Virus record (IMG/VR): IMGVR_UViG_3300032287_004484 | Span: 62,001 to 126,000 of that record | Reading direction: 5' to 3' (one strand) | Length of the DNA stretch: 64,000 nt | In this document: piece after piece, positions 1-64,000 of the stretch | How the letters are laid out: each line of letters begins with the position of its first letter | Numbering within the stretch: position 1 is the stretch's first letter | Made by a program: the position numbers and the translations under genes | The notes under the pieces: model-generated | What the model was told of the DNA's origin: nothing | What the model saw: only the letters and a program-made list of their open reading frames with translations | Databases searched by the model: none

Positions 1-49
1 TATTATCAATATTCTCTAATTGAGAAAAATCAATCTTAGTAAGTGCCAT
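1..49 (-). CDS. N-terminus of a fibre/adhesin-like protein running off the window (MALTKIDFSQLENIDN...)
   Basis: ATG at 49 on the minus strand, frame open to the window edge; N-terminus resembles MALTKLNFNEVQN of 1278..2756; TATAAATA just upstream. Confidence 0.65.
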   Translation of the reverse strand, partial: MALTKIDFSQLENIDN

Positions 50-50
50 A

Positions 51-58
51 TATTTATA
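51..58 (-). promoter_or_regulatory. T4-type late promoter-like box TATAAATA
   Basis: Exact T4 late consensus 1 nt upstream of the ATG at 49; chance occurrence is plausible in such AT-rich DNA. Confidence 0.3.
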
Positions 59-91
59 TTTTTAATCTAAATATCAAAAAAATTTTATTTT

Positions 92-724
92 TTAATAACT
101 CCATATGACAGCGCTATATTTTGTTCCTTTAACAATTGATTTTGATTCGTGAGGATGTGTGTAATTAGATGGAAAAACTAAAACATCTCCTATTTTTGGA
201 GATATAGAAACATCTTGTCTTGGAAAATAAGTTTCTCCACCAACAAAATCATCATTTAAATAAAATATAAACGATAAAGTTCTTTTTACTTCTAAATTAA
301 ATCCACCATCTATATGTTCTTTATAAAAATCTTCCTCTTGATATTTTAAAACTTGAAATCCTTCATCTCCATTATATTTTATATGAGTTTCTAAATTTTT
401 ATCAAATTCATATTTATAAATTTTCATTAATTGTTCCATACAAACTTTAAATGAATAAGATAAAATTGAGTGAGCTTTAAGAAGTTCAGAATGTGCGCCA
501 AAAATTTGAGTTAAAAATGACACTTGAGTTTTACGATAATTTTCTACTTTTCCAAAAGTTGTTGCTTCATCCCATGAAGCTTTATTCTCTATTGTATCAA
601 TTATAAATTTACAATCATCTTTTTTAATAACATTTTTAAAAACAATAATATCGTCTGTATTTTTATATTTAAATTTAACAGGAGATTCTAACTCATAAAA
701 ATCTTTTACATTAGTAGAATTCAT
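92..724 (-). CDS. 2OG-Fe(II) oxygenase, prolyl-4-hydroxylase-like
   Basis: QVLKY..FYKEHIDG (HxD), LSFIFYLNDDFVGGETYFP, FPSNYTHPH..GTKYS. Confidence 0.9.
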   Translation of the reverse strand: MNSTNVKDFYELESPVKFKYKNTDDIIVFKNVIKKDDCKFIIDTIENKASWDEATTFGKVENYRKTQVSFLTQIFGAHSELLKAHSILSYSFKVCMEQLMKIYKYEFDKNLETHIKYNGDEGFQVLKYQEEDFYKEHIDGGFNLEVKRTLSFIFYLNDDFVGGETYFPRQDVSISPKIGDVLVFPSNYTHPHESKSIVKGTKYSAVIWSY

Positions 725-726
725 AA

Positions 727-1281
727 TTATTCCTCATTAATTGAATTTTTAGATTCAATAATTATATTAGATAAATTATTATATAATTCAAGATATATTT
801 TTTTAGCTTCTTCTAAAGAAAAATATATATATTTTTTAATATCGTTACCTTTAATACAATTTATTTTTATATTTTCAAGACCTAGTGTAATTTGACTTAA
901 AATATTAATTTGATCGTGTAATTCAAAATCTATATAATAAATATCATTATCATTTTGATATAAAAAACTTTTTTTATTATCTTCAAACTGTTTTATTTTT
1001 TTTAAAACTTCAGATTCTTTTTGGTTATTTTTTTCAATATATAAGTTTAAATTTTCTATTGCTTTTTGACGATCATCTAATTTTTTTAATTGAGTATTTA
1101 GAGTTATCTCTCCAGTTTCAAAATTTAAAATTGGAAATTTAACTTCATTGTCTGTTAAAATATATAGACCTAAATAAAGTTTATAATCATTATCATAAAC
1201 ACCTTGAATAAATTTTAACTCCTCTTCTCCATTTTCTCTTTTTATTAAATATACATTATAAGGTTTTTTAATTTCTTTCAT
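727..1281 (-). CDS. putative tail fibre assembly chaperone (DUF4376-like)
   Basis: Directly follows the Gly-rich fibre gene (4-bp overlap); size and C-terminal DQINI...FSLEEAKKI pattern. Confidence 0.45.
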   Translation of the reverse strand: MKEIKKPYNVYLIKRENGEEELKFIQGVYDNDYKLYLGLYILTDNEVKFPILNFETGEITLNTQLKKLDDRQKAIENLNLYIEKNNQKESEVLKKIKQFEDNKKSFLYQNDNDIYYIDFELHDQINILSQITLGLENIKINCIKGNDIKKYIYFSLEEAKKIYLELYNNLSNIIIESKNSINEE

Positions 1282-2756
1282 GGATAAGTTAAAGTTACTT
1301 TAGTTTTAGCTGAAGTTGGACCACTAGCTTCAAATAAAATGTCAGAAAAGAAATTTCCAACTCCAGAAACAGCTGTCCTATTTAGGGTTCCAGATGCACC
1401 ATTAGGTGTACCAGTAGCACCAGTTAAATCAATTCCAGGTACTGATTCTGAACCTGTTGGTGTAAACAACCAAAGACCCCCAGTTTGAGCCCTAGCAAAA
1501 GAAGTACTTCCTCCAGTTAAACCACCTTTACCAGGTCGAATATTTATAGAAGAAGATATTGATCCAGCTACATACATAGATATATGCGCTCCTCCTGTTC
1601 CGCCACCAGCACCACCATTTCCTCCGCTGCCGCCCTGTGAACCATCTGTTGGTAAATCATCGCTAGAAGGTGAATACCAAGTGTTATATCTATTACCATT
1701 ACCACCAGCTCCTCCAGAAGTACCAGCAGCACCAGATGAACCATTACTAGGTGTACCTATGCCAATATAAGATGTAGATAAAATTCCTGCAGATCCTCCA
1801 GAAGTTCCAGTAACGCCCGTAGCCGCTGGACCGCCCGGAGGTATACTTAATGGAGTAGAACCAGAACCAGGGGTTCCAGGACCACCTGCTCCACCACCTC
1901 CACCACTTATCATTATAAGATAATAAATAGATTCTGGTCTTTCATTATAACCACCACCACCTGGATTTCCATTTCCAGATGATCCACCAGAAGTAGCTGT
2001 AGAAGCATAAGCTGACATTCTATATCCGCCACCACCGCCACCAGCTGTTCCTCTACCACCTGGACCACCACTTCCACTAGAGATGCCATATTCTGTTGGC
2101 ATAGATACGGCTGATCCTCCATTTTGATTTGACCAAGTAGAAGGAGAAGCGCCTCCTGGTTCACCAGTACCAGTACCAGGAGTTACATTAAAAGCCATAA
2201 AATATCCATTTCTACCTAATGCTCCACCTGGTCCTCCTACTCCAGCACTTCCACCATTAGTACCATTAGGAGAAGTAATAGTTCCAGAACCAAGAATATT
2301 TCCTCTAACTATAAGCGGTGTTCTAACAAGATTTAAAGTACAACCCGATGCAACAGTTAAATCACCTTTAACTTCTAAAATTGACCATTGTGCTGGTCCA
2401 AAACTAGATGATCTAAAATCAACTGTTGTAGTATGCGAAGGTCCTGTTCCAGTTATTACAAGATTATTAACGATCCCTACATTACCATTTAATGGAAAAG
2501 TATAAGGAGAAGTTAAAGTAATATTATTAAAATCAGTTTTAGAAGCTAAATCATAAGTTATTAAATTTACTTTAACTTTTAAATTACCTGTAGTTTCATC
2601 TACCCAAATAGATCCATCTACAGCATTATCTTGAGGTGGTGTTACAGTTGGTAAAATAACCTGTTGCTTAAAGGAAACAGTTTTATCTATATTAATACCA
2701 GTAGTTGTTTCACTAGCATTTTGTACTTCATTAAAATTTAATTTTGTTAGAGCCAT
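1278..2756 (-). CDS. glycine-rich tail fibre tip/adhesin
   Basis: Long GxGGxGG polyglycine-type repeats as in T-even gp38-type adhesins; N-terminal DGSIWVD fibre motif. Confidence 0.7.
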   Translation of the reverse strand: MALTKLNFNEVQNASETTTGINIDKTVSFKQQVILPTVTPPQDNAVDGSIWVDETTGNLKVKVNLITYDLASKTDFNNITLTSPYTFPLNGNVGIVNNLVITGTGPSHTTTVDFRSSSFGPAQWSILEVKGDLTVASGCTLNLVRTPLIVRGNILGSGTITSPNGTNGGSAGVGGPGGALGRNGYFMAFNVTPGTGTGEPGGASPSTWSNQNGGSAVSMPTEYGISSGSGGPGGRGTAGGGGGGYRMSAYASTATSGGSSGNGNPGGGGYNERPESIYYLIMISGGGGGAGGPGTPGSGSTPLSIPPGGPAATGVTGTSGGSAGILSTSYIGIGTPSNGSSGAAGTSGGAGGNGNRYNTWYSPSSDDLPTDGSQGGSGGNGGAGGGTGGAHISMYVAGSISSSINIRPGKGGLTGGSTSFARAQTGGLWLFTPTGSESVPGIDLTGATGTPNGASGTLNRTAVSGVGNFFSDILFEASGPTSAKTKVTLTYP

Positions 2757-2767
2757 ATAATTTCCTT

Positions 2768-5194
2768 TTACTCGATATAAAAACTTTGATTTCCTTGTAA
2801 TTTTGAAACATTATCATCAGTTGCGTATCTTCTTGTTTTTGTTGTGGTTATTGTTGTCCCTAATGCTTCACCATCTTCAGCCCATTCATTAGGTTTTTCT
2901 GTAGTTGTGGTTTCTACATTAATAAAAGCTTTTGTAAAAATACTATAACCATCATTATAACTTTTAGTTAATTCAGAAAAATTTACTGTAAGATCTTTAA
3001 AAACTATTTTAGTAAAAGTGACATCCCCTTCAAATATTATATATAAAGCAGATTCTCTTTTTTTTGGATAAGTGTTTCCAGGTATTTTTTTAAATCTAAC
3101 TGTGGCATCTGAATCCTCTTCTGATGAAATCTCTTCATCAACGTGAATATCTATAAAATAAAAAGCAATTAATTTTTTATCTTTATATTTTATTCCGTAT
3201 GATATTAAATTATTTTTATTTGATATTATACTGTGATTATTTGAATAATTTGAATCTAAATATCCTAAAAATTGATAATCCCATCCCCAACCTTCTTTAG
3301 TTGTTACAATTTTAGGTATTGGAAATATTATCCAAGTCATTATTCCACCTATTAACCATTGAATAGGTATCCATTCTAATTCTTTTCTAGTCCAATTATA
3401 GAAGTATATAAATGCTTGTTTTGACGTTGAATTAATTGTTACATTAAAATATGATCTAAAACTTAAATTAATTGTTACTGTTATACTTCTATCAAAATCG
3501 TTAAATGCAATAATATCTATACTATTTATAGTTACAGTATCAGAATTATTCATTTTACCTGATATTATGCCAGTACTAGGATCTAAAGATAAACCGTTTG
3601 GCAATTGACTTTTTCCTGCAGCATTAGAAATTCTAAAATAAAGTGGTCTAATTACAGTTCCATCATTTATTGTTGGTATTAATTCTACTATTTGATTATC
3701 TCTATCTAAAATAAAATTATTAGGAGTAGAGGTATAATTTGTTTTATTAGTTGTATATTTAAAAGTATTTAATTCTATATTTCCTACTGGAACTTCTATT
3801 TTTATGCTTGATTCTAATTTTTCATTTGTTGAATTATTAGTAGCAGTAATTATTCTTTCTATTGTAGAAATAGTTAACGATGTAATTTTTCCATATACTA
3901 CACCATTTTGAGGATTTAAATTGATTCCATTAGGAAAAGGCGTATTTATAGAATATGTATTATTAACATTAATATTTATATTTGGTTTTACTCCAAAATC
4001 AGCATCTTTATAAAATCTTAATATTTGATTTTGATAATTAAATTCTTTTAAAGGTGTTCTATTAAAATAATATTCTGGTTGTAATAAAGTATCTATACCT
4101 AATGGTTTAGTATTAAAAATATTAGAAGCAGATGCCGTACTTGATGAACACATTATAAAATTTCCGTGTTTTTTATTCCAAATAATTGATGATATTACTT
4201 TACTACTGAAATTACTTCCTATTCTTAATGTCCATGTTTTGCCATTAACTGATGTCATAAAAATATTATTTGCTCCATCAATTGCTATAAATAATTCAAG
4301 TTCTGAACTCCAAGTTATTGCTGTCCAAGTATAAGTATTAATAAAACTTGAAACACCAATATTTGACCAAATTATACCGTTTTCACTATAAATTAATCTT
4401 TGAGAGCCAGCATTTCCAATTAATATAAATAAATTTAATTTTGGAGAATATGCTGAATCTATCCAATCATTAGTTGTACTTTTAACGTCTATAGATGAAT
4501 CACTTGTACAAACTCCCCATGTATTTCCATCGTTATTAGAAAAAAATAATTTAGAAGCAGAATCTGAAACCGCACTTCTAGCGACAACAAGTGTTCCATT
4601 TCCATAAGTAATTGTTTTTAAACTATTAGTTGTTGAAAAAAATTCAAAAGGAGGAGTTTCTATTCTCCAATTTATTCCGTCACGAGATATAATTAATCTT
4701 CTAAAAGCAAATTCTCCAGTGCCAGTATTAGCAACTGCCACAAATAACCCATTAGTTCCACCAGTATATATAACATCTTGCCAATTAACTGATGGTGTTA
4801 CTATGTTTCCTACGCTATTTTTAATAATAACAGATATACTCCAATTAGCTGATAAAATAGGATTATTAGATGTAGAATACATGATATAATTAGTTATGCC
4901 TTCTCCAACTACAACAAAAACTCCATTTCCATATACTATACTTTTCCAAGTATTAGATGTTAAACCAGATATTAAAGTCCAAGAATTTCCACCATCTTTT
5001 GAATAATTTAATATACCTCCATTTCCAACTGCTATAACTAATCCTTCTCCATCTGTTGCTAAACAATTCCATACTGCTGAAGTAGACGTTTGTGCACCCC
5101 AACTATCAGAATAAAATCCAGAAAAGGTTTTTATATTGTTAGAATATAAAGATAAATTTATATTATCTAGGTTTTTATTTAATTTTAATCCCAT
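2768..5194 (-). CDS. fibre/receptor-binding protein 1 (beta-propeller repeats + Ig-like He_PIG-type domains)
   Basis: WxSIxYGNGxFVxV and SxDGxxW repeats; LPNGLSLDPSTGIISG Ig motifs. Confidence 0.7.
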   Translation of the reverse strand: MGLKLNKNLDNINLSLYSNNIKTFSGFYSDSWGAQTSTSAVWNCLATDGEGLVIAVGNGGILNYSKDGGNSWTLISGLTSNTWKSIVYGNGVFVVVGEGITNYIMYSTSNNPILSANWSISVIIKNSVGNIVTPSVNWQDVIYTGGTNGLFVAVANTGTGEFAFRRLIISRDGINWRIETPPFEFFSTTNSLKTITYGNGTLVVARSAVSDSASKLFFSNNDGNTWGVCTSDSSIDVKSTTNDWIDSAYSPKLNLFILIGNAGSQRLIYSENGIIWSNIGVSSFINTYTWTAITWSSELELFIAIDGANNIFMTSVNGKTWTLRIGSNFSSKVISSIIWNKKHGNFIMCSSSTASASNIFNTKPLGIDTLLQPEYYFNRTPLKEFNYQNQILRFYKDADFGVKPNININVNNTYSINTPFPNGINLNPQNGVVYGKITSLTISTIERIITATNNSTNEKLESSIKIEVPVGNIELNTFKYTTNKTNYTSTPNNFILDRDNQIVELIPTINDGTVIRPLYFRISNAAGKSQLPNGLSLDPSTGIISGKMNNSDTVTINSIDIIAFNDFDRSITVTINLSFRSYFNVTINSTSKQAFIYFYNWTRKELEWIPIQWLIGGIMTWIIFPIPKIVTTKEGWGWDYQFLGYLDSNYSNNHSIISNKNNLISYGIKYKDKKLIAFYFIDIHVDEEISSEEDSDATVRFKKIPGNTYPKKRESALYIIFEGDVTFTKIVFKDLTVNFSELTKSYNDGYSIFTKAFINVETTTTEKPNEWAEDGEALGTTITTTKTRRYATDDNVSKLQGNQSFYIE

Positions 5195-5215
5195 ATTATA
5201 TATTTAATTTTTTTT

Positions 5216-8095
5216 TCATTCAATTATGAAAGAAATTGTTTGTGGAACATAAGATGGGGTTCTAGTAGAAAAAAGATCCCATCCATAATCTTCAATAGCT
5301 TCAGATCCAGTTTGAAAAGCGCCGTCGCTAAAAAACCAAGAAAAATATGTATAATAAGTACTTCCATTACCTCCAGACGTTATATAAGAATTTTCATCAT
5401 AAATATATCCTCTTCCAGTAAGAGGATCAAAAGTAGAATCTTTAGTTAGAGTTGCTAAATTGCCTATTGTTATTTTTTTTAATAAACTTTCGTTAAAAAA
5501 AGATGTACCAGAAATCCATAATTTAAAAGTTGGACCATATCCATCACTACTCCAATCATAGTAAAATGCTATAATTGTATGAACTCCAACTGATGTTTTA
5601 TCTAAAGAACCATAATTGCTATTAATATATCCTTCTTGATAATAACTTTGAGAACCGACATTAATCTGTTCTGAGTATCCTGTCGTTAATGTTGCATTAG
5701 AGTATGCTATTCTTATAGAAATATTTTTAGTAGTGATTCCAGCCTGGTTACTTGCTGAAACTGTATAATTTGAAGAACTAGATATATATGGAGTATTTCC
5801 ACTAATTATTCCATTAGAATTATTTATGTTTATACCTGTTGGTAAATCTGGAGAAACAATATAATTAGTTGCGAATCCAACTGACAGTGTTGGTTTATAT
5901 TCTACTTGTGTTCCTGATAATAATAAGCTAGGTATAGTATAATTTAAATCAGAAGGAGGAATAATTATTGGTATTGATGTACTACTTAATTTTCCTGTTA
6001 TGTATAATTCATTATCTTTTTTTGTAAAATATCTTATATTATCATCTAATTCCCAAATAAATTGAGTATAATCATTTTCTTTATTATATATTCTATTAGA
6101 ATTAGATTTTAAAAAAATATAAAACTCAATAGTTATTGATTCCCAATTATCTAAATTATAATCGCCATCAATTGTAAAAAATAATTGTTTTTTGTATGAT
6201 CCAATTCCATTATTAATAATGAAACTTCTTTTTATTGCTAAAGTTAAAATTCCATTATAAATTAATTCTCCTTTAAAATTATAGAAATAATTTTTTTCTA
6301 TTTTTCCACCAGTTATATTTGAATCATTAAAAAAAGAAGATACAAAACCTTCCCATTGTCCATTAAGAGAAATATCTCCTCTAACATCTCCTGTTTGAAT
6401 ACTTGTTTTTAAAATGTATGTAGTAATTCTAATATCTTTAGTTATATTACCTAATGAGTTTGTTGCTTTAATTCTATAAAAAAGTGTTGGTTGTATATTT
6501 TTTGGAGTTCCCTTGATTACTCCAGAATAAGAATTAAATTCTAATCCTTCTGGTAATGATCCTATATTAGATGCTCCTATAACTTCATAACTAAAAGAAT
6601 AATTTGTTCCTTGACTAAGGATTGGATATATATCTAATAAATCTATTAAATCAGTAGCAACAGTGTTGTTAGAATAGGTTAATTCAGATAAAGTTTTAAT
6701 TGAATCAAAAATAGTTATGCTTATTTCACACGTTAAAGTCTGAGTATCATTTTTAGCGTATATATTATAAGTTTTTTTATTTTGAATAGATGTAGCAAGA
6801 CAAATTATTTCACCAGTATTTTGATTTAATGTTACTCCAGTTGGTAATTGATCAAATGTAAAATATTTAAAGCCATAAATTTCACTTATTAGAGGATAAC
6901 TTTTATATGCAACTGATTTAGCTGATATTATATTTGGATTTGTATATTCAAATTTTAATAAATTAGAGGTTTTAATTAAATCATAATAATATTTTTTTTC
7001 TAAAAAATGACTTTGTCCTGAAATTTTTGATGTTAAAATTTTCTCAGCAGCTGATCCAGCTGATCCTATAATTATAAAACTACCAAATTTTCTATTCCAA
7101 GTTCCAGCGATCCAAGATGTTCCGCTATATTGTAAACTTCGAGTTGTCCATATATTAGTTGCAATAGGATTATCTAAATTGTAAGTCGTAAAAGATTTAT
7201 TTGCTCCAGTTCCATTACTTGATATTAAAATCAATATTTCTAATTCTTGACTCCAAATTATTGATTGAAAATTATTAGCGTTTGGTGAAGGAACGTTAGT
7301 CCAAATTTGACCATTGAATGATTTTAAAATTATTCCAGAATTACCAACTGTTAAAAATATTTTTAACTTAGAAATCCATATAACGTTATTAAAAACACCA
7401 TTTATAATATTGTTAGTTGATGATTCTCTAGAAAAAGCTAAAGTCCATTTTTCTGGATTAAAATCAGCATAAGCAATTTTACCTGAGCCATCATTACTTA
7501 TAATTACGAATCTTTTTAAATCTAAACTATAACATATACTTTTCCAAGATACTGAATTTAATTCTATTTGATTAACTATTGTCCAATTAATAGCATCTTG
7601 ACTATACATAATTCTATTAATTCCAGAACTTGCTACTGCTACAAAATAACCATTACCATAAGTGACTGATTCCCAATTATTATTTTGAGGTGAATTATTA
7701 TAATTAAAATTAGCTGTTAAAGTTGGTGTAGCAGATGTAGAATAAAAAGTCCTTGAAACATTAGTGGTTCCAGATGCAGAAATTCCTACGAATTTATTAT
7801 CTCCAAAAGTAATGCCTTTCCAGTTATGATTAGTATTACCTGTAGTATTAAGAGATATACTAATCCATTCTTCTCCACCACTTGATGAGTATGCTAATGT
7901 ACTAGTTCCATTTGTACCTGTAGAACTAATTATCATAAATCCATTACCTTCATTAACAGCAATTGAAGACCAAGATACGTCAGCGACTGATTTATTAGTT
8001 AGTGTATCAAAATAATATCCAGAAAAAGTTTTTATATCGTTATTATATAGAGTTTCATCATCTTCATTTAAAGATACATTTAATTTAATTGGCAT
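5216..8095 (-). CDS. fibre/receptor-binding protein 2 (propeller + Ig domains + duplicated tip domain)
   Basis: Same repeats; three LPxGxxxNxxxGxI Ig motifs; paralogous N-terminus. Confidence 0.7.
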   Translation of the reverse strand: MPIKLNVSLNEDDETLYNNDIKTFSGYYFDTLTNKSVADVSWSSIAVNEGNGFMIISSTGTNGTSTLAYSSSGGEEWISISLNTTGNTNHNWKGITFGDNKFVGISASGTTNVSRTFYSTSATPTLTANFNYNNSPQNNNWESVTYGNGYFVAVASSGINRIMYSQDAINWTIVNQIELNSVSWKSICYSLDLKRFVIISNDGSGKIAYADFNPEKWTLAFSRESSTNNIINGVFNNVIWISKLKIFLTVGNSGIILKSFNGQIWTNVPSPNANNFQSIIWSQELEILILISSNGTGANKSFTTYNLDNPIATNIWTTRSLQYSGTSWIAGTWNRKFGSFIIIGSAGSAAEKILTSKISGQSHFLEKKYYYDLIKTSNLLKFEYTNPNIISAKSVAYKSYPLISEIYGFKYFTFDQLPTGVTLNQNTGEIICLATSIQNKKTYNIYAKNDTQTLTCEISITIFDSIKTLSELTYSNNTVATDLIDLLDIYPILSQGTNYSFSYEVIGASNIGSLPEGLEFNSYSGVIKGTPKNIQPTLFYRIKATNSLGNITKDIRITTYILKTSIQTGDVRGDISLNGQWEGFVSSFFNDSNITGGKIEKNYFYNFKGELIYNGILTLAIKRSFIINNGIGSYKKQLFFTIDGDYNLDNWESITIEFYIFLKSNSNRIYNKENDYTQFIWELDDNIRYFTKKDNELYITGKLSSTSIPIIIPPSDLNYTIPSLLLSGTQVEYKPTLSVGFATNYIVSPDLPTGININNSNGIISGNTPYISSSSNYTVSASNQAGITTKNISIRIAYSNATLTTGYSEQINVGSQSYYQEGYINSNYGSLDKTSVGVHTIIAFYYDWSSDGYGPTFKLWISGTSFFNESLLKKITIGNLATLTKDSTFDPLTGRGYIYDENSYITSGGNGSTYYTYFSWFFSDGAFQTGSEAIEDYGWDLFSTRTPSYVPQTISFIIE
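7634..7697. repeat. 64-bp exact direct repeat, copy 1 (copy 2 at 9758..9821)
   Basis: tactgctacaaaataaccattaccataagtgactgattcccaattattattttgaggtgaatta is identical at both positions. Confidence 0.9.
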
Positions 8096-8098
8096 TTT

Positions 8099-10240
8099 TT
8101 AAGAACTCGCATTGTTGATAATTATTTCCGTATATCCATTTTGATAAAAATATGGATTAGTTATTTGATTATTAAATATATATACTGTTGAATCTGTAGA
8201 AGAATTATAAAAAACCGTTGCTGTATTTTTTAAATAAACATTATTTCTAAAAGTTATTTTATTCCAATTTAATGAAACACTAGTTAAATTACCTTTTACT
8301 TCAAAAACTAAAAAAGAATTTAAAGCTGTATTATCTGATTTTTTTACTTTTCTATATAATACTATTCCTAAGATTGATTCGGGTATATATGATCCAACCG
8401 AATTAAAAAAGAAATTTTTTGATAATAAACCTCTGCTAGGTCCAAAGTTAGCGTTACAATAAGATCCTTTAGAAATATAACCTAAACTATAATTAAAAAA
8501 ATCTTCGATACGATTATTTATAGTATCTATACTAGAAAATATATAAAATTCACCAACTGTTATATTTGTTTTTAGTATATCACAACTTATCTTTATTTTA
8601 AAATCTGATGTTGATGGTTTTGAATTAGAAGCAGTAATAGTGTATTCTGTTAATGGTAAATATGAAGATAAATTACCAGTAATTAATCCAGATGTAGAAT
8701 CTAAAATTACTCCAGATGGTAATAATGGAGAACTAAAACCAATATTATTTCCAGCACTGAAACTTGGTTTTAAAGTAAATAAATTATCACTAAAATCTTT
8801 TGCTAATATTGTTTCTGGATATATAAAATTATTGATATTTTCTAAAGAAGAAGATATTTTAATATTAATTATTGAAATTATGATTCTATTTAATTCATTA
8901 GTTGCTCTTATAGTATATGTTCTATTTTCTTGTTCTGCAGTTGGTACTCCGCTGATTTCGCCAGTTAAAGGATTTAAAGATAGTCCAGATGGTAAAGATG
9001 AATATATGCTAGTATCTAATATATATGTAAATTCATATTCCTCATTTATCATTGGAAAAACTTCTACTAAAGTCCCAATAGTTATTGATATATTACTTAT
9101 TGTATAATCAAAATAATTTAATCTGTCATCAATTGTTAAATAATTATTTTTACTTAAAAGAACATCTGTTCCTATTGATTTTGTTAATACTATTCTATTA
9201 CTTGTACCAACATTTGAAATTCCTATAAAAGTTCCATAAAATCTATTCCAAACAATACTAATAAATGATGTTGTATCGGTTCCACTATTTCTTATAAACC
9301 AATTTATTCCATCAACACTAGTAAATATTTTTTTAGTTACACCATTGCTCGTACTACTTGATATTACTACAAACATTTCTAATTCTTGTGACCATGTAAT
9401 AGATGATAAATTAAGACTTGTATTTGCTATTGAAATTCTATTCCATACAGATCCATTAGTAGAAATAGCACCAAAACCAGAATCACCAACAGCAACAAAA
9501 ACATTTAATTTTTGACTCCAAACTACAGAATTTAGCACTCCTTGTGGAGATGGTCCAACTACTACTGTCCAAGATTTACCATTATATTTAGAAAACATTA
9601 CGCGATTAGTACCATCTCTACTAACAGCTAAAAACATCTTTAAATCAGAACTATAAGTAATGCTTTCCCAAGAAACTGATCCATTATTTGGGGTAGTAAT
9701 TAAATTCCAAGTAATTCCATCTTTACTTGTCATGATTCTATTAGTTCCAGAATTAGATACTGCTACAAAATAACCATTACCATAAGTGACTGATTCCCAA
9801 TTATTATTTTGAGGTGAATTAATATAATTAAAATGTGTTGCTAATGTTGGAGCAGTAGATGTACTAGTTCCAGTTGAATAAAAAACTCTAGAAACGTTAA
9901 CTCCAGAAGCAGAAATTCCTACGAATTTTGCGTTACCATATGTTACGGTTTTCCAAACTTGATTAGTATTTCCTGATGGAGAAGTAGCAGAACTATTAAT
10001 ACCTGTCCAAGTGATGCCTCCATCATTAGAATAAGAAAAACTATTTGTTGCTGAATCTGAATTATTACTAACTGCTAACATATGTCCATTATTTTCGTTT
10101 ACTGCTAAAGAAGTCCAAGGTGATGCTATACCTGCTCTAACATACCAATTATCACCATATATACCAGCATAACTTTCTATATAGTTATCATATAATTGCT
10201 GTAATTCTATTATTACTTTTTTATTAACTGTAACTGGCAT
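8099..10240 (-). CDS. fibre/receptor-binding protein 3 (propeller + Ig domains)
   Basis: NNNWESVTYGNGYFVAV repeats; LPSGLSLNPLTGEISGVPT and LPSGVILDSTSGLITG. Confidence 0.7.
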   Translation of the reverse strand: MPVTVNKKVIIELQQLYDNYIESYAGIYGDNWYVRAGIASPWTSLAVNENNGHMLAVSNNSDSATNSFSYSNDGGITWTGINSSATSPSGNTNQVWKTVTYGNAKFVGISASGVNVSRVFYSTGTSTSTAPTLATHFNYINSPQNNNWESVTYGNGYFVAVSNSGTNRIMTSKDGITWNLITTPNNGSVSWESITYSSDLKMFLAVSRDGTNRVMFSKYNGKSWTVVVGPSPQGVLNSVVWSQKLNVFVAVGDSGFGAISTNGSVWNRISIANTSLNLSSITWSQELEMFVVISSSTSNGVTKKIFTSVDGINWFIRNSGTDTTSFISIVWNRFYGTFIGISNVGTSNRIVLTKSIGTDVLLSKNNYLTIDDRLNYFDYTISNISITIGTLVEVFPMINEEYEFTYILDTSIYSSLPSGLSLNPLTGEISGVPTAEQENRTYTIRATNELNRIIISIINIKISSSLENINNFIYPETILAKDFSDNLFTLKPSFSAGNNIGFSSPLLPSGVILDSTSGLITGNLSSYLPLTEYTITASNSKPSTSDFKIKISCDILKTNITVGEFYIFSSIDTINNRIEDFFNYSLGYISKGSYCNANFGPSRGLLSKNFFFNSVGSYIPESILGIVLYRKVKKSDNTALNSFLVFEVKGNLTSVSLNWNKITFRNNVYLKNTATVFYNSSTDSTVYIFNNQITNPYFYQNGYTEIIINNASS
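9758..9821. repeat. 64-bp exact direct repeat, copy 2
   Basis: Identical to 7634..7697. Confidence 0.9.
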
Positions 10241-10351
10241 ATCTAATATATATTTCTTATTATTACTGTTTTTATTTTTATAATTTTTGTAATTGATATA
10301 AAACTTTCTAAAGATTAAAGTTTTATTTTTTAAATATTATTTTGAAATTTT

Positions 10352-11314
10352 TTATTCAATTATAATTGGATAATTTCCTGATGGAAAAATATTATTAGGA
10401 TATATATCATTCCAATCAAAATATACTCCGACAAAATCATTAAAACCGTCTATTCCTGTAGTAGTTTGACTAGAGTAAAGAATGTTACTTCCATTATTAA
10501 TATCTATTTTTGAAAAAAAAGATGTTTTATTGTCCCTTACTGAAATTAAATAAGTATAATCAGGATTAGAGTTTTGAGGATAATAAAAAAACATCATACG
10601 TACTTGTTTATATGTATATGCTTTTTGATTTCTATAACTCAACACTCTTATTCTGAGAGATTTAAAAGCAGAATCACTTATAGAACCATATAAACCGCCA
10701 GCATCATTAGTCGTTATTCCAACATCGTCAAATCCATACAGAAGAGCTGCACCACTATCATAAGAAGAAGCAGTTATAGTAAAATATTTAAGTACAATTC
10801 TTATTCTAATAGTTGTTGAAGAACTACCAAAAGTATTATTTACTGTTATCGTATATGTATTATCATTTGATGCGCTAGGAGTAGTTCCGCTTATAATTCC
10901 ATTAGATGTATTAAAATTTAATCCAGAAGGTAAAGAAGGCGAAATGCTATATGTTAATGCTCCTACTCCATTACTTGTTAAAGTAGGAGTGTATGATACA
11001 GAAGTAGAAACTTGAGGTATCACATAATTAGAAGGATAAGATAATCCTTCTGGTTGTTGATAATTAAGCCATTGACTTTTTGTATTATCATATTTACTTT
11101 GTTTTGCTAATATTAAATTTTCATTATTAGTTCTTGTTTGTATATCACTAGATTGTATATGTCCGCTACTAACTAAACCAATATATTTAGTTTGTCCATT
11201 TACAACTATGTTAAATCTTCTATCTTGTCTAATAGAAGGACCATTTAAATCACTTATATTATCATAATATTGAATATTATAATTTATATTATTTTTTCTA
11301 TAATTAAGAGGCAC
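10352..11314 (-). CDS. Ig-domain fibre tip/adhesin
   Basis: YSISPSLPSGLNFNTSNGIISGT Ig motif; C-terminal domain ending PIIIE like those of 2768..5194 and 5216..8095; GTG start. Confidence 0.65.
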   Translation of the reverse strand: MPLNYRKNNINYNIQYYDNISDLNGPSIRQDRRFNIVVNGQTKYIGLVSSGHIQSSDIQTRTNNENLILAKQSKYDNTKSQWLNYQQPEGLSYPSNYVIPQVSTSVSYTPTLTSNGVGALTYSISPSLPSGLNFNTSNGIISGTTPSASNDNTYTITVNNTFGSSSTTIRIRIVLKYFTITASSYDSGAALLYGFDDVGITTNDAGGLYGSISDSAFKSLRIRVLSYRNQKAYTYKQVRMMFFYYPQNSNPDYTYLISVRDNKTSFFSKIDINNGSNILYSSQTTTGIDGFNDFVGVYFDWNDIYPNNIFPSGNYPIIIE

Positions 11315-11315
11315 T

Positions 11316-11585
11316 CTACGTTAACCATATTGATCCATTAGTTATACTTGTACCAGAACTTAATGGTATTGAAATAGTTTTTGTAAACTTTACATCTCCA
11401 TTAAAAGTATTAACACCGTTAAAAGTTCCCGAACTATTAAAAGTATTAACGTTATTAAACGTCCCTGAACTGTTGAATGCTACAGAATTATTAAAAGTTG
11501 ATCTTTCACTAAAAATTATTTCTTTTAATACAGAATAACTCCCACTTGAATTTAAACTTATTCCTCTAGATATTGATATTGGCAT
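11316..11585 (-). CDS. short fibre segment with hexapeptide repeats
   Basis: (S/V)x(T/A)FNx repeats with an 18-bp period; C-terminal NGSIW fibre motif. Confidence 0.6.
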   Translation of the reverse strand: MPISISRGISLNSSGSYSVLKEIIFSERSTFNNSVAFNSSGTFNNVNTFNSSGTFNGVNTFNGDVKFTKTISIPLSSGTSITNGSIWLT

Positions 11586-12764
11586 TTATATTTCCTTATA
11601 TATCCTAAGATTAACAGTATTTAGAGTTTTATTTTGAAAATAAACTAAATTATCTAATTTTAAATAAACATTTAATTTATCACTTGAATTTGCTGTTATA
11701 GTAACGTCATCACTGTTTGTATCAACCCTAACTAGAGGTTCACTTAAACCATTATTTTTTAAAGATATAGTTCCACTTATTGTTGGATTACTAATATCAA
11801 AGAAACGATATTGAGCTGATTCTTGCGTTATAAATAAAGATAATAAAGATATTTCACTATTAACTGTTAAAGAATATTCTTTTCTAGTAGAATAAAGATC
11901 ATATCCTGTAAAGAGATATTGTTTTAAATATTGAATTGTAATTTTAGAATTTAACGGAGGATAACCAGAAAAAGTAATTATATTATTATTAAGTGTAAAA
12001 GCATCTCCAGGTATTTGAAAAAGACCATTAATAAAAACAGTAGTAGTATCTATTGATGTTGGTATTTGTGATAATACATAAGTGTTTTGAGAACCAGTTC
12101 CAGTAAAAGTTTCTCTAATAATGCTTTGATTAGTTTTAATTTCTATATCAGCTACATTTAAATTTATAAAAGCTTTAGTTCTAGATATTGCTGTAAATAA
12201 CTTAACATTAGTTTTAAAATTAACTATTTTACCATTATTAGATGAAAGATAATAGTTTTGTCCTGGAATTAATCCGCTATAAGATTCACTATAATCTTTA
12301 AGTGAATTCCAGTTAGTAACTGGAAGATTTAATTCTCCTATTTTTATAGCAGTATAACTATTAGGTGTAGCACTTTGTTTTTTACTTATTACATACTGGG
12401 AATATTTTTCATTTTCACTAGAATTACCTAATTCATAATCATAAAAATTAACTGTACCTGAAGAAGTCGTGCTAGTATTTATTCCTGTTACAGATAGGGA
12501 CGTTCCATTTAATGCAATGTTAGTAAAATAATTATTAGATGGTATAGTAATATCAGAAAAATTCAAAAATAAACTTTTATAACCAGAAGTTAACGCTGAT
12601 GCTGATGTAATAGATGCTGTTTTATTACCAGAACTTCCACTTAATGTATAATTACCAAAACCAATCTGCTTATAATAAACAGGTGATCCTAATGGAAAAT
12701 CTTGAGAAGAAACAAATTTTATTGTTGCTCCAGTGTTATTAGTATTAATAAATTTTAATGCCAA
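11586..12764 (-). CDS. virion fibre/decoration protein with shared C-terminal module
   Basis: LIPGQNYYLS module, FTGTGSQNTY..VFINGLFQ module, C-terminus similar to that of 15766..22776. Confidence 0.6.
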   Translation of the reverse strand: MALKFINTNNTGATIKFVSSQDFPLGSPVYYKQIGFGNYTLSGSSGNKTASITSASALTSGYKSLFLNFSDITIPSNNYFTNIALNGTSLSVTGINTSTTSSGTVNFYDYELGNSSENEKYSQYVISKKQSATPNSYTAIKIGELNLPVTNWNSLKDYSESYSGLIPGQNYYLSSNNGKIVNFKTNVKLFTAISRTKAFINLNVADIEIKTNQSIIRETFTGTGSQNTYVLSQIPTSIDTTTVFINGLFQIPGDAFTLNNNIITFSGYPPLNSKITIQYLKQYLFTGYDLYSTRKEYSLTVNSEISLLSLFITQESAQYRFFDISNPTISGTISLKNNGLSEPLVRVDTNSDDVTITANSSDKLNVYLKLDNLVYFQNKTLNTVNLRIYKEI

Positions 12765-12768
12765 TTTT

Positions 12769-13509
12769 TTATCCTGTTAAATACCAAGAATTATTATAAA
12801 AATAAACTTCTTTATTACTTGATATATTTATTGAGCCTGAACTATTATTTATTAAAAAATTATTAGAAGTAAGATTTACTGTTCCAGAAGACAAGAGCAT
12901 TATTCTTATTCTATCAGAGTTTTTAACAGAATTTGGAAGAGTTAAATTTATAGTATTAACGTTATTAATTAATAAAATATCTCTCACTTTTAAATTTCTA
13001 TCTCCATCTATATATCTTGCTGAATCATTAAAAGATATATGAGAAGAATTGTTTCCTGTTCCACTGTATCCAGTAGTTCCAGAACAATATGGAAATAAAA
13101 TATTAATACTATCAAAATTAGTATTTAAAGTTATAAAATCAGGATAATAATTTATACCACTAACAATTGTTATCCCGGATGCAAAAGTACCATCTGGTTT
13201 ATCGCTAAATCTTAGAGTTAACGATTTTTGTGCAAGATCAGTGCAATCAAAATAATATTTTTGATTTTTTTCTAAATTAAATGTTATTTGTCCATCATTT
13301 CCAAGTTTAAGATTATTAAAATAAAAATTACTTCCACTTGCTGTTACATTAATTTTTTTATAAGAATCATATTCCCAAACATTTTGATTATTATTAGATG
13401 TTAGAGTTTGTCCAAATGGAATAGCATTAGGGACCTTATTTTTTAATGAATTAATTTCATTATCTTGAGATGTATTTGTTGTACTTAGATTAGTAAATTG
13501 GAAACTCAT
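12769..13509 (-). CDS. virion fibre protein (cupredoxin-like module + gp9/gp10-like repeat)
   Basis: LEKNQKYYFD..LRFSDKPDG..PYCSG and INLTLPNSVKNSDRIRI patterns seen in T4-like fibre proteins. Confidence 0.5.
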   Translation of the reverse strand: MSFQFTNLSTTNTSQDNEINSLKNKVPNAIPFGQTLTSNNNQNVWEYDSYKKINVTASGSNFYFNNLKLGNDGQITFNLEKNQKYYFDCTDLAQKSLTLRFSDKPDGTFASGITIVSGINYYPDFITLNTNFDSINILFPYCSGTTGYSGTGNNSSHISFNDSARYIDGDRNLKVRDILLINNVNTINLTLPNSVKNSDRIRIMLLSSGTVNLTSNNFLINNSSGSINISSNKEVYFYNNSWYLTG

Positions 13510-14801
13510 TTAATTTTTTTCCGATATATAATTATTTTTTTAGCACTTCCTAAATTATTTTTCATTTTTAAATTATTTCCATCCATAAAAAAGCAAAGAC
13601 CGCCACTAGAGTCAGAATCAAAAACTACATCAGATGAACTTTCAATTAACCCTTCTGTTGGTGTTGAATTATAAATATATCCACTAAAAGTTGTTAAATT
13701 AGGATCATCTTGAACAAAACCATCTAATTTATAAGAGAAACCTTCATTTAAATTAACTGATGAGCCATTATTTAATTCATATATTTTTTTCTCACTGAAT
13801 CTTTCATATTCAGTTTCTGGTATCATAAAAATACTATTTGTTGTAATTGCTAAATATGTTTTTTTATTTATAATTCCTGGTGAACTCGTTACGAATCCAG
13901 GATTAGTATCGCTTAAATAATATAGTGTCCCTGGTACTATTGGATTAACTCCATCAATTAATACTACTCCAGTAAATTCTACTTGTCCAGAAAATGCTAT
14001 TTTTATTTTATTTGTTGTTACCGAGGTAACAATTCCAATCATTTTTATATCTGAATTATCAGATATAGCTTTTTGCCAATAATTATTTTTATAATAAACA
14101 ATATTATTTACAGTAAACGGATTAGTTCCACCACTATAGTTATTAAGATTAAGTGTAACCTCTAATTCATAATTACCACTTCCACCACTAGATCCTGAAT
14201 AATTAAGAACTAACCAGTCTCCTTGTATGCTAGTATTTGAAATTAATATTAATCCTAAACTTTGTTTTGATTTTACTTGAAAATAACTTGAAGTATCATC
14301 ATGTTTATAAATCCTTATATCAGATTCACTATCGTTTAAAAAAGTAAATTGTCTTGCTACATTTAAAGTTTGAGCGTTTGGAAGATTAATATTTTTAAAT
14401 GCATCGTTAGAAAAACCAGAAAAATAAATTTTGTCAGAAACAGTATTCAAAAGATTTTGTGTTATTGGAGAAGAAATATTTATTTTTAAAAAGTTTTCAG
14501 CGTCAAATACTTTAATAAAGTTAGGAGAGTCTGCTTGAAAATTATTTGATATAAAAGATATTGTTGAAAACCAAATAGAATTATTATATATAAATAATTC
14601 GTGTTGACCAAGTAATAAACCAGAATTCCAACTTCTTAATCTTAATGATTCTTGTAATGATTCAGAACTGGCTTTTTGCCATCCAGTTCCAAAATTTCTA
14701 AAATGTAAAACACCATTAATGGATCGAAATTCAACTTTTTTTTCTCCAGCACCTAAAGAAAAACTTTCAGAACTTGTTCCTAAAACATCTAATAATTTCA
14801 T
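13506..14801 (-). CDS. virion fibre protein, paralogue of 14802..15740
   Basis: Shared GT(S/T)SExFxxGxG..VxxRxIxGxLxFxNFG N-terminus; PGTLYYLS module. Confidence 0.6.
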   Translation of the reverse strand: MKLLDVLGTSSESFSLGAGEKKVEFRSINGVLHFRNFGTGWQKASSESLQESLRLRSWNSGLLLGQHELFIYNNSIWFSTISFISNNFQADSPNFIKVFDAENFLKINISSPITQNLLNTVSDKIYFSGFSNDAFKNINLPNAQTLNVARQFTFLNDSESDIRIYKHDDTSSYFQVKSKQSLGLILISNTSIQGDWLVLNYSGSSGGSGNYELEVTLNLNNYSGGTNPFTVNNIVYYKNNYWQKAISDNSDIKMIGIVTSVTTNKIKIAFSGQVEFTGVVLIDGVNPIVPGTLYYLSDTNPGFVTSSPGIINKKTYLAITTNSIFMIPETEYERFSEKKIYELNNGSSVNLNEGFSYKLDGFVQDDPNLTTFSGYIYNSTPTEGLIESSSDVVFDSDSSGGLCFFMDGNNLKMKNNLGSAKKIIIYRKKIK

Positions 14802-15740
14802 TTATATTCCTTGTTGATATAAACTATGAAAAACTATTTCTCTATTAATTCCTGTTCTATTTTTAAGATATAAATCATTATTAATATTAAAAATACAAAA
14901 ATAACTTAATGTATCACCACTTACTATTTTATCACTAAAAGTTATGATTTTACAATCTCCTCCGCCAGTGACCCAATAAATATCACCATTTAAATTAGCA
15001 TCGAAATTATCAAAAAAACTATATTTACCTGCTTTATCTATTGGAAAAATACCGCTTGCTCCAATAAATTTATAGCTTTGATTATTTTGAAAAATTATTT
15101 TTTTAACTTCTAATCCAAAATTAATTTGATCTCCAGCAACTGATAAACTAGTCCAAATAGGTGCTGTTATATATTCTAAAAAAACTAAAATTTTATTTTC
15201 ATTTGGATTAATAATAGTTATTAAAGCATTACTACTTGTATATACATTAATTATTTTTGAAGAATTATTTTGGATAGTGTACTGTGATCCAACAGATATT
15301 TGTGTTGGTTCAGGCATTTTAAGATAAAAATTTCCTGTTCCTAACCCGTAAAGGTGTACAAAATTAGACGATAATAAATCTAATTGAAAAGGGTTGTCTT
15401 TATATAAAGAAACATCAACCTTTGTTAAAGTATTAATGTTAGTTATTCTTCTATAATAATCATTAGTATTAATAAAAAAACTTTCAGAAGTATGATTTCC
15501 AATTACTTGAAATAAATTTTCATTATAATATATTAAGTCACCTTCACTATAATAAGTATTAGATGCCCAAGATATTGGTGATAAAGTTATAGTTGCATCA
15601 GAAGATAATAATTCTTTATATGCGTCTCCAAAATTTTTAAAATATAATTTACCCTCAATAACTCTTAGATCAACAGCATTAGTTCCTTCGCCTATTCTAA
15701 AAACCTCTGATGTTGTTCCAGTAATATTTATTGCTTTCAT
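14802..15740 (-). CDS. virion fibre protein with CBM5/12-like module
   Basis: SWASNTYYSEGDLIYYNENLFQVIGNHTS resembles a carbohydrate-binding module; paralogous to 13506..14801. Confidence 0.6.
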   Translation of the reverse strand: MKAINITGTTSEVFRIGEGTNAVDLRVIEGKLYFKNFGDAYKELLSSDATITLSPISWASNTYYSEGDLIYYNENLFQVIGNHTSESFFINTNDYYRRITNINTLTKVDVSLYKDNPFQLDLLSSNFVHLYGLGTGNFYLKMPEPTQISVGSQYTIQNNSSKIINVYTSSNALITIINPNENKILVFLEYITAPIWTSLSVAGDQINFGLEVKKIIFQNNQSYKFIGASGIFPIDKAGKYSFFDNFDANLNGDIYWVTGGGDCKIITFSDKIVSGDTLSYFCIFNINNDLYLKNRTGINREIVFHSLYQQGI

Positions 15741-15765
15741 ATATTATATATTTTATACCTAATCT

Positions 15766-18700
15766 TTAATTTTCTTTATAAAATCTTAAATTCATAATAT
15801 TTCCAGTATTATTTTGAAATGTAACATAATTAGTTGCACTTGAAATATAAATATTGAATTTATTAGCTGTTCCAGGATTTTTAGAAATATTTGAACTACT
15901 TGTATCTAATGTAATAATTGGTTCTAAAGTATTATTACTGACTACTTTTAACGCCATTACAACATTTATAGTAGGATCATTTAAATCAAAAATACGATAT
16001 ATTCCAGTTTCTTGTGACCCAAAAACATCATATATATCTTTAGAAAAACCATTATTTAGATTAACATCTATTTTATTATATTGTAAAAATTTAATTTCTT
16101 CTGTGTTTAAAATATCATCTTTTATTTGATTATAAATTGGTGAATTAGAACTTGTTTGAATATTAGTTATATAATTTTTACCGACTAATTGAGAGCAACC
16201 CCAAGGATCCCCATCAAAACCATGCTGATAATATTTTAGTTTATTAGTAGATGAATCAAAAAATAACCAATAAAAATATCCAAATTTACTAATATTAACA
16301 TTACTTCTTAAAGACGTTCTAATATCAAATGGTAAATCAAACGGTATTCCTAAACGATGTAAGTTACCATCTGGATTAAACAGCATAGTATATAATTTAT
16401 TAGTATTTTTTTCATATCCTATAACCGTACTCCATCCTTCAATTAATTTTGAAGATCCTAATAAAATCCAAGAACTTGAACTTAATTGATTTTCAATTTC
16501 ATTATTAGTTCCAGTTATTATACTGTTTGTACTATCAACTAAACATTTATTTATTTTTTTAGTAATAGGATCTATCCAAATATATAGTAAATTATCTCCA
16601 TATTCTATAACTTGTAAATAAATTTGCTGTAAATTACTATTGCTTTCAAAACTTATTTCATTGTCATACCATTTAGAACTTGGAAATACTCTTGATCTTG
16701 AAATAACAAAATTCCTTAATTTAACTTTTAATTCTGAACTTTTATTTTTATGATAATAATAAATTACTGTAAAAGAATCTTTAGAAATAGATACTAAGTG
16801 TGCTGATATTAATAACTTTTCACTTCTAAATATTTTATCATCGTCAATATATTCACTATCTAAATTAAAAGATGGAATAGAATATACTGGATAATTTTTA
16901 ACTATTTGTCCTTTCCAGTTTATTCCACCTATTTTTATAGAATTGTTTAAATATAATCTTTGACGATTAGCAGAATCTGATAAAGAATCTTCTTTTACTG
17001 TTAAGACTCTTTCATATTCAATTTTATCTGTAAAAGATAATGAAATAGTTTTTGAATATAATTTATTAATTGTTCCACTAGAAGATGTAAATGTAGAATA
17101 ATAATCATCTATATCATCACTTTTTATTGTATAAAATCTATTTCCAAGAGATGTTTCATTAAAAGTTGTTTTTGGAACAGTATCAATAATAGCATAATTA
17201 TCTTTATTAAAGAAAACTACATTGTGATAATTTGAAGATCCAGATGAATTATTATAAAATAAAAGTAAAGATTCGTCATATGATGAATTAAATGGTTGTG
17301 GTTCATCTAATAATTTGAATGTTCCAGATGCTGATATAAATGTTCCAGATGCTGACATAGTAAAGAAGGTTGAACCTTCAACTAAAGTGTTATTAAAATT
17401 TACATCATAATAATCTCCTGATCCACTAGAGTTTCCAAAAATAAAATATCTATTATCTAAATTTTTATCTTTAACAAAATTAATACCACTATATGCTCTA
17501 TTAGAATTAATAGGCGATGAAAAATTAATTGAAGATAAATTTGTAAAGTTTAATTCTCCTTGTGAATCAAATAAAGAATTCGATAAATTTAAAGCACCTA
17601 TATTAGTTCCACTGCTTGAAGGATATACTAAATATCCATAATTATCTTTTTTAATAAACGAAACTGTATAATCGTATTCAACTCCACTTAAAGAATTTAT
17701 TGCTGGATTATAAATTTTTGCATTACTTGTATAATTAGTTCCAAATGGTGTACCAAAATCATTAGATGTTAATAAAGGAAGTAAACTTATTCCATGAATA
17801 TTATATTTTTTAGTGTTTGTTTTTAAAACTACTCCGATAACATTAGAGTCTAAATTAACGTCTATGATCTTTCCAAAATTTTTACTATAATTAGCTGATG
17901 GAGAAATTGTTACTTTATTAGGTGATTTTGTGATTGAACCAGTTGATGATATTTTTATAAATTCTACATAAATATTACTAGAATCACTCCATACAATTAA
18001 AAGAACTTTTAATACATCTTTATTAACAAAATACGTATCTAATATTTTTCCATTTGATAAAGATATACCATCTAAAGCAGTATAATAAGAATTTAATTGA
18101 TGTACATCTTTTTTTATTGTAGATACAATACTTATATTATAAGTAGTCACTGTTGTTTGTCTTAATAATAAATAATTATTATTATCAAAAAGGTGACTTT
18201 GAAAAAAATAATTATTTGTATAATTTGATATTTCAAAATTATTATTTTTATTAATGTTTTTAATAAAATTAGGTCTAAAATTATAAACAGAATATTTATA
18301 CGAATTGTCACTATTTATGTAAGTAATAAAAACAGTTGATTGTCCAGCTGATAATAAATTTAAATTGGTGATATTAGTTAATGTATCTTCAAATGAATTA
18401 TATAATTGTCCACCATCATTGTAAAAAGCCTTTAAATTTATTTTTCCATTTTTAGTATATGAAACTATAAAAATATCTTCATTTAGAATACACGTTCCTA
18501 TACTTTCAATTTTCGTTGTTAAACCTTGTTCAACGTAAATTGGAATTGATAGTGATTTAGATGCATTAATAGACGTAGATTGTGGATATTTCCAATTTTT
18601 TTCCCAAGAATCTAAAATAACTAATTTAAGATCATATTTTTCCGCAATACCTTTATCTAAAAATAAAATTGCTATGTCATTATTATCTAATTCAATTAAT

Positions 18701-21700
18701 TTAATTATATTACCAGTAATAGTTATGTGATTAGTTGTTAAAGTTCTATAATCTATTGTTTCATTATCGTCAAAAAACTGTAATTTTCCATCTTGATCAA
18801 ATATTTTTATCTTAGAGCCGTAAATATTAGAATAAGCCACCATAAAAGAATTTGTAGAAAATTTACAAATTGAAGGATAAGTTGATAATGTGTTTTCACT
18901 ATCAATAATTTTAATATCAGTAATTGTTACTTGTTTTAAAGGAGAATAATTGTAAGTAATTAATCCAATTTCCGTAATTGATCTTTGATAAACTATTCCT
19001 ATTCTATTAATTCCTATATCTCCTATTTCAAATATAAAAGGAGAAGCTATTGGAAAGTCTGGATTACCAATTACTGCTGCTGAATTTTCTAAATAATTTC
19101 CACTAGTATCATATAATTTAATTTTTATATAATATTGGTTATTTACCTGAATTACATATCCAACGGCAAAATATTTTTCGTTAAAATTACACGCTCTTAT
19201 TTCTGAACACTCAATATCTTCTACTAATATTTCATTAGCAACTTGAACAAGATCAAGGGCCCCTAAATCTGATGTATCTTCAGATTTAACAAAGTTAATA
19301 ATTTTTATTTTTGGTCTAGATCCATTATAACTTTTAAAAGCAGTAATTGAAGAATTATTTATAAATAAAGTAGATCTTTTTATTTCAGAATCATAATTAC
19401 CTATGATTGGAAATAAATTATCACTTAAACCTAAAGTTGTTCCTTCTGAGTTTTGCGCTCTTAAAAATTCATAAAATTTATATTTTGTTATTTCTGATTT
19501 TAAATATAAAGAATTTTCTTTATATTTAACAGAATCTAAAACTAATGATTTACTTAAATATTTTTCTGATATTATTTTTGTGACACTTTTATTAGAATTT
19601 ATATCATTTAAATCTTTATCTAATAATTTAATGAATTCTCTTTGTCTTAATCTTCTTTTTATATCTAAATTACAATAACTAACATAAGATGCAAATTCAT
19701 AATCCTTTTTTCTTAATAATCCATATAATGCCATATTTTGTTCAAAAGGCATAGGATATAAATAATTCCATCTACTATTTACTAAATAATTTATATCGTA
19801 TAATCCAGTATCAATACTCATTTCTGATTTTTCATTTGGTGTTTCAAAAATTAATTTTTTTCTATAAAAATCAGATACTGAACTAAAAAACCCATCATTA
19901 GTTGGAACGAAAGATTCATCAAAAAAGTTAATTCCTATAAATGGTAATGTATTAGCACTAGCACCTGGACTATAATCTAAGAAATCAAAATCATTAACAA
20001 GAGTTCCTTCTGTAAAATCTTCAGTTGAATTTAAATCTTTTTCTAAAGATAAATTTTCTAATAAAATATTATCATTTCCAATATAAATTGGTTTATCATA
20101 TAAGTGATTGCTAAATTTAACAATATATTTTTCTTCATCAAAAGAAAAATTAGTAAATTCTGGATCTTTATAAACGATATTATACGAATCATTAATATTT
20201 ACTGTTATAGGTCCAGAAAAACCAAAGTTTTCATTGCTTATTAATCCATTTACTTTCCATGCTTTTTCAACTTCATTTTCTTTTTGTAATTTATAATTTA
20301 TATCAGATATTTTATCTTGTAAATTAATCTTTAATTGATCGTTTATATCTGTGTGTTTAATTGAAAAATCAGTGCTATTTCCATCTATAACGTCATATTT
20401 ATTATATGAAACAAAAACTCTTCTAGGTATAGCGTCTGGATGAAATTTAAATACTCCTACATGCACATCTAAGAATACTTCATCTAATTGTTGAGAATTA
20501 GTTGTTATTTGATCTAAAGCTCTTGCTAATATTTGATATTTTACTGGACGAAAATGAGGAGCTTCTGCTCTAGCATTTCTTTGTACATTTATATCTCCAA
20601 ATTCATCTTCTATTAAAATGTTATCTGGATAATTACCTGAAATAGTTCTATAAAATATTTCTATAAATGAAGATGACGAATTGCTTTCTCCTAATAAATC
20701 TTCTGTAACTATATATGGAGTCCCTTGTTGTAATCCGTTTATAGATAAATCATTATAACCTTTTAAACTTAAAAAATACCATTTAGATGATTCTATTTTT
20801 GGTATTTGAGTTAAAATTTCAGTGTCAGGATATAATAAAGAAACTTTAGAATAAATGCTTTGTTCTCCAAAAGATCCATTTATTCCGCTTAAAACTTGAC
20901 TTTTTATTAATTCTGATTCTATAGTATATTGAGAATCACTTATTGCTTGAGGAATATTTTTAAAAATTATAAATTCAGATGTAGTATCTATATCTTTAAA
21001 TAAACCAGATATTGTTAATTCATCTTGTGTAACATTAATTATTTTACCTATTTGTAAATTTCCTTGTCCCTGAGAAATAAGTATAAAATCTTTTCTAGTT
21101 ACTGTCTGTATTCCTATAGTAGTAAAATCATTAATATCATCAGTTCTTATTATTTTTATATATTTAGTATTAATGTCAGGAGTATCTGTAAATGAAACCT
21201 TTAAGTTATCAGTTAATTGATCATAAGATGTTATTTTGTAAGTAATACCTTCTTGTCCAATAGATATTGAATTGTTTTTAATTCCTATGTTAAAAGATAT
21301 AACATCTACAAATTTTAATCCAAAAATATTATTTTGAATTTCATTTAAAATAAAAGGTATATTAGTTAAATTACCTTCGCTAATATCTGTATAATCATGT
21401 GGTATATTAGTTTCACCATAGTTAATTAATTTAGTTTCATTATAATCATATCCAAGAACTGGATCAGTAATTTTACCTTGTCCTTCTTCCCAATCTAATA
21501 ATCTTCCTTTTATATCAACAAGATGAATCTTATCGTTTGTTTTAATTGAAAAATAACTGTTATAGTGATTTATAGGAGCCCTTAAAATATTTTGAATTCC
21601 ACCAGTTATTCCTGCAATTGAGGTTATATTTTCTATTGAATCTACAACTATTGAAGTAGCATTATCACTTGTTTTATAAACTAAAATAGATAAAACACCT

Positions 21701-22776
21701 ACAGTTTTAAGATCAATAAAACCACCTGGTTCTATTTGATTATTAATATTATCTCTATAAAGGGGTATTTTGACATTGATTGTAAAATTAGTTTCATCTA
21801 TTGAACTTATTTCAAATTCACCATCAAATGTTTTATTATCGCTTTTAGATATTTTTAAGAAATTAATTGCACCTGAAACATTACTTATAAAATCATTACT
21901 TATATCACGATTATTTTTTTTAAGTTTTAATTGATGAATTATTCCACTAACGTGTGTAACACTTTCAATTTGATAAATAACATCTAATTGAGTATTAATA
22001 GGAGGAATAAAATTTGATACTTCTATTCCTTTGAAGATTTCCCATCTTGATTTTTTAATGTTATAAGAAATAAGATCTCTTCTATAAATTGGATAAAGAT
22101 CTCCATTTGGTATTTCATCTATTTGTTGTCCAACCTCAAAAGTAGGAACATTCATAAATAATACTAAAGATCCAGAGTTTAATGTATAATTTGTTTTTAA
22201 ATTTTTTGATAATTTTACTGCTGTTCCAGTTATTCCTATTACTTGAGTTCCATCTTCAAATTCTGATCCAAAAATAACAGATCCAACGCCAATAGAATTT
22301 TGAAAACTATTTAAATCGGTTGCTGTACTAACATTAAAAGTATTTCCACCGCTAACTGTGGTTTGTACTGTTGTATAAAAACTTGTTGGTTCTAAGAAAA
22401 TTATTTCATCGTTATATTTTATTTGTCCGCTTTTTATTCCAAAAGATTTAATATAAGTTCCTTCAACTTCATTTAAATCTTTTTTAATGTCAAAAACTTG
22501 AAAATTATCTCCAACTTGATAGAATGATCCATTTGAAATTAATGAATTTATTTTTTGATATTCACTAAATAACTTATTATCGTTATGTATTAAATCAATA
22601 AAAGTCTGATCTAATTTAGATGAATCAACATCATCACCAAATTTAATTAACCTTACAGTTTCGTCAGTATAAACGTTACCTACATCTGAGGAACTAAAAC
22701 TAGCATTAGCAGTAGTTGGAATATCAATAAATGAATTACTTTGTATTGAGAAATATTTTTTTCTTAAAACGCTCAT
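15766..22776 (-). CDS. giant (2336 aa) baseplate-attached fibre/structural protein
   Basis: Uninterrupted 7-kb ORF next to baseplate genes; propeller-like repeats in the C-terminal half. Confidence 0.6.
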   Translation of the reverse strand: MSVLRKKYFSIQSNSFIDIPTTANASFSSSDVGNVYTDETVRLIKFGDDVDSSKLDQTFIDLIHNDNKLFSEYQKINSLISNGSFYQVGDNFQVFDIKKDLNEVEGTYIKSFGIKSGQIKYNDEIIFLEPTSFYTTVQTTVSGGNTFNVSTATDLNSFQNSIGVGSVIFGSEFEDGTQVIGITGTAVKLSKNLKTNYTLNSGSLVLFMNVPTFEVGQQIDEIPNGDLYPIYRRDLISYNIKKSRWEIFKGIEVSNFIPPINTQLDVIYQIESVTHVSGIIHQLKLKKNNRDISNDFISNVSGAINFLKISKSDNKTFDGEFEISSIDETNFTINVKIPLYRDNINNQIEPGGFIDLKTVGVLSILVYKTSDNATSIVVDSIENITSIAGITGGIQNILRAPINHYNSYFSIKTNDKIHLVDIKGRLLDWEEGQGKITDPVLGYDYNETKLINYGETNIPHDYTDISEGNLTNIPFILNEIQNNIFGLKFVDVISFNIGIKNNSISIGQEGITYKITSYDQLTDNLKVSFTDTPDINTKYIKIIRTDDINDFTTIGIQTVTRKDFILISQGQGNLQIGKIINVTQDELTISGLFKDIDTTSEFIIFKNIPQAISDSQYTIESELIKSQVLSGINGSFGEQSIYSKVSLLYPDTEILTQIPKIESSKWYFLSLKGYNDLSINGLQQGTPYIVTEDLLGESNSSSSFIEIFYRTISGNYPDNILIEDEFGDINVQRNARAEAPHFRPVKYQILARALDQITTNSQQLDEVFLDVHVGVFKFHPDAIPRRVFVSYNKYDVIDGNSTDFSIKHTDINDQLKINLQDKISDINYKLQKENEVEKAWKVNGLISNENFGFSGPITVNINDSYNIVYKDPEFTNFSFDEEKYIVKFSNHLYDKPIYIGNDNILLENLSLEKDLNSTEDFTEGTLVNDFDFLDYSPGASANTLPFIGINFFDESFVPTNDGFFSSVSDFYRKKLIFETPNEKSEMSIDTGLYDINYLVNSRWNYLYPMPFEQNMALYGLLRKKDYEFASYVSYCNLDIKRRLRQREFIKLLDKDLNDINSNKSVTKIISEKYLSKSLVLDSVKYKENSLYLKSEITKYKFYEFLRAQNSEGTTLGLSDNLFPIIGNYDSEIKRSTLFINNSSITAFKSYNGSRPKIKIINFVKSEDTSDLGALDLVQVANEILVEDIECSEIRACNFNEKYFAVGYVIQVNNQYYIKIKLYDTSGNYLENSAAVIGNPDFPIASPFIFEIGDIGINRIGIVYQRSITEIGLITYNYSPLKQVTITDIKIIDSENTLSTYPSICKFSTNSFMVAYSNIYGSKIKIFDQDGKLQFFDDNETIDYRTLTTNHITITGNIIKLIELDNNDIAILFLDKGIAEKYDLKLVILDSWEKNWKYPQSTSINASKSLSIPIYVEQGLTTKIESIGTCILNEDIFIVSYTKNGKINLKAFYNDGGQLYNSFEDTLTNITNLNLLSAGQSTVFITYINSDNSYKYSVYNFRPNFIKNINKNNNFEISNYTNNYFFQSHLFDNNNYLLLRQTTVTTYNISIVSTIKKDVHQLNSYYTALDGISLSNGKILDTYFVNKDVLKVLLIVWSDSSNIYVEFIKISSTGSITKSPNKVTISPSANYSKNFGKIIDVNLDSNVIGVVLKTNTKKYNIHGISLLPLLTSNDFGTPFGTNYTSNAKIYNPAINSLSGVEYDYTVSFIKKDNYGYLVYPSSSGTNIGALNLSNSLFDSQGELNFTNLSSINFSSPINSNRAYSGINFVKDKNLDNRYFIFGNSSGSGDYYDVNFNNTLVEGSTFFTMSASGTFISASGTFKLLDEPQPFNSSYDESLLLFYNNSSGSSNYHNVVFFNKDNYAIIDTVPKTTFNETSLGNRFYTIKSDDIDDYYSTFTSSSGTINKLYSKTISLSFTDKIEYERVLTVKEDSLSDSANRQRLYLNNSIKIGGINWKGQIVKNYPVYSIPSFNLDSEYIDDDKIFRSEKLLISAHLVSISKDSFTVIYYYHKNKSSELKVKLRNFVISRSRVFPSSKWYDNEISFESNSNLQQIYLQVIEYGDNLLYIWIDPITKKINKCLVDSTNSIITGTNNEIENQLSSSSWILLGSSKLIEGWSTVIGYEKNTNKLYTMLFNPDGNLHRLGIPFDLPFDIRTSLRSNVNISKFGYFYWLFFDSSTNKLKYYQHGFDGDPWGCSQLVGKNYITNIQTSSNSPIYNQIKDDILNTEEIKFLQYNKIDVNLNNGFSKDIYDVFGSQETGIYRIFDLNDPTINVVMALKVVSNNTLEPIITLDTSSSNISKNPGTANKFNIYISSATNYVTFQNNTGNIMNLRFYKEN

Positions 22777-22820
22777 ATAATTTATTTTTCTATATTTATT
22801 TTATTTTGTTTTTTTTATTT

Positions 22821-24077
22821 TTAAACAATGCTTTTAATTGTCCACGAAATTAAATATGAAAATTGATCACTCTTTGAAAAACCTTTGGGAGAAGTTGTAA
22901 TTCCACTAAAATAAGGAAATCTTATTATTGAAAATAAATCATCTTCTCCATTAAAAAGAAAAGCTTCTGTATAATGAACAGGTAATCCAGAAGAACCATT
23001 TCCTTGAGTTTGACTCATTGTAATGCTAAAAGTTGCTGCGTAATCATCAATAAAGGATCCAGAAGGAGAATCGGAATAATTAGTAGTTAAAACAGGATAA
23101 TAATCAATTCCTCCTGTTAACGGAAATCTTGTATCAATAGTAGTTCCAATACCATTATTATAACCAGTTACTGGTACAATAGAATTAATTATATTAAACG
23201 AACCTATTTTAAATTTAATTAAAACTTTAGTAACACTTCCTATTGCTCCACTACCCAGAGTAAATTTCACAGACCAATATCCAACTGTTTGTGTACCAGT
23301 AGGAGGTGTATAATAAATTTTATGAGTATTAAGATCAGTTGATAAATAAGGACTTGAAATATTATTGACGTTAGTTGCTGATGTACCGCCATTTACAGAT
23401 GATCTTGAATATACATTGTTAAATGTTAAAGTTGCTACAACTGAATTGGATGAATTTAAAAGATCTACTGATAAAGTTTTATGAGATGGCGGTCTTTCTT
23501 GATTATAATTAAGATTTTCACCTAAAAGATTATCGTTTAATATTGTAATTATTGTTGCTCCATTAACCCAATTTACACCATAACTACTTACAAGTATTGC
23601 ATCAGATTCAATGCTACTACCAAAATTACTTCCTTCACGACTTTGAATTGCGCCTATAGAATCACTAGAAGCGTTAGCTGTTCCTGTGGTATATCTACCA
23701 CCAGCAGGAGAAAATTCAGTAGAATTAGTTAAATTATTTCTAAAAGCTCCCTCAGAAATATCATAATAAGAATAAACAAGATCAGTGTTATTATTGCTAT
23801 ATGGGGAATTACCAAATCTCATTCTTGATATTTTGTAATTAGAAGAATTTATTGTACTTCTCCAAGGCGAACTTCCTTGAGCTAATAATCTAATAACTGT
23901 ACTTTTAGATAAATTAGTTATTTCATTATGAAAAGATGATCTATCAACTTCTTTTCCATTATAAAGTTTTATCCAACTAAATTCACCTTTAATTCCGCCT
24001 ATATCTTCTGCAAATTTATCTAAAGGTTCCTTTGCTTTTATAAAATTTTTATTCCATATTTTTTTAAATAAATTCAT
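22821..24077 (-). CDS. baseplate wedge / fibre-attachment protein
   Basis: HNEITN..IRLLA N-terminus and YTEAFLF..FSKSD..ISWTI C-terminus; GGAG RBS. Confidence 0.6.
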   Translation of the reverse strand: MNLFKKIWNKNFIKAKEPLDKFAEDIGGIKGEFSWIKLYNGKEVDRSSFHNEITNLSKSTVIRLLAQGSSPWRSTINSSNYKISRMRFGNSPYSNNNTDLVYSYYDISEGAFRNNLTNSTEFSPAGGRYTTGTANASSDSIGAIQSREGSNFGSSIESDAILVSSYGVNWVNGATIITILNDNLLGENLNYNQERPPSHKTLSVDLLNSSNSVVATLTFNNVYSRSSVNGGTSATNVNNISSPYLSTDLNTHKIYYTPPTGTQTVGYWSVKFTLGSGAIGSVTKVLIKFKIGSFNIINSIVPVTGYNNGIGTTIDTRFPLTGGIDYYPVLTTNYSDSPSGSFIDDYAATFSITMSQTQGNGSSGLPVHYTEAFLFNGEDDLFSIIRFPYFSGITTSPKGFSKSDQFSYLISWTIKSIV

Positions 24078-24102
24078 TTATTTCTCCATTTTTATTATAT
24101 TA

Positions 24103-25638
24103 TTATTGTGTAGTATAACTTAAATCTTCATTCAACATATCTTTAAAATCATAAAAAATTTGATCATCAAATTTTAACGAAAAATCCCATTTATTACTAA
24201 AAGAAAACTCTTCTCCATAAAATAAAACATCTCCAACATTAAATTCTTCATTGTTTGAAATTAATTCAAATATATTTTCAACTATTGAATTAGTAAAATT
24301 AATATTCTGTGATACTTCTGGAGGAATTATCCCTGATGCATATAAATCTCCAGGTTTTGGAAATTCTTTTAAGTCGCTAACAGATATTGTACCTGTTAGT
24401 TCTCCAATAATATCATTAATTAAATTAGATCCAGTTCCTCCACCAAAATCTAAATTAAAAGATTCTAATATATATTGTATATGTGATGGACGTAAAAAAT
24501 CAAGGTATCTTCTAATAACTAATTTTTTTTCTGGTGAAAAATCTAATGGATTTTCAAAATACTGATCATTATATGAAGAATTAAAAATAACTCTTACATA
24601 ATTACTTTTATTATTTTTAAATACATTTTGATCATAAGAATTAGTTCTTGAAATAAAAGAAATACCGCTTTTGGGTTGATAAGAAATGTTTCCACTAGCA
24701 TCTGTTATTCTAATGTAGTTTCCAAAATTATTATTTTCATCAGAAAAAAGTATATTTCCATTAGTATCTGTCATTCTAACGTAGTTTCCAAAATCGTTAT
24801 AATCGTTAGAAAAAAGTATATTATCTTTTCTAGGATCATCTCTTGGTAAAGGTGGATTATCTAAAAGTGTGCCATCAGTATTATAAGCATAAAAAGTTGA
24901 TAAAGATTCATCATCACTATTTATTTCTATAAGATCACCGTTTTTATCATACCAAAATTCTTGAATAGATGTATTATAACCAAGAGCTCCAAAAAATAAT
25001 TCGTATGCTAACTTAGTTCCTCTAACAGTTAATAAATCAAATATATTACTAATTATTTCTCTAAAAGTTTCATCATTAACATATTCATACTTAGTATTAA
25101 TTTGCGTAAAATCAATTCTTTCAAATCCAACATTTTGTGCTAATAATGAAATAAATTTACTTTTACCTTCTTTAAAAGATGATATCATTTTTAAATCTTC
25201 ATTATAAGCATATAATATATCTAACATTTCCATAAGAGTATCAAAAATACTTTTTACGAATTGGTTTTTAGATAAATTATAAGAGTCTAATCCAGGGATT
25301 AAATAAGTCATGTAATTATCTTTAAAAAAAGATCCATGACAAATAAATTGTTTTGAATAATAAAAAACTTCTCCTTCGTAAATAAAAGACGCTTTTATTA
25401 TTCCACTACCTTCACTTTTAGCAAGAATTTCAATTTTTTCACCATCGTTAGAATTAGGAATTATATAAAAATTATTATCTAATGAAAAAATATTAAGTGA
25501 ATCATTAGGATAATAATTAGTAATATTTACTTCGCCTAAATCACTCGTTTCTGCTATAACTGATAAGTTTATATTTTCATCTTTTAAGTAATTATTGAAA
25601 TCCTTTTGATGTGAAAATTTTATTCTTAAAATTTTCAT
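24103..25638 (-). CDS. baseplate wedge protein (gp7 / P2 gpI-like)
   Basis: ISLLAQNVGF, RGTKLAYELFFGALGY, LDFLRPSH motifs; follows the gp6-like gene. Confidence 0.7.
   Translation of the reverse strand: MKILRIKFSHQKDFNNYLKDENINLSVIAETSDLGEVNITNYYPNDSLNIFSLDNNFYIIPNSNDGEKIEILAKSEGSGIIKASFIYEGEVFYYSKQFICHGSFFKDNYMTYLIPGLDSYNLSKNQFVKSIFDTLMEMLDILYAYNEDLKMISSFKEGKSKFISLLAQNVGFERIDFTQINTKYEYVNDETFREIISNIFDLLTVRGTKLAYELFFGALGYNTSIQEFWYDKNGDLIEINSDDESLSTFYAYNTDGTLLDNPPLPRDDPRKDNILFSNDYNDFGNYVRMTDTNGNILFSDENNNFGNYIRITDASGNISYQPKSGISFISRTNSYDQNVFKNNKSNYVRVIFNSSYNDQYFENPLDFSPEKKLVIRRYLDFLRPSHIQYILESFNLDFGGGTGSNLINDIIGELTGTISVSDLKEFPKPGDLYASGIIPPEVSQNINFTNSIVENIFELISNNEEFNVGDVLFYGEEFSFSNKWDFSLKFDDQIFYDFKDMLNEDLSYTTQ
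24686..24822 (-). repeat. 66-bp (22-aa) internal tandem duplication in the wedge gene
   Basis: NILFSNDYNDFGNYVRMTDTNG / NILFSDENNNFGNYIRITDASG. Confidence 0.8.
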
Positions 25639-28508
25639 GCAATCTTGACTCGTAATTTATATGAATCGTATAATCCATTTAATTGAGTATAAGTTTCTTG
25701 TAAATTTTTTATTCTTCCAAGAAAGCTTTCATTAAAAATAAAATAATATTGATTACTATTAGTATCTGTTAAATCAGATGATGGTAAATTAATTTTTACT
25801 TTTTCTACTGATGGAAGTCTATTTTTATTATTTAAATATGATTCAACAGTTAATAAATTAAAGCCAGAACCTATATTTATATCTTCTATCATATTATTGT
25901 AAGTAAAACTAGAATAAATAAGATTAGTTGTATCTAAAATTGCTTGTTCTCTAGAATAACCTTTTGCTGGTGTTACACTTATATCTAATAATATAGGTTT
26001 AAATACTACTCTCTTTAGTAGAGGTTCTACGCCTATCATTTTTTTATCTTTGGATTTTAATTTTAAGATATAATCTAAGGCTTCACTTTCTGGTTCATAT
26101 GGATTAGGAATCATTGAAACAGTAATTAAATTATAAATCTTTTCTTCATAATTAATAACAAACTGAGTAGAAGTGTTGTACATCTCTGTTATTCCATCAT
26201 CTCCCACGGGAAAAGAATAATCGCCAGCTGATCCATTAGAATCTTTTAATTTAATTATTAATTGTCCATTTTGATAATCGTATTTACAAAGTGTAGAATT
26301 AGTATCGTCAAAAACTACATCATTTGCTGAAACCCCATTATTTTCACCAGTATTACTAATATTAGAAAAAGTTAAAATGTCAAAAGTTTGCTGATTATTA
26401 ATTGATGTTACAGTTAAAGAGCTTCCTTCTTTTAAAAAAATTGGATTATTATTTTTATCTTTAAAAGAAACAATTATTGTAGGACCAGTTATTAAATTTG
26501 GGTTTAACCAAGTAGTTATTAAATCATCATAAGTTTTTGTTTTAGAAATTAATTCAGTAGAATTAAGTCTTAGAGTTATTTGATGTGTATCATAATTATA
26601 TATAGATGTTTCTAAAAAACATTTTCTATTTTGTGGATATGCTTCTTGATATTGAGGTATAATTGATAAAAAAGTTAGAACTGAATCACTAGGGTTAAAA
26701 ACCTGAATTTTAGATGTTATTCCAGATGATAAAGATCTAATAACTAATTTTTTATCATCATCTATGTATGCAAATGGAGTAGATGAACTAAAAGAATTAT
26801 AATATGTACTAGCGGTTCTAATTTTTTCGTCAATTCTTGCTGCTAAAGCAGTTGCTTTACCATTATTATCAACACCATAAGCAGTAACTGGTATTTCAAT
26901 CTTATAACAAGCATTACCATTAACTGTTGTAGAGCCAACTTGATCGTCAATATTAAAATATAAAAACTGTTTACCTTGAACTAAACCTATATTTCCTAAA
27001 GCATCTTCTGAGACGACTTTTGCATTAGATATTGCTGGATCAGGTAAATTTGTTGATCCGCTATAATTACCACCCCATACAAGTCTATCGACTTCTTTTC
27101 CAGTAGAATCATATGCTGATACATATAAACTTCCATTAAGAGGTGGTTTAAATGGAAGAGGAAAAGAAAAATCTGTTGATCTAAAAAAAGATATTAAAAC
27201 ATCATTTTCTGCTCCATCGTGTATACCATCTAAATTAAGAAATTTATTTAATTCTAATTCAAAAATGTTTTTATAACTAAGGTAAGTATCTGTACTATTA
27301 GGTACTGGAAATAGAAAATTATCAAAAATTCTAGGCGGAACTATATAGTTATGATAATGTAATAATGGTACATTTATTCCATTATATTTTGGACTAATAA
27401 CTCTATGTTTAATAGAAGATCCACGTAATTCGTTTTGAGCGTCTATATCATCAATAATTGATCTAGTTCTACCGATTCTAAGTGGAGCATAAAATTGAGC
27501 TTCGTCTAAACTTTCACGATCAGATCCTCCACCGCCACCTAAAAAATTATAAAATGAAATTGGTAAAGTATTATAATTATCTACTGTAATGTTTGTTACT
27601 TGATTTATTCCACCCCTAGTAACATTAGAAAGTATACCTCCTCCTGTACGATAAAACATTGTTAATGTTCCACCATTAGAAGGAAAAGATCCGCCAAATT
27701 CTCTTGATCCAAAAATTATTTTAGCGCTTCCATCGTTATTATATCTTATTTTATAATGAGGAACTCCACCCATTGCTTTAGTAAACATAGTAGTTATTTT
27801 TGGAGTTATTACAAAAGAATCAGTTTCAATAAGTTCTATTTCATTTAAAGTTTGATATTGATAATAAATTCTAATAGAACCTTCTATAATGTTAAGGTCG
27901 GTAATATTATAAATAAATTTTTCAGTTTGAGTAATGGGATCTAAAACATGATTTTTAGAAATTGTAGATCCACTAAAAGCTTTTACTTTAACAAAGTTTT
28001 GTGCTGGTATTTCTATTGACGATCCATAATTAATTTTACTTGTTTCGTTTCCATAATCATCTTTTTCTAAATTATAAATTTCATATGTTGTAGATGATCC
28101 ATCAATAGTAGTTGCTGTTAAAGAATATCCAGGGTTTAAATAAAATGGAGTAGTAAAAGAACCGCCATCATTAGGTCTAATAGTGACCTCTACCATTGAC
28201 GCTGAATTTTGTTTTAAATTTAAAGAAAAATTAGAAAGATAATTTACTACAGATAATGGATCTTTAGCTTGAGTAACAAAAGTTTCTCTTAAAATTCTAT
28301 TAGTCGTTTCAGCATTTTTAGAAAAAAGATAACTAAAAGTATTAATTATAAAATAAGAAAAATTATGTAAAAGTTCACCATCCCAAATAGAGTTCCAATT
28401 AGTATCAGATTGTATTCTTTCTACTATTTCTTGTACTAATGCATCTCTATCATATTCAATTAAATCTGGCGTTTTAATTTGTGTTAGCGATTTTAAAAAA
28501 TCTGACAT
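25635..28508 (-). CDS. baseplate wedge subunit (T4 gp6 / gpJ-like)
   Basis: ETFVTQA, IIFGSREFG, YRTGGG..SN, GGSDRESLDEAQFYAP motifs. Confidence 0.9.
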   Translation of the reverse strand: MSDFLKSLTQIKTPDLIEYDRDALVQEIVERIQSDTNWNSIWDGELLHNFSYFIINTFSYLFSKNAETTNRILRETFVTQAKDPLSVVNYLSNFSLNLKQNSASMVEVTIRPNDGGSFTTPFYLNPGYSLTATTIDGSSTTYEIYNLEKDDYGNETSKINYGSSIEIPAQNFVKVKAFSGSTISKNHVLDPITQTEKFIYNITDLNIIEGSIRIYYQYQTLNEIELIETDSFVITPKITTMFTKAMGGVPHYKIRYNNDGSAKIIFGSREFGGSFPSNGGTLTMFYRTGGGILSNVTRGGINQVTNITVDNYNTLPISFYNFLGGGGGSDRESLDEAQFYAPLRIGRTRSIIDDIDAQNELRGSSIKHRVISPKYNGINVPLLHYHNYIVPPRIFDNFLFPVPNSTDTYLSYKNIFELELNKFLNLDGIHDGAENDVLISFFRSTDFSFPLPFKPPLNGSLYVSAYDSTGKEVDRLVWGGNYSGSTNLPDPAISNAKVVSEDALGNIGLVQGKQFLYFNIDDQVGSTTVNGNACYKIEIPVTAYGVDNNGKATALAARIDEKIRTASTYYNSFSSSTPFAYIDDDKKLVIRSLSSGITSKIQVFNPSDSVLTFLSIIPQYQEAYPQNRKCFLETSIYNYDTHQITLRLNSTELISKTKTYDDLITTWLNPNLITGPTIIVSFKDKNNNPIFLKEGSSLTVTSINNQQTFDILTFSNISNTGENNGVSANDVVFDDTNSTLCKYDYQNGQLIIKLKDSNGSAGDYSFPVGDDGITEMYNTSTQFVINYEEKIYNLITVSMIPNPYEPESEALDYILKLKSKDKKMIGVEPLLKRVVFKPILLDISVTPAKGYSREQAILDTTNLIYSSFTYNNMIEDINIGSGFNLLTVESYLNNKNRLPSVEKVKINLPSSDLTDTNSNQYYFIFNESFLGRIKNLQETYTQLNGLYDSYKLRVKIA

Positions 28509-28871
28509 TTATACCTCTACTATCTTAAAAAACTCGATTTCTTGATTTTGCTGAGAAGTATTATCATAGATATTAATCCTAATCAGTATTCCATTTTGTC
28601 CAGCATCAGCGTTTAATATTTCAATATATATATCATCTATTTCTAATTCTGGTTCTCTTTCTTGCATTAAAAATGTAATTTCATTTATTATATCATCTGC
28701 GGAAATATCATCTTCGGGTTCGTGAAAAAAATCTTGTATTGCTGATCCATAATCAGGAAAACCAAGAATTTCACCTTCTGGTATAAATAATAATCTTTCT
28801 ATTCTTGCTCTAATGTAATCGCTATTTTCCGCAACAGAAGACATTAAATTATTAAAAATTAATCCTTTCAT
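28509..28871 (-). CDS. baseplate wedge subunit gp25-like
   Basis: LLFIPEGEILGFPDYGS..FFHEP..EPE motif. Confidence 0.85.
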   Translation of the reverse strand: MKGLIFNNLMSSVAENSDYIRARIERLLFIPEGEILGFPDYGSAIQDFFHEPEDDISADDIINEITFLMQEREPELEIDDIYIEILNADAGQNGILIRINIYDNTSQQNQEIEFFKIVEV

Positions 28872-29114
28872 ATAATAATAGTATTTTTAATCTTATTATC
28901 TATTTTATTATTTTATTTTTATTTAGTCTATGATAATTATTTTTATGTAAAAATTTTTTTTAACATATAAAAAAAAACATAAACATTATATAAACATTAT
29001 GTATAAAATACTCTGAAGGTGGATAGTAAATTTAATACTGTTTAATTAAAAAATAAACAAAAAATAATAAAAATAAGTAAATTTTTAGTGATTATTATAT
29101 AAAATATATTTAAT

Positions 29115-31322
29115 ATGGCTACGAATGATAATATATCTTCTAAAGTTTTTAAAGAAATTAGAGATCGTTTAATTAAGAATGAAATTGATCCAGAAATTAT
29201 TGGATCACCAGAATGGAAGGAAATTAAAGATAATTCCTTAATTCCATTAAGTTCCGTATTTAGTGATATTAACGACACTACAATAGGAAGAGACATATCT
29301 AGACATTTAAATAACATCATTAATACTTTTGATCGTGATGATCGATATGAAAGATATAGACTAGCCATGAAGATGTCAGAGGTAGATGGAGCCTTAGATA
29401 TTTATGCATCAGAAACAGCTACTCAAGATGATAGAGGAAATGTAATAAATACATTTTGTTCATCATCTAAAGTTGAAAAAATAATAAACGATCTTTTTGA
29501 TAGAATAGGTATTGAAGATAAAGGATTTGATATTATTAAAGGTATGTGTGCTTATGGTGATGAATTTTACGAAATAATTTATTCTAAAAATGGTAAAAGC
29601 ATACATTCAATTAACATGATTCCTCGTGAATATGTTGGAAGATACGAAGAAAATGGATCACTAAAAAGTTTTTTTATTAGAAAAAGTAAAAAAACTAGAG
29701 ACCAAAGAGACTCATATTATTCATTCGATTATGCAAAAGTAAGTAAATCTGATCACGTAGAAATAGAACCTTTTAGAATTTTACATTGGAGAGTTTCTAG
29801 TAGTGAATTTGCACCTTATGGAAAAAGCATCTTAGATTCTATTATTACTCCTCTAGAAGAATTAAGATTAATGGAGCAAAGTTTATTAGTTGCTAGGATT
29901 TCTCGTGCTCCAGAGAGGAGATTGTATTATGTTAATGTTGGACAAGCGCAAGGTGAAAAAGGTATTGCTATGGCTAGAGAAATTATTAAGGGCCTTAAGA
30001 AAAAAAGTATCCTTGATAAAGCTAATGGCAATAGATTAGAAAGTAATGTTGATTTTTTTGGTGCTACTGAGGACTTAGTAATACCATTTAGAAAAGATGA
30101 AGAAAAAAGTAGCGTTGAATCTTTACCACAACTAAATGATCCTGGTCAATTACAAGATTTAGAATTTATTAGAGATAGAATTTTTCCTGGTTTAGGTATT
30201 CCTAGACAGTATCTTTTTGACGATACTTTTGCTAATGCTAATACTAATCTTTCTAATAAAAGCATTCAATTTGCTAAAAGAATTCGCAGGATTCAAAAGT
30301 TTTTTATTTATAACCTTTATAAGTTAGCGTATATTGAACTTAAATTAAGAGGAATAAATAAGAAAGATTATGAAGATCTACTAATCACAATGAATAATCC
30401 ATCTAACGTAGATGTTAGAGAAAAACTAGAAACAGAATCTAATAAATGGAATTTAGTATCGTCTATTAAAAGCATGAATAGCGATAAAGTTTTTTATAAC
30501 GATTTTCAGATTTATCAAGATGTTTTAGGTCTTAATCACGATGAAATATTAAAATTAATGGTTCAAAATATCGCACAAGAACAAAATAAAAATCCATTTG
30601 GTTTTGTTCCAGAAGATAAAAGACCTGCAGATTTTTTAATCATAGATCAACTTAAAGCAGATGTTGAAGAAGGCGGAGAAGAAGCTGTTCCTGGTGAAGA
30701 TTCTGACAATAATGGTATTCCTGATGAAGCTGAAGCAGCCTTTGCTTCTGTACCTGGCGAGGGTTCAGAAGAAGATATAAGTGGAGCACCTGATGAAGAG
30801 ACTGGCGAAGAAGAAACTGGAGTAGAAGGCGAGGAAGAACCAGTTGAAGGAGAAGAGGCTCCTGAGGAAGATGATTCAGAAACAGCTGGTGATGAATTGG
30901 GTTCTATTTTTGATAAAACTAAAAAAGAAGAGACACCAGAAATAGATGATTCTGAGACAGCTGGCGATGAATTAAATTCTATTTTTAGTGGTAAAAAGAA
31001 AACTAAAAAACAAAAGAAAGAAGTTGATAATTCTGAAAAAGCTGGTGATGAATTAACTGATATTTTTAGTTCTTTTAATCCTAAAGATAAAAAGAAAACT
31101 CAAGTTATTTTTGAACAAGCATTAAAAAGAGCTAAAAACTTTACTATTAAAAAACTTAAAAAAATTGATGAATCAACTTATAAAAGAGAAGAAATAAGAG
31201 AAATTAAAACTAATCCAAAATATACTGTTCCAATTTATAGTGAAGAGTATTTAAAGATAAGTAGTGAATTTTCTGGAATTGAAAAAATACAAGATAAACA
31301 TACATATTTTGAAGAAAAATAA
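29115..31322 (+). CDS. portal protein (T4 gp20-like) with long acidic C-terminal extension
   Basis: EVDGALDIYA, PYGKSIL, LRLMEQSLLVARISRAPERRLYYVNVG, FAKRIRRIQ. Confidence 0.93.
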   Translation: MATNDNISSKVFKEIRDRLIKNEIDPEIIGSPEWKEIKDNSLIPLSSVFSDINDTTIGRDISRHLNNIINTFDRDDRYERYRLAMKMSEVDGALDIYASETATQDDRGNVINTFCSSSKVEKIINDLFDRIGIEDKGFDIIKGMCAYGDEFYEIIYSKNGKSIHSINMIPREYVGRYEENGSLKSFFIRKSKKTRDQRDSYYSFDYAKVSKSDHVEIEPFRILHWRVSSSEFAPYGKSILDSIITPLEELRLMEQSLLVARISRAPERRLYYVNVGQAQGEKGIAMAREIIKGLKKKSILDKANGNRLESNVDFFGATEDLVIPFRKDEEKSSVESLPQLNDPGQLQDLEFIRDRIFPGLGIPRQYLFDDTFANANTNLSNKSIQFAKRIRRIQKFFIYNLYKLAYIELKLRGINKKDYEDLLITMNNPSNVDVREKLETESNKWNLVSSIKSMNSDKVFYNDFQIYQDVLGLNHDEILKLMVQNIAQEQNKNPFGFVPEDKRPADFLIIDQLKADVEEGGEEAVPGEDSDNNGIPDEAEAAFASVPGEGSEEDISGAPDEETGEEETGVEGEEEPVEGEEAPEEDDSETAGDELGSIFDKTKKEETPEIDDSETAGDELNSIFSGKKKTKKQKKEVDNSEKAGDELTDIFSSFNPKDKKKTQVIFEQALKRAKNFTIKKLKKIDESTYKREEIREIKTNPKYTVPIYSEEYLKISSEFSGIEKIQDKHTYFEEK
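30871..31070 (+). repeat. three copies of D(D/N)SE(T/K)AGDELxxIF in the portal tail
   Basis: Copies at about 30871, 30945 and 31026, separated by Lys-rich linkers. Confidence 0.85.
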
Positions 31323-31385
31323 ATAAACATACTGTCAAAATTTAAAATATATTATAATAAAAGAAAAATTTTAGGAGAAATAAGA

Positions 31386-31748
31386 ATGAGAAATTTTATT
31401 GATTATGTTGAAAGAACAAAAAGTGAAGTAGAAGGCGAAGATTATACTGATCTTTTTTTAGAAGGTTTTAGCCAAGATTTAATGAAAGTAGAAAATTTAG
31501 ACGCAGTTAAGTCTTTTATTTTAGGTTTTCTTTCTGGTTCTGGAATAAATATCACTTTAAATAAAATGACTTTAGAAAATGTAATTCATAAAGAAAATTT
31601 TAAAAACGTTGGTGATATAATTAAAAATCTACAATTACCTGAAGATATTAATGTAGATGATTTAAAGAAAAAATTAAGTAATAGTTTACTTAAATTAAAA
31701 CCAATAATTTCAAGAGAAAAAAATACAGAAAAAAAGATGCAACAATAA
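31386..31748 (+). CDS. hypothetical protein, possibly head-associated
   Basis: AGGAGA RBS; follows the portal gene. Confidence 0.7.
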   Translation: MRNFIDYVERTKSEVEGEDYTDLFLEGFSQDLMKVENLDAVKSFILGFLSGSGINITLNKMTLENVIHKENFKNVGDIIKNLQLPEDINVDDLKKKLSNSLLKLKPIISREKNTEKKMQQ

Positions 31749-31762
31749 CGGATTAATGTTTA

Positions 31763-31951
31763 ATGATTCAAGATATTCCTTCTTATATAAAAAAGATTAG
31801 AGAGAAAATTTTAAATAATAAAAATGAATTTTCTGAAAAAGATTTACAGTTAATTGATAATTTAGAATTATCTTATAATTTTATAGATTCTAAACTAAGA
31901 AAAGATTTAATGAGAGTTGAGGCTTATTATGAAAATAGTAATGGTTGTTAG
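31763..31951 (+). CDS. small hypothetical protein
   Basis: 62-aa ORF filling the gap in an operon. Confidence 0.55.
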   Translation: MIQDIPSYIKKIREKILNNKNEFSEKDLQLIDNLELSYNFIDSKLRKDLMRVEAYYENSNGC

Positions 31952-32786
31952 TAGTTTAAAATGTTTTAAAAACTTTTTAAATTACTATAACAATTCAAAT
32001 GAAGATTTTATTTTTTTAGTTGATACAAGATATAGTTCAAATCAAGAAATTATTAATGTTATTTTAGATCAAAAAGTAATTGAAAAATATCAGATAGTTC
32101 TCTCTAATCAGCTTTTTGATAATGTTAAGGAATATCTTTCTTTTAAAGAAGAATCAGTAGCAAGGAAGATATTTTATTTTCATCCAGTTGCTATTAAGTT
32201 TTTAATTTTTCCATATTTAGTGCACGTATTAAAAATTGAAAAATTCTTTTTAATAGACGACGATGTTTATATTTTAGAGCCAATACTTAAATATTTTGAA
32301 AAAGATTATGCTGTTTATTATGAATCCTTAACTTCTGTTAATTCAACTCAAAAAAAATATTTAGACCTTATATTTGAAGGAATTAAAATAAATGAACAAA
32401 AAACTAATATTAATTCTGGAACAATGGTATATACTTATAAAAAAGAACATAATCTTGAAAAATATATTTCTAATTTTTTTACTAGAGAATTACTAGATTT
32501 CTTTTATGAAAAAGAAATTGATCTTGGCATTTATGCTGGTGTGATAAGATCGAATGTTACTTTCACGATAGAACAAATATTCTTTGGATATTTTTTTGAA
32601 ACAATAAAAGAAGAAAAACAAAATCTTAAAACTCCTCATATAAAAGCTATTTGGAATTTAGATGGATCAAAATCAAAACTCAAAAAAGATCCAGCCATTA
32701 TTCATTACTGCTTAAAAGATAAAGTTTCAGCAATTAGTTATTTTAATCGTAGAATAAATAAAGTTTCTAGTCATCTATATATTTAA
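31929..32786 (+). CDS. GT-A fold glycosyltransferase (GT8-like)
   Basis: LIDDDVY (DxD), NINSGTMVY, EQ, IIHY motifs; ATG at 31929 after GAGG preferred over the track start at 31917. Confidence 0.7.
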   Translation: MKIVMVVSSLKCFKNFLNYYNNSNEDFIFLVDTRYSSNQEIINVILDQKVIEKYQIVLSNQLFDNVKEYLSFKEESVARKIFYFHPVAIKFLIFPYLVHVLKIEKFFLIDDDVYILEPILKYFEKDYAVYYESLTSVNSTQKKYLDLIFEGIKINEQKTNINSGTMVYTYKKEHNLEKYISNFFTRELLDFFYEKEIDLGIYAGVIRSNVTFTIEQIFFGYFFETIKEEKQNLKTPHIKAIWNLDGSKSKLKKDPAIIHYCLKDKVSAISYFNRRINKVSSHLYI

Positions 32787-32787
32787 T

Positions 32788-33321
32788 TTACTGAGTTAGA
32801 TTTTCATAATAATCTGGAACTATATAATTAGGTATATCTAGAGTTTTATTATTTTCCTTAATGTATTTAATCGAATTAACTATTTTTTCTTTTACTAAAT
32901 TTGGATTATTTTTAATTTCATTTTCCCAAACATAGATAATAGGTATTTGATTATATTTACAAATCTTTCTTTTTAAAATATCATTTCTTAAATTCTTTTT
33001 TTGAACTTTAGTTAGTTTATGTCTTTTTTTGATTCCTTCAAAAAAACAAAGTGAGTGCCAATAATCACCATGAACCTCAATCAACAATCTCCAATTTAAC
33101 TGTTCTATACCCATTTTATATTCATATATACAAAAATCATAAGATTTAATTTTATTTTTATGAGACAATCTATACTCTTGATGAAATGGAATATTAAGAC
33201 CAATTAGTAAATCTTTAATTGCTTTTTCAGGTTTACTTTCTCTATGCTTACCATCTTTCCATTCAAATTTTTTTAAAACTTTTTTAACTTGCTGTTTTTT
33301 AGAAATCTTTTTTCTTTTCAT
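32788..33321 (-). CDS. Vsr/DUF559-like PD-(D/E)xK endonuclease
   Basis: SKPE, YDF, IEVHGDYWH, ND..K, VWENEI. Confidence 0.85.
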   Translation of the reverse strand: MKRKKISKKQQVKKVLKKFEWKDGKHRESKPEKAIKDLLIGLNIPFHQEYRLSHKNKIKSYDFCIYEYKMGIEQLNWRLLIEVHGDYWHSLCFFEGIKKRHKLTKVQKKNLRNDILKRKICKYNQIPIIYVWENEIKNNPNLVKEKIVNSIKYIKENNKTLDIPNYIVPDYYENLTQ

Positions 33322-33374
33322 ATATAATTTATTTTTTAAAAAACTTTATTTTTCTTGTAATTAAAAATATAAAA

Positions 33375-34013
33375 ATGGTTAATAATAAGTTATTAAAAAC
33401 TGGTGGGATATATCGTTTAATTTATACGACCTGGAAAAGTCAAGAACGACCTATATCTTTTATTATTTACAGTGGACCCTTTAAAATTCATGCTCTTAAT
33501 ATTAATTCTAAAAAATTATCAATTTTAGATATTAAGAAATTTGCTTTTTTTATTAAAAAAATGAAAGCCATTAAAGGAGTAGAGAAATATACTGGAAGAG
33601 TTCTTTATAGCATTCTTAAAAAATATTTTCCGGATATCGTTAGAAAAACATATCGTACTTATACTCCTTCTCACGTGCTTGGATTTTCACTTGTCAGTAC
33701 TGGAATAATTTCTCCTGATCTTTACACTGAATATGAAAAAAGTTATTTTAATAAATTTATTTATGAACAATCTAAATATGATATTGCTTTAAGAACGTTA
33801 AATAGTGATTCTAAAACTGGATACGTTCCACCTAAAAAACCAAACATTTATAATCCTCAACCAGAAGTTAAAATAGTAACTCAAAAAGAGAATATTAATA
33901 ATATAATAAAACCAGAGTTAAAAATAGAAAAAGAAATTGAAACTAAAGAACCAATTTTACCTAGCAATCAAGGTAAAAATACTGACTTCTTTTCAATTTA
34001 TGATGAGGATTAA
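33375..34013 (+). CDS. putative DNA end protector (T4 gp2-like)
   Basis: GGIYRLIY, HALNI, YSILKK..YRTY..SHV pattern resembling gp2. Confidence 0.5.
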   Translation: MVNNKLLKTGGIYRLIYTTWKSQERPISFIIYSGPFKIHALNINSKKLSILDIKKFAFFIKKMKAIKGVEKYTGRVLYSILKKYFPDIVRKTYRTYTPSHVLGFSLVSTGIISPDLYTEYEKSYFNKFIYEQSKYDIALRTLNSDSKTGYVPPKKPNIYNPQPEVKIVTQKENINNIIKPELKIEKEIETKEPILPSNQGKNTDFFSIYDED

Positions 34014-34015
34014 AA

Positions 34016-37000
34016 ATGCCAGAGTATAGTGATTATAGCTTTTTTGGAAAAGTCCCGAAAGGGGATATATTAGCAAGAGAAATGCAAACAGTTAAGGCAT
34101 TAGAACTTGAAAATGTTAGTGATAAACAAAAAAGAAGTGATGCTGAATATAGAGAAATAACTTCTAAAAAAATAGAGTCAGAAGAAATAAAAGCTTACAA
34201 TGCTTCAGTTAAATTACCTATTTCACAAAAAACTGACGCTCAATTAGAATTAGAGGCAAAAATTGAATCAAAACAAAGATTTGATCAATTAGTTAACGAT
34301 AATAAAATTACTACATTTACAGATAGAGATAAACTTGAAAAAAATTATGCAAAAATACTTTTTAATGAAAAAGAAGAATATAGAAAAACTGCTTTAACGT
34401 CAAAAAATCAAAAAACATTAGATTCTATAGATAAATCAAAATTTAATACTGATTTTATTCAACCAAATATTACATATACTGTTCGTGATGAGAATGGAAA
34501 ATTTCAACAAAAAAATATTGATACTAAAGGTATAACAAATTATTTTGTTAATAGTTTTTTTAAAAATGATTCTAATGATAAAAATTTTTCAAAAAATCCT
34601 AAAAGTACAGTAACTGGAGGTAAAAAAAGTAATAATACTGAAAATCTTATTGTTCCAGAAATGGATATACCAAAATTAATATCCACTAAAACTCCGTTTT
34701 TTAGAAAAAGTTATTCTGCTTTTGATGTTTTAGTACCTTATATAAAATGTTATATATTAACTCCCCAATTAATGTTAGAAAATAAGTCGTCTAGTGGATT
34801 TGAAAAGAATTTTTTTGATATACCTTATAATATGATAAAAAGTTTAGAGTTAGAATTTGATGCTTCACCAGGAGTAGCAGGAAAATTTACTTTAAAATTA
34901 GAGGATGCTACTGGTGCTATTGGAGATATTTTAGTTGCTCAATTATTTTCATTAGGATTATTAAAAAATCCAGATGGTGTTCCTAAAATAAATATTGAAT
35001 TTGGTTGGGGTATAAATGGATTAAAAAAAATATCTAAAAAATACAAAATTTTTTATAAGAATTTTTTTCCAGAGTTTCAAATACATGATGTTGATATTGA
35101 ATTTAGTGAAAAATTTAAACAAGAAATGACTTTAAAGGGTTATCAAGATAAAGTAGGAATTACACAATTAAATTCTTTTTATATGAATAGTAAATCTGAA
35201 TATACTCCTTATGCAATAATTGGAAATAATCCAGTAGAAAATATAAGATTTTTACAATATTATCATTATTTTGATTCTAAAAAAAATACTCCAACTCTTG
35301 GCATGGAAATTTTTAGCGGATTAAAAGGTACAATTTTAATAAAACAATTTATAAATAAAAAAAATAAAGAAGATTTAGTTACTGGAATAATTAAAAATAG
35401 AAATTTTATTGCATCTGTTTGTGGTAAACAAAACGATATGTTTAATCATATTGTAACAACTAGTAAAGAACATAATTCTCTTAAAGATGCTTTAAAACCT
35501 TTTTTAAGTAGAAGTTATTTTCATTCGTATTTAGTTTTTTGTTATGTATTAAATCAATATATAAATGAAATAAATAAATTTTATTCTTCTAATGAAAGAG
35601 GTAAACCAGATATTTTATTTTTTTGTTATTATAGTGAACAAAATATTGATGGTTTTAGTTATAATCCAGAATTATCATTTAAAGATTATTGTATAAACGA
35701 TGTAACACTGGGTGTAAAAAAACAAAAACATACTAGTAATATTAATGATAATTTTTCAATAAACGATTCTGAGAGTTGGGAAGATGTTTTAAGTAGGCTA
35801 TCAAAATTAGTAAGATTTACTAATTCTAAAGAAAAAAATAGTAAATTAGAAGCAAACTTATATTTTGAAATAAATAGATATGTTAATTCTGATAATTCTA
35901 CTGATGTTTTATTTGAAGAAAATGATAAATTTAGTGATATTAAATTAAACAATTTAGATGTTCAAGCTTTAATTGATAAATTTAAAAAATTAGATCAATT
36001 TTATATTAAAGATCAAAATTCATCAACACAAATAAAAAAAATTCTAGAAAAATTAGAAGAAAAGAAAAAATCAAAGCAAGAGTTTATATATATAATTTTA
36101 ACATCCGGATCTCCTTTTTTAACTGATCAAAATTATGTACAAAAACCAATTCTACAGAGTTATACCGTATTTCCAAAAAATTATTCAGATGATAGATTAG
36201 ATTTTCAAAATTTTAATGCTGGATCTAAAAGTCTTTATGATGAATCTTATCCAGATGTAATAAGTTTTAGACCTAAAATTAACTATAAAAACCTTATTAA
36301 TGCTAATCTTGCAACTAATCATAATATTAATTTTTTTAATGGTGTAATTAGTTATAAACATTCTGATTTTGATGTTCTTATAAAAATAAATAGTGTTAAT
36401 GAAAGTAAAGCTTTAATAGAAAAAATAGAAAATTTAAAATCAAAAACTTTAATGTTCGATTCAAGCGATAAAAATAAAACAGTAAAAATCACTTTAAACG
36501 CTGGTGCATTTTATATAAATGATGATAAAACCTTGCCATTTATATCAACAGATTTAAGATTTCTTTTCCCAAATGGAGCAGATGAAAAAATATTTAAAAT
36601 TGGTGGAGATACAGCAAATACAGAGGAAGTAAAAATTATTTCAATTGTAAGATCACATTTTCAACAATATTTATTAATTCTTCAAAGAGGTTATCATTTT
36701 TCAACACTTAATTCTTTATTAAAAAAAAGTAAAAGGATATTTCCAGGAGATAATAATCTTTCTGATTTTTATTCTTATATTAATTCAGCAAACGAATATC
36801 GTAAATTATTAAGTTCTATGGCAGGAAGTTTTGAAGCAGAATTAAAAATATTAGGAGAACCTGCTTTCACTTATGATTTCGGACCACTTTCTTATGTTTT
36901 AATGAAAGTTAATAATTTTGATGGAAGTCCAAATGTTTTATTATCTGGTATATATTCATTATCAAAAATTAAACATACAATAGAAAGTTCAAAGTTTGAA

Positions 37001-37042
37001 ACAACTTTAACTTTAAGATATGATTCACCTTGGAACACGTAA
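34016..37042 (+). CDS. baseplate hub protein (gp27/VgrG-N-like)
   Basis: IEFGWG and C-terminal AELKILGEP..LSGIYSLSKIKHTI..FETTLTL. Confidence 0.7.
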   Translation: MPEYSDYSFFGKVPKGDILAREMQTVKALELENVSDKQKRSDAEYREITSKKIESEEIKAYNASVKLPISQKTDAQLELEAKIESKQRFDQLVNDNKITTFTDRDKLEKNYAKILFNEKEEYRKTALTSKNQKTLDSIDKSKFNTDFIQPNITYTVRDENGKFQQKNIDTKGITNYFVNSFFKNDSNDKNFSKNPKSTVTGGKKSNNTENLIVPEMDIPKLISTKTPFFRKSYSAFDVLVPYIKCYILTPQLMLENKSSSGFEKNFFDIPYNMIKSLELEFDASPGVAGKFTLKLEDATGAIGDILVAQLFSLGLLKNPDGVPKINIEFGWGINGLKKISKKYKIFYKNFFPEFQIHDVDIEFSEKFKQEMTLKGYQDKVGITQLNSFYMNSKSEYTPYAIIGNNPVENIRFLQYYHYFDSKKNTPTLGMEIFSGLKGTILIKQFINKKNKEDLVTGIIKNRNFIASVCGKQNDMFNHIVTTSKEHNSLKDALKPFLSRSYFHSYLVFCYVLNQYINEINKFYSSNERGKPDILFFCYYSEQNIDGFSYNPELSFKDYCINDVTLGVKKQKHTSNINDNFSINDSESWEDVLSRLSKLVRFTNSKEKNSKLEANLYFEINRYVNSDNSTDVLFEENDKFSDIKLNNLDVQALIDKFKKLDQFYIKDQNSSTQIKKILEKLEEKKKSKQEFIYIILTSGSPFLTDQNYVQKPILQSYTVFPKNYSDDRLDFQNFNAGSKSLYDESYPDVISFRPKINYKNLINANLATNHNINFFNGVISYKHSDFDVLIKINSVNESKALIEKIENLKSKTLMFDSSDKNKTVKITLNAGAFYINDDKTLPFISTDLRFLFPNGADEKIFKIGGDTANTEEVKIISIVRSHFQQYLLILQRGYHFSTLNSLLKKSKRIFPGDNNLSDFYSYINSANEYRKLLSSMAGSFEAELKILGEPAFTYDFGPLSYVLMKVNNFDGSPNVLLSGIYSLSKIKHTIESSKFETTLTLRYDSPWNT

Positions 37043-37045
37043 AAA

Positions 37046-40000
37046 ATGGCAGATGAAAAACTAAGTTTTGTAATTGATAGTAATCTTGATAAGATTGCAC
37101 TAAGTGTTCAAACTCTAACTGGGAACGTTGAAAAATTATATCAAGCTTTTAGAAAAAAGAATGACGCTTTATTAGTTCAAAATCGTTTAGAAGGAAAAGC
37201 AAATGAAGGTGTAGTTTCTTTAAATAGCGGATATCAATCTCTTCAGGGATCAGTTGGAGAAGTTACAAATAAAGAAAAACAATTAAATACTATCATGAAA
37301 GAATCTGAGGGTGATTTTAAAAGAATTAGAACTTCTATGTCTGGATTAAATTCTGATATGTATAAGATTGGTGATCAAATAAAAAATTCTGGTAATATTT
37401 GGACAAAAACTGGACCGTCAACATGGTCAATGCAAAATCCAGAATTAGAAAAACAATTTGAAGATAGAAGAAAAAAAGTTCGTAAAATAGAAGTTGCTAT
37501 TCAAAATTCTATTAAAAAAATGTTAGATGGTGTTCATAACGTTGGAGTTAGATTAGCAGCAGAAGCGACTAATTTAAAACCATTTGCATTAGAATTTGCT
37601 AGTGCTTTTTCTATTAATCCAATGAAATTTTTTGGATTCGGACAAGCGATGCAAGAATCATTTCAATTAATGTTAAAATTTCAACAAATGAGACATGAAT
37701 TAGCATATCTAAGTGATGCAAGTGGAGATGCATCGAAAGCTCTTAGTTTAGTATATGAAGTAGCAGGAGGTAGTGCAGTTGCGTCTGGAACAGCAACTGG
37801 TATTTTAAGAGCACTAGCAGATCAAGGTATTATAGCAAGGGATCAATTAAAATCAATTGGTATTTTAAGTGGTGATTTACAAGCAGCAACTGGATTAGCA
37901 GCATCAGAATGGGCTTCATTTACTGGAGAATTAGCATTTAATTATGGAGTTCCAGAACAAGGATTAAAAAATATAACATCTGCATTAATTGGTACTAATT
38001 TAAGAGGCGCACAGTTACAGAAAACAATGCAAAGCGTTAATAAAATATTAGCTACAACTGGATTTATTAATGGTAAACCAACAGCTGATTCAATTCATAA
38101 TTTAACAAAAGCTGTTGGTGGAGCAGTAAAACAATTTCAAGCGATGGGTATTTCCGCAGAAAAAGCAACTGGATTTATTGAAGGTCTTATGGATCCAGAA
38201 AATTTCGAGAAAAATGCTTTTCTATTTGGTAAATTAGGAATTAGCGCTTCTGAGTATGCTGGTTATTTAAACGATGCCAATGGACAACAAAAACTATTAC
38301 AAAAAACAATGTCTAATTTACCGCAATTAGCAGGAGAAATATCAAAGATACAAAATCCATTTGCAAGATTACAGTTTGCTAAAACTATTGGTTTAGATAT
38401 GCAAGTTGTTCAAAACATGGCGGGCAAAACTAAAGAAGAAATTCAGCAAATGTTAGCTGATTATGAAAAAAATAATAAAGCTGATGAAGCATTAAAAGAA
38501 AAAAAGAAAAAAATGGCTTCTGAAGCAGCTAAGTTTGATGATATGATGTTAGGATTAAAATTAAAAGTTCTTGCTCCAGTTATGAATTTTTTAAATAAAG
38601 GCGCTTTAAATAATTTTATTGCTATTTTACCTAAGATAGCAACTTCTTTAGGTTCAATTTTTGAAGCAATTACTCCTATAATTGAAACAATTACTACCGC
38701 TCTATTAGATTTAACACCAGCTTTTACAAGTATAGTGAAAGATTTTGTCAATCCATTTATAAAAATATTTCCAGCATTCTTAAAATCAGTATTAAATTTA
38801 TTACCAGGTTTAGATATGGATAATCAATCTGTAAATATGGAAGGAGCAACCCCTCAAAGTAATGCTTTATTTTCTGGTATTAAAAACTTAGTTTCTTATA
38901 TGTCTAAAATTTATCTTATATTACTTGGATGGAAAGGCTTAAATTTTATAGGTGATTCTCTTGATAAGGCTCTAGGATGGTTTAAACCAGGTAGAAAAAG
39001 AGTAATAGATGCAACTTTAGATGAACTTTCTATGTCTATAAGAAAAGGACAAATGCAAGGTGGAGGATTAAAAAATTTAGGTTTAGGAACTAAATTATTA
39101 GGGTCTTTTGCAATGATTTTTGGAGCAGGAAAATTACTTAGAAAAACAAAGGATGCTATTTTGGGAGAGAGTAAACCAAATGAGCAAGGTAAATTTGAAA
39201 GCATTAATTATTCTGCAATGGCTGAAAGACAAGGACAAAGACTTGGATCCTTTGCTGCTGGCAAAACGTTTGGATTAGGAGGAGATGCATCTTTATATAA
39301 AAATCTTAAAGTTCCTACGCCACCTATCCCAGTTCCAGATGCTACTAAGGGAGCAAAAGTACTATCATCCGTTACTAAAGCTGGAGGATTTCTAAAAACT
39401 CTTGGAAAAGCAATGGGTCCACTAAGTTTAGGATTAACAGCTTTTCAAGTAATCACTGCTGAAAATAATGAACAGCGTGCTGGAGCTGTTGGTGCTGCAA
39501 TAGGTTCCGCAATAGGTGCTACTTTAGGTTCTACAATCCCTGTATTTGGCACTATTGTTGGAGGAATGGTTGGAGGATTTTTAGGAGATTTGGCTGGCTC
39601 TGCAATAGGAAGAGTAATGGACTCTGGTAATGAGGTTGTAGAAAAAAGAGGAAAATTAACTCAAGAATCTTTAGCAAAAAATATGGAAGGTATTTTTAAA
39701 GCATTTCAAATTGGTAGGTTTGATTTAATTACTAAACAGCTAGGATTAGCTTTTGAGAATATGTATTTAACAGCTAAACAAGCATTGCAAAGAATGATAG
39801 GTGGATTTGCTGGATATGGACATGATGACGCTGCTGGACAAAATCAGGTTTTATCAATACTTAAAGAATTTGAAAAAAAATCTCAAAATATGAGTCCAGA
39901 AAAATTAGATGCTTTATTTAGAAGTTTTAAACAAAGAATACAATCAGTTGAAGGATTAAGTGGTGTTGGAAGTGATCTATATGTAAATATGTTAGAAACT

Positions 40001-40174
40001 TCTATGGAAACACAAAAACTTAATTTAGTAATTGCAGAAGATCAATTAAAAGAACAAAAGAAAAATAATAAAATTAGCGAACAAATAAGAGATAAAGGCG
40101 AAGAAAAATCTAAAACAGCAATAGAGATCTTAACTAGACAAGGTATTACTGATATGAGTTTTTTTAGTCTCTAA
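37046..40174 (+). CDS. tape measure protein
   Basis: 1042-aa Ala/Gly-rich helical protein with GAAIGSAIGATLGSTIPVFGTIVGG segment; located between hub and baseplate genes. Confidence 0.85.
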   Translation: MADEKLSFVIDSNLDKIALSVQTLTGNVEKLYQAFRKKNDALLVQNRLEGKANEGVVSLNSGYQSLQGSVGEVTNKEKQLNTIMKESEGDFKRIRTSMSGLNSDMYKIGDQIKNSGNIWTKTGPSTWSMQNPELEKQFEDRRKKVRKIEVAIQNSIKKMLDGVHNVGVRLAAEATNLKPFALEFASAFSINPMKFFGFGQAMQESFQLMLKFQQMRHELAYLSDASGDASKALSLVYEVAGGSAVASGTATGILRALADQGIIARDQLKSIGILSGDLQAATGLAASEWASFTGELAFNYGVPEQGLKNITSALIGTNLRGAQLQKTMQSVNKILATTGFINGKPTADSIHNLTKAVGGAVKQFQAMGISAEKATGFIEGLMDPENFEKNAFLFGKLGISASEYAGYLNDANGQQKLLQKTMSNLPQLAGEISKIQNPFARLQFAKTIGLDMQVVQNMAGKTKEEIQQMLADYEKNNKADEALKEKKKKMASEAAKFDDMMLGLKLKVLAPVMNFLNKGALNNFIAILPKIATSLGSIFEAITPIIETITTALLDLTPAFTSIVKDFVNPFIKIFPAFLKSVLNLLPGLDMDNQSVNMEGATPQSNALFSGIKNLVSYMSKIYLILLGWKGLNFIGDSLDKALGWFKPGRKRVIDATLDELSMSIRKGQMQGGGLKNLGLGTKLLGSFAMIFGAGKLLRKTKDAILGESKPNEQGKFESINYSAMAERQGQRLGSFAAGKTFGLGGDASLYKNLKVPTPPIPVPDATKGAKVLSSVTKAGGFLKTLGKAMGPLSLGLTAFQVITAENNEQRAGAVGAAIGSAIGATLGSTIPVFGTIVGGMVGGFLGDLAGSAIGRVMDSGNEVVEKRGKLTQESLAKNMEGIFKAFQIGRFDLITKQLGLAFENMYLTAKQALQRMIGGFAGYGHDDAAGQNQVLSILKEFEKKSQNMSPEKLDALFRSFKQRIQSVEGLSGVGSDLYVNMLETSMETQKLNLVIAEDQLKEQKKNNKISEQIRDKGEEKSKTAIEILTRQGITDMSFFSL

Positions 40175-40184
40175 AGGTTAAAAT

Positions 40185-40922
40185 ATGAGTTATAGAAATC
40201 AAAATATGAGAATATTCTTTAAAGGTTCAAAACCAAATCAGTATCGCACTCAACCTATGAATGCTTGGAAATTTGGTTTAATCATGCAAGATCGTAGATT
40301 AAGAGGAACAGCGTATGGATTAAGAAAAAATCATATTCCTTTTCAATATTTAGGAGAAAGCGGAGAACTTCCAAATTTACAAAAAACTGCTAATTATGAT
40401 GAAACGCAAATTTTAGGAAGATTTGAACCAATTAAGACTTATAATAATAGTAGCGATGTTAAATTTACTTTAAATTTAACATATTATGCTGATGGAACAG
40501 AAAGAATTTCTCAATTTCCAAGACAAGGTGCAGAAAATATAGGTCCATTAAGGAGTTCTTGGACAATAGAACAGATAGCAAGAATTAGCGCTAAATTTGA
40601 ATCCTTAGTTTATCCTCAATATGATGGTAGATTTTCTCCTCCTCGTTATTGTTTATTAAATATAGGAGCTATTTTTATTGATTTTCCTGTTATTGTAACG
40701 AGCGTTAATATACAACATTTACCCCCTTATAGCACAAGAGATTTAACTCCAATGAGAAGAAATATAGCAATAGAATGTTCTTCCTATTTTCCATTATATC
40801 AAGCAATTGGAAGTGATTCTATATTATCACAAGCATTAAATGCAGATTTTACAACAGGTAATATAAATTATCCAAGAAAAGTTTATTCTTATAGAAAATT
40901 TAGAAGGAATATAATAACATGA
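40185..40922 (+). CDS. baseplate tube-initiator/organiser protein
   Basis: ANYDETQILGRFEPIKTY..SPPRYCLLNIG; follows the tape measure gene. Confidence 0.65.
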   Translation: MSYRNQNMRIFFKGSKPNQYRTQPMNAWKFGLIMQDRRLRGTAYGLRKNHIPFQYLGESGELPNLQKTANYDETQILGRFEPIKTYNNSSDVKFTLNLTYYADGTERISQFPRQGAENIGPLRSSWTIEQIARISAKFESLVYPQYDGRFSPPRYCLLNIGAIFIDFPVIVTSVNIQHLPPYSTRDLTPMRRNIAIECSSYFPLYQAIGSDSILSQALNADFTTGNINYPRKVYSYRKFRRNIIT

Positions 40923-41251
40923 ATTATCTTTTTAATTATGGTAGAATAGTTAATTATGTAGAAGATACTAAAGATATAACACAACTTTCAATATGTTATA
41001 CTCCTCAAATGCCTTTAAAAAAATATATGTTTAAAACAAATATATTAGATAAAGAAAAATATCGTCCAGATAAAGTTTCTTATAGATTATTTAATGATCC
41101 AAATTTAAGTTGGATAATAGATGAAATAAATTCTTTATATTCTTTTAGCGATTATTATTTAGGAAAAGAGATTTATTATTTAGATGCTAATGGATTAAAG
41201 GCAATTGGCATAGAAGTTGACTATGTTTCTTATGAATCTCAAAATTATTAA
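40919..41251 (+). CDS. baseplate wedge protein gp53/LysM-like
   Basis: YRPDKVSYRLFNDPNLSWIIDEIN. Confidence 0.8.
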   Translation: MNYLFNYGRIVNYVEDTKDITQLSICYTPQMPLKKYMFKTNILDKEKYRPDKVSYRLFNDPNLSWIIDEINSLYSFSDYYLGKEIYYLDANGLKAIGIEVDYVSYESQNY

Positions 41252-41274
41252 AAAAATATTATATAATAATTAAA

Positions 41275-42504
41275 ATGGCTGTTGAACCTCTAACAAAAGT
41301 TGATATAGGAATTATAAAAAAAGTTACTTTTATAAGTAAAGAGCATGTATATTATACTGTTTTTTTAGAAAATTATCATCAAGAAAATCAAAGAGCAGAA
41401 GGAATTCCTATATTTAGTTTTGGATATAACACTTATACTTATGAAGTTGGATCAAGAGTTATATGTTTAATTAAAGACAAAGATTTTAATAAAGTTTTTG
41501 TTCTAGGACAAACTTATGATCCAAATTTAGTGCGTGGAATTGATGCTGCTAAAGAAGGTGAATTAAATATTAGTTCTGATCAAAACGGAATTATAGGCAT
41601 TGGTACAAGTGATTCTATATCAATAAACAGCGGATCATCAAAAGTTAAGGTGACAGATGAAAAGATAAGTTTAACAATTGGAAGTACAGCGAAAATAAAC
41701 CTTAATCCACAAGAATTTAGTACAACTTTAAACAATGGAAATAATTTTAGCGTTAAAAACGGAACAGCAGATTTTAATTTAAATAATGGTTTTAAAGTTA
41801 GATCAGCAGCTGGTGATATTTATCTTCAAGGCGGATCACTATCGTTTGCTGAAGGCGAAGGACAAACTCCATCCTTATTAATTGTTAATAGTGTTCATCG
41901 TTATATTGGAAGTGAATTTTTAAGTATATTTAGTGCATATAGTTTTGAAGCTGGTACATCTAAAATTAAAGGTAAAAAAAATGCTGTAGATTGGAATATA
42001 ATTCAGGGAAATTATGCAATTACTATTGGAGTTGGAGACTTTGTTTTAAAAACAGGAACAACAGTTATAGATAAATTAACTCTTGGAAATGGAGAACTTA
42101 ATTTATCGGTTGGAAATATTCTTTTTTACCAAACAGAATTATTAATATCTGGTGATGAAATGAAATTAAATCTTAATGGAGCGTTTTCTAGTTCTGAAAT
42201 AAATGTTAAATCTTCTTTAGTAGAAATTAAAAACAAAGTGTCTTTATTACTTATTGATTATGATTCTTCTATTAAATTAGATTTTGGTGTTATAACTTTA
42301 ACTCCATCAAGTAAAGCAAAAGGTGGAAAAATAAAATTAGATGGAGAAGTTGAAATAACTGGATCTTTAATTGTTAGAGGAAGCGATGGAGTATCAGCAA
42401 CTTTAGGTGATGTTACTGCTGGTACAATATCTAAAATTTCACTTAAAAATCACAAACACGCGACTTCTGTACCTGGATCGCCTTCTCCACCTTTACCTGG
42501 ATAA
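41275..42504 (+). CDS. baseplate central spike (gp5/gpV-like)
   Basis: N-terminal OB-like region, beta-helix repeats, C-terminal SLKNHKH metal-binding apex. Confidence 0.8.
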   Translation: MAVEPLTKVDIGIIKKVTFISKEHVYYTVFLENYHQENQRAEGIPIFSFGYNTYTYEVGSRVICLIKDKDFNKVFVLGQTYDPNLVRGIDAAKEGELNISSDQNGIIGIGTSDSISINSGSSKVKVTDEKISLTIGSTAKINLNPQEFSTTLNNGNNFSVKNGTADFNLNNGFKVRSAAGDIYLQGGSLSFAEGEGQTPSLLIVNSVHRYIGSEFLSIFSAYSFEAGTSKIKGKKNAVDWNIIQGNYAITIGVGDFVLKTGTTVIDKLTLGNGELNLSVGNILFYQTELLISGDEMKLNLNGAFSSSEINVKSSLVEIKNKVSLLLIDYDSSIKLDFGVITLTPSSKAKGGKIKLDGEVEITGSLIVRGSDGVSATLGDVTAGTISKISLKNHKHATSVPGSPSPPLPG

Positions 42505-42510
42505 TAAAAC

Positions 42511-43122
42511 ATGTCTTTTACTAAATTAAATTCTGACCTTATAAGAGCATTATCTAATGATCCAAGTGGATTAGGGGCTTCTACTGATATTCAAAAACAC
42601 GCAAATGATTTTAGTGATGCTGTAGATAATTATGTTAAAACTCTAAATGATCCTGGTTTAAGAAAAGTATTATCTACTACTAAAACTTTAATTTATTCTC
42701 AAATAATATCGTTATTAACTTTAACTGATCTTGGAAGTTCTTCTCTTAATGCTTCTCAATCAGCTTTAAAATATGCAACAGGTCTTAATTCTTATATTAG
42801 TGCAATTCAAATATCTAAAGTTAATGTTACTAATTTAATTGCACCTGCTTATATTAATCCCGGAATTGTTTCTACGGCTACATTAACAAATAATAATATT
42901 ATAAGTGATTTACAAAATTCTTTTAAAAATATTTTTGATGCTACTAGTGATCCTAATTCTACTATTTCTATTATTATTTCTAGTAAAGCATCTCAAATCG
43001 CTAATATAGTTAAGGATGCTGTTATTCAAAAAACTTTAATAACTATATCAGGAAACGATAGTACCCCTACACCTCTAGGACCTAAACCATTTACTTTATC
43101 AGGAAAATTTGTGGAGACATAA
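42511..43122 (+). CDS. hypothetical structural protein
   Basis: 203-aa ORF directly after the spike gene. Confidence 0.65.
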   Translation: MSFTKLNSDLIRALSNDPSGLGASTDIQKHANDFSDAVDNYVKTLNDPGLRKVLSTTKTLIYSQIISLLTLTDLGSSSLNASQSALKYATGLNSYISAIQISKVNVTNLIAPAYINPGIVSTATLTNNNIISDLQNSFKNIFDATSDPNSTISIIISSKASQIANIVKDAVIQKTLITISGNDSTPTPLGPKPFTLSGKFVET

Positions 43123-43123
43123 T

Positions 43124-43429
43124 ATGAAATGTGTTTGTTGTGAAAAAGAAATTTTTTTAAAACCTAAAGTTTCAATGGTTTTTAATAGTGAAAATAATGA
43201 TCCTATAATAACAAAAAAAAGAGAATATGTACACGAATCTGATTCTTTTGTTGAATATGATGATATTTTAATTAAGGATTTAGAAAATAGAGAAAAAAGA
43301 ATAACAGTTATTTGTGATGAAAAAATAATGATTACAAAATCTTTTTGTGAAGAGTGTTATATAAACTTTATTAAAGATAAATTAGAAGATTTGATGGAAA
43401 ATTTAGCAACATTTAGGAATAAAAAATGA
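43124..43429 (+). CDS. small Zn-binding protein
   Basis: CVCC and CEEC; ATG at 43124 after GGAG preferred over the track start at 43109. Confidence 0.65.
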   Translation: MKCVCCEKEIFLKPKVSMVFNSENNDPIITKKREYVHESDSFVEYDDILIKDLENREKRITVICDEKIMITKSFCEECYINFIKDKLEDLMENLATFRNKK

Positions 43430-43617
43430 GTGAATATAAAGAAATATTAAATACTAAAGAATTAGTTGATACTAAAAACAATTTACAAAAATTAAGAATT
43501 ATTTTAGAAAAGGATTTAGAAGATCAATTAGAACAACTTATTTCTTTAAAAGAAGATTTACCTCATCTATTACATATAGAAAGAATGAAGAAAATAGAAA
43601 GAGAAAAAGATGAGTAG
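43426..43617 (+). CDS. small coiled-coil protein
   Basis: Overlaps both neighbours, consistent with translational coupling. Confidence 0.6.
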   Translation: MSEYKEILNTKELVDTKNNLQKLRIILEKDLEDQLEQLISLKEDLPHLLHIERMKKIEREKDE

Positions 43618-46600
43618 TATAAATGATGTTTCAAGAAAATTATACGTTGATGTTAACACGACTATTATTAATCAACAATTAAATGGTTTATTAAATGTAA
43701 ATAAAATCTATAACGTTCTTTATTTAACAACTCTACATGTAGAAACAGCCGATCAAGACATTTTTCCACCAATTAATTTATCAGCAAGAATCAAATCAAC
43801 ATTACAAACTTATAGAATTATTTTTGATAGACATTTAACAACAAAAAATATTAGTTTTGTTTTTAATACTTCTGGTATATCACCAACACCTGTTCCAGAC
43901 GATGATCAAAATAGATATATATTTTCAACTTTAATAAAAACTTTAGCAAATAATTTAAATTCTTATGTCGAATCAGATCAAGAATATTTTTTAAAGAAAA
44001 CAAAAGAATCTTTAGATAGTTTGTTTTCTTCTTTAACTGTAGGACTAATTGATTATAGAAAATATTTTAGTTCAGATATATCATCTAATTTAATATCATA
44101 TTCTTTAGTTCAAGATATAGCATCAGAAACTTCAGAACAAAGAAGAAGTTTTTTTGATACAGACTTTACTCCCGATCAAACTATTGCTTTAAATAATGTT
44201 AATATTAATAATCCAATAGGATATGATCAAACTGGACCACAAGATTGGAGAGGTCTTTTTAATAATGTTATAACCGTTCTTAATCAAGTTATTTATAATA
44301 ATCTTAATCTTTATTTTATAAGAAATCAAATGTTTAACTCTATTCAATCAATTATAAATGACGAATCAATATCGTTACAAAATAAAATAGATTTTTCTAA
44401 AGATTACATTGTAAGCATTAAAGAAGAAATAGTAAATAATGTAAAAAAATTAAAAATATTATCTCCTGTTACAGTATCTAACGATTGGAATAATCGGTCT
44501 GTGTTTTATTATACTTCACTTAATGCTTATTCTAAATCAAAAATAAATGAAGTAGATGTTTCTAATAAAATTATAAAATTATCACCTTATTTAGGTTTAA
44601 CGACTCAAGCTATAAATCAAACAATTAAATTTGCAACTTTTAAAGAAGGAATTAATATTGAAAAAAATTTTCAAAATACAGTAATACAAAAAAATACACC
44701 AAATTTATTCTCATTACAAATAATAGAAACTAATTCAACTGGTGAAACTATTACTAAAGATGTTAATTTTTCACTAAGCAATACGGATTTTAATCAAAAT
44801 TTTATTACATTTTCAAATGCAACGTCTGATCCATTAAAAAATGGATGGGGTATATACTTAAAAAATTCTAAAATAACTAATAGTGTTTCTTTTTACCGTG
44901 ATAATGAAAACAGCTTTATTTTTTCAAAAAACAGTACGAATTCTAGTGGATCTTACGTTTATTTTGATTTTTATATTGATAATAATAATTTAAATTCTTT
45001 ATTAAATTTATCTTTTAAATACGAAATATTAAATAATTCCTTTAATCAAAATGAATTAAAAGTTCAAATAGAATATTTTAAAAATTACATATCTGGATCA
45101 AATTATAATGTTTCATTACCATTAAAAACTTTTAATAATTTAAATAAAACATTAAATAATCAACAAAATTTTACTAGTACATTTAATACTAATTCTTATA
45201 ATTATTATAGATTTAAAATTTATTTATCTTCTGAAACTAACAATTTATTTACAATAAAGTTTAATGATTTCTATATTGGTACTAGTTCATCGCCGTCATC
45301 CACATCAATATCTATTACTAATCCAAACGCTTTAATTAATTTAATTTATCGTACAAGTGGATATAAAAACAATAAAGATTTATCTTTTTCCTCTTTTCAA
45401 GCAACAAATATTAGTGATTTAAATATAACATCAACAACTTATAAAATTAAGGTATCTTCTGAGCCATATCACGTTGGATCTTCTAAAAAAATAAAATTTT
45501 ATAATATTAATTCTAATTTAAAATGGTTGTTTTTATCTGATATAACAACTACTCAACAAATTTATTCTGGTTTAAATCCTATAACTTTTGTAGAAACAGG
45601 CAGAGAAAAAAAATATTATGATTCCTTTATATCTTTAATAAAAAGAGTTTTTACTATTTTAAACGCTTATGCGCTATCAAGATTATTAGTTCCAGAAGCT
45701 TTCGATGAAGAAACTAGCACATTTAATATTGGAATAAACGTAACACCTTCAGTTAAAGTGTTAATTCAAGATTTAATAGATGATTTAACTATTGATGTTG
45801 ATTTTAGAAGTAATTTTGAAAAAGATCCGCGTTCTAATTTTATGCAAAAAAATCCTCAAGATAATCTTAATAGAAAAAGCGTTGAATGGAAAACGGCTGG
45901 TCTACAAGATGCAATGGGACTAAAAAAGTTTGCTAAATTTAAAAGTGATTTAGAAAAAATTAAACGAGCTCTTAAAATAGCAAAATCAGTACTAGAAGCA
46001 ATAAGAGCTTTTATAGATATTTTAAGCGATTTAATTGAAATGGGAGAAGATATTTTAGGAGCTCTACTTGATCAAGTTATTAAACAAGTAGAAGGAGTCG
46101 TAGATAATATTGCTAGTACTGGTGTTTATTGGTTACCTCTAATAAGATATTTTGCTACAACTGATTCTTGGTGGTGGTTTAAAGACAACAAAAGAAAAAA
46201 CCTTGCTAAAATACCTGGTTTTGATGAAATAAACACCTTAATTACAACACCTTTTCCAAATAATTCTAACATATCGGTTAATAATTCTTTTTTATTAGAA
46301 TTAGAACAGTTATTTAAATCAAATGATAAAATGATGCAAGATGATTTAAGTGGTGATCTTAGTAATATAGGATTAAGAAATAAAAATAGTGATAATTGGC
46401 AATTAGGGGTACCATTTTTACCATTTAGAAGTACAACGTATGAAGAATTTAAAAATGTAATAATAGATGCTTTTTTAGATGAAGATGATTTACCAGAGTT
46501 AGGATTAAGATATGAGACTACAAAAAATAAAGATGATACAGCGTCAACAGATACTGTTTTAGAAGGAGGACTTTTTAATAAAAATAGAAAAGGTACTGAT

Positions 46601-47875
46601 GGAAAAGGTTTAGACTTAGTAATCAAACCGGGTGCTCCACGTTGGACAAAAGGAAGTCAAAGCGCAACTGTTATAGTATGTATTTGCTTACCTGCTCCAG
46701 AAGATTTAATTACTGGATGGAAAGGATTTTTAAAAGCACTTTTAGTCTTACTCAAACCTATTGCTAGAGTAATAAATCTTACATATACTGGAATAAATAA
46801 TGATATCGTTCTTCAAATAAGATATGATACATATATTAAAAATAATGAGGAAAAAATACGTAGCTTGATAGCCAAGAAAAAAGAATTTGAAGATGAAGTA
46901 AAAAAAATAGAAAAACAAATTACAGAAATAAAAAACAAACAAAAAGAAGAAATAAAAAAAGATCCTCTAGCTTTACCTTCTAATATTGAACCTCAAATAA
47001 CGATTAAAAAAAATCAAATACAAGATTTATTTAGTAAATCTTCTAATATTCGTAAAGAAATAGAAGAAATAGCAGAACTTAATAGATTTACTGTTTTTGG
47101 AGATAATAATCCGGCAATTCTGATTAATGATCTTATAAGTAAAATTGAAATAGAATTAAGTATTGAAGATGCTTTAAAAAATAAAAACCCAACTTCAAGA
47201 GAAGAAGCTGGCAATCAAGTTTATGATTCTGTAGACCCAGATTTAGAAACAGATACTGGAAGTATATTAGGAGACATTTCTAAATGGTGGAATGATGCTG
47301 GTACTGTATTAGATAATGGATTAGAATCTAGGGCAAATAAATTTTCTGGATCTTTAGGTAATTATCCAGATTTTGTAGGAATGACTCTTGGATCAATAGC
47401 GCCAGGTTTATTTACTTATATTAAAGGCTTTTTACATAAATTAAGAAAATTAAATAGAAAAGAAAGCACGTTCTCTTTATCAGAAAAATATGAGTTAATG
47501 ATAAAACCAATTACAGAGAAAATTAAAGAAATAGAAGAAATTATAAAGATTATAGACGCTATAGTTAATGCAATTGATGCAATTCTAGGTATTAGTTTGA
47601 CATATTTAGTAATTAAATCTAATGGTGGAGTTACTGATATTATAGAGCAATTAGAAAATTCAACAGGGTTTCCAAATGAAACTAAAAGGCAAATTATTTT
47701 AGGTGGAGTCTTAGCAGCTGGAACATTAGATCCTAATGGAAATGAATTTAATATGCAAGGATATTTTGATGAAGCATCACAAGAATTTAATGAACTTGCG
47801 GGTGATTTATTTGATAGTTTAAAACAAAATAACGAACAAAAAGGAATAAGTTTTTTAAATAAGTTTTTTGGTTAA
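43610..47875 (+). CDS. large (1421 aa) tail/baseplate-associated protein
   Basis: Long ORF ending the baseplate operon; central beta-rich region, C-terminal amphipathic helices and coiled coil. Confidence 0.55.
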   Translation: MSSINDVSRKLYVDVNTTIINQQLNGLLNVNKIYNVLYLTTLHVETADQDIFPPINLSARIKSTLQTYRIIFDRHLTTKNISFVFNTSGISPTPVPDDDQNRYIFSTLIKTLANNLNSYVESDQEYFLKKTKESLDSLFSSLTVGLIDYRKYFSSDISSNLISYSLVQDIASETSEQRRSFFDTDFTPDQTIALNNVNINNPIGYDQTGPQDWRGLFNNVITVLNQVIYNNLNLYFIRNQMFNSIQSIINDESISLQNKIDFSKDYIVSIKEEIVNNVKKLKILSPVTVSNDWNNRSVFYYTSLNAYSKSKINEVDVSNKIIKLSPYLGLTTQAINQTIKFATFKEGINIEKNFQNTVIQKNTPNLFSLQIIETNSTGETITKDVNFSLSNTDFNQNFITFSNATSDPLKNGWGIYLKNSKITNSVSFYRDNENSFIFSKNSTNSSGSYVYFDFYIDNNNLNSLLNLSFKYEILNNSFNQNELKVQIEYFKNYISGSNYNVSLPLKTFNNLNKTLNNQQNFTSTFNTNSYNYYRFKIYLSSETNNLFTIKFNDFYIGTSSSPSSTSISITNPNALINLIYRTSGYKNNKDLSFSSFQATNISDLNITSTTYKIKVSSEPYHVGSSKKIKFYNINSNLKWLFLSDITTTQQIYSGLNPITFVETGREKKYYDSFISLIKRVFTILNAYALSRLLVPEAFDEETSTFNIGINVTPSVKVLIQDLIDDLTIDVDFRSNFEKDPRSNFMQKNPQDNLNRKSVEWKTAGLQDAMGLKKFAKFKSDLEKIKRALKIAKSVLEAIRAFIDILSDLIEMGEDILGALLDQVIKQVEGVVDNIASTGVYWLPLIRYFATTDSWWWFKDNKRKNLAKIPGFDEINTLITTPFPNNSNISVNNSFLLELEQLFKSNDKMMQDDLSGDLSNIGLRNKNSDNWQLGVPFLPFRSTTYEEFKNVIIDAFLDEDDLPELGLRYETTKNKDDTASTDTVLEGGLFNKNRKGTDGKGLDLVIKPGAPRWTKGSQSATVIVCICLPAPEDLITGWKGFLKALLVLLKPIARVINLTYTGINNDIVLQIRYDTYIKNNEEKIRSLIAKKKEFEDEVKKIEKQITEIKNKQKEEIKKDPLALPSNIEPQITIKKNQIQDLFSKSSNIRKEIEEIAELNRFTVFGDNNPAILINDLISKIEIELSIEDALKNKNPTSREEAGNQVYDSVDPDLETDTGSILGDISKWWNDAGTVLDNGLESRANKFSGSLGNYPDFVGMTLGSIAPGLFTYIKGFLHKLRKLNRKESTFSLSEKYELMIKPITEKIKEIEEIIKIIDAIVNAIDAILGISLTYLVIKSNGGVTDIIEQLENSTGFPNETKRQIILGGVLAAGTLDPNGNEFNMQGYFDEASQEFNELAGDLFDSLKQNNEQKGISFLNKFFG

Positions 47876-48180
47876 TCTTCTCCAAGAATTTTCTTTTCCC
47901 ATTTTCTCATATATTTTATGTTATAATAAGTTTTACCCGTAATTATCCAGTTAAATGGAAAAAGTAAAATCAATATAAAATAATTTAGATAAAATGGGAA
48001 TATTGAAAGTCTCCACCATATACTAGGGGTTTTATTTTCAACTATTTCCTTAATTTCGTAAGGCATATCATAAAAAATTTCATCTAATTTTTCACACTGA
48101 TAATCTGTAAGATTTATTTCTTGTTTTAGATATTTTATAAAATCAAATTTTCTTATACTTTGTTTTTTTATTTCTGGCAT
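47872..48180 (-). CDS. small membrane protein
   Basis: Hydrophobic WWRLSIFPFYLNYFILILLFPFNW; GAGG RBS; own promoter. Confidence 0.7.
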   Translation of the reverse strand: MPEIKKQSIRKFDFIKYLKQEINLTDYQCEKLDEIFYDMPYEIKEIVENKTPSIWWRLSIFPFYLNYFILILLFPFNWIITGKTYYNIKYMRKWEKKILGED

Positions 48181-48202
48181 ATAGTTTTTACCTCTTTTAA
48201 TA

Positions 48203-48240
48203 ATTATAATATTTTTTAAACTAAGTGTTTAAACCTAAAA
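48203..48240 (-). promoter_or_regulatory. phage early-type promoter TTTTAGGTT-TAAACA-N17-TATAAT
   Basis: One of five copies of the motif with a 17-bp spacer. Confidence 0.8.
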
Positions 48241-48257
48241 ATATATCCCATATTATT

Positions 48258-48295
48258 TTTTAGGTTTATACATCTATTATAAAATATTATATTAT
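48258..48295 (+). promoter_or_regulatory. phage early-type promoter TTTTAGGTT-TATACA-N17-TATTAT
   Basis: Same motif, divergent from the previous copy. Confidence 0.8.
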
Positions 48296-48323
48296 AAATT
48301 ATAATTTATTACGGAGAAAGTAT

Positions 48324-48590
48324 ATGACAAGAGAAGAGGTATTAAAACTAATTGAAGATAAGAATAAAAATTATCGTGTAACTTTTACTAAACAAAATGG
48401 TGATAAAAGAATCATGATTTTTACAAGATCTAATGAAATAATGGAAGATATGAATTTAGTTCCATCTGGAACTGGATCTAATTCTGACGTAGAAACTCTT
48501 AGAGTTATGGAGTTATGTGACGATGGAAAAGCTCAATGGAGATCCTTTAAATATTCTTCGATTATTTCTTTAGAAGAATATAAAGGTTGA
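48324..48590 (+). CDS. SH3-fold / WYL_2 (DUF2693-like) protein
   Basis: VTFTKQNGDKRIM...WRSF; GGAGA RBS. Confidence 0.75.
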   Translation: MTREEVLKLIEDKNKNYRVTFTKQNGDKRIMIFTRSNEIMEDMNLVPSGTGSNSDVETLRVMELCDDGKAQWRSFKYSSIISLEEYKG

Positions 48591-48595
48591 TAAAC

Positions 48596-48631
48596 AAAAA
48601 GAAAAACTAAAATCACTTAGTTTTTCTTTTT
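48596..48631. terminator. 15-bp perfect inverted repeat, probable terminator
   Basis: aaaaagaaaaactaa-aatcac-ttagtttttcttttt just after the stop codon. Confidence 0.6.
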
Positions 48632-48687
48632 AACTGTTTTTATTTTGGGATTAATCGCTAATAAAAAATAATTCTAATATATTAATT

Positions 48688-50538
48688 ATGGAGAATAAGA
48701 ATATGACTGAAACTGAAATAGTTGAGCAACTTATAGCAGCAAAAGATGCCTACTATAATGGTGAACCATTTATGACAGATTCTGATTTTGATTTTTTAGA
48801 AAATAAATTAAAATTAATTAATCCAAAAAATAAATATTTCAACATGGTAGGTATTTCTTCTCCACATTCTAAAAAAATATCTCATTATTATCGTATGCGA
48901 TCTCTTCAAAAAGCTAACGATGAAAATGATTTTAGATTGTGGTATCAAAGAAATAAAATTCCTTTTAATACCAATTTAGCAGTGATGCATAAAATTGATG
49001 GATTATCAGGAAGCGCTAAATATGAAAATGGTAAAATAGTATATTTAGCAACAAGAGGTAATAGTTTAGAAGGACAAGACGTTTCACATTTGATACCTTA
49101 TATTAATATACCGCAAGAAATTTCAGAACAGGGTGCTGTTTATATTAGGGGAGAATTTGTAATTAAGAAAAACTCTTATCTTTCTAATTTATATCCAGAT
49201 TCACCTCTAAGAAATTTAGCCAGTGGCATTATTAATCGTAAAGAAATGTTAAGTGAAGCTAAGTATCTTTCATTTATAACTTATGGTTTAGAAGGTCAAT
49301 CTTATGAAACTGGTTTAGAAACAGAAAAAATCAAAAAATTAAAAGAATTTGGTTTTGATACTTTAAAGCCATTTCTTTGTGAAGATTATGCACAATTAAA
49401 ACAATTTTTAAGTGATGCAATTAATTGGAGAGAAGATGTTGAATATGAAATTGATGGAATTGTAATAGTAATTAACGATATTTCAATTCAAAGATCTTTA
49501 GAAGACGATAACGAACATCACCCACAATGGAACATAGCATGGAAATTTCCATCTCAAGGTTCTTGGACTACTTTAAAGAGTATTGAGTGGAATACTTCTA
49601 AACATGGTCGTTTAATTCCAGTTGGTATTTTTGAACCAGTTATTATAGGAGGAGCACAAATTACTCGTGCTACTTTAAATAACTATAAACAAATATTGGA
49701 TCTTAAATTAAATATTGGAGATTCTATTTTTGTACAAAGAGCAAATGATGTAATTCCAAAAATTACAGAATGTAAAAAAATAGTTCCTTACGAACCAATA
49801 CTAGATGTTAGATGTGGTTGCGGTACTTTTTCTGATTTAAGTTTAGATGGAGTTCATATTTATTGTAAGAATCCTAAGTGTAGAGAAAAAATAATTGAAC
49901 AAATTTTATTCTGGGTACAAAAAATTGGAATTGAATTTTTCTCAAGATCAACAATTACTACTCTTTATGATTTAGGTAAATTAAATTCAATAGAGGATCT
50001 TTATCGTTTAGATTATAGTACTTTATCTGGGATACATGGATTAGGAGATAAAAAAATCTATAATATTATAAACGAAGTAAAAAGAACTTCTTCTATGTCA
50101 CAGTTAGATTTTTTAAGTTCACTTGGTATTCCTATGGTTGGAAAAAGAGTATTTCAAAAATTAGGGATATTTACAATTCAAGATTTTTTAAACTGGAAAA
50201 GTTTTGCGTATGTTACTGGTGAAAAAATAATAGAATGGAAATCAGATTCTTTTAATATAGAATTATTTAATTCATTAGTAAAGTGTATTAATTTTACAGA
50301 AGAAGAAAAAATGAATTCTGCTAATAAAATTGGTGTTTGTGCGACTGGTAAGGGTCCATTTACTAGAAATGATTTAGTTAAAAAAATTAACGAATCTAAA
50401 GATTATTTCTGGGTTGATTCTATTAATAATTCTGTTAAAATACTTTTATGTGATGACCCAAGTGATAATTCGAGTAAATTACAAAAAGCAAGAAAAAGCG
50501 GGATTAAATTAGTAAAATATTCAGATTTTACTTTTTAA
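48688..50538 (+). CDS. ligA: NAD-dependent DNA ligase
   Basis: AYY..MTDSDFD, MRSL, KIDG active site, TRG, IRGE, DGIV, AWKF, Zn finger, HhH, BRCT. Confidence 0.95.
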   Translation: MENKNMTETEIVEQLIAAKDAYYNGEPFMTDSDFDFLENKLKLINPKNKYFNMVGISSPHSKKISHYYRMRSLQKANDENDFRLWYQRNKIPFNTNLAVMHKIDGLSGSAKYENGKIVYLATRGNSLEGQDVSHLIPYINIPQEISEQGAVYIRGEFVIKKNSYLSNLYPDSPLRNLASGIINRKEMLSEAKYLSFITYGLEGQSYETGLETEKIKKLKEFGFDTLKPFLCEDYAQLKQFLSDAINWREDVEYEIDGIVIVINDISIQRSLEDDNEHHPQWNIAWKFPSQGSWTTLKSIEWNTSKHGRLIPVGIFEPVIIGGAQITRATLNNYKQILDLKLNIGDSIFVQRANDVIPKITECKKIVPYEPILDVRCGCGTFSDLSLDGVHIYCKNPKCREKIIEQILFWVQKIGIEFFSRSTITTLYDLGKLNSIEDLYRLDYSTLSGIHGLGDKKIYNIINEVKRTSSMSQLDFLSSLGIPMVGKRVFQKLGIFTIQDFLNWKSFAYVTGEKIIEWKSDSFNIELFNSLVKCINFTEEEKMNSANKIGVCATGKGPFTRNDLVKKINESKDYFWVDSINNSVKILLCDDPSDNSSKLQKARKSGIKLVKYSDFTF

Positions 50539-50540
50539 AA

Positions 50541-50969
50541 TTACAAAATAAATGAAAGAACGTTATCTTCCTCATCTAAATAGGTAGATAACGGAAACTC
50601 ATTTGTTTTTTCATCTATAAGAATATCGTTATTACAAATTAAAATTGCATCTGGCCAATCATTATGTTCTTCTCTTAAAAAATCTAAGAATTTTTCTAGG
50701 TCATAAACTGTTAATATTTTATCTTCCTCAAATCCAGTTGAGTCAAATAATAGAAGATTTTCTTTTTCATCATATTCTATTGAATTTACGTCAAATTGTA
50801 ATTCTGTATCATCACTTATTTGAATTGAATATTCAAGTTTTGTATCTTTCCAATTATCATAATTTTCTTTACAAAAATTAATCATTTGTTGAATTTCATT
50901 ACATTTCAAATAAGGCGTCATATCACTCATTATTTCATTTAATAAATCTTTAAAGAAATCTTCTTCCAT
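50541..50969 (-). CDS. very acidic hypothetical protein with internal duplication
   Basis: About 38 D/E vs about 10 K/R in 142 aa (hand count); AGGAGA RBS. Confidence 0.75.
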   Translation of the reverse strand: MEEDFFKDLLNEIMSDMTPYLKCNEIQQMINFCKENYDNWKDTKLEYSIQISDDTELQFDVNSIEYDEKENLLLFDSTGFEEDKILTVYDLEKFLDFLREEHNDWPDAILICNNDILIDEKTNEFPLSTYLDEEDNVLSFIL

Positions 50970-51053
50970 TTTATTTCTCCTAATAAAATATCTTTATGTT
51001 ATATTTAAAATTACTTCTATACTTTATTGATTGTATAGTTTAAAGTGATATTT

Positions 51054-51091
51054 TTTTGGGTTTAAACACTTAATACAAAAAATAGTAGTAT
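51054..51091 (+). promoter_or_regulatory. promoter for sRNA unit 1 (TTTTGGGTT-TAAACA-N17-TAGTAT)
   Basis: -35 at 51063-51068, -10 at 51086-51091. Confidence 0.7.
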
Positions 51092-51097
51092 ATATTA

Positions 51098-51194
51098 TAG
51101 AAAAGAAAAAATAATAAAAGCAATTCTAATTTTTAATTTCGTCTCCAGTAAAATTCCTAGTCCACTCTAAGAAATTAGAGTGGATATTTTTTTT
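51098..51194 (+). ncRNA. putative small RNA 1
   Basis: Promoter, A-rich leader, conserved 30-nt core 51120-51149, terminator; no start codon; 5' end inferred from promoter position. Confidence 0.65.
51161..51194 (+). terminator. intrinsic terminator
   Basis: tccactctaa-GAAA-ttagagtgga followed by ta and T8. Confidence 0.9.
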
Positions 51195-51208
51195 ATCTAA
51201 AGATTTTC

Positions 51209-51246
51209 TTTTAGGTTTATACATCTAGTATAATAAATAGTAAAGT
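51209..51246 (+). promoter_or_regulatory. promoter for sRNA unit 2 (TTTTAGGTT-TATACA-N17-TAAAGT)
   Basis: -35 at 51218-51223, exactly 155 bp after the previous copy. Confidence 0.7.
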
Positions 51247-51252
51247 AGTTAT

Positions 51253-51349
51253 ATAATAAAAAAAAACGCAATTCTAATTTACAATTTTGTCTCCAGTTTA
51301 AATTTAAGTTTTTAGATCCACCCTGAGAAATCAGGGTGGATATTTTTTT
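51253..51349 (+). ncRNA. putative small RNA 2
   Basis: Core 51268-51297 is 27/30 identical to unit 1; same architecture and length. Confidence 0.65.
51316..51349 (+). terminator. intrinsic terminator
   Basis: atccaccctga-GAAA-tcagggtggat followed by a and T7. Confidence 0.9.
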
Positions 51350-51363
51350 ATTTAACGGTCTAT

Positions 51364-51401
51364 TTTTAGGTTTATACATTAAATTTACAAAATAATATAA
51401 T
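51364..51401 (+). promoter_or_regulatory. promoter TTTTAGGTT-TATACA-N17-TATAAT for 51433 onward
   Basis: -35 at 51373-51378, again 155 bp after the previous copy. Confidence 0.8.
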
Positions 51402-51432
51402 AGAAAGAAATAAATATAGAAAAATATATAAT

Positions 51433-51771
51433 ATGGAAGAAGAAGAAAAAAGTAATTCTTTTGGATTAGAAGGAAATCAAGAAAGATATGATGATAATGT
51501 TGATAAATTTCTTAAAAGAATACAAGATTTTAAAAAAAATCACTGGAACTCCGTAGATCATATTGTAGATGTTTCTATTACAAATTTTATTTTATTAGAA
51601 CATTTTTTAACTATTATTATTTCAAAAGTAGTAGAAATTCAAAATAGAGGAGATTCTTCTTTTAATAAAGAAGAAAAAATAGAGGAAGTATTTGAAAACT
51701 TATTAAGTGCTTTTTCTATCTATAAAGAAGATTTATTAGAGATATTAGCTAAAAATAGAGATGAGGAGTGA
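51433..51771 (+). CDS. hypothetical protein
   Basis: 112-aa ORF downstream of a promoter. Confidence 0.7.
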   Translation: MEEEEKSNSFGLEGNQERYDDNVDKFLKRIQDFKKNHWNSVDHIVDVSITNFILLEHFLTIIISKVVEIQNRGDSSFNKEEKIEEVFENLLSAFSIYKEDLLEILAKNRDEE

Positions 51772-51774
51772 AAG

Positions 51775-52575
51775 GTGAAAACAATAATAATTGATGGAAA
51801 TTATGTTTTACATAAAAATTTTTATGTATTTAAAAATTTTACAAAAAATAATTTAATGACTGGAACAACTTATGGTTTTTTAAAAGATATTATAAAATTA
51901 TCGGAAAAATTCCAAACTAACGATTTTCATGTTACTTGGGATTCAAGATCTTTTAGAAAAGATTTAAGTACAGACTATAAAGCTAATAGAGTTCATGATC
52001 CAGAAAATAATCCATATAAAGATCACGATCTTGTGATTGATGCATTAGATGCTATTGGCGTTAATCAATATAAGTTTCCAGAAATGGAAGGTGATGATTT
52101 AATTTATTCTTTATCTAAGAAATTTAGTGATGTAATTATTTACTCAAGAGATAAAGATCTTTATCAGTGTATTAAAGATAATGTTTCAGTGATCACTGAG
52201 TTAGATAAAGATACTATTATTGGATTAAATAATTTTGAAGAGTTGTATGGATTTCCATTCAATAGAGATAATTTTGTTCTTTATAAGTGTGTTGTTGGGG
52301 ATGGAAGTGATAATGTTAAAGGTATTCCTAGATTTAGAAAAAAAGATATTATAGAATACATTAATACTGGTAAAACAAAAGATAAATCGTTACAAATTTT
52401 AAATGAAAATACTGATTTAATTGAAAGAAATAAAAAGATGTTTCAATTAGTAGATGTTCCAGAATTAAAACCAATCAAAGTTTCTTATTTTGATGAAACA
52501 AAAATTAGTGATATTTGGAATAAAACTGAGATAAAACTTTTAATCTCTGAACAAATTAAAAAACTAAAAAAATAA
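51775..52575 (+). CDS. 5'-3' exonuclease / flap endonuclease (T4 RNase H-like)
   Basis: IIDGN, WDS, YKANR, EGDDLI, SRDKDLYQ, GDGSDNVKGIP. Confidence 0.93.
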   Translation: MKTIIIDGNYVLHKNFYVFKNFTKNNLMTGTTYGFLKDIIKLSEKFQTNDFHVTWDSRSFRKDLSTDYKANRVHDPENNPYKDHDLVIDALDAIGVNQYKFPEMEGDDLIYSLSKKFSDVIIYSRDKDLYQCIKDNVSVITELDKDTIIGLNNFEELYGFPFNRDNFVLYKCVVGDGSDNVKGIPRFRKKDIIEYINTGKTKDKSLQILNENTDLIERNKKMFQLVDVPELKPIKVSYFDETKISDIWNKTEIKLLISEQIKKLKK

Positions 52576-52589
52576 ATATCATTTTCTTG

Positions 52590-52623
52590 TTTTCTCCTAT
52601 ATATAATCTTATATAGGAGAAAA
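52590..52623 (+). promoter_or_regulatory. 14-bp hairpin sequestering the AGGAGA RBS of 52629
   Basis: ttttctcctatata-taatct-tatataggagaaaa. Confidence 0.7.
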
Positions 52624-52628
52624 ATAAA

Positions 52629-53540
52629 TTGGCAATAAGAAACCCTTCCCAAGATGAAATAGAAAAGCTTTATAAAAAAACAGAAGAAGTTATCCTTAAA
52701 AAGGATGAAATTAATTCTGGTGCTTCTAAGCCTAGTCCTTCTAATGTTAAAGAATTAAAAAATATTAATCCAAATAAAGAACTAATACCTAAAAAATCAC
52801 GTTTTGAACCAGACGCTGTAAAATGTGAATTAATATCTGGTTCTAGATATGTTGAAGATGGTTATATATATGTTAGAAGATTAAATACAGAAGAAGAATC
52901 TAAATTATCAGGGATAAATAATTCTGATACTTTAAATTCTAGCGTTAATACTATATTTGAAACAGCAATTAAAAGTAATGTATCAATTTATGAAATGCCT
53001 TTAATTGATAAAATGTACGTGTTTGCTTTTATTTTAGGAATTTCATATTCTGACACGATTCAGGTTAATGATTTAATAAATTGTAAAACTTGTAAAGATG
53101 ATTATCCTTATAAAATAAGTTTTTTAAATGATTTAAAGTTAGAAAAATTAAAAGAAGATATATCTGTCCCTTTTAAAGTAACTTTAACTTCTTTTGAAGA
53201 TCCACATGAATTATGTTTTAATTTACCTAAAATAAAAAATGAAAAATTCTTTTATAATAAAGATATTAGTGAAATTATATCTAGTATTACTCTTTATCTC
53301 AGGGATAAAGATGGTGTTGATATACCTAAAGAAGAATGGTCTGATATAATGAAGTGGATTTCAAATGATGATAAAAAAGCAATAACTGAAATATTAACTA
53401 ATGTTAATTATTATGGTGAAAATTTTAATTTAATAGTTGATGATAAATGTAAAAATCCTAATTGTTGTATGAGAGGAGAATCAGTGACTTTTAAAATAGA
53501 CGATTTATTTTCAAAATTAATTATTGGTATATCTTCTTAA
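52629..53540 (+). CDS. baseplate hub assembly chaperone (T4 gp26-like)
   Basis: LISGSRY..IYVRRLNTEEE, DKMY..GISY, CKTC, CKNPNC; TTG start. Confidence 0.7.
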   Translation: MAIRNPSQDEIEKLYKKTEEVILKKDEINSGASKPSPSNVKELKNINPNKELIPKKSRFEPDAVKCELISGSRYVEDGYIYVRRLNTEEESKLSGINNSDTLNSSVNTIFETAIKSNVSIYEMPLIDKMYVFAFILGISYSDTIQVNDLINCKTCKDDYPYKISFLNDLKLEKLKEDISVPFKVTLTSFEDPHELCFNLPKIKNEKFFYNKDISEIISSITLYLRDKDGVDIPKEEWSDIMKWISNDDKKAITEILTNVNYYGENFNLIVDDKCKNPNCCMRGESVTFKIDDLFSKLIIGISS

Positions 53541-53542
53541 TA

Positions 53543-54454
53543 ATGAATTTTTATAAACCATTATTATTACCATCTAATAATGTCCCTTATGATTCTATTG
53601 TTTCTATCAAAGAACCTGATGTATCTTTTTTACTGCAATTAAAAACAAGTTTTTTAGATTCATCAGAAATTGAAATGATATATGCTTTAATAAAAAAATA
53701 TACTGATATTGTTGATCCTAAAAAATTGTACTATAAAGATGCTCAATATTTATTTTATTATTTTTTTACAATTATTAATTCTAGTGACGAAATAAAGATT
53801 CCAAGCGTTTGTTTTAAATGCGATCACGATGTTGATTTGTTAGTTAATTTATCTGATTTTGATACTGTTTTTGCTAAAAAAGAACATTTTGAAATTAAAA
53901 AAATAAAGATTAATGGATTTGAATTTTATTTTAGAAACAGGCTATTTTCAGATAATATTTTTACTGGTATGATTAATTTAGAAAATAAAAATAATCAATT
54001 AAAAAATATTATTAATTTTATTAAACCACAATGTATGAAAGTAATTTATAATGATGAAGAATTTTCTGGTGAATATATTGAGGATGCATTAATAGAAATA
54101 GGTTATCAAAATTCATTAAATGTTTTTGAGGAACTAAGAAGCGAACCATGGGGAATAGATTCTTATTTTTTTTATAATTGTAGTAAATGTGGAGAAAAAA
54201 ATAAAACATATTTAAGTGATCCTTTTAGATCATCTTTTTATTTTTCTAAAGAAAAAAGTGGAGGTAATTTAGAGTTATTACATTCATTATTAGAAATATC
54301 ATCTTTTAAAATAATAAGTTTTGACGATATGCTAAATATTCCTTTAAGTTTATGGGAAAGTACTGTTAGTCATGTTAATAAAATTATCAAAAAAAAATAT
54401 TCTACAAAAGATTCAGTTGGTTATTTAGATCAATTTCAAGAGGAATTAGAGTAA
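53543..54454 (+). CDS. second gp26/gp51-like baseplate chaperone
   Basis: LLLPSN..Y, CFKC, CSKCG, C-terminal DMLNIPL. Confidence 0.65.
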   Translation: MNFYKPLLLPSNNVPYDSIVSIKEPDVSFLLQLKTSFLDSSEIEMIYALIKKYTDIVDPKKLYYKDAQYLFYYFFTIINSSDEIKIPSVCFKCDHDVDLLVNLSDFDTVFAKKEHFEIKKIKINGFEFYFRNRLFSDNIFTGMINLENKNNQLKNIINFIKPQCMKVIYNDEEFSGEYIEDALIEIGYQNSLNVFEELRSEPWGIDSYFFYNCSKCGEKNKTYLSDPFRSSFYFSKEKSGGNLELLHSLLEISSFKIISFDDMLNIPLSLWESTVSHVNKIIKKKYSTKDSVGYLDQFQEELE

Positions 54455-54460
54455 TTATAT

Positions 54461-55141
54461 ATGTATATAGATAAAAAAGGAAGAAAAGAAATGGAAGATA
54501 TGATATTTTCATTTCTAAAAGAAAGCGAGGATGGTAAAGTTATGACTAAAGGCGCTGATCGTATAATGTCACGCTTTTATTCTAAATATGTTGATAAAAT
54601 AATTAATGGAGTTATTTTTTCACCTAAATTTAAACTTTATACATTTGGAGATCCAGAAGATTTATTTCAAGTTGCTAGGATAGAAGTTTATAAAAGTATA
54701 GTTAAAAAACAATGGGTACCCGAAAGAGGATCTATTTTTAATTTTCTCACAACAGTTGTAAAAAAGAATTTAACTTGGTACACGATAAATCAATCAAAAA
54801 AGAATAATAGAATTAGCGATTTTGAATTTGAAAAAATTATTAATAGTGATGATTTTTCTTATGAAGAACATAATGATAATTTTTTTGTCATGCAATATAT
54901 TTTTGATGAAATAGAATTATTTTTTATTGGAAAATCAAAAATGGAAAAACTAAGTAAGGTTTTTATTGAATATTGGAAAATTAATATGGGTAAAAAATTT
55001 ATTAAAAAGAATTTTATAGAGTATGCTTCAACATATACTTTTTCACCTTCTTTATGTCATGCTTTTTTTTCTAATTTAAAGAAAATACAAAGCATTAAAA
55101 AAATTATAGGTCAAATAGAGGAAGAAAATTTTAGGTCATGA
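54461..55141 (+). CDS. phage sigma factor (gp55-like, late transcription)
   Basis: Region-2-like EDLFQVARIEVYKSI..PERGSIFNFLTTVVKKNL. Confidence 0.7.
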   Translation: MYIDKKGRKEMEDMIFSFLKESEDGKVMTKGADRIMSRFYSKYVDKIINGVIFSPKFKLYTFGDPEDLFQVARIEVYKSIVKKQWVPERGSIFNFLTTVVKKNLTWYTINQSKKNNRISDFEFEKIINSDDFSYEEHNDNFFVMQYIFDEIELFFIGKSKMEKLSKVFIEYWKINMGKKFIKKNFIEYASTYTFSPSLCHAFFSNLKKIQSIKKIIGQIEEENFRS

Positions 55142-55195
55142 ATCATAAAATTATAAAAAGAAAAGTAAAATATATTAATAACATAAAAATATAAT

Positions 55196-55816
55196 ATGAA
55201 TTTATATAACGTTTTAATTTCAATTTTTGAAGAAAAATTAGAAGATGATAAAAAAGAAGATGTAAAAGATGTAAAAACGATTGAGGATTTTATTGATAAT
55301 TATAAAATTTTTAATATTAAAAATTTAACTGTTTCTTTTGGATATAGTACATTAGGATTAGAAGCTTCTGAAAATTTAGAATCAATAAATTTAAATGATT
55401 TGAAAAATATTGAAGGGTTAGAAATTGAAACAGGAAACGTTTTTGAAATTAATAATAACAATGTAACAAAAGTTCTTTTATATATAAAAACAAAATTACA
55501 AAGATCAATTAATCAAAAAGTATCTGCTGGAGGAACTCTTTTACCATTTATAATTATTATTTCTTGGTCGTATCTTGGTATAAATTATATTTTAACATCA
55601 AATTATACTAATAAAAAGCTTATTATATATGAATATAGTATAAATGGAAGTAAAAATCAAGTTGAGAAAATAAATAGATTTATTTCTAAAAGAGGTATAA
55701 TTAAAAATTCTCCTTTTAGATTATTAGGCTCAATTTTAGTTTATCATGATTGGGTATACGATTGGAATATGATTGATTTCAAAAAAGATGTTGAAGAAAG
55801 AAGATTGAATGAATAA
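55196..55816 (+). CDS. hypothetical protein
   Basis: 206-aa ORF in an operon. Confidence 0.65.
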   Translation: MNLYNVLISIFEEKLEDDKKEDVKDVKTIEDFIDNYKIFNIKNLTVSFGYSTLGLEASENLESINLNDLKNIEGLEIETGNVFEINNNNVTKVLLYIKTKLQRSINQKVSAGGTLLPFIIIISWSYLGINYILTSNYTNKKLIIYEYSINGSKNQVEKINRFISKRGIIKNSPFRLLGSILVYHDWVYDWNMIDFKKDVEERRLNE

Positions 55817-56174
55817 TAATGAATTGAAAAAAGTAGAATCAGGAGATATAGGAATAGTATTAAATCGTCTTGCTGATTTATTAGAAAAAACAGTTTTAAT
55901 ATTTGAAGAGACAAGAAAAAAAGCAATTGATAATCATGATTATTTTAAAGGACTAATGGAAAATCATCATAATGAAGATTCAACTATTAGCGAAGATGGA
56001 GTTCTTGAAAAAGCAACGAACGATTCTATGAAATTAGTTATAGAAAGTTCAAAAACGTTAGAGCAACCAATTAATACTCTTACTAAAATTCTAACAACAA
56101 AAATGGCACTTGATGCTGCTAAAGAGGGTGCTGGATTGATTTTAAGACCAATAAATATAGATGATTTTAAATAA
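55809..56174 (+). CDS. possible terminase small subunit
   Basis: Helical 121-aa protein immediately upstream of the large subunit; positional inference only. Confidence 0.4.
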   Translation: MNNNELKKVESGDIGIVLNRLADLLEKTVLIFEETRKKAIDNHDYFKGLMENHHNEDSTISEDGVLEKATNDSMKLVIESSKTLEQPINTLTKILTTKMALDAAKEGAGLILRPINIDDFK

Positions 56175-56201
56175 AAATCATTTAATTTACAATTAAAAAT
56201 T

Positions 56202-58031
56202 ATGGATGAAGAATTATTTAGAGAACAATATAATAATGATTTAATTGCATCAGAAAAAATGTGCAAAGAAATAGATTATAAATTAAAACAACTTGGTAAT
56301 CTTGCTAATCCTGATGTAAACATGGTTAAAACAGTTGTTAGAGAATGTACTAATATAGAAGAAAAAAGCGCTTTCTTATTTTTCGCACGAGCTTTTGGAT
56401 ATGTTCCGCATCCAACTCGGGGAAAAGTTGCGATGTATGAATCTATGTATAACTGGCAAAAAATAGCAGCTGTTAAGTTTTTAACTGGAACTAGATTTAT
56501 TTCTAAAAAGGTTCGTCAAATTGGTGCTACTACTTTTGTTTCTACTTATTTTCTTTGGAGAGCACTTTTTTATGGAAATACTAACGCTTTTATATTATCT
56601 CTAGGATCAAGAGAATCAACAGACGTTTTAAGTAGAGTTACTTTTATGTATAATGCTTTACCAGCTTGGCTTAAAACTCCTCTGCTTGAAGGTGCAAAAA
56701 CAAGTATAATGTTTAAGAATAATAGTAAAGTAATTGCTCTTCCAGGTACTCCAGATGCTCTTAGAGGTAGATCTTCAACTTCTATTATTTTAGATGAGTT
56801 TGCTTTTTTAAATCACGCTGATAAAATATTATCAGCAGCTGTTCCATCTCTTTCTATGGGGTTTTTAACTCCATTTACAAACTCTTCTCTACCATCTCAA
56901 TTATTTATTATTTCTACTTTTCCATTAGTAGATAGTGATAATAATGAATATGTAAGATTATATAAAAATTCTATATATGGTGATTCAGAGTTTAAAATCT
57001 TATCTGTTTTTACAGATGATGTTCCAGAGTATAGTAATTCTAGTTGGCGTAAAAGTATGCTAGAAACTCTAGGTCCAAAGAAATATGCTGTGGAAATAGA
57101 AGGAAAAATGAACATGACACTTGATAATTCATTTTTCCCAGAACACGTTATTGCTGAATTACAACCAAAACAACCACTTAGAACTGATTTCTTATCTCAA
57201 GATGATGTTGATGAATATGGATTTCCTGTTAATATTGATTCAATAACTAGTGCTAGAGAAAATTATGATCCATCAATTGGATATATTAAAAATTTATGGA
57301 TTTGGGCAGATCCATTACCTAAAAAAGATTATGCAATAACAGTAGACGTTTCTGCTGGTGTTGGTAACGATTATAGTTCTATTCAAATTATTGATTTAGA
57401 AGAACAAAACCAAGTAGGAGAATATTATTCTAATAAAGTATCTTTAGAAGATTTTAAGCATATAATAAGGGATATTGCTTTTTTCTATAATAATGCCAAA
57501 CTATCAATAGAAAGAAATTCTCTAGGTGCACCTCTTTGTTCTTTCTTTTATGAAACTTTAAAATATGAAAATTTTTATATTCATAGAAAAGGTAAAAATT
57601 CTTATATTGAAGGATTTCCTGTAACTAGTGCTAATAGAGGAGCAATATTAGCAACTCTACAAAGTGCTCTAATAAAAAAAGAAATAACTATTAATTCTAT
57701 TAGAACAATTAATGAAATTAGAACTTTCGTTTTTTTACCAAATGGAAGACTTGGCGCTAGTATTGGAAATCACGATGATTTAATTTTAGCTTTAGCACAA
57801 TATGCTTTTTTAAGAGAAGTATTTTTTAATACAGCAACTATGTCTGACTATGGAGAAGATTTTTTAAGAAAAGTTGAAATGGAAGCTGAAAAAATTAAAA
57901 TAAGACACTATATGAATGGTCCTCTTGCTGACGAGGATGATGCAGAAAGAGAATTACAAAATATTATGGCTGGTTATGCGGTTGATCCACATTCTTTAAG
58001 ACAGTGGAAAAACTCAATGAAAGATTTTTAA
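56202..58031 (+). CDS. terL: terminase large subunit (T4 gp17-like)
   Basis: KVRQIGATT Walker A, LRG..IILDEFAF Walker B, VDVSAGVGNDYS, IERN, HDDL. Confidence 0.95.
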   Translation: MDEELFREQYNNDLIASEKMCKEIDYKLKQLGNLANPDVNMVKTVVRECTNIEEKSAFLFFARAFGYVPHPTRGKVAMYESMYNWQKIAAVKFLTGTRFISKKVRQIGATTFVSTYFLWRALFYGNTNAFILSLGSRESTDVLSRVTFMYNALPAWLKTPLLEGAKTSIMFKNNSKVIALPGTPDALRGRSSTSIILDEFAFLNHADKILSAAVPSLSMGFLTPFTNSSLPSQLFIISTFPLVDSDNNEYVRLYKNSIYGDSEFKILSVFTDDVPEYSNSSWRKSMLETLGPKKYAVEIEGKMNMTLDNSFFPEHVIAELQPKQPLRTDFLSQDDVDEYGFPVNIDSITSARENYDPSIGYIKNLWIWADPLPKKDYAITVDVSAGVGNDYSSIQIIDLEEQNQVGEYYSNKVSLEDFKHIIRDIAFFYNNAKLSIERNSLGAPLCSFFYETLKYENFYIHRKGKNSYIEGFPVTSANRGAILATLQSALIKKEITINSIRTINEIRTFVFLPNGRLGASIGNHDDLILALAQYAFLREVFFNTATMSDYGEDFLRKVEMEAEKIKIRHYMNGPLADEDDAERELQNIMAGYAVDPHSLRQWKNSMKDF

Positions 58032-58396
58032 TTTAATTCTAATTTTTTAAAAATAAAAGAATCTAGAAGTTTTTTATAATTAGAAATCATTAATAAAATA
58101 TAATTTAGTTTTGAATTTTTAACATTTAATAATTTTTCTGTTATTTGATGTGGAATAATCCAATTATCGTTAAAAGATTTTTTTATTTCTTGAATATCTT
58201 CTTCTATATTATTTAAATCTTTATTTTTGATTTTATTTTTTATAGAATCAATTTTATTTTTCCAATCTTTTAAAAATACATCGCTAACTGATCCTTCTAA
58301 ATTAGAAAGATCAGAAGTAAATAAATCAAGTTCTTTATTTAGAATATAGAAAAAATTATTGTTTTCTATTTCTTCTAAATAACTAATTAATTTCAA
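58028..58396 (-). CDS. hypothetical protein
   Basis: 122-aa ORF with TTG start after GAGG, abutting the upstream gene. Confidence 0.6.
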   Translation of the reverse strand: MKLISYLEEIENNNFFYILNKELDLFTSDLSNLEGSVSDVFLKDWKNKIDSIKNKIKNKDLNNIEEDIQEIKKSFNDNWIIPHQITEKLLNVKNSKLNYILLMISNYKKLLDSFIFKKLELN

Positions 58397-58762
58397 TTAA
58401 ATTCCTCGCTCAGAAGAATTTATTATTTTTCCATTACAACTAAAGAAGTTTTCGGTAAATTTTAAGACTAAATTAGGATCATATTCTGCACAAGAAAAAA
58501 CATCTAAATATATTTCTCCAATATTTTCAGCAAAGTGTGCTGTTATAGAACTTGTTTCTATTGCTTGTAATACTGTTATTCCATATAATTTTTCATCATG
58601 AGAAGCAAATTTTTCTATCCATGTATTTCCGTACATTTTCATTTGAATTTCATCACATAATTCTTTAATAAATATTTTAACAGTTTCTGGATCACTTATT
58701 TTTTCTTTATTAGCGCTTTTAAAATCAAAAGCACAAGATAGTCCCCAAGCATTTTTATTCAT
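58397..58762 (-). CDS. SAM-decarboxylase-family pyruvoyl proenzyme, divergent ETS type
   Basis: GITVLQAIETSSITAHF..YLDVFSC..ERG. Confidence 0.85.
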   Translation of the reverse strand: MNKNAWGLSCAFDFKSANKEKISDPETVKIFIKELCDEIQMKMYGNTWIEKFASHDEKLYGITVLQAIETSSITAHFAENIGEIYLDVFSCAEYDPNLVLKFTENFFSCNGKIINSSERGI

Positions 58763-59123
58763 CTAGAGTTCCTCTATTTATTTTAATTATTCTTTTTTCT
58801 TTTGGTTTTAAAACTCTTACTATAAAATCCATTCCTACTTCTGGTTTACAAGTATTTCCACAAGTAAAAATATCAAAATGCCCATAACCAAATTCTGGAT
58901 ATGTATGTACTGAACAATGTGATTCTGATAATATCCAAACTCCAGTTACTCCTTGCGGATCAAATTTATGTTCAACATATTTAAGCGGAGTTGCTCCAGT
59001 TTCAATGGAAGCTAATCTTAATAATTCTTTTATTTTTTCTGGATCATCTAATATATTATTTTGACAATCCCATAAATCAGCTACAATATGTTCTCCATTT
59101 ACAAGGTATTCTTCCTTTTCCAA
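58755..59123 (-). CDS. speD: S-adenosylmethionine decarboxylase proenzyme, canonical ESH type
   Basis: GEHIVADL, HKFDPQGVTG..LSESHCSVHTYPE..DIFTCG; TTG start. Confidence 0.92.
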   Translation of the reverse strand: MEKEEYLVNGEHIVADLWDCQNNILDDPEKIKELLRLASIETGATPLKYVEHKFDPQGVTGVWILSESHCSVHTYPEFGYGHFDIFTCGNTCKPEVGMDFIVRVLKPKEKRIIKINRGTLDE

Positions 59124-59164
59124 TCTTTTTCATTTTCCTCCTAAAAAAAAAGTAAAAGTTTTTT

Positions 59165-59326
59165 TTATTTATTGCTACTATTAACTATATTTTCATATAA
59201 TTTCTTTTTCTTTAAAAGATTACTTTCATCTTCTTTTATTTGAATTAATTGCTGTTTAGCATCTAAAATTTCTTTTTCATTGTAAATGTTTTTTACTTCT
59301 TTAACATATTTTTTAAAATCTAACAT
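59165..59326 (-). CDS. 53-aa protein absent from the ORF track (MLDFKKYVKE...NSSNK)
   Basis: GAGGAG RBS 8 nt before the ATG; open frame fills the intergenic gap. Confidence 0.7.
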   Translation of the reverse strand: MLDFKKYVKEVKNIYNEKEILDAKQQLIQIKEDESNLLKKKKLYENIVNSSNK

Positions 59327-59376
59327 AAGTGTAACTCCTCAATAAAAATATATTTATGATTTTTTAAATATTTATT

Positions 59377-59916
59377 TTATTTTTTACATTCCTTTTTTAA
59401 AATATTATTATAAGAATTATTCTCTATATCAGATATTTTTAACTGATATTTATTAATAATTTTTATAAAAGATGTAATATATAAACATTTATTAAAAGGT
59501 GGCATCCATTTATCTGGTCCTTTAGAACCTTTAGACCTATTCATTTTAATAGATAAAGGAACTAAATGATTTTCATCTACATAATTATTGGCATAACTAT
59601 TTTTTTGTTTTTTAGTCCATTTATCCGCTCCATGATCATATGCCCATTTTAATGGTACAGTATGATCAATATCTATATCACTTGGATTAGAAAAATATTT
59701 ATCTTCCCAAATAGAATACCATTCGCCACTAAGGATAGTGCAATTTTTAGAATCAAGAGTAATTATATCTCTAGTTTTAATTATTAAAATATGCTCTCTA
59801 GTAGTAATACAGCCTTTATAAGTATTCCAACCTTCTCCAAAAAGATTTCTATCATATTTATCTTGAGAAGATAAATTAGTTAGTATTATAAGAAAAATAA
59901 ATATTATTTTTTTCAT
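59377..59916 (-). CDS. secreted DUF1524/HNH-type nuclease
   Basis: Signal peptide MKKIIFIFLIILTNLSS; DIDHTVPL..A..HGA..W, NRSKGSKGPDKWMPP; ATG at 59916 preferred over the track start at 59934. Confidence 0.85.
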   Translation of the reverse strand: MKKIIFIFLIILTNLSSQDKYDRNLFGEGWNTYKGCITTREHILIIKTRDIITLDSKNCTILSGEWYSIWEDKYFSNPSDIDIDHTVPLKWAYDHGADKWTKKQKNSYANNYVDENHLVPLSIKMNRSKGSKGPDKWMPPFNKCLYITSFIKIINKYQLKISDIENNSYNNILKKECKK

Positions 59917-59924
59917 TTTATGTC

Positions 59925-61133
59925 CTATGTCCATTGTTTTTGTTTAATATTATCGCCATATAATACTTTAGATTCACTAGGCATAGTATTTCCTTCAACA
60001 AAATCTTTACAAAAAGAAACCCAATCATGTGCAGTATTTACAGGAACGTTTTGAAAAACAGCGTTATAATAATCATTTTGTAGATTAAAATCATTTGGTA
60101 AACCCATAAAAATCATGTGTTCTCTTACAGATAAATAGCGATCTTCAGTTGGATGAAGCATATTAGGAGCTCTCATTGTGATTGCATTAAATGGAATTCC
60201 ATCTCGATAAAAATGAGAAGAAGCGTTCCACCAACCTTTTCCAAGAGACATTTTATATTTAGCATACTCAATATGTTTAATGTGTTTTTCATTTTTGATA
60301 GGATCTTCATTTTTTAAAAACTCAATAAAATCATCTTGAAGATTCATTTGAAATAAGAAATACTCAATAGAAACTGATTTTGGTAATTCTTTATATTTTG
60401 CTAACATTTCTGTTCGCCATTCTTTTCCAAATTTCTGAGAACAGTATTTATAGTAATTTGTTTCAGTAAAAATATCTTTTAAAATACATTTTTGGTGTTC
60501 AGGAGTATCTTTATAAGAATTATATTGTTCTTGTAGTATTTCTTTTGGCGACAAATGAGGTTTATTAAACCATTTAAAATTTGGAGCAAATTCTGAATCC
60601 CAAAAGAAAACAAAAGATCTTTTTCTATTTTGAGGTAATCCATGTAAACTAGAAGTTGTAAATACAAAAGAAATACTATATCCATGTTTTTGTCCAATAC
60701 TTATAGCTTGTTCACGAACCCAACTTCCAAAGTTTTGCATTAAACCAGGTGCATTTTCAAAAATCATTACTTTTGGTTTTATATCTCTTAAAACAAGAGA
60801 AGAAGTTAAATACATCCACATATTTGATTTATAATCATGTTCAGCATTAGCTGTTTTATTACTTATAGTTGGATTAAGACGAGATAATCCAGCACAAGGT
60901 GGAACAGCACTTACAATCATAGTATTTTTAAAAATATCGTCATTAAGACCTATAGAATCTAAATTATCATTATCAAGAGTTCTAAACGGAACTCCTTTGA
61001 AATAATTTTTAAAATTTTGTTCATTAGTTGCAAATCCATCCCAAGATACAGCCCAACTAGGATCTTCACCTAAAGCTTTTGTGGCTCCTAAAGCCATACC
61101 ACCAATTAGTGGTATTATTGTTCCATGTTTCAT
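59925..61133 (-). CDS. DNA (cytosine-5) methyltransferase
   Basis: Variant motif I IPLIGG, PPCAGLS, FENAPGL, PQNRKR, RYLSVRE, QNVPV. Confidence 0.9.
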   Translation of the reverse strand: MKHGTIIPLIGGMALGATKALGEDPSWAVSWDGFATNEQNFKNYFKGVPFRTLDNDNLDSIGLNDDIFKNTMIVSAVPPCAGLSRLNPTISNKTANAEHDYKSNMWMYLTSSLVLRDIKPKVMIFENAPGLMQNFGSWVREQAISIGQKHGYSISFVFTTSSLHGLPQNRKRSFVFFWDSEFAPNFKWFNKPHLSPKEILQEQYNSYKDTPEHQKCILKDIFTETNYYKYCSQKFGKEWRTEMLAKYKELPKSVSIEYFLFQMNLQDDFIEFLKNEDPIKNEKHIKHIEYAKYKMSLGKGWWNASSHFYRDGIPFNAITMRAPNMLHPTEDRYLSVREHMIFMGLPNDFNLQNDYYNAVFQNVPVNTAHDWVSFCKDFVEGNTMPSESKVLYGDNIKQKQWT

Positions 61134-61144
61134 TTATAAAATCC

Positions 61145-62254
61145 TTATAAAATTTTAGTTATAGATAATTTTATTTCTTCTTGTGAACATTTTATGTATT
61201 TATCAATTAAATTGTTCAAAAAATTATCATCTATATTTCTATTACTAATTTCAAAAGAATCATCAATTAATAATTTATCTAAATCGCTTTTATCTTTAAT
61301 ACCTTCTTCAACATACACTGAATTATGTATAAATGGTATTACTCCTCTTGTTAGGGCTTCTATAAAGCGAGGAGAAAAAGCATTTTTATCATAACCTGGA
61401 AGTATTAAAGTATATTTAGATTTTTTTAGATATTCAATATATTCTTCTTTAGTAATGTTAGTAAAAATATTTTTATATTTATCTTGTAAAAATATATTAC
61501 TATTTTGTAAAGAATAAAATTTATCGTATAATTTTTGAACATACTTTCTATCTGGAGTTAAACAAGTAAATCCAATACACCAATCATGTTCTTTTTTATT
61601 ATCTAATTCAAGATGTTCTGAGTGATAAATTTTAATAAAAGGATGTTGTTGAGTTTTAAAAAGTTTAGAATCATAAATAAAAAATCTACGATAATCTAAT
61701 TCTTTCACTAAATCTACATCACTATGATTACTTTCTTGTGGATCATGTAAGAAATGATTCCAAGGTATGTTAAAAGTTTTTACAAAACTATAATGATTAA
61801 TAAATTTTTGAGTTGTTTTGCGAGTGCTCATAAAATTAATAAATTTATTTTCTTTAATTCCTTTATTTAAAAAATTAGGTTTATAGTATTTTACTCCACT
61901 GCTCATAATACCAAAAACTTCTACAAAAGACACTGGATCTATTATTCCTTTTAATTTTTGGTATCCTTCCATACATTCAGAAATAAATTTATCCCAAGTT
62001 GTGATTTCTTTTTTTTCATTCATAATGAAACAATCAAAAATACTATTAAGATATTTATCGTGATTTTTAACATGATTAAAGTTTTCAAAATCTGATATAA
62101 GCGCAATATTATATTGATCTTTAAATTTTGTTAACCAATAAGTATAAGTTATATATGAATGTTTTGATGCGTTCCTTAAATTAAAGGGTGCGCCAAAACC
62201 AACTACAATAGTTTTTTTATTTTGATTAAAAGAATTCTTTTTCTCAAATCTCAT
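61145..62254 (-). CDS. GT-B glycosyltransferase, possibly DNA-modifying
   Basis: EYIEYLKKSKYTLILPGYD..FSPRFIEAL..GVIPF C-terminal GT-B motif; next to the MTase. Confidence 0.7.
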   Translation of the reverse strand: MRFEKKNSFNQNKKTIVVGFGAPFNLRNASKHSYITYTYWLTKFKDQYNIALISDFENFNHVKNHDKYLNSIFDCFIMNEKKEITTWDKFISECMEGYQKLKGIIDPVSFVEVFGIMSSGVKYYKPNFLNKGIKENKFINFMSTRKTTQKFINHYSFVKTFNIPWNHFLHDPQESNHSDVDLVKELDYRRFFIYDSKLFKTQQHPFIKIYHSEHLELDNKKEHDWCIGFTCLTPDRKYVQKLYDKFYSLQNSNIFLQDKYKNIFTNITKEEYIEYLKKSKYTLILPGYDKNAFSPRFIEALTRGVIPFIHNSVYVEEGIKDKSDLDKLLIDDSFEISNRNIDDNFLNNLIDKYIKCSQEEIKLSITKIL

Positions 62255-63246
62255 TCTTTATTTTCCTTATTAAATTGTTTTTCAATCCATTTAAAAGTTT
62301 TTTTCATTCCATCTTCTAATTTAGTTGAAGGTTCCCAATTTAATAATTCTTTAATTAAAGTATTATCACTATTACGACTCTTAACACCTTGTGGAGCACT
62401 AACATTATAAATATAAGTTGAATCTATAATATCAGTTTTAGAAATTTTCATTGCTAAATCATGCAAATATTGAATAGTAACTCCTTGACTAGAACCTAAA
62501 TTAACTGGACCTTGAATTTTATTATTTATTAATTTATGTATTCCAACAATTGCATCTTCTATGTACATAAAAGATCTTCGTTGTTTACCATCTCCCCAAA
62601 TTTCAACATGATCTTTTTTCATATTAATATATTCAATAATTTTTCTAATTGAAGCAGCTGGAGCTTTTTCTTTTCCATCTTTCCAAGATCCATGAGGTCC
62701 ATAAACATTATGAAAACGAGCAATCGTAACTGGAACTCCAAATTCTTTATTAAGATAACGATAAAGTTCTTCACAATATAATTTATTTAATCCATACATT
62801 AAATCAGGATGTGCTGGCCACGCATCACTTTCTTTTAACATAATATCTTTAGAATCATCAGTTTGAAGAGAATCGTTATAGACACAAGCAGATGAAGAGA
62901 AAAAAACATGTGGCTTATTCTCACTTTTTAAAATACTTTCTATTAAATTAATATGAATCTTTCCTGATAATCCAGTTAAAAGATGATTATGTTCGCAATA
63001 TCCGATTCCACCCATATCCTCAGCTAGGTTATAAATAATATTAACACCTTGAGTAACTGAGTCAGTAATTTGAGGATTGACCATATCTCCTTTTTTACCA
63101 TGATAATTATCAGCTTCTTTAAATCTTTGATACCATTCATTTTTTGGTTTTTTATCATAAGCTTTAACTTCGTAACCTAAATCTAGACAGCTTTTAACAA
63201 GATGTCCACCTATAAATCCACCTGCTCCGCAAACAGAAACTTTCAT
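62251..63246 (-). CDS. NAD-dependent sugar epimerase, GDP-mannose 3,5-epimerase-like
   Basis: GAGGFIG, LAEDMGGIGY, SSSACVY, YGLNK, RFHNVYGP.G.W..GKEKAPAA, GVKSRNSDNTLI. Confidence 0.88.
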   Translation of the reverse strand: MKVSVCGAGGFIGGHLVKSCLDLGYEVKAYDKKPKNEWYQRFKEADNYHGKKGDMVNPQITDSVTQGVNIIYNLAEDMGGIGYCEHNHLLTGLSGKIHINLIESILKSENKPHVFFSSSACVYNDSLQTDDSKDIMLKESDAWPAHPDLMYGLNKLYCEELYRYLNKEFGVPVTIARFHNVYGPHGSWKDGKEKAPAASIRKIIEYINMKKDHVEIWGDGKQRRSFMYIEDAIVGIHKLINNKIQGPVNLGSSQGVTIQYLHDLAMKISKTDIIDSTYIYNVSAPQGVKSRNSDNTLIKELLNWEPSTKLEDGMKKTFKWIEKQFNKENKE

Positions 63247-63329
63247 TTTTTCTCCTTATATTTCGTAAAAGTTATCACTATATTAAATAATTTTATTAAT
63301 ACTTTTTTCTTATGTTTATCTTTTTCATA

Positions 63330-63593
63330 TTATAATTTAGTTTTTTTTGAATTAAAAAAAGCACTAGACGTTGAATTAGAAGCGCTACTATTATAAGTTG
63401 GACTTGATGTAAATATATTATCAACATTTAAAAAAGGTTGTGAGGTTCCAGTATATGTACTTTTATTATTAACATATTGATCAACATAAGGCACTATTGG
63501 TTTTTCTTCTTCTACTAAAATACAAAATTCATCAACATTTATTAATTCATCTTTGAATAATTTAAGAAGAATTTTAATTTTTTCTTTATTCAT
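63330..63593 (-). CDS. small hypothetical protein
   Basis: 87-aa ORF overlapping the upstream gene. Confidence 0.6.
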   Translation of the reverse strand: MNKEKIKILLKLFKDELINVDEFCILVEEEKPIVPYVDQYVNNKSTYTGTSQPFLNVDNIFTSSPTYNSSASNSTSSAFFNSKKTKL

Positions 63594-64000
63594 GTTTTTT
63601 CATCTCATTATTATAATATAAATATTTTATTTTAGTTATTTCTGGTAATAAATCGTGAATTGATTCTTTTTCTAGTTTGATAGTATTCTCATATCCCCAA
63701 ACTTCATTTTTTAAATCTTTAATTAAATCATGTTCATTTCTTTGCTGATGAACCGTAATTTTATTAAAAATTATTTTTTGTCTTAAATTAACAAGATTTT
63801 GTAATAAGTATGCTCCCCATATATCATCATATCTTCCAATATTACATAACATCATATATTTAGATATAAGACTTCTATGAATAAAAGTATTCTGAGAATT
63901 AAATGGAGTGAATTGATATGTTGTAAAAGGTCCATCATAAAAAGAATCGTATTCATTATATTTCCAATCAGGAGAATTAGATAATCTACAGATTGCCGAT
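63586..64000 (-). CDS. C-terminal part of an RGP/STELLO-like (GT75-related) glycosyltransferase or mutase, truncated by the window edge
   Basis: Frame is open beyond the track start to the edge: SAICRL..PFNSQNTF..GRYDDIW..HQQRNEHDLIKDL. Confidence 0.75.
   Translation of the reverse strand, partial: SAICRLSNSPDWKYNEYDSFYDGPFTTYQFTPFNSQNTFIHRSLISKYMMLCNIGRYDDIWGAYLLQNLVNLRQKIIFNKITVHQQRNEHDLIKDLKNEVWGYENTIKLEKESIHDLLPEITKIKYLYYNNEMKKHE

What the first reader, a model, noticed from the sequence alone, without database searches (positions are those of the whole stretch)
51054..51401. Tandem pair of phage small RNAs with an anti-SD-like seed in 155-bp promoter-RNA-terminator cassettes
Seen in sequence: the same promoter recurs with -35 boxes at 51063, 51218 and 51373, exactly 155 bp apart. 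Each of the two intervals holds an A-rich leader, a 30-nt core (GCAATTCTAATTT-TT/AC-AATTT-C/T-GTCTCCAGT, 27/30 identical) and a GAAA-loop terminator. The two stems differ only by two compensatory base-pair swaps (tccactctaa/ttagagtgga vs tccaccctga/tcagggtgga), while leaders and linkers have diverged. Neither unit has a start codon. Inference: selection is acting on two ~97-nt RNAs. The conserved UCUCCAG is complementary to GGAGA, the RBS used by several genes here. A-rich leader plus seed plus U-tail is the layout of base-pairing bacterial sRNAs, so they may silence host (e.g. defence) or phage mRNAs early in infection. Alternatives are antitoxin-RNA or CRISPR-repeat mimics, or empty promoter/stem-loop cassettes like the PeSL elements of T4-type phages.
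Basis: partly seen in the sequence, partly recalled or inferred. Interest (0 to 1): 0.88.

Follow-up and report, generated by a model that had tools for sequence, protein, structure and literature searches.

The report
Paired small-RNA genes in phage cassettes
An uncultivated, distantly T4-like giant phage from lakes carries two neighbouring copies of a short non-coding RNA gene, each with its own promoter and terminator. Relatives keep it in the same genomic slot, but nothing here shows what it targets or that it is expressed.

Summary
Three promoter boxes lie 155 bp apart. The two intervals each hold an A-rich leader, a 30-nt core (27/30 identical) and a GAAA-loop terminator.

Related metagenomic phages carry the unit in the same slot, between a 142-aa gene and a 112-aa gene. 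Five relatives have two copies, three have one diverged copy, and one has none. Others have tandem 59-aa protein cassettes there instead.

- **Terminator:** the helix covaries (6 of 10 pairs with compensatory change).
- **Core:** it is predicted single-stranded, it has no conserved reading frame, and it is better conserved than linkers, spacers and terminator sequence.
- **Promoter:** T-run, AGGTTTATACA, then TAnnnT 17 nt after TATACA. It recurs before genes in all relatives.
- **Known families:** no Rfam family matches.

Best reading: two about 86-96-nt early small RNAs. They are the non-coding payload of PeSL-like terminator/promoter cassettes of a T4-superfamily jumbo phage.

The anti-Shine-Dalgarno function is not supported. 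Only 6 of 51 genes here use GGAGA. Pairing with start regions is not enriched. No candidate target beats shuffled controls. Expression, host and target remain unknown.

The parts
51051..51091 (+). Promoter P1: T-run 51051-51057, GGGTTTAAACAC 51058-51069 (-35-like TAAACA 51063-51068), 17-nt spacer, -10 TAGTAT 51086-51091
   Evidence: Same layout as the 19 motif instances.
51098..51194 (+). Predicted small RNA 1 (about 95 nt; 5' end inferred from the -10 box, 3' end in the U-tail)
   Evidence: Covariance model R1 match, 109.7 bits. Fold. No expression data.
51099..51119 (+). A/G-rich leader of RNA 1
   Evidence: Purine-rich in all homologues.
51120..51149 (+). Core 1: blocks GCAAT and AATTTCGTCTCCA are conserved; predicted mostly unpaired
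   Evidence: probability unpaired for UCUCC = 0.87.
51160..51194 (+). Intrinsic terminator 1: 11-bp stem, GAAA loop, A + T8 tail
51203..51246 (+). Promoter P2: T-rich run, AGGTTTATACAT 51213-51224 (TATACA 51218-51223), -10 TAAAGT 51241-51246. A second, perfect TATAAT lies at 51252-51257.
51254..51349 (+). Predicted small RNA 2 (about 86-96 nt, depending on which -10 box is used)
   Evidence: R1 match at 51246-51349, 119 bits. Fold.
51268..51297 (+). Core 2 (27/30 identical to core 1)
51316..51349 (+). Intrinsic terminator 2: 11-bp stem, GAAA loop, A + T7 tail
   Evidence: The strain variant 51321 C>T keeps a G.U pair.
51358..51401 (+). Promoter P3 (AGGTTTATACAT 51368-51379, TATACA-N17-TATAAT) driving the 112-aa gene 51433-51771 and the downstream replication and baseplate genes
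48225..48295 (.). Divergent pair of promoters of the same class: AGGTTTAAACA on the minus strand (48226-48236) for gene 47872-48180, and AGGTTTATACAT on the plus strand (48262-48273) for gene 48324-48590

Best explanation
These are two paralogous, independently transcribed early small non-coding RNAs of about 86-96 nt.

**Layout of each unit**
- It is made from a sigma-70-type, T4-early-like promoter: T-run, AGGTTTATACA, then TAnnnT 17 nt after TATACA.
- It starts with a purine-rich leader.
- It continues into an unstructured, conserved core: GCAAU, an A/U-rich stretch, then GUCUCCA.
- It ends at a strong Rho-independent terminator with a U-tail.

**Genomic setting.** Each terminator plus the next promoter forms a PeSL-like composite module. 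The RNAs are therefore the non-coding payload of modular cassettes in a plastic slot of a distantly T4-like (T4-superfamily) freshwater jumbo phage. Relatives carry 0, 1 or 2 RNA cassettes there, or small protein cassettes.

**Inferred mechanism.** The single-stranded core acts in trans by base-pairing with an mRNA of the unknown host or of the phage. The C-rich UCUCC is the most likely nucleation point.

**Shown:** the anatomy, the non-coding nature, terminator covariation, conservation and copy-number pattern among relatives, and absence from Rfam.

**Inferred:** transcription itself, the 5' ends, action in trans, and any target.
For: **Anatomy and chance level:**

**Promoter class:** 19 instances, 17 of them intergenic and correctly oriented. 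All keep T1, A2 and T6 of the -10 box at a 17-nt spacing.

**Source and phage type:** the window comes from a 290-kb viral contig. It encodes a T4-type portal, terminase and baseplate protein, a FEN/RNase H-like exonuclease and an NAD-dependent ligase.

**Homologous units in the same slot:**
- L012, L015, L016 and L018 have two each.
- L014 has at least two.
- L003, L023 and L025 have one each, with GCAAU and UCUC(C/U) retained.

**Covariance model R1:** it recovers 11 units at E <= 1e-6 and finds no other copy in the window.

**Terminator helix:** 96% of cells are paired. Six of 10 pairs have changes on both sides. None of 500 shuffles reached the covariation score, and slid controls gave 29-51% paired.

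**Core:** predicted mostly unpaired. Its identity between clades is 0.83-0.86. That compares with 0.40-0.75 for linker 1, spacers and terminators, and 0.57 at four-fold sites of the FEN gene.

**Coding ruled out:** a 1-nt indel inside the core and variable loop and linker lengths leave no conserved frame on either strand.

**Modularity:** the slot holds promoter-ORF-terminator cassettes for a 59/60-aa protein in L019-L022 and L027, and nothing in L007. This fits PeSL-type modular exchange (PMC2839356, PMC4122927).
Against: - **No expression evidence:** no RNA run could be listed.
- **No target:** start-region pairing is not enriched, and the best sites are at shuffled-control level.
- **Conservation is only relative:** the core is no better conserved than synonymous third positions of the adjacent 112-aa gene (0.86). 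Selection is therefore shown only relative to the rest of the spacer.
- **Similarity may be partly copied:** the two paralogues share clade-specific changes, so gene conversion could explain part of their likeness.
- **Weak -10 box in unit 2:** TAAAGT sits at the canonical spacing.
- **Dispensable:** one relative (L007) lacks the unit altogether.
Confidence: 0.5

Rival explanations
1. This is a regulatory or recombinational cassette array with no functional RNA product. The terminator-promoter (PeSL-like) modules insulate and boost early transcription and mediate modular exchange. The 60-70 nt between them is a leftover that stays similar through recent duplication and gene conversion.
For: - Copy number varies between 0, 1 and 2 among relatives, and the slot can be replaced by protein cassettes.
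- The paralogues share clade-specific substitutions and an indel, which points to concerted evolution.
- Core identity equals local synonymous-site identity in the 112-aa gene.
- L014 has identical 3' halves in both units.
- PeSL modules are documented as terminator/promoter composites that drive indels (PMC2839356, PMC4122927).
Against: - The G/C-containing blocks GCAAU and UCUCC survive in the distant one-copy clade, where four-fold sites are near saturation at 0.43-0.62.
- Within the same spacer, linkers, loops and inter-cassette spacers diverge much more.
- Both copies keep an intact promoter and terminator in every two-copy genome.
Confidence: 0.2
2. This is a protein-binding decoy or sponge RNA rather than a base-pairing regulator. 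The A-rich leader, the U-rich stretch before the hairpin and the U-tail would titrate an RNA chaperone or RNA-binding protein, such as an Hfq-, S1- or RegA-like factor, or a host ribonuclease or defence toxin. A type III antitoxin mimic is one such possibility.
For: - The purine-rich leader, the UUUUAG stretch before the terminator and a tail of 7-9 U are conserved in most units. From recalled knowledge, not tested here, these resemble the Hfq-binding module of enterobacterial sRNAs.
- No base-pairing target stands out.
- Two copies would raise the dose.
- An 88-aa protein with a weak Sm-like WYL_2 match is expressed from the same promoter class 3 kb upstream.
Against: - No protein partner is identified, and the WYL_2 hit is below Pfam's threshold.
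- There is no 36-nt-type tandem repeat and no adjacent toxin gene, unlike ToxI-type systems.
- The units share no structured element beyond the terminator.
Confidence: 0.15
3. This is a cis-acting leader or attenuator. The cassettes are tandem attenuators that gate read-through from P1 and P2 into the 112-aa, FEN and baseplate gene block, by analogy with delayed-early transcription in T4. The core would be the binding site of an antitermination factor or part of an antiterminator structure.
For: - The units are co-oriented with, and directly upstream of, the downstream gene block.
- In unit 1, an 8-nt stretch of the core can pair with the loop and 3' arm of its terminator (pair I1).
Against: - That alternative pairing is weak: -5 to -9.6 kcal/mol, against -14 to -19.6 for the terminators of the two-copy clades.
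- It uses different segments in different units and is lost in unit 2 and in the L015 clade.
- P3 sits directly before the gene, so read-through is not needed.
- A linker of 10-19 nt separates the core from the terminator.
Confidence: 0.06
4. The units encode small peptides. Candidates are the minus-strand frames starting MYKPK at 51224 and 51379, or a plus-strand frame through the core.
For: the ORF listing reports minus-strand ORFs of 32 and 60 aa that both begin MYKPK.
Against: - The shared MYKPK is the reverse complement of the promoter box. At 48262 the same box gives MYKPKK followed by a stop.
- Loop lengths of 4-8 nt, linker indels and compensatory stem changes break any frame among relatives.
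- The plus strand has no ATG, and a 1-nt indel lies in the core.
Confidence: 0.02

Closest known systems
PeSL (promoter-early stem-loop) cassettes of T4-type phages (Arbiol et al. 2010, PMC2839356; Comeau et al. 2014, PMC4122927)
   Same: - A composite of a stem-loop terminator followed by a strong sigma-70-like early promoter with an AT-rich upstream tract.
- Repeated in the genome.
- Flanks small variable payloads.
- Payload differs between close relatives at the same site.
- The phage belongs to the T4 superfamily.
   Different: - Here the payload between two modules is a conserved non-coding core of about 65-75 nt rather than an ORF.
- The promoter consensus differs: TATACA-N17-TAnnnT preceded by AGGTT.
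- The stem sequence is not a shared family motif.
- Recombination and mini-circle formation were not tested.
- The papers read here do not describe an RNA payload: the term 'small RNA' has no occurrence in PMC2839356.
Trans-acting bacterial and phage small RNAs with a Rho-independent terminator (for example the prophage sRNAs DicF, IpeX, AgvB/AsxR, lambda PreS and P1 c4; review PMC12197685)
   Same: - Own promoter.
- About 90-100 nt long.
- Unstructured conserved region.
- Terminator hairpin with a U-tail.
- Paralogous ('sibling') copies.
   Different: - There is no sequence or Rfam relationship.
- No target is known and no expression data exist.
- It is encoded by a presumably virulent T4-superfamily jumbo phage, whereas most characterised cases come from temperate phages or prophages.
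C-rich-seed small RNAs of low-GC bacteria that pair with Shine-Dalgarno regions (RsaE/RoxS type; recalled from knowledge, not tested)
   Same: A single-stranded C-rich pentamer (UCUCC/UCCC) in an A/U-rich RNA, complementary to GGAGA/GGGA.
   Different: - There is only one C-rich motif, and it is not presented in hairpin loops.
- There is no homology.
- No enrichment of pairing with start regions was found here.
Rfam RF02846 (Ref84, Enterococcus sRNA 84), the best sub-threshold Rfam match
   Same: An A/U-rich 5' part followed by a terminator hairpin. Scores are 33.4 and 24.1 bits.
   Different: The scores are well below the gathering score of 52. The alignment rests on the terminator and on base composition, so this is not a member.

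Membership tests
PeSL cassette (T4-type phages) | Sigma-70-like early promoter with an AT-rich upstream tract | tested here: met
   A T-run, TATACA, a 17-nt spacer and TAnnnT are present in 17 correctly placed intergenic instances and in the alignment. This is a consensus match only; promoter activity was not assayed.
PeSL cassette (T4-type phages) | Stem-loop terminator immediately upstream of the promoter, forming one composite module | tested here: met
   The hairpin and T-run end about 20-25 nt before the next promoter box at both junctions. The same holds for the protein cassettes of L019 and L027. The helix covaries.
PeSL cassette (T4-type phages) | Modules flank payloads that differ between related phages (indels or replacements at the module) | tested here: met
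   The same slot holds 0, 1 or 2 RNA units, or 1 to at least 2 cassettes for a 59-aa ORF.
PeSL cassette (T4-type phages) | Many copies spread through hyperplastic regions of the genome | tested here: inconclusive
   Only five promoter boxes occur in this 64-kb window, all between 48.2 and 51.4 kb. Only two of them have a preceding hairpin. The other 226 kb of the contig was not available. Contigs from lake runs match the promoter segment alone.
PeSL cassette (T4-type phages) | Recombination between modules, giving mini-circles | not testable with these tools
   This needs inverse PCR on infected cells. Read laying showed no joints.
Base-pairing trans-acting small RNA | Discrete transcript with defined 5' and 3' ends | not testable with these tools
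   No RNA run could be listed.
Base-pairing trans-acting small RNA | Non-coding | tested here: met
   There is no ATG. A 1-nt indel lies in the core between clades, and no frame is conserved on either strand.
Base-pairing trans-acting small RNA | Conserved, accessible seed region | tested here: met
   GCAAU and GUCUCCA are invariant in the 10 close units and recognisable in three distant ones. The probability that UCUCC is unpaired is 0.46-0.99 in 12 of 13 units.
Base-pairing trans-acting small RNA | Identifiable complementary target above chance | tested here: not met
   The best sites (ligase coding sequence 49423-49465, and 15108-15137 on the minus strand) are within the range of dinucleotide-shuffled cores. 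Start regions are not enriched. The host genome and 226 kb of the phage were not searched.
Any Rfam 15 family | Score at or above the family's gathering threshold | tested here: not met
   There are no matches at gathering threshold in the whole window. The best sub-threshold match is Ref84, 33.4 bits against 52.
CRISPR-repeat mimic (solitary repeat unit / RNA anti-CRISPR) | Sequence and structure similarity to a CRISPR repeat, conserved among homologues | tested here: not met
   There is only a 23-bit match to CRISPR-DR35 (threshold 35), and it lies on terminator 2. Terminator sequences are not conserved among relatives. The host's repeats are unknown.
ToxI-like type III antitoxin or pseudo-antitoxin repeats | Short (about 36-nt) head-to-tail repeats in one transcript, next to or matching a toxin system | tested here: not met
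   The repeat period is 155 bp, and each unit has its own promoter and terminator. No toxin gene is adjacent.

The most novel reading that the evidence does not exclude
The units are mobile non-coding 'morons': a new family of early small RNAs that T4-superfamily phages exchange through terminator/promoter modules. They would be interchangeable in the same slot with a 59-aa protein cassette. They would reprogramme gene expression by pairing, either with host start regions of the type GGAGA plus an A-rich spacer, or with the phage's own adjacent ligase mRNA. The ligase site is the top-ranked duplex in all five loci that contain it, and it shows one compensatory change between clades.
Probability: 0.12. 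Interest if true: 0.7.

Novelty: new member of a known kind. Interest (0 to 1): 0.45.

Why it matters
Small RNAs of virulent phages are barely charted; most characterised phage sRNAs come from prophages. This is a sibling pair of early sRNA genes with these properties:
- It is conserved across several uncultivated lake phages.
- It is packaged in the same terminator/promoter modules that shuttle small ORFs in T4-type genomes.

If confirmed, modular cassette exchange would be moving regulatory RNAs as well as proteins. It would also provide a defined RNA family (a covariance model exists) to look for in metatranscriptomes. The practical value is limited until a host or expression data are available.

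Tried and rejected
**Known families and genes**
- Rfam at gathering threshold on the whole window found nothing. A permissive scan gave only sub-threshold matches driven by the terminator.
- The tRNA/tmRNA scan found none.

**Searches for relatives**
- blastn of the region against GenBank phages found no match. tblastn of the 112-aa protein found none either.
- The portal protein is only about 24-27% identical to T4-superfamily phages.
- Exact-pattern scans of IMG/VR found only the source contig.
- The metagenome scan with the FEN alignment gave one unrelated distant locus.
- The scan of bacterial and archaeal genomes for the core gave 0 hits, so there is no host homologue or prophage copy.

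**Expression and strain variation**
- No RNA runs could be listed.
- DNA contigs of four lake runs showed variants in leaders, T-runs, spacers and one stem position, and none in the cores. With so few variants this is not significant.

**Target searches**
- The motif TGGAGACRAAATT with up to 2 mismatches gave 9 extra sites, against 7 expected.
- The duplex scan of both strands, start regions against random coding windows, a pairing-weighted local alignment against 150 shuffles and duplexfold against 15 shuffles were all at chance level.

**Ligase-site lead**
- It recurs as the top hit in five loci. It has one compensatory pair and a cognate advantage of 2-5 kcal/mol in the two close clades.
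- It fails in the distant clade: the L025 cognate pair is the worst pairing for that RNA.
- I kept it only as a lead.

**Other readings rejected**
- Antiterminator pairing between the core and the terminator 3' arm.
- Coding.
- A homologue of the 59-aa cassette protein in the window: none found.
- R-loop replication origin, considered by analogy with T4 oriF/oriG recalled from knowledge. Nothing supports it: cumulative GC skew follows gene orientation, with no turn at 51 kb, and each unit ends in a terminator.
Full report
**1. The observation**

The region 51033-51403 contains a three-copy direct repeat with a period of exactly 155 bp.

The repeat holds a promoter-like box:
- GGGTTTAAACAC at 51058.
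- AGGTTTATACAT at 51213 and at 51368.
- A further exact copy at 48262, and a diverged one on the opposite strand at about 48225-48236.

The two intervals each contain a purine-rich leader and a 30-nt core. The cores (51120-51149 and 51268-51297) are 27/30 identical and unique in the window; none of 100 shuffles gave a match.

Each interval ends in an 11-bp GAAA-loop hairpin followed by a T-run. These are the only two terminator-like sites in 48-54 kb, where 0.7 are expected by chance. The two stems differ by two compensated pairs.

There is no ATG in either unit, and no plus-strand ORF of 25 aa or more. The one qualification is that the first promoter copy is clearly diverged (64% identity over 61 nt).

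**2. Where the window comes from**

The window is part of a 290-kb IMG/VR contig. DNA runs that hold it are lake and freshwater metagenomes.

The window is about 25% G+C. It encodes these proteins:
- a T4-type portal;
- a T4-type large terminase;
- a T4 baseplate protein;
- a 5'-3' exonuclease of the RNase H/FEN type;
- an NAD-dependent ligase.

It has no close cultured relative. The portal is about 24-27% identical to T4-superfamily phages, and there is no nucleotide match in GenBank phages. This is a distant, uncultivated T4-superfamily jumbo phage whose host is unknown.

**3. The promoter**

I searched AGGTTTATACA, allowing one mismatch, in the window and eleven related loci. This gave 19 hits.
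- Seventeen are intergenic and point at a gene or at the RNA unit.
- They are generally preceded by a T-rich or AT-rich tract.
- They carry TAnnnT exactly 17 nt after TATACA: TATAAT, TATAGT, TATTAT, TATATT, TAGAAT, TAAAAT or TAAAGT.
- The two exceptions lie in a conserved coding sequence and lack a -10 box.

This is the layout of a sigma-70-type promoter. It resembles the T4/PST early consensus TTTACW-N17-TAYWAT quoted in PMC4122927.

Unit 2 of the window has a weak -10 box (TAAAGT) at the canonical spacing. A perfect TATAAT lies 11 nt further on, so its 5' end is uncertain by about 10 nt. Promoter activity is inferred, not shown.

**4. Relatives**

Homologues of the adjacent 112-aa protein and of the exonuclease led to loci L003-L027.

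The space between the divergent 142-aa gene and the 112-aa gene holds different things in different relatives:

| Loci | Content of the slot |
|---|---|
| Window, L012, L015, L016, L018 | Two RNA cassettes |
| L014 | At least two RNA cassettes; the contig is cut |
| L003, L023, L025 | One cassette with a shortened, diverged core (GCAAUUAUCUAGUCUCCC and variants) and a different terminator |
| L026 | An RNA-like unit with another C-rich motif |
| L007 | None; the spacer is 170 bp and holds only the last promoter |
| L019-L022, L027 | One to several promoter-ORF-terminator cassettes for a 59/60-aa protein |

So a terminator hairpin followed by an early promoter is the repeating module, and the payload varies. 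This is the PeSL design described for T4-type phages (PMC2839356, PMC4122927). Here the payload is non-coding.

**5. Structure and covariation**

A covariance model was built from four units with the terminator helix as its only structure.
- It recovers 11 units in six sources at E <= 1e-6.
- It finds no further copy in the 64-kb window.
- It does not reach the one-copy clade.

On the resulting alignment:
- 96% of helix cells form pairs.
- Six of 10 pairs show changes on both sides.
- None of 500 shuffles reached the covariation score or the paired fraction.
- Sliding the partners by 1-3 columns drops pairing to 29-51%.

The alignment was fitted to the model, which favours the structure. But the stems listed directly from the sequences show the same thing: TCCACTCTAA, TCCACCCTGA, TCTATCCCT, TCCATCCC, TCTATCCTA, TCCACCCTT, CCTTCTT and CCTTTCTT, each with its matching complement.

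Upstream of the hairpin the RNAs have no stable shared structure. The core is mostly unpaired in the ensemble. The exception is a weak A-run/U-run helix in some units.

**6. Non-coding**

The L015 clade has a 1-nt deletion inside the core relative to the window clade. Loops are 4-8 nt long, and linkers differ by lengths that are not multiples of three.

The minus-strand 'MYKPK' ORFs are simply the reverse complement of the promoter box. At 48262 the same box reads MYKPKK followed by a stop.

**7. Is the core conserved beyond neutral?**

Identities between the window clade and the L015 clade are as follows.

| Segment | Identity |
|---|---|
| Cores | 0.83-0.86 |
| Leader 1 | 0.82-0.86 |
| Promoter P3 | 0.86 |
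| Terminators | 0.56-0.70 |
| Linker 1 | 0.40 |
| Inter-cassette spacers (one also has a 20-nt indel) | 0.50-0.75 |
| Four-fold sites of the exonuclease gene | about 0.57 |
| Third positions of the small 112-aa gene | 0.86 |

So the core is clearly conserved relative to the rest of the spacer and to one neighbouring gene, but not relative to the other.

The stronger argument is depth. In the one-copy clade four-fold identity is 0.43-0.62, which is near saturation for this composition. The G/C-containing blocks GCAAU and UCUC(C/U) still remain, in about 25% G+C sequence.

The two paralogues share clade-specific states: T or A at core position 6, and the 1-nt indel. Meanwhile linker length marks unit 1 and unit 2 as orthologous across clades. 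The duplication is therefore old, and the copies evolve in concert, either by gene conversion or under a shared constraint.

Close strains in four lake runs vary in leaders, T-runs, spacers and one stem position (51321 C>T, which keeps a G.U pair). They do not vary in the cores. The counts are too small to be significant.

**8. Function: what was tested**

The anti-SD idea:
- Only 6 of 51 ORF starts have GGAGA. About half have no recognisable SD at all.
- Duplex energies of the cores with 51 start regions are not better than with 600 random coding windows: mean -9.3 against -8.7 kcal/mol, p = 0.07.
- The best start region (-16.8) equals the mean best value of shuffled cores, -16.0.

Two sites stand out slightly in a whole-window scan:
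- 15108-15137 on the minus strand, inside gene 14802-15740.
- 49423-49465 inside the adjacent ligase gene.

The ligase site deserves a closer look.
- It is the top-ranked duplex in every locus that contains it: window, L012, L016, L003 and L025.
- The predicted interaction uses almost the whole core. The 5' GCAAUUCU block pairs with GGAAUUGU, and the 3' UCUCCA block pairs with UGGAGA.
- Between the two close clades, the core change U6 to A is matched by a synonymous GGA to GGU change in the target.
- Cognate pairs are 2-5 kcal/mol better than non-cognate ones.

Against it:
- The site encodes a conserved ligase motif (W-R-E-D-V-E-Y-E-I-D-G-I-V), so its recurrence is not independent evidence.
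- The distant clade shows no cognate advantage; L025 is worst with its own target.
- Shuffled cores reach the same energies somewhere in the window. With duplexfold, 1 of 15 shuffles beat it and several came within 0.3 kcal/mol. With a pairing-weighted alignment, 14 of 150 and 32 of 150 shuffles scored at least as well.

I keep it as a lead only.

An attenuator model is rejected. Alternative pairings with the terminator 3' arm are weak and not conserved.

No Rfam family matches, and there is no CRISPR-repeat or ToxI-like layout.

The core is absent from 185,579 bacterial and archaeal species genomes as an exact degenerate pattern.

**9. Best reading**

These are two sibling early small RNAs of about 86-96 nt, each an independent transcription unit. 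They are carried as non-coding payload in PeSL-like cassettes of a T4-superfamily lake phage.

The single-stranded core is the functional part. Base-pairing in trans is the most economical mechanism. The UCUCC motif, a U-rich stretch before the hairpin and a long U-tail are the features expected of such RNAs; the Hfq-module comparison comes from recalled knowledge.

What remains open is whether the RNAs are made, what they bind, and who the host is.

**10. Novelty and score**

Phage small RNAs with their own promoter and terminator are a known kind, and so are PeSL modules. What is new:
- this RNA family, which is not in Rfam and has no match in GenBank phages;
- the finding that such modules can carry an RNA payload, in a slot where relatives carry a small protein.

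Noticed in passing
L019:1-590, L020-L022, L027:1-800 (same slot as window 50970-51432): Some relatives fill the slot with one to three tandem cassettes for a 59/60-aa protein (MSNLEVKKTYSVGG...). Each has its own AGGTTTATACA promoter and terminator. L027 also seems to have a copy on the opposite strand, and L026 has a 79-aa homologue on the minus strand. No Pfam match was found, and there is no homologue in the window.
   Followed up: partly
window 48324-48590 (+): An 88-aa gene is driven by an exact copy of the same promoter box. It gives a sub-threshold Pfam match to WYL_2, an Sm-like SH3 barrel (E = 1.6e-4; 22.3 bits against a cut-off of 26.7), and matches PHROGs 1086 and 2267 of unknown function. 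It might be an RNA- or ligand-binding early protein. No PDB sequence match was found.
   Followed up: partly
window 49423-49465 (+), inside the ligase gene 48688-50538: This is the best predicted duplex partner of the cores in five loci. It shows one compensatory change between clades (core U6A with GGA>GGT). It is not above shuffled controls, and the distant clade does not support it.
   Followed up: yes
window, all 51 ORF starts: About half of the genes have no recognisable Shine-Dalgarno sequence and instead have A/T-rich leaders such as ATATAATATG. Only 6 of 51 have GGAGA. This may say something about the unknown host's mode of translation initiation.
   Followed up: no
L014:1-55 and L014:180-234: The two units of L014 have identical 3' halves (seed, linker and terminator). 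This points to very recent gene conversion or duplication, or to an assembly artefact at the contig end.
   Followed up: no
window core position 6 and the 1-nt indel at core position 10; L015, L016 and L018 units: The paralogous units share clade-specific states, while their linkers mark them as orthologous across clades. This is concerted evolution of the two copies.
   Followed up: partly
L026:1333-1480: A divergent unit follows the same promoter: an A/U-rich RNA with GUCCC...UUCCCUG and the terminator CCACTTTT/AAAGTGG. GCAATTATC follows directly after that terminator, resembling the start of the one-copy-clade core.
   Followed up: no
window 2768-11314 (-) and 15766-22776 (-): A run of large minus-strand ORFs carries He_PIG Ig-like domains. 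A 2336-aa ORF lies nearby. These are probably tail-fibre or decoration proteins.
   Followed up: no
window 51043-51091 and 51361-51402: Many unrelated contigs in the lake runs match only these promoter segments, with 5-8 mismatches, and this produces depth spikes. The promoter box is therefore multi-copy in this phage population or its relatives.
   Followed up: no

What the first reader, a model, noticed from the sequence alone, without database searches (positions are those of the whole stretch)
58397..59123. Two different pyruvoyl decarboxylase proenzymes in tandem
Seen: overlapping genes, one with the canonical SpeD ESH cleavage site and one with a divergent IETSS site. They are too different to be a recent duplication. 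Established: SpeD homologues, including phage ones, have been neofunctionalised to arginine or ornithine decarboxylases. Inference: the pair could supply both dcSAM and a diamine as a compact polyamine module. It sits between terminase and the DNA-modification genes, suggesting use in DNA packaging or base modification. No spermidine synthase is in the window.
Basis: partly seen in the sequence, partly recalled or inferred. Interest (0 to 1): 0.62.

Follow-up and report, generated by a model that had tools for sequence, protein, structure and literature searches.

The report
Phage two-decarboxylase polyamine gene pair
A 290-kb freshwater jumbo phage carries two overlapping small genes, an ordinary S-adenosylmethionine decarboxylase and a diverged copy with the signature of the known pyruvoyl ornithine decarboxylases, which together probably feed the host's spermidine synthesis; each part is a known kind, and only the pairing inside phages appears to be undescribed.

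Summary
Two minus-strand genes, 58755-59123 (A, 122 aa) and 58397-58762 (B, 121 aa), overlap by 8 nt. Both are class 1b AdoMet_dc proteins and share only 23% identity.

A passes the NCBIfam AdoMetDC equivalog cut-off. It keeps E67|S68-H69, His73, Pro76, Glu77 and Cys88.

B fails that cut-off. It keeps Ser71, His76 and Cys91, but its cleavage site is T70|S71. It carries Gln66, Thr70, Phe77 and Tyr85, the four residues that Li et al. 2023 (JBC) give as diagnostic of SpeDC, the pyruvoyl L-ornithine decarboxylases derived from SpeD.

- Both genes are under purifying selection.
- The overlapping pair is kept in at least six related phage contigs, in two different gene neighbourhoods.
- Similar A+B pairs occur in seven other, unrelated IMG/VR contigs.
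- The complete phage genome has no spermidine synthase or other polyamine enzyme.

Best reading: a compact module that makes putrescine and dcSAM and relies on a host aminopropyltransferase. The proposed link to terminase or DNA modification is not supported by synteny. A heteromer has only weak support.

The module is a new member of a known kind: bacterial speD-speDC clusters and fusions, and single phage SpeD or SpeDC genes.

The parts
58755..59123 (-). speD (gene A): class 1b S-adenosylmethionine decarboxylase proenzyme, 122 aa, TTG start. Predicted self-cleavage is at E67|S68, giving a beta chain of residues 1-67 and an alpha chain of residues 68-122.
   Evidence: - PF02675 at 117 bits.
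- TIGR03330 equivalog at 122 bits, against a cut-off of 75.65.
- T. maritima AdoMetDC 1tlu at E=4.6e-26, aligned end to end.
- dN/dS of 0.10-0.24 against close relatives.
58920..58922 (-). Codon of Ser68 of A, the predicted pyruvoyl precursor. It aligns with T. maritima Ser63.
   Evidence: - Alignment to 1tlu: S68=S63, H73=H68, Y75=W70, P76=P71, E77=E72, C88=C83.
- The codon was read from the sequence.
58397..58762 (-). speDC-like (gene B): diverged class 1b AdoMetDC homologue, 121 aa, ATG start. It is the predicted pyruvoyl-dependent L-ornithine decarboxylase. Predicted self-cleavage is at T70|S71.
   Evidence: - PF02675 at 58.7 bits.
- TIGR03330 at only 26 bits, below the 75.65 cut-off.
- AF2 model with pLDDT 94.4; best PDB matches are T. 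maritima AdoMetDC at TM 0.82-0.85.
- Q66, T70, S71, H76, Y85 and C91 are invariant, and F77 nearly so, in the family alignment.
- dN/dS of 0.10-0.18 against close relatives.
58550..58555 (-). Codons of Thr70 (58553-58555) and Ser71 (58550-58552) of B, the predicted scissile T|S bond and pyruvoyl precursor.
   Evidence: - Alignments.
- In the AF2 model residues 69-70 form the turn between strands 61-68 and 71-78.
58755..58762 (-). The 8-nt overlap of the A stop and the B start (ATGAATAA), with GAGG 8 nt upstream of the ATG. This suggests translational coupling.
   Evidence: - Sequence.
- An overlapping stop/start junction is kept in L003, L004, L100, L009 and L103.
59124..59142 (-). Leader of A: GGAGG lies 13 nt upstream of the TTG start, with a conserved out-of-frame ATG at -10 that opens an 18-codon overlapping uORF. 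An in-frame TGA rules out a longer A.
   Evidence: Conserved in the window, L003, L004 and L100. Its function is unknown and was only noticed, not tested.

Best explanation
The two genes are a translationally coupled, two-decarboxylase polyamine module of a freshwater jumbo phage (290 kb, 25.6% GC).

**Gene A** is a bona fide pyruvoyl-dependent S-adenosylmethionine decarboxylase (SpeD). The proenzyme cuts itself at E67|S68, Ser68 becomes the pyruvoyl group, and the enzyme turns SAM into decarboxylated SAM, the aminopropyl donor.

**Gene B** is a member of the SpeDC lineage, SpeD homologues that have become pyruvoyl-dependent L-ornithine decarboxylases. It cuts itself at T70|S71 and turns ornithine into putrescine, the aminopropyl acceptor.

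**How the module works.** The phage encodes no aminopropyltransferase. During infection the pair would therefore push both substrates into the host's spermidine synthase and raise spermidine, which phage translation, replication and DNA condensation need. The phage brings the two committing decarboxylations as two PLP-independent genes of about 370 bp each, and leaves the transferase to the host.

**Shown.**
- Family membership and fold.
- Catalytic and diagnostic residues.
- Purifying selection on both genes.
- Conservation and recurrence of the pair.
- Absence of SpeE in the phage.

**Inferred.**
- The substrates.
- Self-cleavage.
- Dependence on a host SpeE.
- The benefit to the phage.
For: **A is canonical.**
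- It scores above the NCBIfam AdoMetDC equivalog cut-off.
- It matches T. maritima AdoMetDC at E=4.6e-26 and keeps Ser, His and Cys plus the aromatic, Pro and Glu positions.
- That Pro is the residue Li et al. say separates true AdoMetDC from the ADC derivatives (PMC10407285).

**B has the SpeDC signature.**
- It has the class 1b fold and keeps Ser, His and Cys.
- The positions aligned to T. maritima W70, P71 and E72 are replaced by A, E and N.
- It carries Gln66, Thr70, Phe77 and Tyr85, in the order Q..T-S..H-F..Y..C. Li et al. name these four residues as diagnostic of SpeDC ornithine decarboxylases.
- They are invariant or nearly so across the B family.
- B is 43% identical to a Ca. Kaiserbacteria protein (OGG49987/OGG75700) with the same motif. 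A Kaiserbacteria homologue (OGG79367) is a validated ODC.

**Tree.**
- B and six phage kin form a 99%-supported clade.
- That clade is nested in a 97%-supported clade of 89 rows with bacterial ETS-type proteins.
- These include genes lying between speD and speE (Aminicenantes L061, L038) or after a SpeD-SpeE fusion (SAR324 L018, L043). This is the same context as the validated Atribacteria, Anaerolinea and Sumerlaeota speD1-speD2-speE clusters.
- The phage AdoMetDC of phiN3 (D|S-H site) and the ADC of HTVC201P (no Phe or Tyr) fall outside that clade.

**The pair is selected as a pair.**
- dN/dS is about 0.1-0.24 for both genes.
- The overlapping A-then-B arrangement is kept in L003, L004, L100, L101, L009-L011 and L103, across two different neighbourhoods.
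- Of the 80 best IMG/VR contigs with a B-type gene, seven unrelated ones also carry an A-type gene within 3 kb, in either order and always with the same motif split.
- One of these (L106) adds speE.

**Nothing else in the phage.** The complete phage has no SpeE, DHS, CASDH/HSS, arginase/agmatinase or PLP Orn/Arg decarboxylase.

**Precedent.** Single phage SpeD and SpeDC enzymes have been validated biochemically (PMC9992855).
Against: - No enzyme assay, and no evidence of self-cleavage.
- The validated SpeDC sequences could not be fetched by accession. Clade membership with them is therefore indirect, and the positions of the four diagnostic residues were inferred from the paper's text, since its figure is not held.
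- The best hit of B among cultured phages is the phiN3 protein (30.5% identity, E=2e-11). This is a true AdoMetDC even though it lacks the W, P and E positions, so loss of those residues does not prove loss of SAM activity.
- One characterised phage homologue (UCP01) acts on both Arg and Orn.
- About 55 of the 80 closest bacterial homologues of B lie in an uncharacterised operon with a GNAT, an ATP-grasp enzyme and a PLP decarboxylase. Part of the clade may use another substrate.
- The host is unknown, so a host aminopropyltransferase is assumed rather than shown.
Confidence: 0.64

Rival explanations
1. B is an L-arginine decarboxylase (SpeDA type) that makes agmatine. The pair would then feed an agmatine-based route, such as host SpeB/AguAB or an N1-aminopropylagmatine pathway.
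For: - Pelagiphage HTVC201P ADC shares the Gln and the T|S site with B.
- UCP01 decarboxylates both Arg and Orn.
- The tandem pair of phage MaAM05 combines a canonical SpeD with an ES-H, Pro-less (ADC-like) copy, next to speE and speB.
- B lacks the Pro that marks true AdoMetDC.
Against: - B has Phe77 and Tyr85, which HTVC201P lacks.
- HTVC201P and MaAM05 speH_1 fall outside the 97%-supported clade that holds B.
- The phage has no agmatinase or arginase-fold protein.
- All validated proteins with the four-residue signature were ornithine-specific.
Confidence: 0.1
2. B still decarboxylates SAM, so the phage carries two divergent AdoMetDC isozymes.
For: - Sinorhizobium phage phiN3 SpeD is the closest cultured-phage relative of B.
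- It also lacks the W, P and E positions.
- Yet it complements E. coli delta-speD and sits in the otherwise ODC clade in the published tree.
Against: - phiN3 keeps an acidic residue before the serine and a His after it (D|S-H), as true AdoMetDCs do. B has T|S-S.
- phiN3 lies outside the 97%-supported clade that holds B.
- A redundant second AdoMetDC would not explain the long-term retention, under purifying selection, of a strictly A+B pair in many unrelated phages.
- B scores 26 bits against the AdoMetDC equivalog cut-off of 75.65.
Confidence: 0.07
3. B is not a free-standing ODC. It could be an obligate partner of A, forming a heterodimer with shared or regulated active sites, like a split SpeD-SpeDC fusion or a prozyme-type activator. 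Or it could act on a different, unknown amino-acid-like substrate.
For: - The two genes overlap and are probably translationally coupled.
- Natural SpeD-SpeDC fusion proteins exist.
- Class 1b enzymes are dimers (my own knowledge of Toms et al. 2004, not checked here).
- The complex prediction for A+B gave weak support: ipSAE 0.44 against a best control of 0.01, partner pLDDT at least 78, and runs agreeing in at least 76% of contacts. By the tool's calibration, 51 of 78 solved complexes and 2 of 108 mismatched pairs reach the mark. At scores of 0.60 or under, however, only 5 of those solved complexes pass, while all 4 mismatches that passed scored in that range.
- Most close bacterial homologues of B lie in an uncharacterised GNAT/ATP-grasp/PLP-decarboxylase operon.
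Against: - Seventy of the 80 sampled viral contigs, and most bacterial loci, carry a B-type gene with no A-type neighbour. B-type proteins therefore work alone.
- Validated SpeDCs are active as single purified proteins.
- Ser, His and Cys are invariant in B, which argues against a dead regulatory subunit.
- The complex score may only reflect memory of solved AdoMetDC homodimers, and it cannot tell a hetero- from a homodimer.
Confidence: 0.12
4. The products serve DNA packaging or a polyamine-type DNA base modification, as the first reader suggested from the terminase and DNA-methylase neighbours.
For: - In the window the pair lies between the large terminase (56202-58031) and a divergent C5-methylase, a GT-like protein and a nucleotide-sugar epimerase.
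- The same neighbours are seen in L100.
- The genome holds a divergent thymidylate-synthase homologue that could in principle be a hydroxymethylase.
- Phage PhiW-14 attaches putrescine to thymine (PMC5977210).
Against: - In the sister lineage the pair is not next to the terminase or a C5-methylase.
- Unrelated phages carry the pair in yet other contexts.
- PhiW-14 itself encodes no ornithine decarboxylase.
- The thymidylate-synthase homologue is about 70 kb away and matches only PHROG families named thymidylate synthase.
- Free polyamines in capsids are a general benefit, not a specific link to the terminase.
Confidence: 0.05

Closest known systems
Bacterial and archaeal speD1-speD2(-speE) clusters: SpeD plus SpeDC in Ca. 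Atribacteria, Anaerolinea thermophila, Ca. Sumerlaeota and Methanospirillum hungatei (Li et al. 2023, JBC, PMC10407285)
   Same: - A canonical AdoMetDC sits next to a diverged homologue with the Gln/Thr/Phe/Tyr signature.
- The A-then-B order with overlapping ends is also seen here in the Aminicenantes loci L061 and L038.
   Different: - The bacterial clusters include speE. The phage has none anywhere in its 290 kb.
- The carrier here is a virus.
SpeD-SpeDC fusion proteins of Desulfotignum phosphitoxidans and Ca. Omnitrophica OLB16 (same paper)
   Same: The same two activities are coupled in the same order: SpeD first, SpeDC second.
   Different: - Here there are two separate polypeptides from overlapping genes, not one chain with two pyruvoyl sites.
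- Physical association is unproven; the prediction gave only weak support.
Single phage-encoded SpeD (S-PM2, phiYS40, P2559S, phiN3), SpeDC (Lake Baikal phage, UCP01-04) and SpeDA (HTVC201P) (Li et al. 2023, PNAS, PMC9992855)
   Same: - Small class 1b pyruvoyl decarboxylases carried as auxiliary metabolic genes, many in freshwater phages.
- They rely on host enzymes for the remaining steps.
   Different: - Those phages are described with one homologue each, or with SpeD plus SpeE. No phage with SpeD plus SpeDC together is mentioned in either paper.
- Here both sit in one overlapping pair.
Microcystis phage MaAM05 (MW495066) cluster speH_2-speH_1-speE-speB
   Same: A jumbo phage (274 kb) with two adjacent SpeD homologues, one canonical and one diverged.
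   Different: - In MaAM05 the diverged copy has an E|S-H site without Pro, Phe or Tyr (ADC-like). It is accompanied by speE and agmatinase, which makes a complete arginine-based route.
- The window's B is ODC-like, and the phage brings no downstream enzymes.
Trypanosomatid AdoMetDC-prozyme heterodimer (PMC5201418)
   Same: Two diverged AdoMetDC paralogues that could act together.
   Different: - That system is a class 2 eukaryotic enzyme with a catalytically dead partner.
- B keeps Ser, His and Cys, and its relatives work alone.

Membership tests
Class 1b AdoMetDC fold / Pfam PF02675 (both genes) | Significant match to the family profile, and the alpha-beta sandwich fold of the small prokaryotic enzyme | tested here: met
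   - A scores 117 bits and B 58.7 bits, against a cut-off of 25.
- The AF2 model of B has pLDDT 94.4 and matches 1tmi/1vr7 at TM 0.82-0.85 and rmsd 1.9 A.
Class 1b AdoMetDC fold / Pfam PF02675 (both genes) | Self-processing and catalytic residues equivalent to T. maritima Ser63, His68 and Cys83 | tested here: met
   - A: S68, H73, C88.
- B: S71, H76, C91, invariant in the family.
- Actual cleavage cannot be tested here.
Bona fide AdoMetDC (SpeD; NCBIfam TIGR03330 equivalog): gene A | Score above the equivalog cut-off, an acidic residue before the Ser and a His after it (E|S-H), and a conserved Pro after the His-x-aromatic | tested here: met
   - 122 bits against a cut-off of 75.65.
- The motif is ILSE|SHCSVHTYPE.
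- The Pro criterion comes from PMC10407285.
Bona fide AdoMetDC (SpeD; NCBIfam TIGR03330 equivalog): gene B | The same criteria as for gene A | tested here: not met
   - 26 bits against a cut-off of 75.65.
- The site is T|S-S.
- The W/Y, Pro and Glu positions are replaced by A, E and N.
SpeDC (pyruvoyl-dependent L-ornithine decarboxylase derived from SpeD): gene B | Four diagnostic residues, Gln, Thr, Phe and Tyr, in the conserved central region (Li et al. 2023, Fig. 8) | tested here: met
   - Q66, T70, F77 and Y85 occur in the order Q..T-S..H-F..Y..C.
- Q66, T70 and Y85 are invariant, and F77 nearly invariant, in 15 diverse relatives; all four positions are invariant in 10 bacterial and archaeal relatives.
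- Caveat: the positions were inferred from the paper's text, because the figure is not held.
SpeDC (pyruvoyl-dependent L-ornithine decarboxylase derived from SpeD): gene B | Falls in the single clade that holds the biochemically validated SpeDCs | tested here: inconclusive
   - The validated sequences could not be fetched by accession.
- Indirect support: B is nested at 97% support with bacterial homologues that lie in speD-x-speE clusters.
- B is 43% identical to a Kaiserbacteria protein from the same MAG series as the validated OGG79367.
SpeDC (pyruvoyl-dependent L-ornithine decarboxylase derived from SpeD): gene B | Decarboxylates L-ornithine but not SAM, Arg or Lys | not testable with these tools
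   This needs the purified protein and a CO2-release or LC-MS assay.
SpeDA (pyruvoyl-dependent L-arginine decarboxylase derived from SpeD): gene B | AdoMetDC-like central region that lacks the conserved Pro, usually with an agmatine-using partner (speB or aguA/aguB) | tested here: not met
   - The Pro is absent, but the central region is SpeDC-like rather than AdoMetDC-like.
- The phage has no arginase/agmatinase-fold gene.
- aguA and aguB were not searched for.
Complete virus-encoded spermidine pathway (SpeD plus SpeE gene pair, PMC9992855 Fig. 3) | A spermidine synthase / aminopropyltransferase (PF01564) encoded by the virus | tested here: not met
   - The only hit in G000 scores 15.3 bits, below the cut-off. 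It is a generic Methyltransf_11 protein.
- An HMM built here from three SpeE sequences finds nothing in G000 at E<=10, but does find the speE of L106.

The most novel reading that the evidence does not exclude
A and B assemble into a heterodimer whose two active sites lie at the A-B interface. This would be a natural 'split' form of the SpeD-SpeDC fusion proteins, and so a living model of the intermediate that Li et al. propose on the way to the eukaryotic class 2 AdoMetDC. Putrescine made at one site could then directly control or feed dcSAM production at the other. The evidence does not exclude this: the genes overlap, fusions exist elsewhere, and the complex prediction gave weak support (0.44 against a best control of 0.01). 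Against it, B-type genes mostly occur without an A-type partner. A still bolder reading, that the products are built into phage DNA, has no positive evidence.
Probability: 0.13. Interest if true: 0.6.

Novelty: new member of a known kind. Interest (0 to 1): 0.36.

Why it matters
**What it adds.**
- If the assignment holds, this phage lineage carries both committing decarboxylases of spermidine synthesis as two tiny PLP-independent genes and borrows only the host transferase.
- That extends the published list of single phage polyamine genes to a coupled two-step module.
- The same pairing has arisen or been kept in several unrelated phages, and one viral contig holds the whole ornithine-to-spermidine set.

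**What it offers for experiments.**
- It is a simple test case for why large phages top up polyamines.
- It could also show whether paired class 1b enzymes can heterodimerise.

**Limits.** It is not a new kind of enzyme or pathway. The same pairing is established in bacteria, and both enzyme types have been validated in phages.

Tried and rejected
- **B alone against PDB sequences.** phmmer gave only spurious weak hits. A profile of the family was needed to reach AdoMetDC structures.
- **Paper supplements.** The supplements of both key papers hold no sequences, so motifs could not be checked against the validated proteins.
- **Cluster look-ups.** They gave no accession for the phage-type relatives. 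They yielded only a Kaiserbacteria proxy (OGG49987/OGG75700), not the validated OGG79367.
- **Weak Spermine_synth hit in the phage.** The hit (15.3 bits) was followed up and rejected: it is a generic Methyltransf_11 protein beside a nucleotidyltransferase.
- **Weak deoxyhypusine-synthase hit.** The hit (11.1 bits) is a 394-aa protein with no Pfam family, beside the prohead protease.
- **Promoter and terminator scan.** Around the pair it found fewer promoter-like sites than shuffled sequence and no terminators, so it was uninformative.
- **tRNAs.** None in the window and two in the genome, so there is no host clue. The host remains unknown. The habitat is freshwater or lake, judged from the run labels, and most of those runs hold only a small share of the stretch.
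- **Orthology of the A genes.** The A genes of the two phage sub-lineages are only 37% identical, while their B genes are 65% identical. Whether they are orthologous could not be settled, because the A tree gives an unresolved three-way split.
- **Complex prediction.** It gave only weak support and cannot separate a hetero- from a homodimer. It is not used as evidence of binding.
Full report
**1. What is there**

The window is bases 62001-126000 of a 290,274-bp IMG/VR virus record with direct terminal repeats, rated complete. It has 25.6% GC and two tRNAs. DNA matching the region is found in metagenome runs whose labelled members are freshwater and lake-water samples, most of them holding only a small share of the stretch.

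On the minus strand lie two ORFs:
- 58755-59123: gene A, 122 aa, TTG start.
- 58397-58762: gene B, 121 aa, ATG start.

The ATG of B lies inside the last codons of A, giving an 8-nt overlap (ATGAATAA). GAGG sits 8 nt upstream of that ATG.

Both proteins match Pfam AdoMet_dc, A at E=4.7e-34 and B at E=8.4e-16. Both also match PHROG 3125. They are the only two such genes in the genome. They are 23% identical.

**2. Gene A is a canonical AdoMetDC**

- A exceeds the NCBIfam equivalog cut-off for AdoMetDC: TIGR03330, 122 bits against 75.65.
- It aligns end to end with Thermotoga maritima AdoMetDC (1tlu, E=4.6e-26).
- The alignment maps E67|S68 onto the E62|S63 cleavage site, H73 onto H68, and C88 onto C83.
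- It also maps Y75, P76 and E77 onto W70, P71 and E72.
- Li et al. 2023 (PMC10407285) name S63, H68 and C83 as the processing and catalytic residues. They name that proline as the residue that separates true AdoMetDC from its arginine-decarboxylase derivatives.

**3. Gene B is a diverged homologue with the SpeDC signature**

- B scores only 26 bits on the AdoMetDC equivalog.
- An AlphaFold2 model built on 15 relatives is confident (pLDDT 94.4). Its best PDB matches are T. maritima AdoMetDC at TM 0.82-0.85 and 18% identity. A profile of the B family reaches only AdoMetDC structures, so no closer solved relative exists.
- All alignments put the pyruvoyl serine at S71. The site is therefore T70|S71, with H76 and C91 conserved.
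- The positions aligned to T. maritima W70, P71 and E72 are A, E and N in B.
- Li et al. state that the SpeDC group, the pyruvoyl L-ornithine decarboxylases derived from SpeD, is recognised by four residues in this central region: Gln, Thr, Phe and Tyr.
- B has Q66, T70, F77 and Y85, in the order Q..T-S..H-F..Y..C. Q66, T70 and Y85 are invariant, and F77 nearly so, across 15 diverse relatives. All four positions are invariant across 10 bacterial and archaeal relatives.
- I could not see the paper's figure, so the positions are inferred from its text.

**4. Comparison with characterised enzymes**

- Sinorhizobium phage phiN3 SpeD is a true AdoMetDC that sits in the ODC-like clade. It has Q..D|S-H..H-F..Y.
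- Pelagiphage HTVC201P is an arginine decarboxylase. It has Q..T|S-H..H-S and no Tyr.
- In a tree of 109 proteins, B and six phage kin form a 99%-supported clade. That clade is nested in a 97%-supported clade of 89 rows with bacterial ETS-type proteins. phiN3, HTVC201P and the diverged copy of phage MaAM05 lie outside it.
- The 89-row clade includes genes that sit between speD and speE in Aminicenantes (L061, L038). It also includes genes that sit right after a SpeD-SpeE fusion in SAR324 (L018, L043). This is the same context as the validated speD1-speD2-speE clusters.
- B is 43% identical to a Ca. Kaiserbacteria protein (OGG49987/OGG75700) with the same motif. A Kaiserbacteria homologue, OGG79367, is a validated ODC.
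- The validated sequences themselves could not be retrieved, so clade membership with them stays indirect.

**5. The pair is kept as a pair**

- Close relatives of B (65-98% identity) are common in metagenomes, and so are relatives of A.
- The overlapping A-then-B arrangement is present in L003, L004, L100, L101, L009-L011 and L103.
- In one sub-lineage (the window, L100) the neighbours are a C5 DNA methylase upstream and the large terminase downstream.
- In the other sub-lineage (L009, L103) they are methyltransferases and a GT34 glycosyltransferase upstream, with a 5'-3' exonuclease and baseplate genes downstream.
- The pair therefore travels as a unit.
- Nei-Gojobori dN/dS among close relatives is 0.10-0.24 for A and 0.10-0.18 for B. 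Both are under purifying selection.
- Between the two sub-lineages, B is 65% identical but A only 37%. Whether A was replaced or simply evolves faster is unresolved.

**6. The pairing recurs in unrelated phages**

- IMG/VR holds at least 584 contigs with a B-type gene.
- In the best 80, 70 carry B alone.
- Seven unrelated contigs also carry an A-type gene within 3 kb: L117, L124, L169 and L183 in A-B order, L149 and L168 in B-A order, and L106 divergently.
- In every case the A-type gene has the E|S-H/Y ... H-x-W-P/Q-E motif and the B-type gene has Q-L-I-E-T|S ... H-F ... Y.
- L106 also encodes a spermidine synthase next to its SpeD. It thus holds a full ornithine-to-spermidine set.
- GenBank phage MaAM05 (274 kb) has speH_2-speH_1-speE-speB. 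There the diverged copy looks ADC-like and is matched by an agmatinase.
- Neither key paper, nor the searchable literature, describes a phage with SpeD and SpeDC together.

**7. What the phage lacks**

The complete genome has none of the following:
- Spermidine synthase. The one weak hit is a generic methyltransferase, and an HMM built here also finds nothing.
- Deoxyhypusine or homospermidine synthase. The weak hit is an unrelated protein beside the prohead protease.
- Saccharopine-dehydrogenase-type CASDH/HSS.
- Arginase or agmatinase.
- A PLP Orn/Arg decarboxylase.

**8. Mechanism proposed**

- A makes decarboxylated SAM and B makes putrescine.
- A host aminopropyltransferase joins the two into spermidine.
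- The phage thus brings the two committing, pyruvoyl-dependent and PLP-independent decarboxylations in about 730 bp, and leaves the transferase to the host. Many cyanophages with speD alone are thought to do the same.
- Family, fold, residues, selection, recurrence and the missing SpeE are shown. Substrates, self-cleavage, host dependence and the benefit to the phage are inferred.

**9. Rivals**

- B could be an arginine decarboxylase.
- B could be a second AdoMetDC, like the phiN3 enzyme.
- B could be a partner or regulator of A, or could act on another substrate.
- The products could serve DNA modification.
- A prediction of the A+B complex gave weak support only: 0.44 against a best control of 0.01, partner pLDDT at least 78, and contact agreement at least 76%. 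It may only reflect solved AdoMetDC homodimers.
- The DNA-modification idea rests on neighbours that are not conserved. PhiW-14, the putrescinyl-thymine phage, itself encodes no ODC.

**10. A caution on the B clade**

About 55 of the 80 closest bacterial homologues of B lie in a conserved, uncharacterised operon. Its order is B-type gene, FemAB-like GNAT, ATP-grasp enzyme, LysA/FslC-like PLP decarboxylase, with a sigma-54 activator upstream. Their substrate has not been tested, so part of the clade may do something other than supply putrescine for spermidine.

**11. Verdict**

- The 'compact polyamine module' reading is supported by comparative evidence.
- The packaging and base-modification link is not supported.
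- This is a new member of a known kind, of moderate interest.

Noticed in passing
L016-L095 (GTDB genome loci), e.g. L054:3929-4354 followed by 4355-5320; representative genes L034:5316-6626 and L091:3845-5164: In about 55 of the 80 closest bacterial homologues of B, the gene heads a conserved operon. Its order is B-type SpeD homologue, Acetyltransf_6 (FemAB-like GNAT), ATP-grasp enzyme, then a LysA/FslC-like PLP decarboxylase. A sigma-54 activator often lies divergently upstream. No NCBIfam equivalog covers any member. It may make a putrescine- or ornithine-based conjugate.
   Followed up: partly
L018:2646-3998 and L043:2709-4001: SAR324 and related MAGs encode a 430-450 aa fusion of an AdoMetDC domain with a complete spermidine synthase (PF02675 + PF17284 + PF01564). 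A B-type gene follows it immediately, with a 1-4-nt overlap of stop and start.
   Followed up: partly
L098 (Microcystis phage MaAM05, MW495066: 246315-249093): This deposited jumbo phage carries speH_2 (canonical SpeD), speH_1 (E|S-H site, no Pro, ADC-like), speE and speB in a row. That is an apparently complete arginine-to-spermidine route, and the searchable literature does not discuss it.
   Followed up: partly
L106 (IMGVR_UViG_3300033153_004080): 267-953 (-), 944-1354 (-), 2977-3345 (+): This 32.6-kb viral contig holds a spermidine synthase, a canonical SpeD and a B-type SpeDC-like gene within 3.1 kb, a full ornithine-to-spermidine set.
   Followed up: partly
L006:1246-1608 and L006:5001-5354: This phage contig of about 100 kb has two B-type genes 3.4 kb apart and no A-type gene. 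They lie among two radical-SAM genes.
   Followed up: no
window 59124-59142 (minus strand), and the same place in L003, L004 and L100: Gene A starts with TTG or GTG in all relatives, 12-13 nt after GGAGG. In the window's sub-lineage a conserved out-of-frame ATG sits 10 nt upstream of that start and opens an 11-18 codon overlapping uORF. This might tune or regulate translation of A. It recalls the uORF control of eukaryotic AdoMetDC, but nothing was tested.
   Followed up: partly
window 59925-61133 (-), 61145-62254 (-), 62251-63246 (-); G000:C1:50771-51391: Upstream of the pair in the same transcription direction lie a divergent C5 cytosine methylase (46.9 bits against a dcm cut-off of 100.65), a weak GT47-like protein and a nucleotide-sugar epimerase. 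Elsewhere in the genome is a thymidylate-synthase homologue far below the ThyA equivalog cut-offs. Together they hint at DNA or glycan modification unrelated to the pair.
   Followed up: partly
window 59377-59934 (-): This 185-aa protein has a hydrophobic N-terminal signal-like segment and a GmrSD_C / HNH-type nuclease domain (PF07510, 24.9 bits). It overlaps the end of the methylase gene.
   Followed up: no
L009:4639-5004 and L103:3639-4004 compared with window 58755-59123: Between the two phage sub-lineages the A genes are only 36-40% identical, while the adjacent B genes are 65-68% identical. Either A evolves much faster or it was replaced in place. The tree leaves this open.
   Followed up: partly

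What the first reader, a model, noticed from the sequence alone, without database searches (positions are those of the whole stretch)
59925..64000. C5-MTase + GT-B + GDP-mannose 3,5-epimerase-like + RGP/STELLO-like cluster: candidate DNA hypermodification with an unusual sugar
Seen: these genes are co-oriented; epimerase and GT-B overlap by 4 bp, and GT-B and MTase are 11 bp apart. Established: some phages hypermodify cytosine post-replicatively via C5-MTase, TET/JBP oxidation and a glycosyltransferase; GDP-mannose 3,5-epimerases make GDP-L-galactose/L-gulose; RGP (GT75) proteins are UDP-arabinopyranose mutases. Inference: the phage makes its own rare nucleotide sugar for transfer to modified cytosine. 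No TET/JBP or dCMP hydroxymethylase is visible in the window, so it lies outside, the chemistry differs, or the sugar goes to protein rather than DNA.
Basis: partly seen in the sequence, partly recalled or inferred. Interest (0 to 1): 0.75.

Follow-up and report, generated by a model that had tools for sequence, protein, structure and literature searches.

The report
Phage DNA sugar-modification gene cluster
A 290-kb freshwater phage carries a gene island that most likely makes its own rare sugars and attaches them to hydroxymethylated cytosines in its DNA, together with an odd cytosine-methylase-like enzyme whose role in such systems is unexplained.

Summary
On the minus strand lie a C5-MTase-like gene, a GT-B glycosyltransferase 11 bp away, a GDP-mannose 3,5-epimerase overlapping it by 4 bp, and a GT75 (RGP/STELLO-like) gene that runs off the window. 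The window is part of a complete 290-kb freshwater jumbo phage. The island continues about 12 kb further: a second GT-B, NT5C, RmlA/B/C, an acyltransferase, a GT2, a HAD-nucleotidyltransferase and a methyltransferase.

No TET/JBP was detected in the genome. About 11 kb before the window there is a ThyA homologue with the T4 gp42 signature (dCMP hydroxymethylase), plus ThyX and a dNMP kinase.

Evidence for a DNA target:
- T4 beta-glucosyltransferase is the best structural match of the GT-B.
- In Pseudoalteromonas phage XG4, homologues of both GT-Bs and the MTase sit between gp42-like and gp56-like genes.
- Of 34 non-redundant loci with this MTase subfamily, 25 have a DNA-GT-like gene or a dCMP hydroxymethylase nearby, against 0 of 16 generic MTase loci.

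The epimerase plus the GT75 mutase mirror MtdM/MtdL, which make GDP-L-galactofuranose.

Best reading (about 0.6): pre-replicative 5hmC, then glycosylation with phage-made sugars. This is a new variant of a known kind. The MTase-like enzyme's role is open.

The parts
59377..59934 (-). 185-aa HNH-type nuclease (GmrSD C-terminal domain-like). It overlaps the MTase gene by 10 bp.
   Evidence: PF07510 GmrSD_C, E 2e-5. It is present in the relatives L010, L011, L017 and L018, but there small ORFs separate it from the MTase. Whether it belongs to the module is uncertain.
59925..61133 (-). 402-aa C5-cytosine-DNA-methyltransferase-like protein of a distinct phage subfamily.
   Evidence: PF00145, E 5e-20. 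Motif IV PPCAG, ENAP, QNRKR and QNVPVNT are present. Across 30-32 homologues the invariant residues are the catalytic Cys, ENAP, QxRxR and PLxGG in place of FxGxG. The subfamily sits next to GTs and dCMP hydroxymethylases in phage contigs.
61145..62254 (-). 369-aa GT-B glycosyltransferase ('GT369'), candidate DNA (5hmC) glycosyltransferase.
62251..63246 (-). 331-aa GDP-mannose 3,5-epimerase (GME).
   Evidence: PDB 2c59, E 1e-73, 251 bits. The equivalents of C145, Y174, K178 and K217 are conserved in the printed alignment. phrog_540, E 2e-60.
63330..63593 (-). 87-aa ORF of unknown function between the epimerase and the mutase.
   Evidence: No family hit. A weakly similar small ORF sits at the same place in relatives, E 1e-6 to 2e-8.
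63586..64000 (-). C-terminal part of a 323-aa GT75 NDP-pyranose mutase-like protein. The gene continues to window-equivalent 64557, genome 126557.
   Evidence: Best PDB match is MtdL (7yua/7xpr), E 1.2e-15. DDDN, RGFP, GDPD, NSQNT, RxxD and HxxRxxH are conserved; MtdL D87 is Ile here (residue roles from PMC9937993).

Best explanation
The four genes are the window-side end of a roughly 16-kb island that most likely decorates the phage's own DNA with sugars.

Step 1 (inferred from signature residues). A ThyA homologue outside the window turns dCMP into 5-hydroxymethyl-dCMP. A phage dNMP kinase phosphorylates it on the way to the triphosphate, and replication puts 5hmC into the DNA. ThyX supplies dTMP.

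Step 2 (inferred from close similarity to characterised enzymes). The phage makes its own sugar donors. The GDP-mannose 3,5-epimerase converts host GDP-mannose to GDP-L-galactose (or L-gulose). The adjacent GT75 mutase contracts the ring to an L-hexofuranose donor, as MtdM and MtdL do for GDP-L-galactofuranose in A201A biosynthesis. RmlA, RmlB and, in this genome, RmlC start a second, 6-deoxyhexose donor whose last step is not identified.

Step 3 (inferred from fold and gene context). Two GT-B enzymes, the 369-aa one in the window and a 430-aa one just beyond it, transfer these sugars to the hydroxyl of 5hmC in DNA after replication. This shields the genome from restriction and CRISPR nucleases.

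The C5-MTase-like protein belongs to the same module by strong gene-context evidence. Its chemistry is not known.
For: Evidence that 5hmC is made:
- The genome has both ThyX and a divergent ThyA homologue (88 bits).
- The ThyA homologue's best PDB match is the CMP hydroxymethylase MilA (2.4e-25).
- It carries Asp/Cys/Asp/Asp at E. coli L143/C146/D169/N177, exactly as T4 gp42 does. The criteria come from PMC13326640.
- A dNMP kinase (phrog_139) and a dCMP deaminase are present.

Evidence for the sugar donors:
- GME, E 1e-73, with catalytic residues kept.
- GT75 mutase with the MtdL catalytic, Mn and diphosphate residues kept (PMC9937993).
- RmlA 2.5e-52, RmlB 2e-61, RmlC 1e-39.

Evidence that the acceptor is DNA:
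- The GT430 family matches T4 BGT by hhalign, probability 85.6%, E 5.6e-6.
- In Pseudoalteromonas phage XG4 the order is gp42-like, NTP-transferase, GT430-like, GT369-like, MTase-like, gp56-like.
- In contig L014 a GT369 homologue sits with an AGT-like GT, the MTase subfamily, RmlD and RmlA.
- 25 of 34 non-redundant MTase-subfamily loci have a DNA-GT-like gene or a dCMP hydroxymethylase within the fetched flanks (up to 10 kb), against 0 of 16 generic C5-MTase loci, p 8e-7.
- All 19 linked ThyA homologues have the 5hmC signature.
- All 4 complete records with the MTase have a ThyA homologue.
- GME and the mutase lie between the two GT-Bs, whose homologues are directly adjacent in XG4.
- An NT5C deoxyribonucleotidase lies inside the island.

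Precedents: GT+epimerase pairs and ThyS+GT-B clusters glycosylate 5hmC (10.1101/2023.12.21.572611). Phage-made furanose donors are used on DNA (PMC13326640).
Against: - Nothing shows the DNA is modified. All evidence is fold, signature residues and gene neighbourhood.
- No T4 gp56-type dCTPase and no MazG was found, only a dUTPase-family protein. Full replacement of C is therefore not assured.
- The dCMP hydroxymethylase is 70 kb from the island.
- The island is large and looks like a glycan-building locus: four GT-type genes, an acyltransferase, an SH3 protein and a class-I methyltransferase.
- The mutase's closest isolate homologue lies in a cyanophage S-T4 sugar island with heptose and fucosyltransferase genes. 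That locus shows no DNA-modification gene.
- There is no RmlD, so the second donor is undefined.
- The loci used for the association are not phylogenetically independent.
Confidence: 0.6

Rival explanations
1. The island builds a glycan for something other than DNA. Candidates are virion proteins, as in mycobacteriophages and giant viruses, or the host cell surface, as in superinfection exclusion and the LPS-like islands of cyanophages. On this reading the MTase is a bystander.
For: - The island holds many GT-type genes, RmlA/B/C, a PlsC-like acyltransferase, an SH3_3 protein, a GT2, a HAD-nucleotidyltransferase and Methyltransf_11.
- It abuts the terminase and baseplate genes.
- The GT75 homologue in cyanophage S-T4 lies in a sugar island with heptose and fucosyltransferase genes.
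- The GT369 family gives weak GT47 or CgeB-like hits.
- About 65% of phage GT contigs in Pyle et al. have no base-modification neighbour.
Against: - Homologues of both GT-Bs lie between gp42-like and gp56-like genes in XG4.
- T4 BGT is the top structural match and GT430 matches BGT by profile.
- A DNA-MTase-like gene is conserved directly next to GTs across diverged loci.
- NT5C lies inside the island.
- A part of the island that varies between relatives (RmlC, the acyltransferase, and perhaps the plus-strand genes beyond them, whose presence in relatives was not checked) could still serve a non-DNA target.
Confidence: 0.22
2. The MTase makes 5mC in DNA, a TET/JBP-type oxidase turns it into 5hmC, and the GT glycosylates it. 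All steps are post-replicative.
For: C5-MT + 5mYOX + GT(+epimerase) clusters are experimentally established in phages (PMC8256090; 10.1101/2023.12.21.572611). The MTase keeps its catalytic Cys, ENV-like and QxRxR motifs.
Against: - No Tet_JBP match at E <= 1 in the complete genome.
- None in 22 records with the same MTase subfamily (no positive control).
- A gp42-type dCMP hydroxymethylase is present instead and is the regular companion of this MTase subfamily.
Confidence: 0.04
3. The MTase-like gene is an ordinary orphan (or HNH-paired) C5 methylase. It would serve anti-restriction or act on whatever unmodified cytosine remains. It would sit among DNA-metabolism genes without taking part in glycosylation.
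For: - All base-contacting catalytic motifs are intact.
- No gp56-type dCTPase was found, so some C may persist.
- An HNH nuclease gene overlaps it by 10 bp.
Against: - The subfamily is directly adjacent to a GT in many diverged loci, and generic MTase loci show no such neighbours.
- It co-occurs with 5hmC synthases, including in XG4, which also has a gp56-like dCTPase.
- Motif I is invariantly PLxGG rather than FxGxG.
- The HNH is separated from it by extra ORFs in relatives.
Confidence: 0.3

Closest known systems
T4-type pre-replicative 5hmC pathway with DNA glucosyltransferases (gp42, gp1, gp56, alpha-/beta-GT)
   Same: - A ThyA-family dCMP hydroxymethylase with the same diagnostic residues.
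- A dNMP kinase.
- GT-B enzymes whose best structural or profile match is T4 BGT.
   Different: - No gp56-type dCTPase was detected.
- The donor is not host UDP-glucose but phage-made sugars.
- The hydroxymethylase is 70 kb from the GTs.
- A C5-MTase-like gene is part of the module.
Phage MT + 5mYOX(TET) + GT (+ epimerase) biosynthetic gene clusters (Burke et al. 2021, PMC8256090; Pyle et al. 2023, 10.1101/2023.12.21.572611)
   Same: A C5-MT next to a GT, with an epimerase paired with the GT. In those clusters GT activity depends on the partner epimerase.
   Different: - No TET/5mYOX was detected.
- 5hmC most likely comes from a ThyS-type enzyme.
- The epimerase is a GDP-mannose 3,5-epimerase coupled to a GT75 mutase.
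5-hydroxycytosine arabinosylation and hexosylation clusters of RB69, DLP3 and RL38J1 (Lee et al. 2026, PMC13326640)
   Same: A ThyA homologue, several GT-Bs and phage-encoded nucleotide-sugar synthesis. The donors are furanoses, and RL38J1 has an NDP-sugar mutase.
   Different: - The ThyA homologue keeps Asp at the D169 position, so 5hmC is predicted, not 5hoC.
- The mutase is the Mn-dependent GT75 type, not the FAD-dependent UGM.
- The sugar would be an L-hexose.
MtdM/MtdL of A201A biosynthesis and Hyg20 of hygromycin A (GDP-L-galactose or GDP-L-fucose pyranose-furanose mutases, GT75)
   Same: A GDP-mannose 3,5-epimerase next to a GT75 mutase. Mutase residues D109, D111, N112, R159, S228, Q229, R257, D260, H287, R289 and H292 are conserved.
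   Different: - Only distant sequence similarity (E 1e-15, 216 of 323 residues aligned).
- MtdL D87 is Ile here.
- The setting is a phage rather than an actinomycete antibiotic cluster.
- Nucleotide specificity was not tested.

Membership tests
T4-type (ThyS-dependent) 5hmC DNA glycosylation system | A dCMP hydroxymethylase: a ThyA homologue with the catalytic Cys, N177D, L143D/E and D169 retained. | tested here: met
   Alignment A1 with T4 gp42 shows D141, C144, D167 and D175 invariant. MilA is the best PDB match. Criteria come from PMC13326640. The gene lies outside the window at genome 50735-51589.
T4-type (ThyS-dependent) 5hmC DNA glycosylation system | A dNMP kinase able to phosphorylate the modified nucleotide. 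| tested here: inconclusive
   A phrog_139 deoxynucleoside monophosphate kinase, E 3e-22, is present at genome 57398-57925. Its substrate range was not tested.
T4-type (ThyS-dependent) 5hmC DNA glycosylation system | A dCTPase that removes dCTP from the pool. | tested here: not met
   No T4 gp56 homologue by phmmer against all ORFs and no MazG. A 164-aa dUTPase-family protein exists and might do the job, but this is untested.
T4-type (ThyS-dependent) 5hmC DNA glycosylation system | A glycosyltransferase acting on 5hmC in DNA. | not testable with these tools
   Fold and context point that way: T4 BGT is the top structural match, GT430 matches BGT by hhalign, and the XG4 gene order agrees. Activity needs an assay.
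MT + TET/5mYOX + GT post-replicative hypermodification cluster | A TET/JBP (5mYOX) dioxygenase. | tested here: not met
   PF12851 gave no match at E <= 1 in the complete genome. It gave 0 of 22 related records, but no positive control rang in that search.
C5-cytosine DNA methyltransferase (PF00145) | Catalytic motifs IV (PC), VI (ENV), VIII (QxRxR) and X. | tested here: met
   PPCAG, ENAP, QNRKR and QNVPVNT are present, and these are invariant in 30-32 subfamily members.
C5-cytosine DNA methyltransferase (PF00145) | The canonical AdoMet-binding motif I, FxGxG. | tested here: not met
   The subfamily has an invariant PLxGG, with Leu at the first Gly position, in the alignment to 3g7u and in A5/A7. 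The canonical motif is from my own knowledge. Cofactor binding itself was not tested.
GDP-mannose 3,5-epimerase | Close full-length similarity, plus the SDR Tyr/Lys and the acid/base Cys145 and Lys217. | tested here: met
   2c59, E 1e-73, over residues 1-329. SSAC, YxxxK and EKAP are conserved in the printed alignment. The residue roles are from my own knowledge of Major et al. 2005.
GT75 NDP-pyranose mutase (MtdL/Hyg20/plant UAM) | The DXD motif, the catalytic Arg159, the Mn-binding His287, and the sugar and diphosphate contacts. | tested here: met
   DDDN, RGFP, NSQNT, RYDD and HqqRneH are conserved, and only D87 differs (Ile) (PMC9937993). Whether it acts as a mutase or a transferase, and on GDP or UDP, is not testable here.
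dTDP-L-rhamnose pathway (RmlABCD) | All four enzymes, including the 4-reductase RmlD. | tested here: not met
   RmlA, RmlB and RmlC are each the best NCBIfam hit but fall below the curated cut-offs. PF04321 finds only a sub-threshold match inside RmlB. The relative L010 has no RmlC or acyltransferase next to RmlB.

The most novel reading that the evidence does not exclude
The C5-MTase-like subfamily has an invariant catalytic Cys, ENAP and QxRxR, but PLxGG instead of FxGxG. It always travels with 5hm-dCMP synthases and DNA glycosyltransferases. On this reading it is not a methylase of cytosine at all. It would be an enzyme that works on 5hmC in DNA, for instance by attacking C6 to activate the 5-hydroxymethyl group for exchange or transfer, or by flipping the base for the neighbouring GT. 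The product in this phage would be a so far unseen L-hexofuranosyl (L-galactofuranosyl-type) 5hmC.
Probability: 0.15. Interest if true: 0.85.

Novelty: new variant of a known kind. Interest (0 to 1): 0.62.

Why it matters
Phage DNA glycosylation blocks restriction enzymes and CRISPR nucleases, and it has supplied tools for epigenome sequencing.

If the reading is right, this phage would add a new sugar chemistry to DNA: an L-hexofuranose made by a GME plus GT75 mutase pair known until now from actinomycete antibiotics.

The work also exposes a widespread, unstudied pairing. A C5-methyltransferase-like enzyme occurs together with pre-replicative 5hmC synthesis, where a C5 methylase should have no substrate. 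Explaining that pairing could reveal a new DNA-modifying reaction. All the proposals are directly testable by heterologous expression.

Tried and rejected
- megablast of the region against phage records found nothing.
- A single-protein pattern scan of viral contigs with GT369 found nothing. It succeeded only after homologues were gathered.
- The first AF2 model of GT369, from 9 close sequences, was poor (pLDDT 57.6). It was replaced by a model from 71 sequences.
- Foldseek against the PDB gave only a generic GT-B ranking.
- GT369 against T4 BGT by hhalign was not significant.
- Complex prediction of GT369 with the MTase-like protein returned 'no answer' and is not used as evidence. Those were left out.
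- pI values did not discriminate.
- The genome search could not reach the 327-kb relative's contig, so its ThyA status is unknown.
- No Pfam, NCBIfam or PHROG hit was found for the 87-, 116- and 233-aa ORFs of the island.
- Literature searches found no paper describing this MTase subfamily with dCMP hydroxymethylases.
- Read laying was not used, because short-read contigs cannot show base modification.

Full report
**Observation.** All lie on the minus strand:
- 59925-61133 (402 aa)
- 61145-62254 (369 aa), 11 bp from the first
- 62251-63246 (331 aa), overlapping the second by 4 bp
- an ORF that runs off the window end

The window is bases 62001-126000 of a 290,274-bp IMG/VR virus record with direct terminal repeats, rated 100% complete. 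Its GC content is 25.6%. Runs that hold this stretch are freshwater and lake metagenomes. The large terminase is only 25-30% identical to those of T4-like cyanophages and of an uncultured huge phage.

**What the four genes are.**
- The 402-aa protein matches PF00145 (E 5e-20). It has PPCAG, ENAP, QNRKR and QNVPVNT motifs.
- The 331-aa protein is a true GDP-mannose 3,5-epimerase. Arabidopsis GME 2c59 matches at E 1e-73, against 5e-22 for the next SDR. The equivalents of Cys145, Tyr174, Lys178 and Lys217 are kept.
- The ORF that leaves the window is 323 aa. Its best solved relative is MtdL (E 1.2e-15). MtdL is the Mn-dependent GT75 mutase that converts GDP-L-galactopyranose to the furanose in A201A biosynthesis (PMC9937993).
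- The phage GT75 protein keeps the MtdL residues for Mn, diphosphate and sugar binding: D109, D111, N112, R159, S228, Q229, R257, D260, H287, R289 and H292. Only D87 differs, being Ile here.
- The 369-aa protein has no significant Pfam hit. A 71-sequence alignment gives an AF2 model with pLDDT 92.9 and a GT-B fold.

**The island is larger than the window.** Downstream on the same strand lie:
- a 430-aa protein with GT-B-like neighbours
- an NT5C deoxyribonucleotidase
- RmlA (2.5e-52), RmlB (2e-61) and RmlC (1e-39)
- a PlsC-like acyltransferase

On the other strand follow a GT2, a HAD-nucleotidyltransferase fusion and a class-I methyltransferase. No RmlD was found.

The core order is kept in four related contigs with about 70% protein identity: RmlB, RmlA, NT5C, GT430, mutase, GME, GT369, MTase, HNH, two AdoMetDC genes, TerL. 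RmlC and the acyltransferase are not next to RmlB in one of them.

**Where the hydroxyl comes from.**
- No Tet_JBP match was found in the complete genome.
- The genome has ThyX and also a divergent ThyA homologue at 50735-51589.
- The best solved relative of that ThyA homologue is the CMP hydroxymethylase MilA.
- Lee et al. 2026 give three criteria: N177D means a cytosine substrate, L143D/E means hydroxymethyl rather than methyl, and D169N means 5-hydroxycytosine.
- This protein has Asp, Asp and retained Asp at those positions, identical to T4 gp42. It is therefore a predicted 5hm-dCMP synthase.
- A dNMP kinase, a dCMP deaminase and a dUTPase-family protein are present.
- A gp56-type or MazG dCTPase was not found.

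**Is DNA the acceptor?** Three independent lines point that way.

2. *An isolate.* In Pseudoalteromonas phage vB_Psh_XG4 the gene order is:
   - gp42-like dCMP hydroxymethylase (3e-65)
   - nucleotidyltransferase fusion
   - GT430-like
   - GT369-like
   - MTase-like
   - gp56-like dCTPase (9e-43)

3. *The MTase subfamily.* A pattern scan found 45 viral loci with full-length homologues at 27-70% identity.
   - After collapsing near-duplicates there are 34 loci. Of these, 19 have a DNA-GT-like gene, 14 a dCMP hydroxymethylase and 25 at least one of the two, within the fetched flanks of up to 10 kb.
   - None of 16 loci with generic C5-MTases has either (Fisher p 8e-7).
   - The MTase is often directly next to the GT.
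   - All 19 linked ThyA homologues carry the 5hmC signature.
   - All four complete records have a ThyA homologue.
   - No TET was seen in 22 records, though that search had no positive control.
   - Contig L014 combines a GT369 homologue, an AGT-like GT (PF11440), a radical-SAM enzyme, the MTase subfamily (34% identity, E 5e-71), RmlD and RmlA.

The loci are related phages and many are fragments, so these counts show a recurring association, not independent events.

**Proposed mechanism.**
- 5hm-dCMP is made before replication and incorporated into DNA.
- GME and the GT75 mutase lie between the two GT-B genes, whose homologues are directly adjacent in XG4. They would make an L-hexofuranose GDP-sugar from host GDP-mannose.
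- RmlA, RmlB and RmlC start a 6-deoxyhexose donor.
- GT369 and GT430 put one or both sugars on 5hmC.
- Every step is inferred; none is shown. The sugar identity is the weakest part, because D87 is changed, RmlD is missing and nucleotide specificity is unknown.

**The MTase-like protein.** It belongs to the module by context, but a C5 methylase has no free C5 on 5hmC. Its catalytic Cys, ENAP and QxRxR are invariant. Motif I is invariantly PLxGG rather than FxGxG. Three readings remain open:
- an ordinary methylase acting on residual cytosine
- an enzyme working on 5hmC
- a partner of the GTs

A co-folding test with GT369 gave no answer.

**Rival.** The size and content of the island, and the cyanophage S-T4 island that holds the closest isolate homologue of the mutase, keep a non-DNA glycan (virion or cell surface) alive at about 0.2. 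This applies above all to the part that varies between relatives: RmlC, the acyltransferase, and possibly the plus-strand genes beyond them, which were not looked for in relatives.

**Comparison with what is known.**
- ThyS+GT-B clusters, MT+TET+GT clusters and GT+epimerase pairs that glycosylate 5hmC are described (PMC8256090; 10.1101/2023.12.21.572611).
- Phage-made furanose donors on cytosine are described (PMC13326640).
- New here are the GME+GT75 donor route, the C5-MT-like subfamily tied to ThyS-type 5hmC without TET, and the scale of the island.

This is a new variant of a known kind.

Noticed in passing
window 58397-59123 (-): Two tandem AdoMet_dc (PF02675) ORFs of 121 and 122 aa (E 8e-16 and 5e-34) lie just downstream of the HNH and MTase genes. 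The pair is conserved in all close relatives. It may be an AdoMet decarboxylase plus a neofunctionalised amino-acid decarboxylase (polyamine synthesis). A link to DNA modification was not tested.
   Followed up: partly
window 59377-59934 (-): A GmrSD_C/HNH-like 185-aa nuclease overlaps the MTase stop by 10 bp. In relatives two or three small ORFs are inserted between the two genes. It could be a nuclease for unmodified DNA or a homing endonuclease.
   Followed up: partly
genome 50735-57925 (outside the window, about 4-11 kb before its start; L004, L005): A nucleotide-metabolism block holds a split or partial DNA polymerase ORF, the dCMP hydroxymethylase, a sigma-factor-like protein, a DnaB-like fragment, ThyX and a dNMP kinase.
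   Followed up: partly
L002 9789-12497 (+) = genome 133789-136497: The sugar island continues on the plus strand with a GT2 (211 aa), a HAD (beta-PGM-like) + nucleotidyltransferase fusion (457 aa) and a Methyltransf_11 protein (233 aa).
   Followed up: partly
L019 9968-12404, L020 and L047 (IMG/VR contigs): These loci have two tandem copies of the MTase-like gene. The copies are flanked by a HAD phosphatase, a large nucleotidyltransferase, an AGT-like GT, a second GT-B, a DXD GT-A and a dCMP hydroxymethylase.
   Followed up: partly
L014 3263-4321 (+): A radical-SAM/SPASM enzyme sits between the GT369 homologue and the AGT-like GT in an 8.6-kb contig that also has the MTase subfamily, RmlD and RmlA.
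   Followed up: no
L078 (cyanophage S-TIM54; also S-TIM5, S-TIM61 and S-TIM66): Cultured Aurunvirus cyanophages carry the MTase subfamily 2 kb from a 'ThyA' that has the cytosine-hydroxymethylase residues. This suggests 5hmC-type DNA in these isolates.
   Followed up: partly
L006 (Synechococcus phage S-T4, record 68086-86910): A 46%-identical homologue of the GT75 mutase lies in a sugar island with UDP-glucose 4-epimerase, heptose-pathway genes, a cytidylyltransferase and two fucosyltransferase-like genes.
   Followed up: no
L021 12334-13971 (+); L010 17239-18414 (-): L021 has a family-B DNA polymerase fragment with an intein next to an MTase/GT430 pair. In the 327-kb relative L010, a NUMOD3 (homing-endonuclease-like) ORF sits beside the terminase gene.
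   Followed up: no
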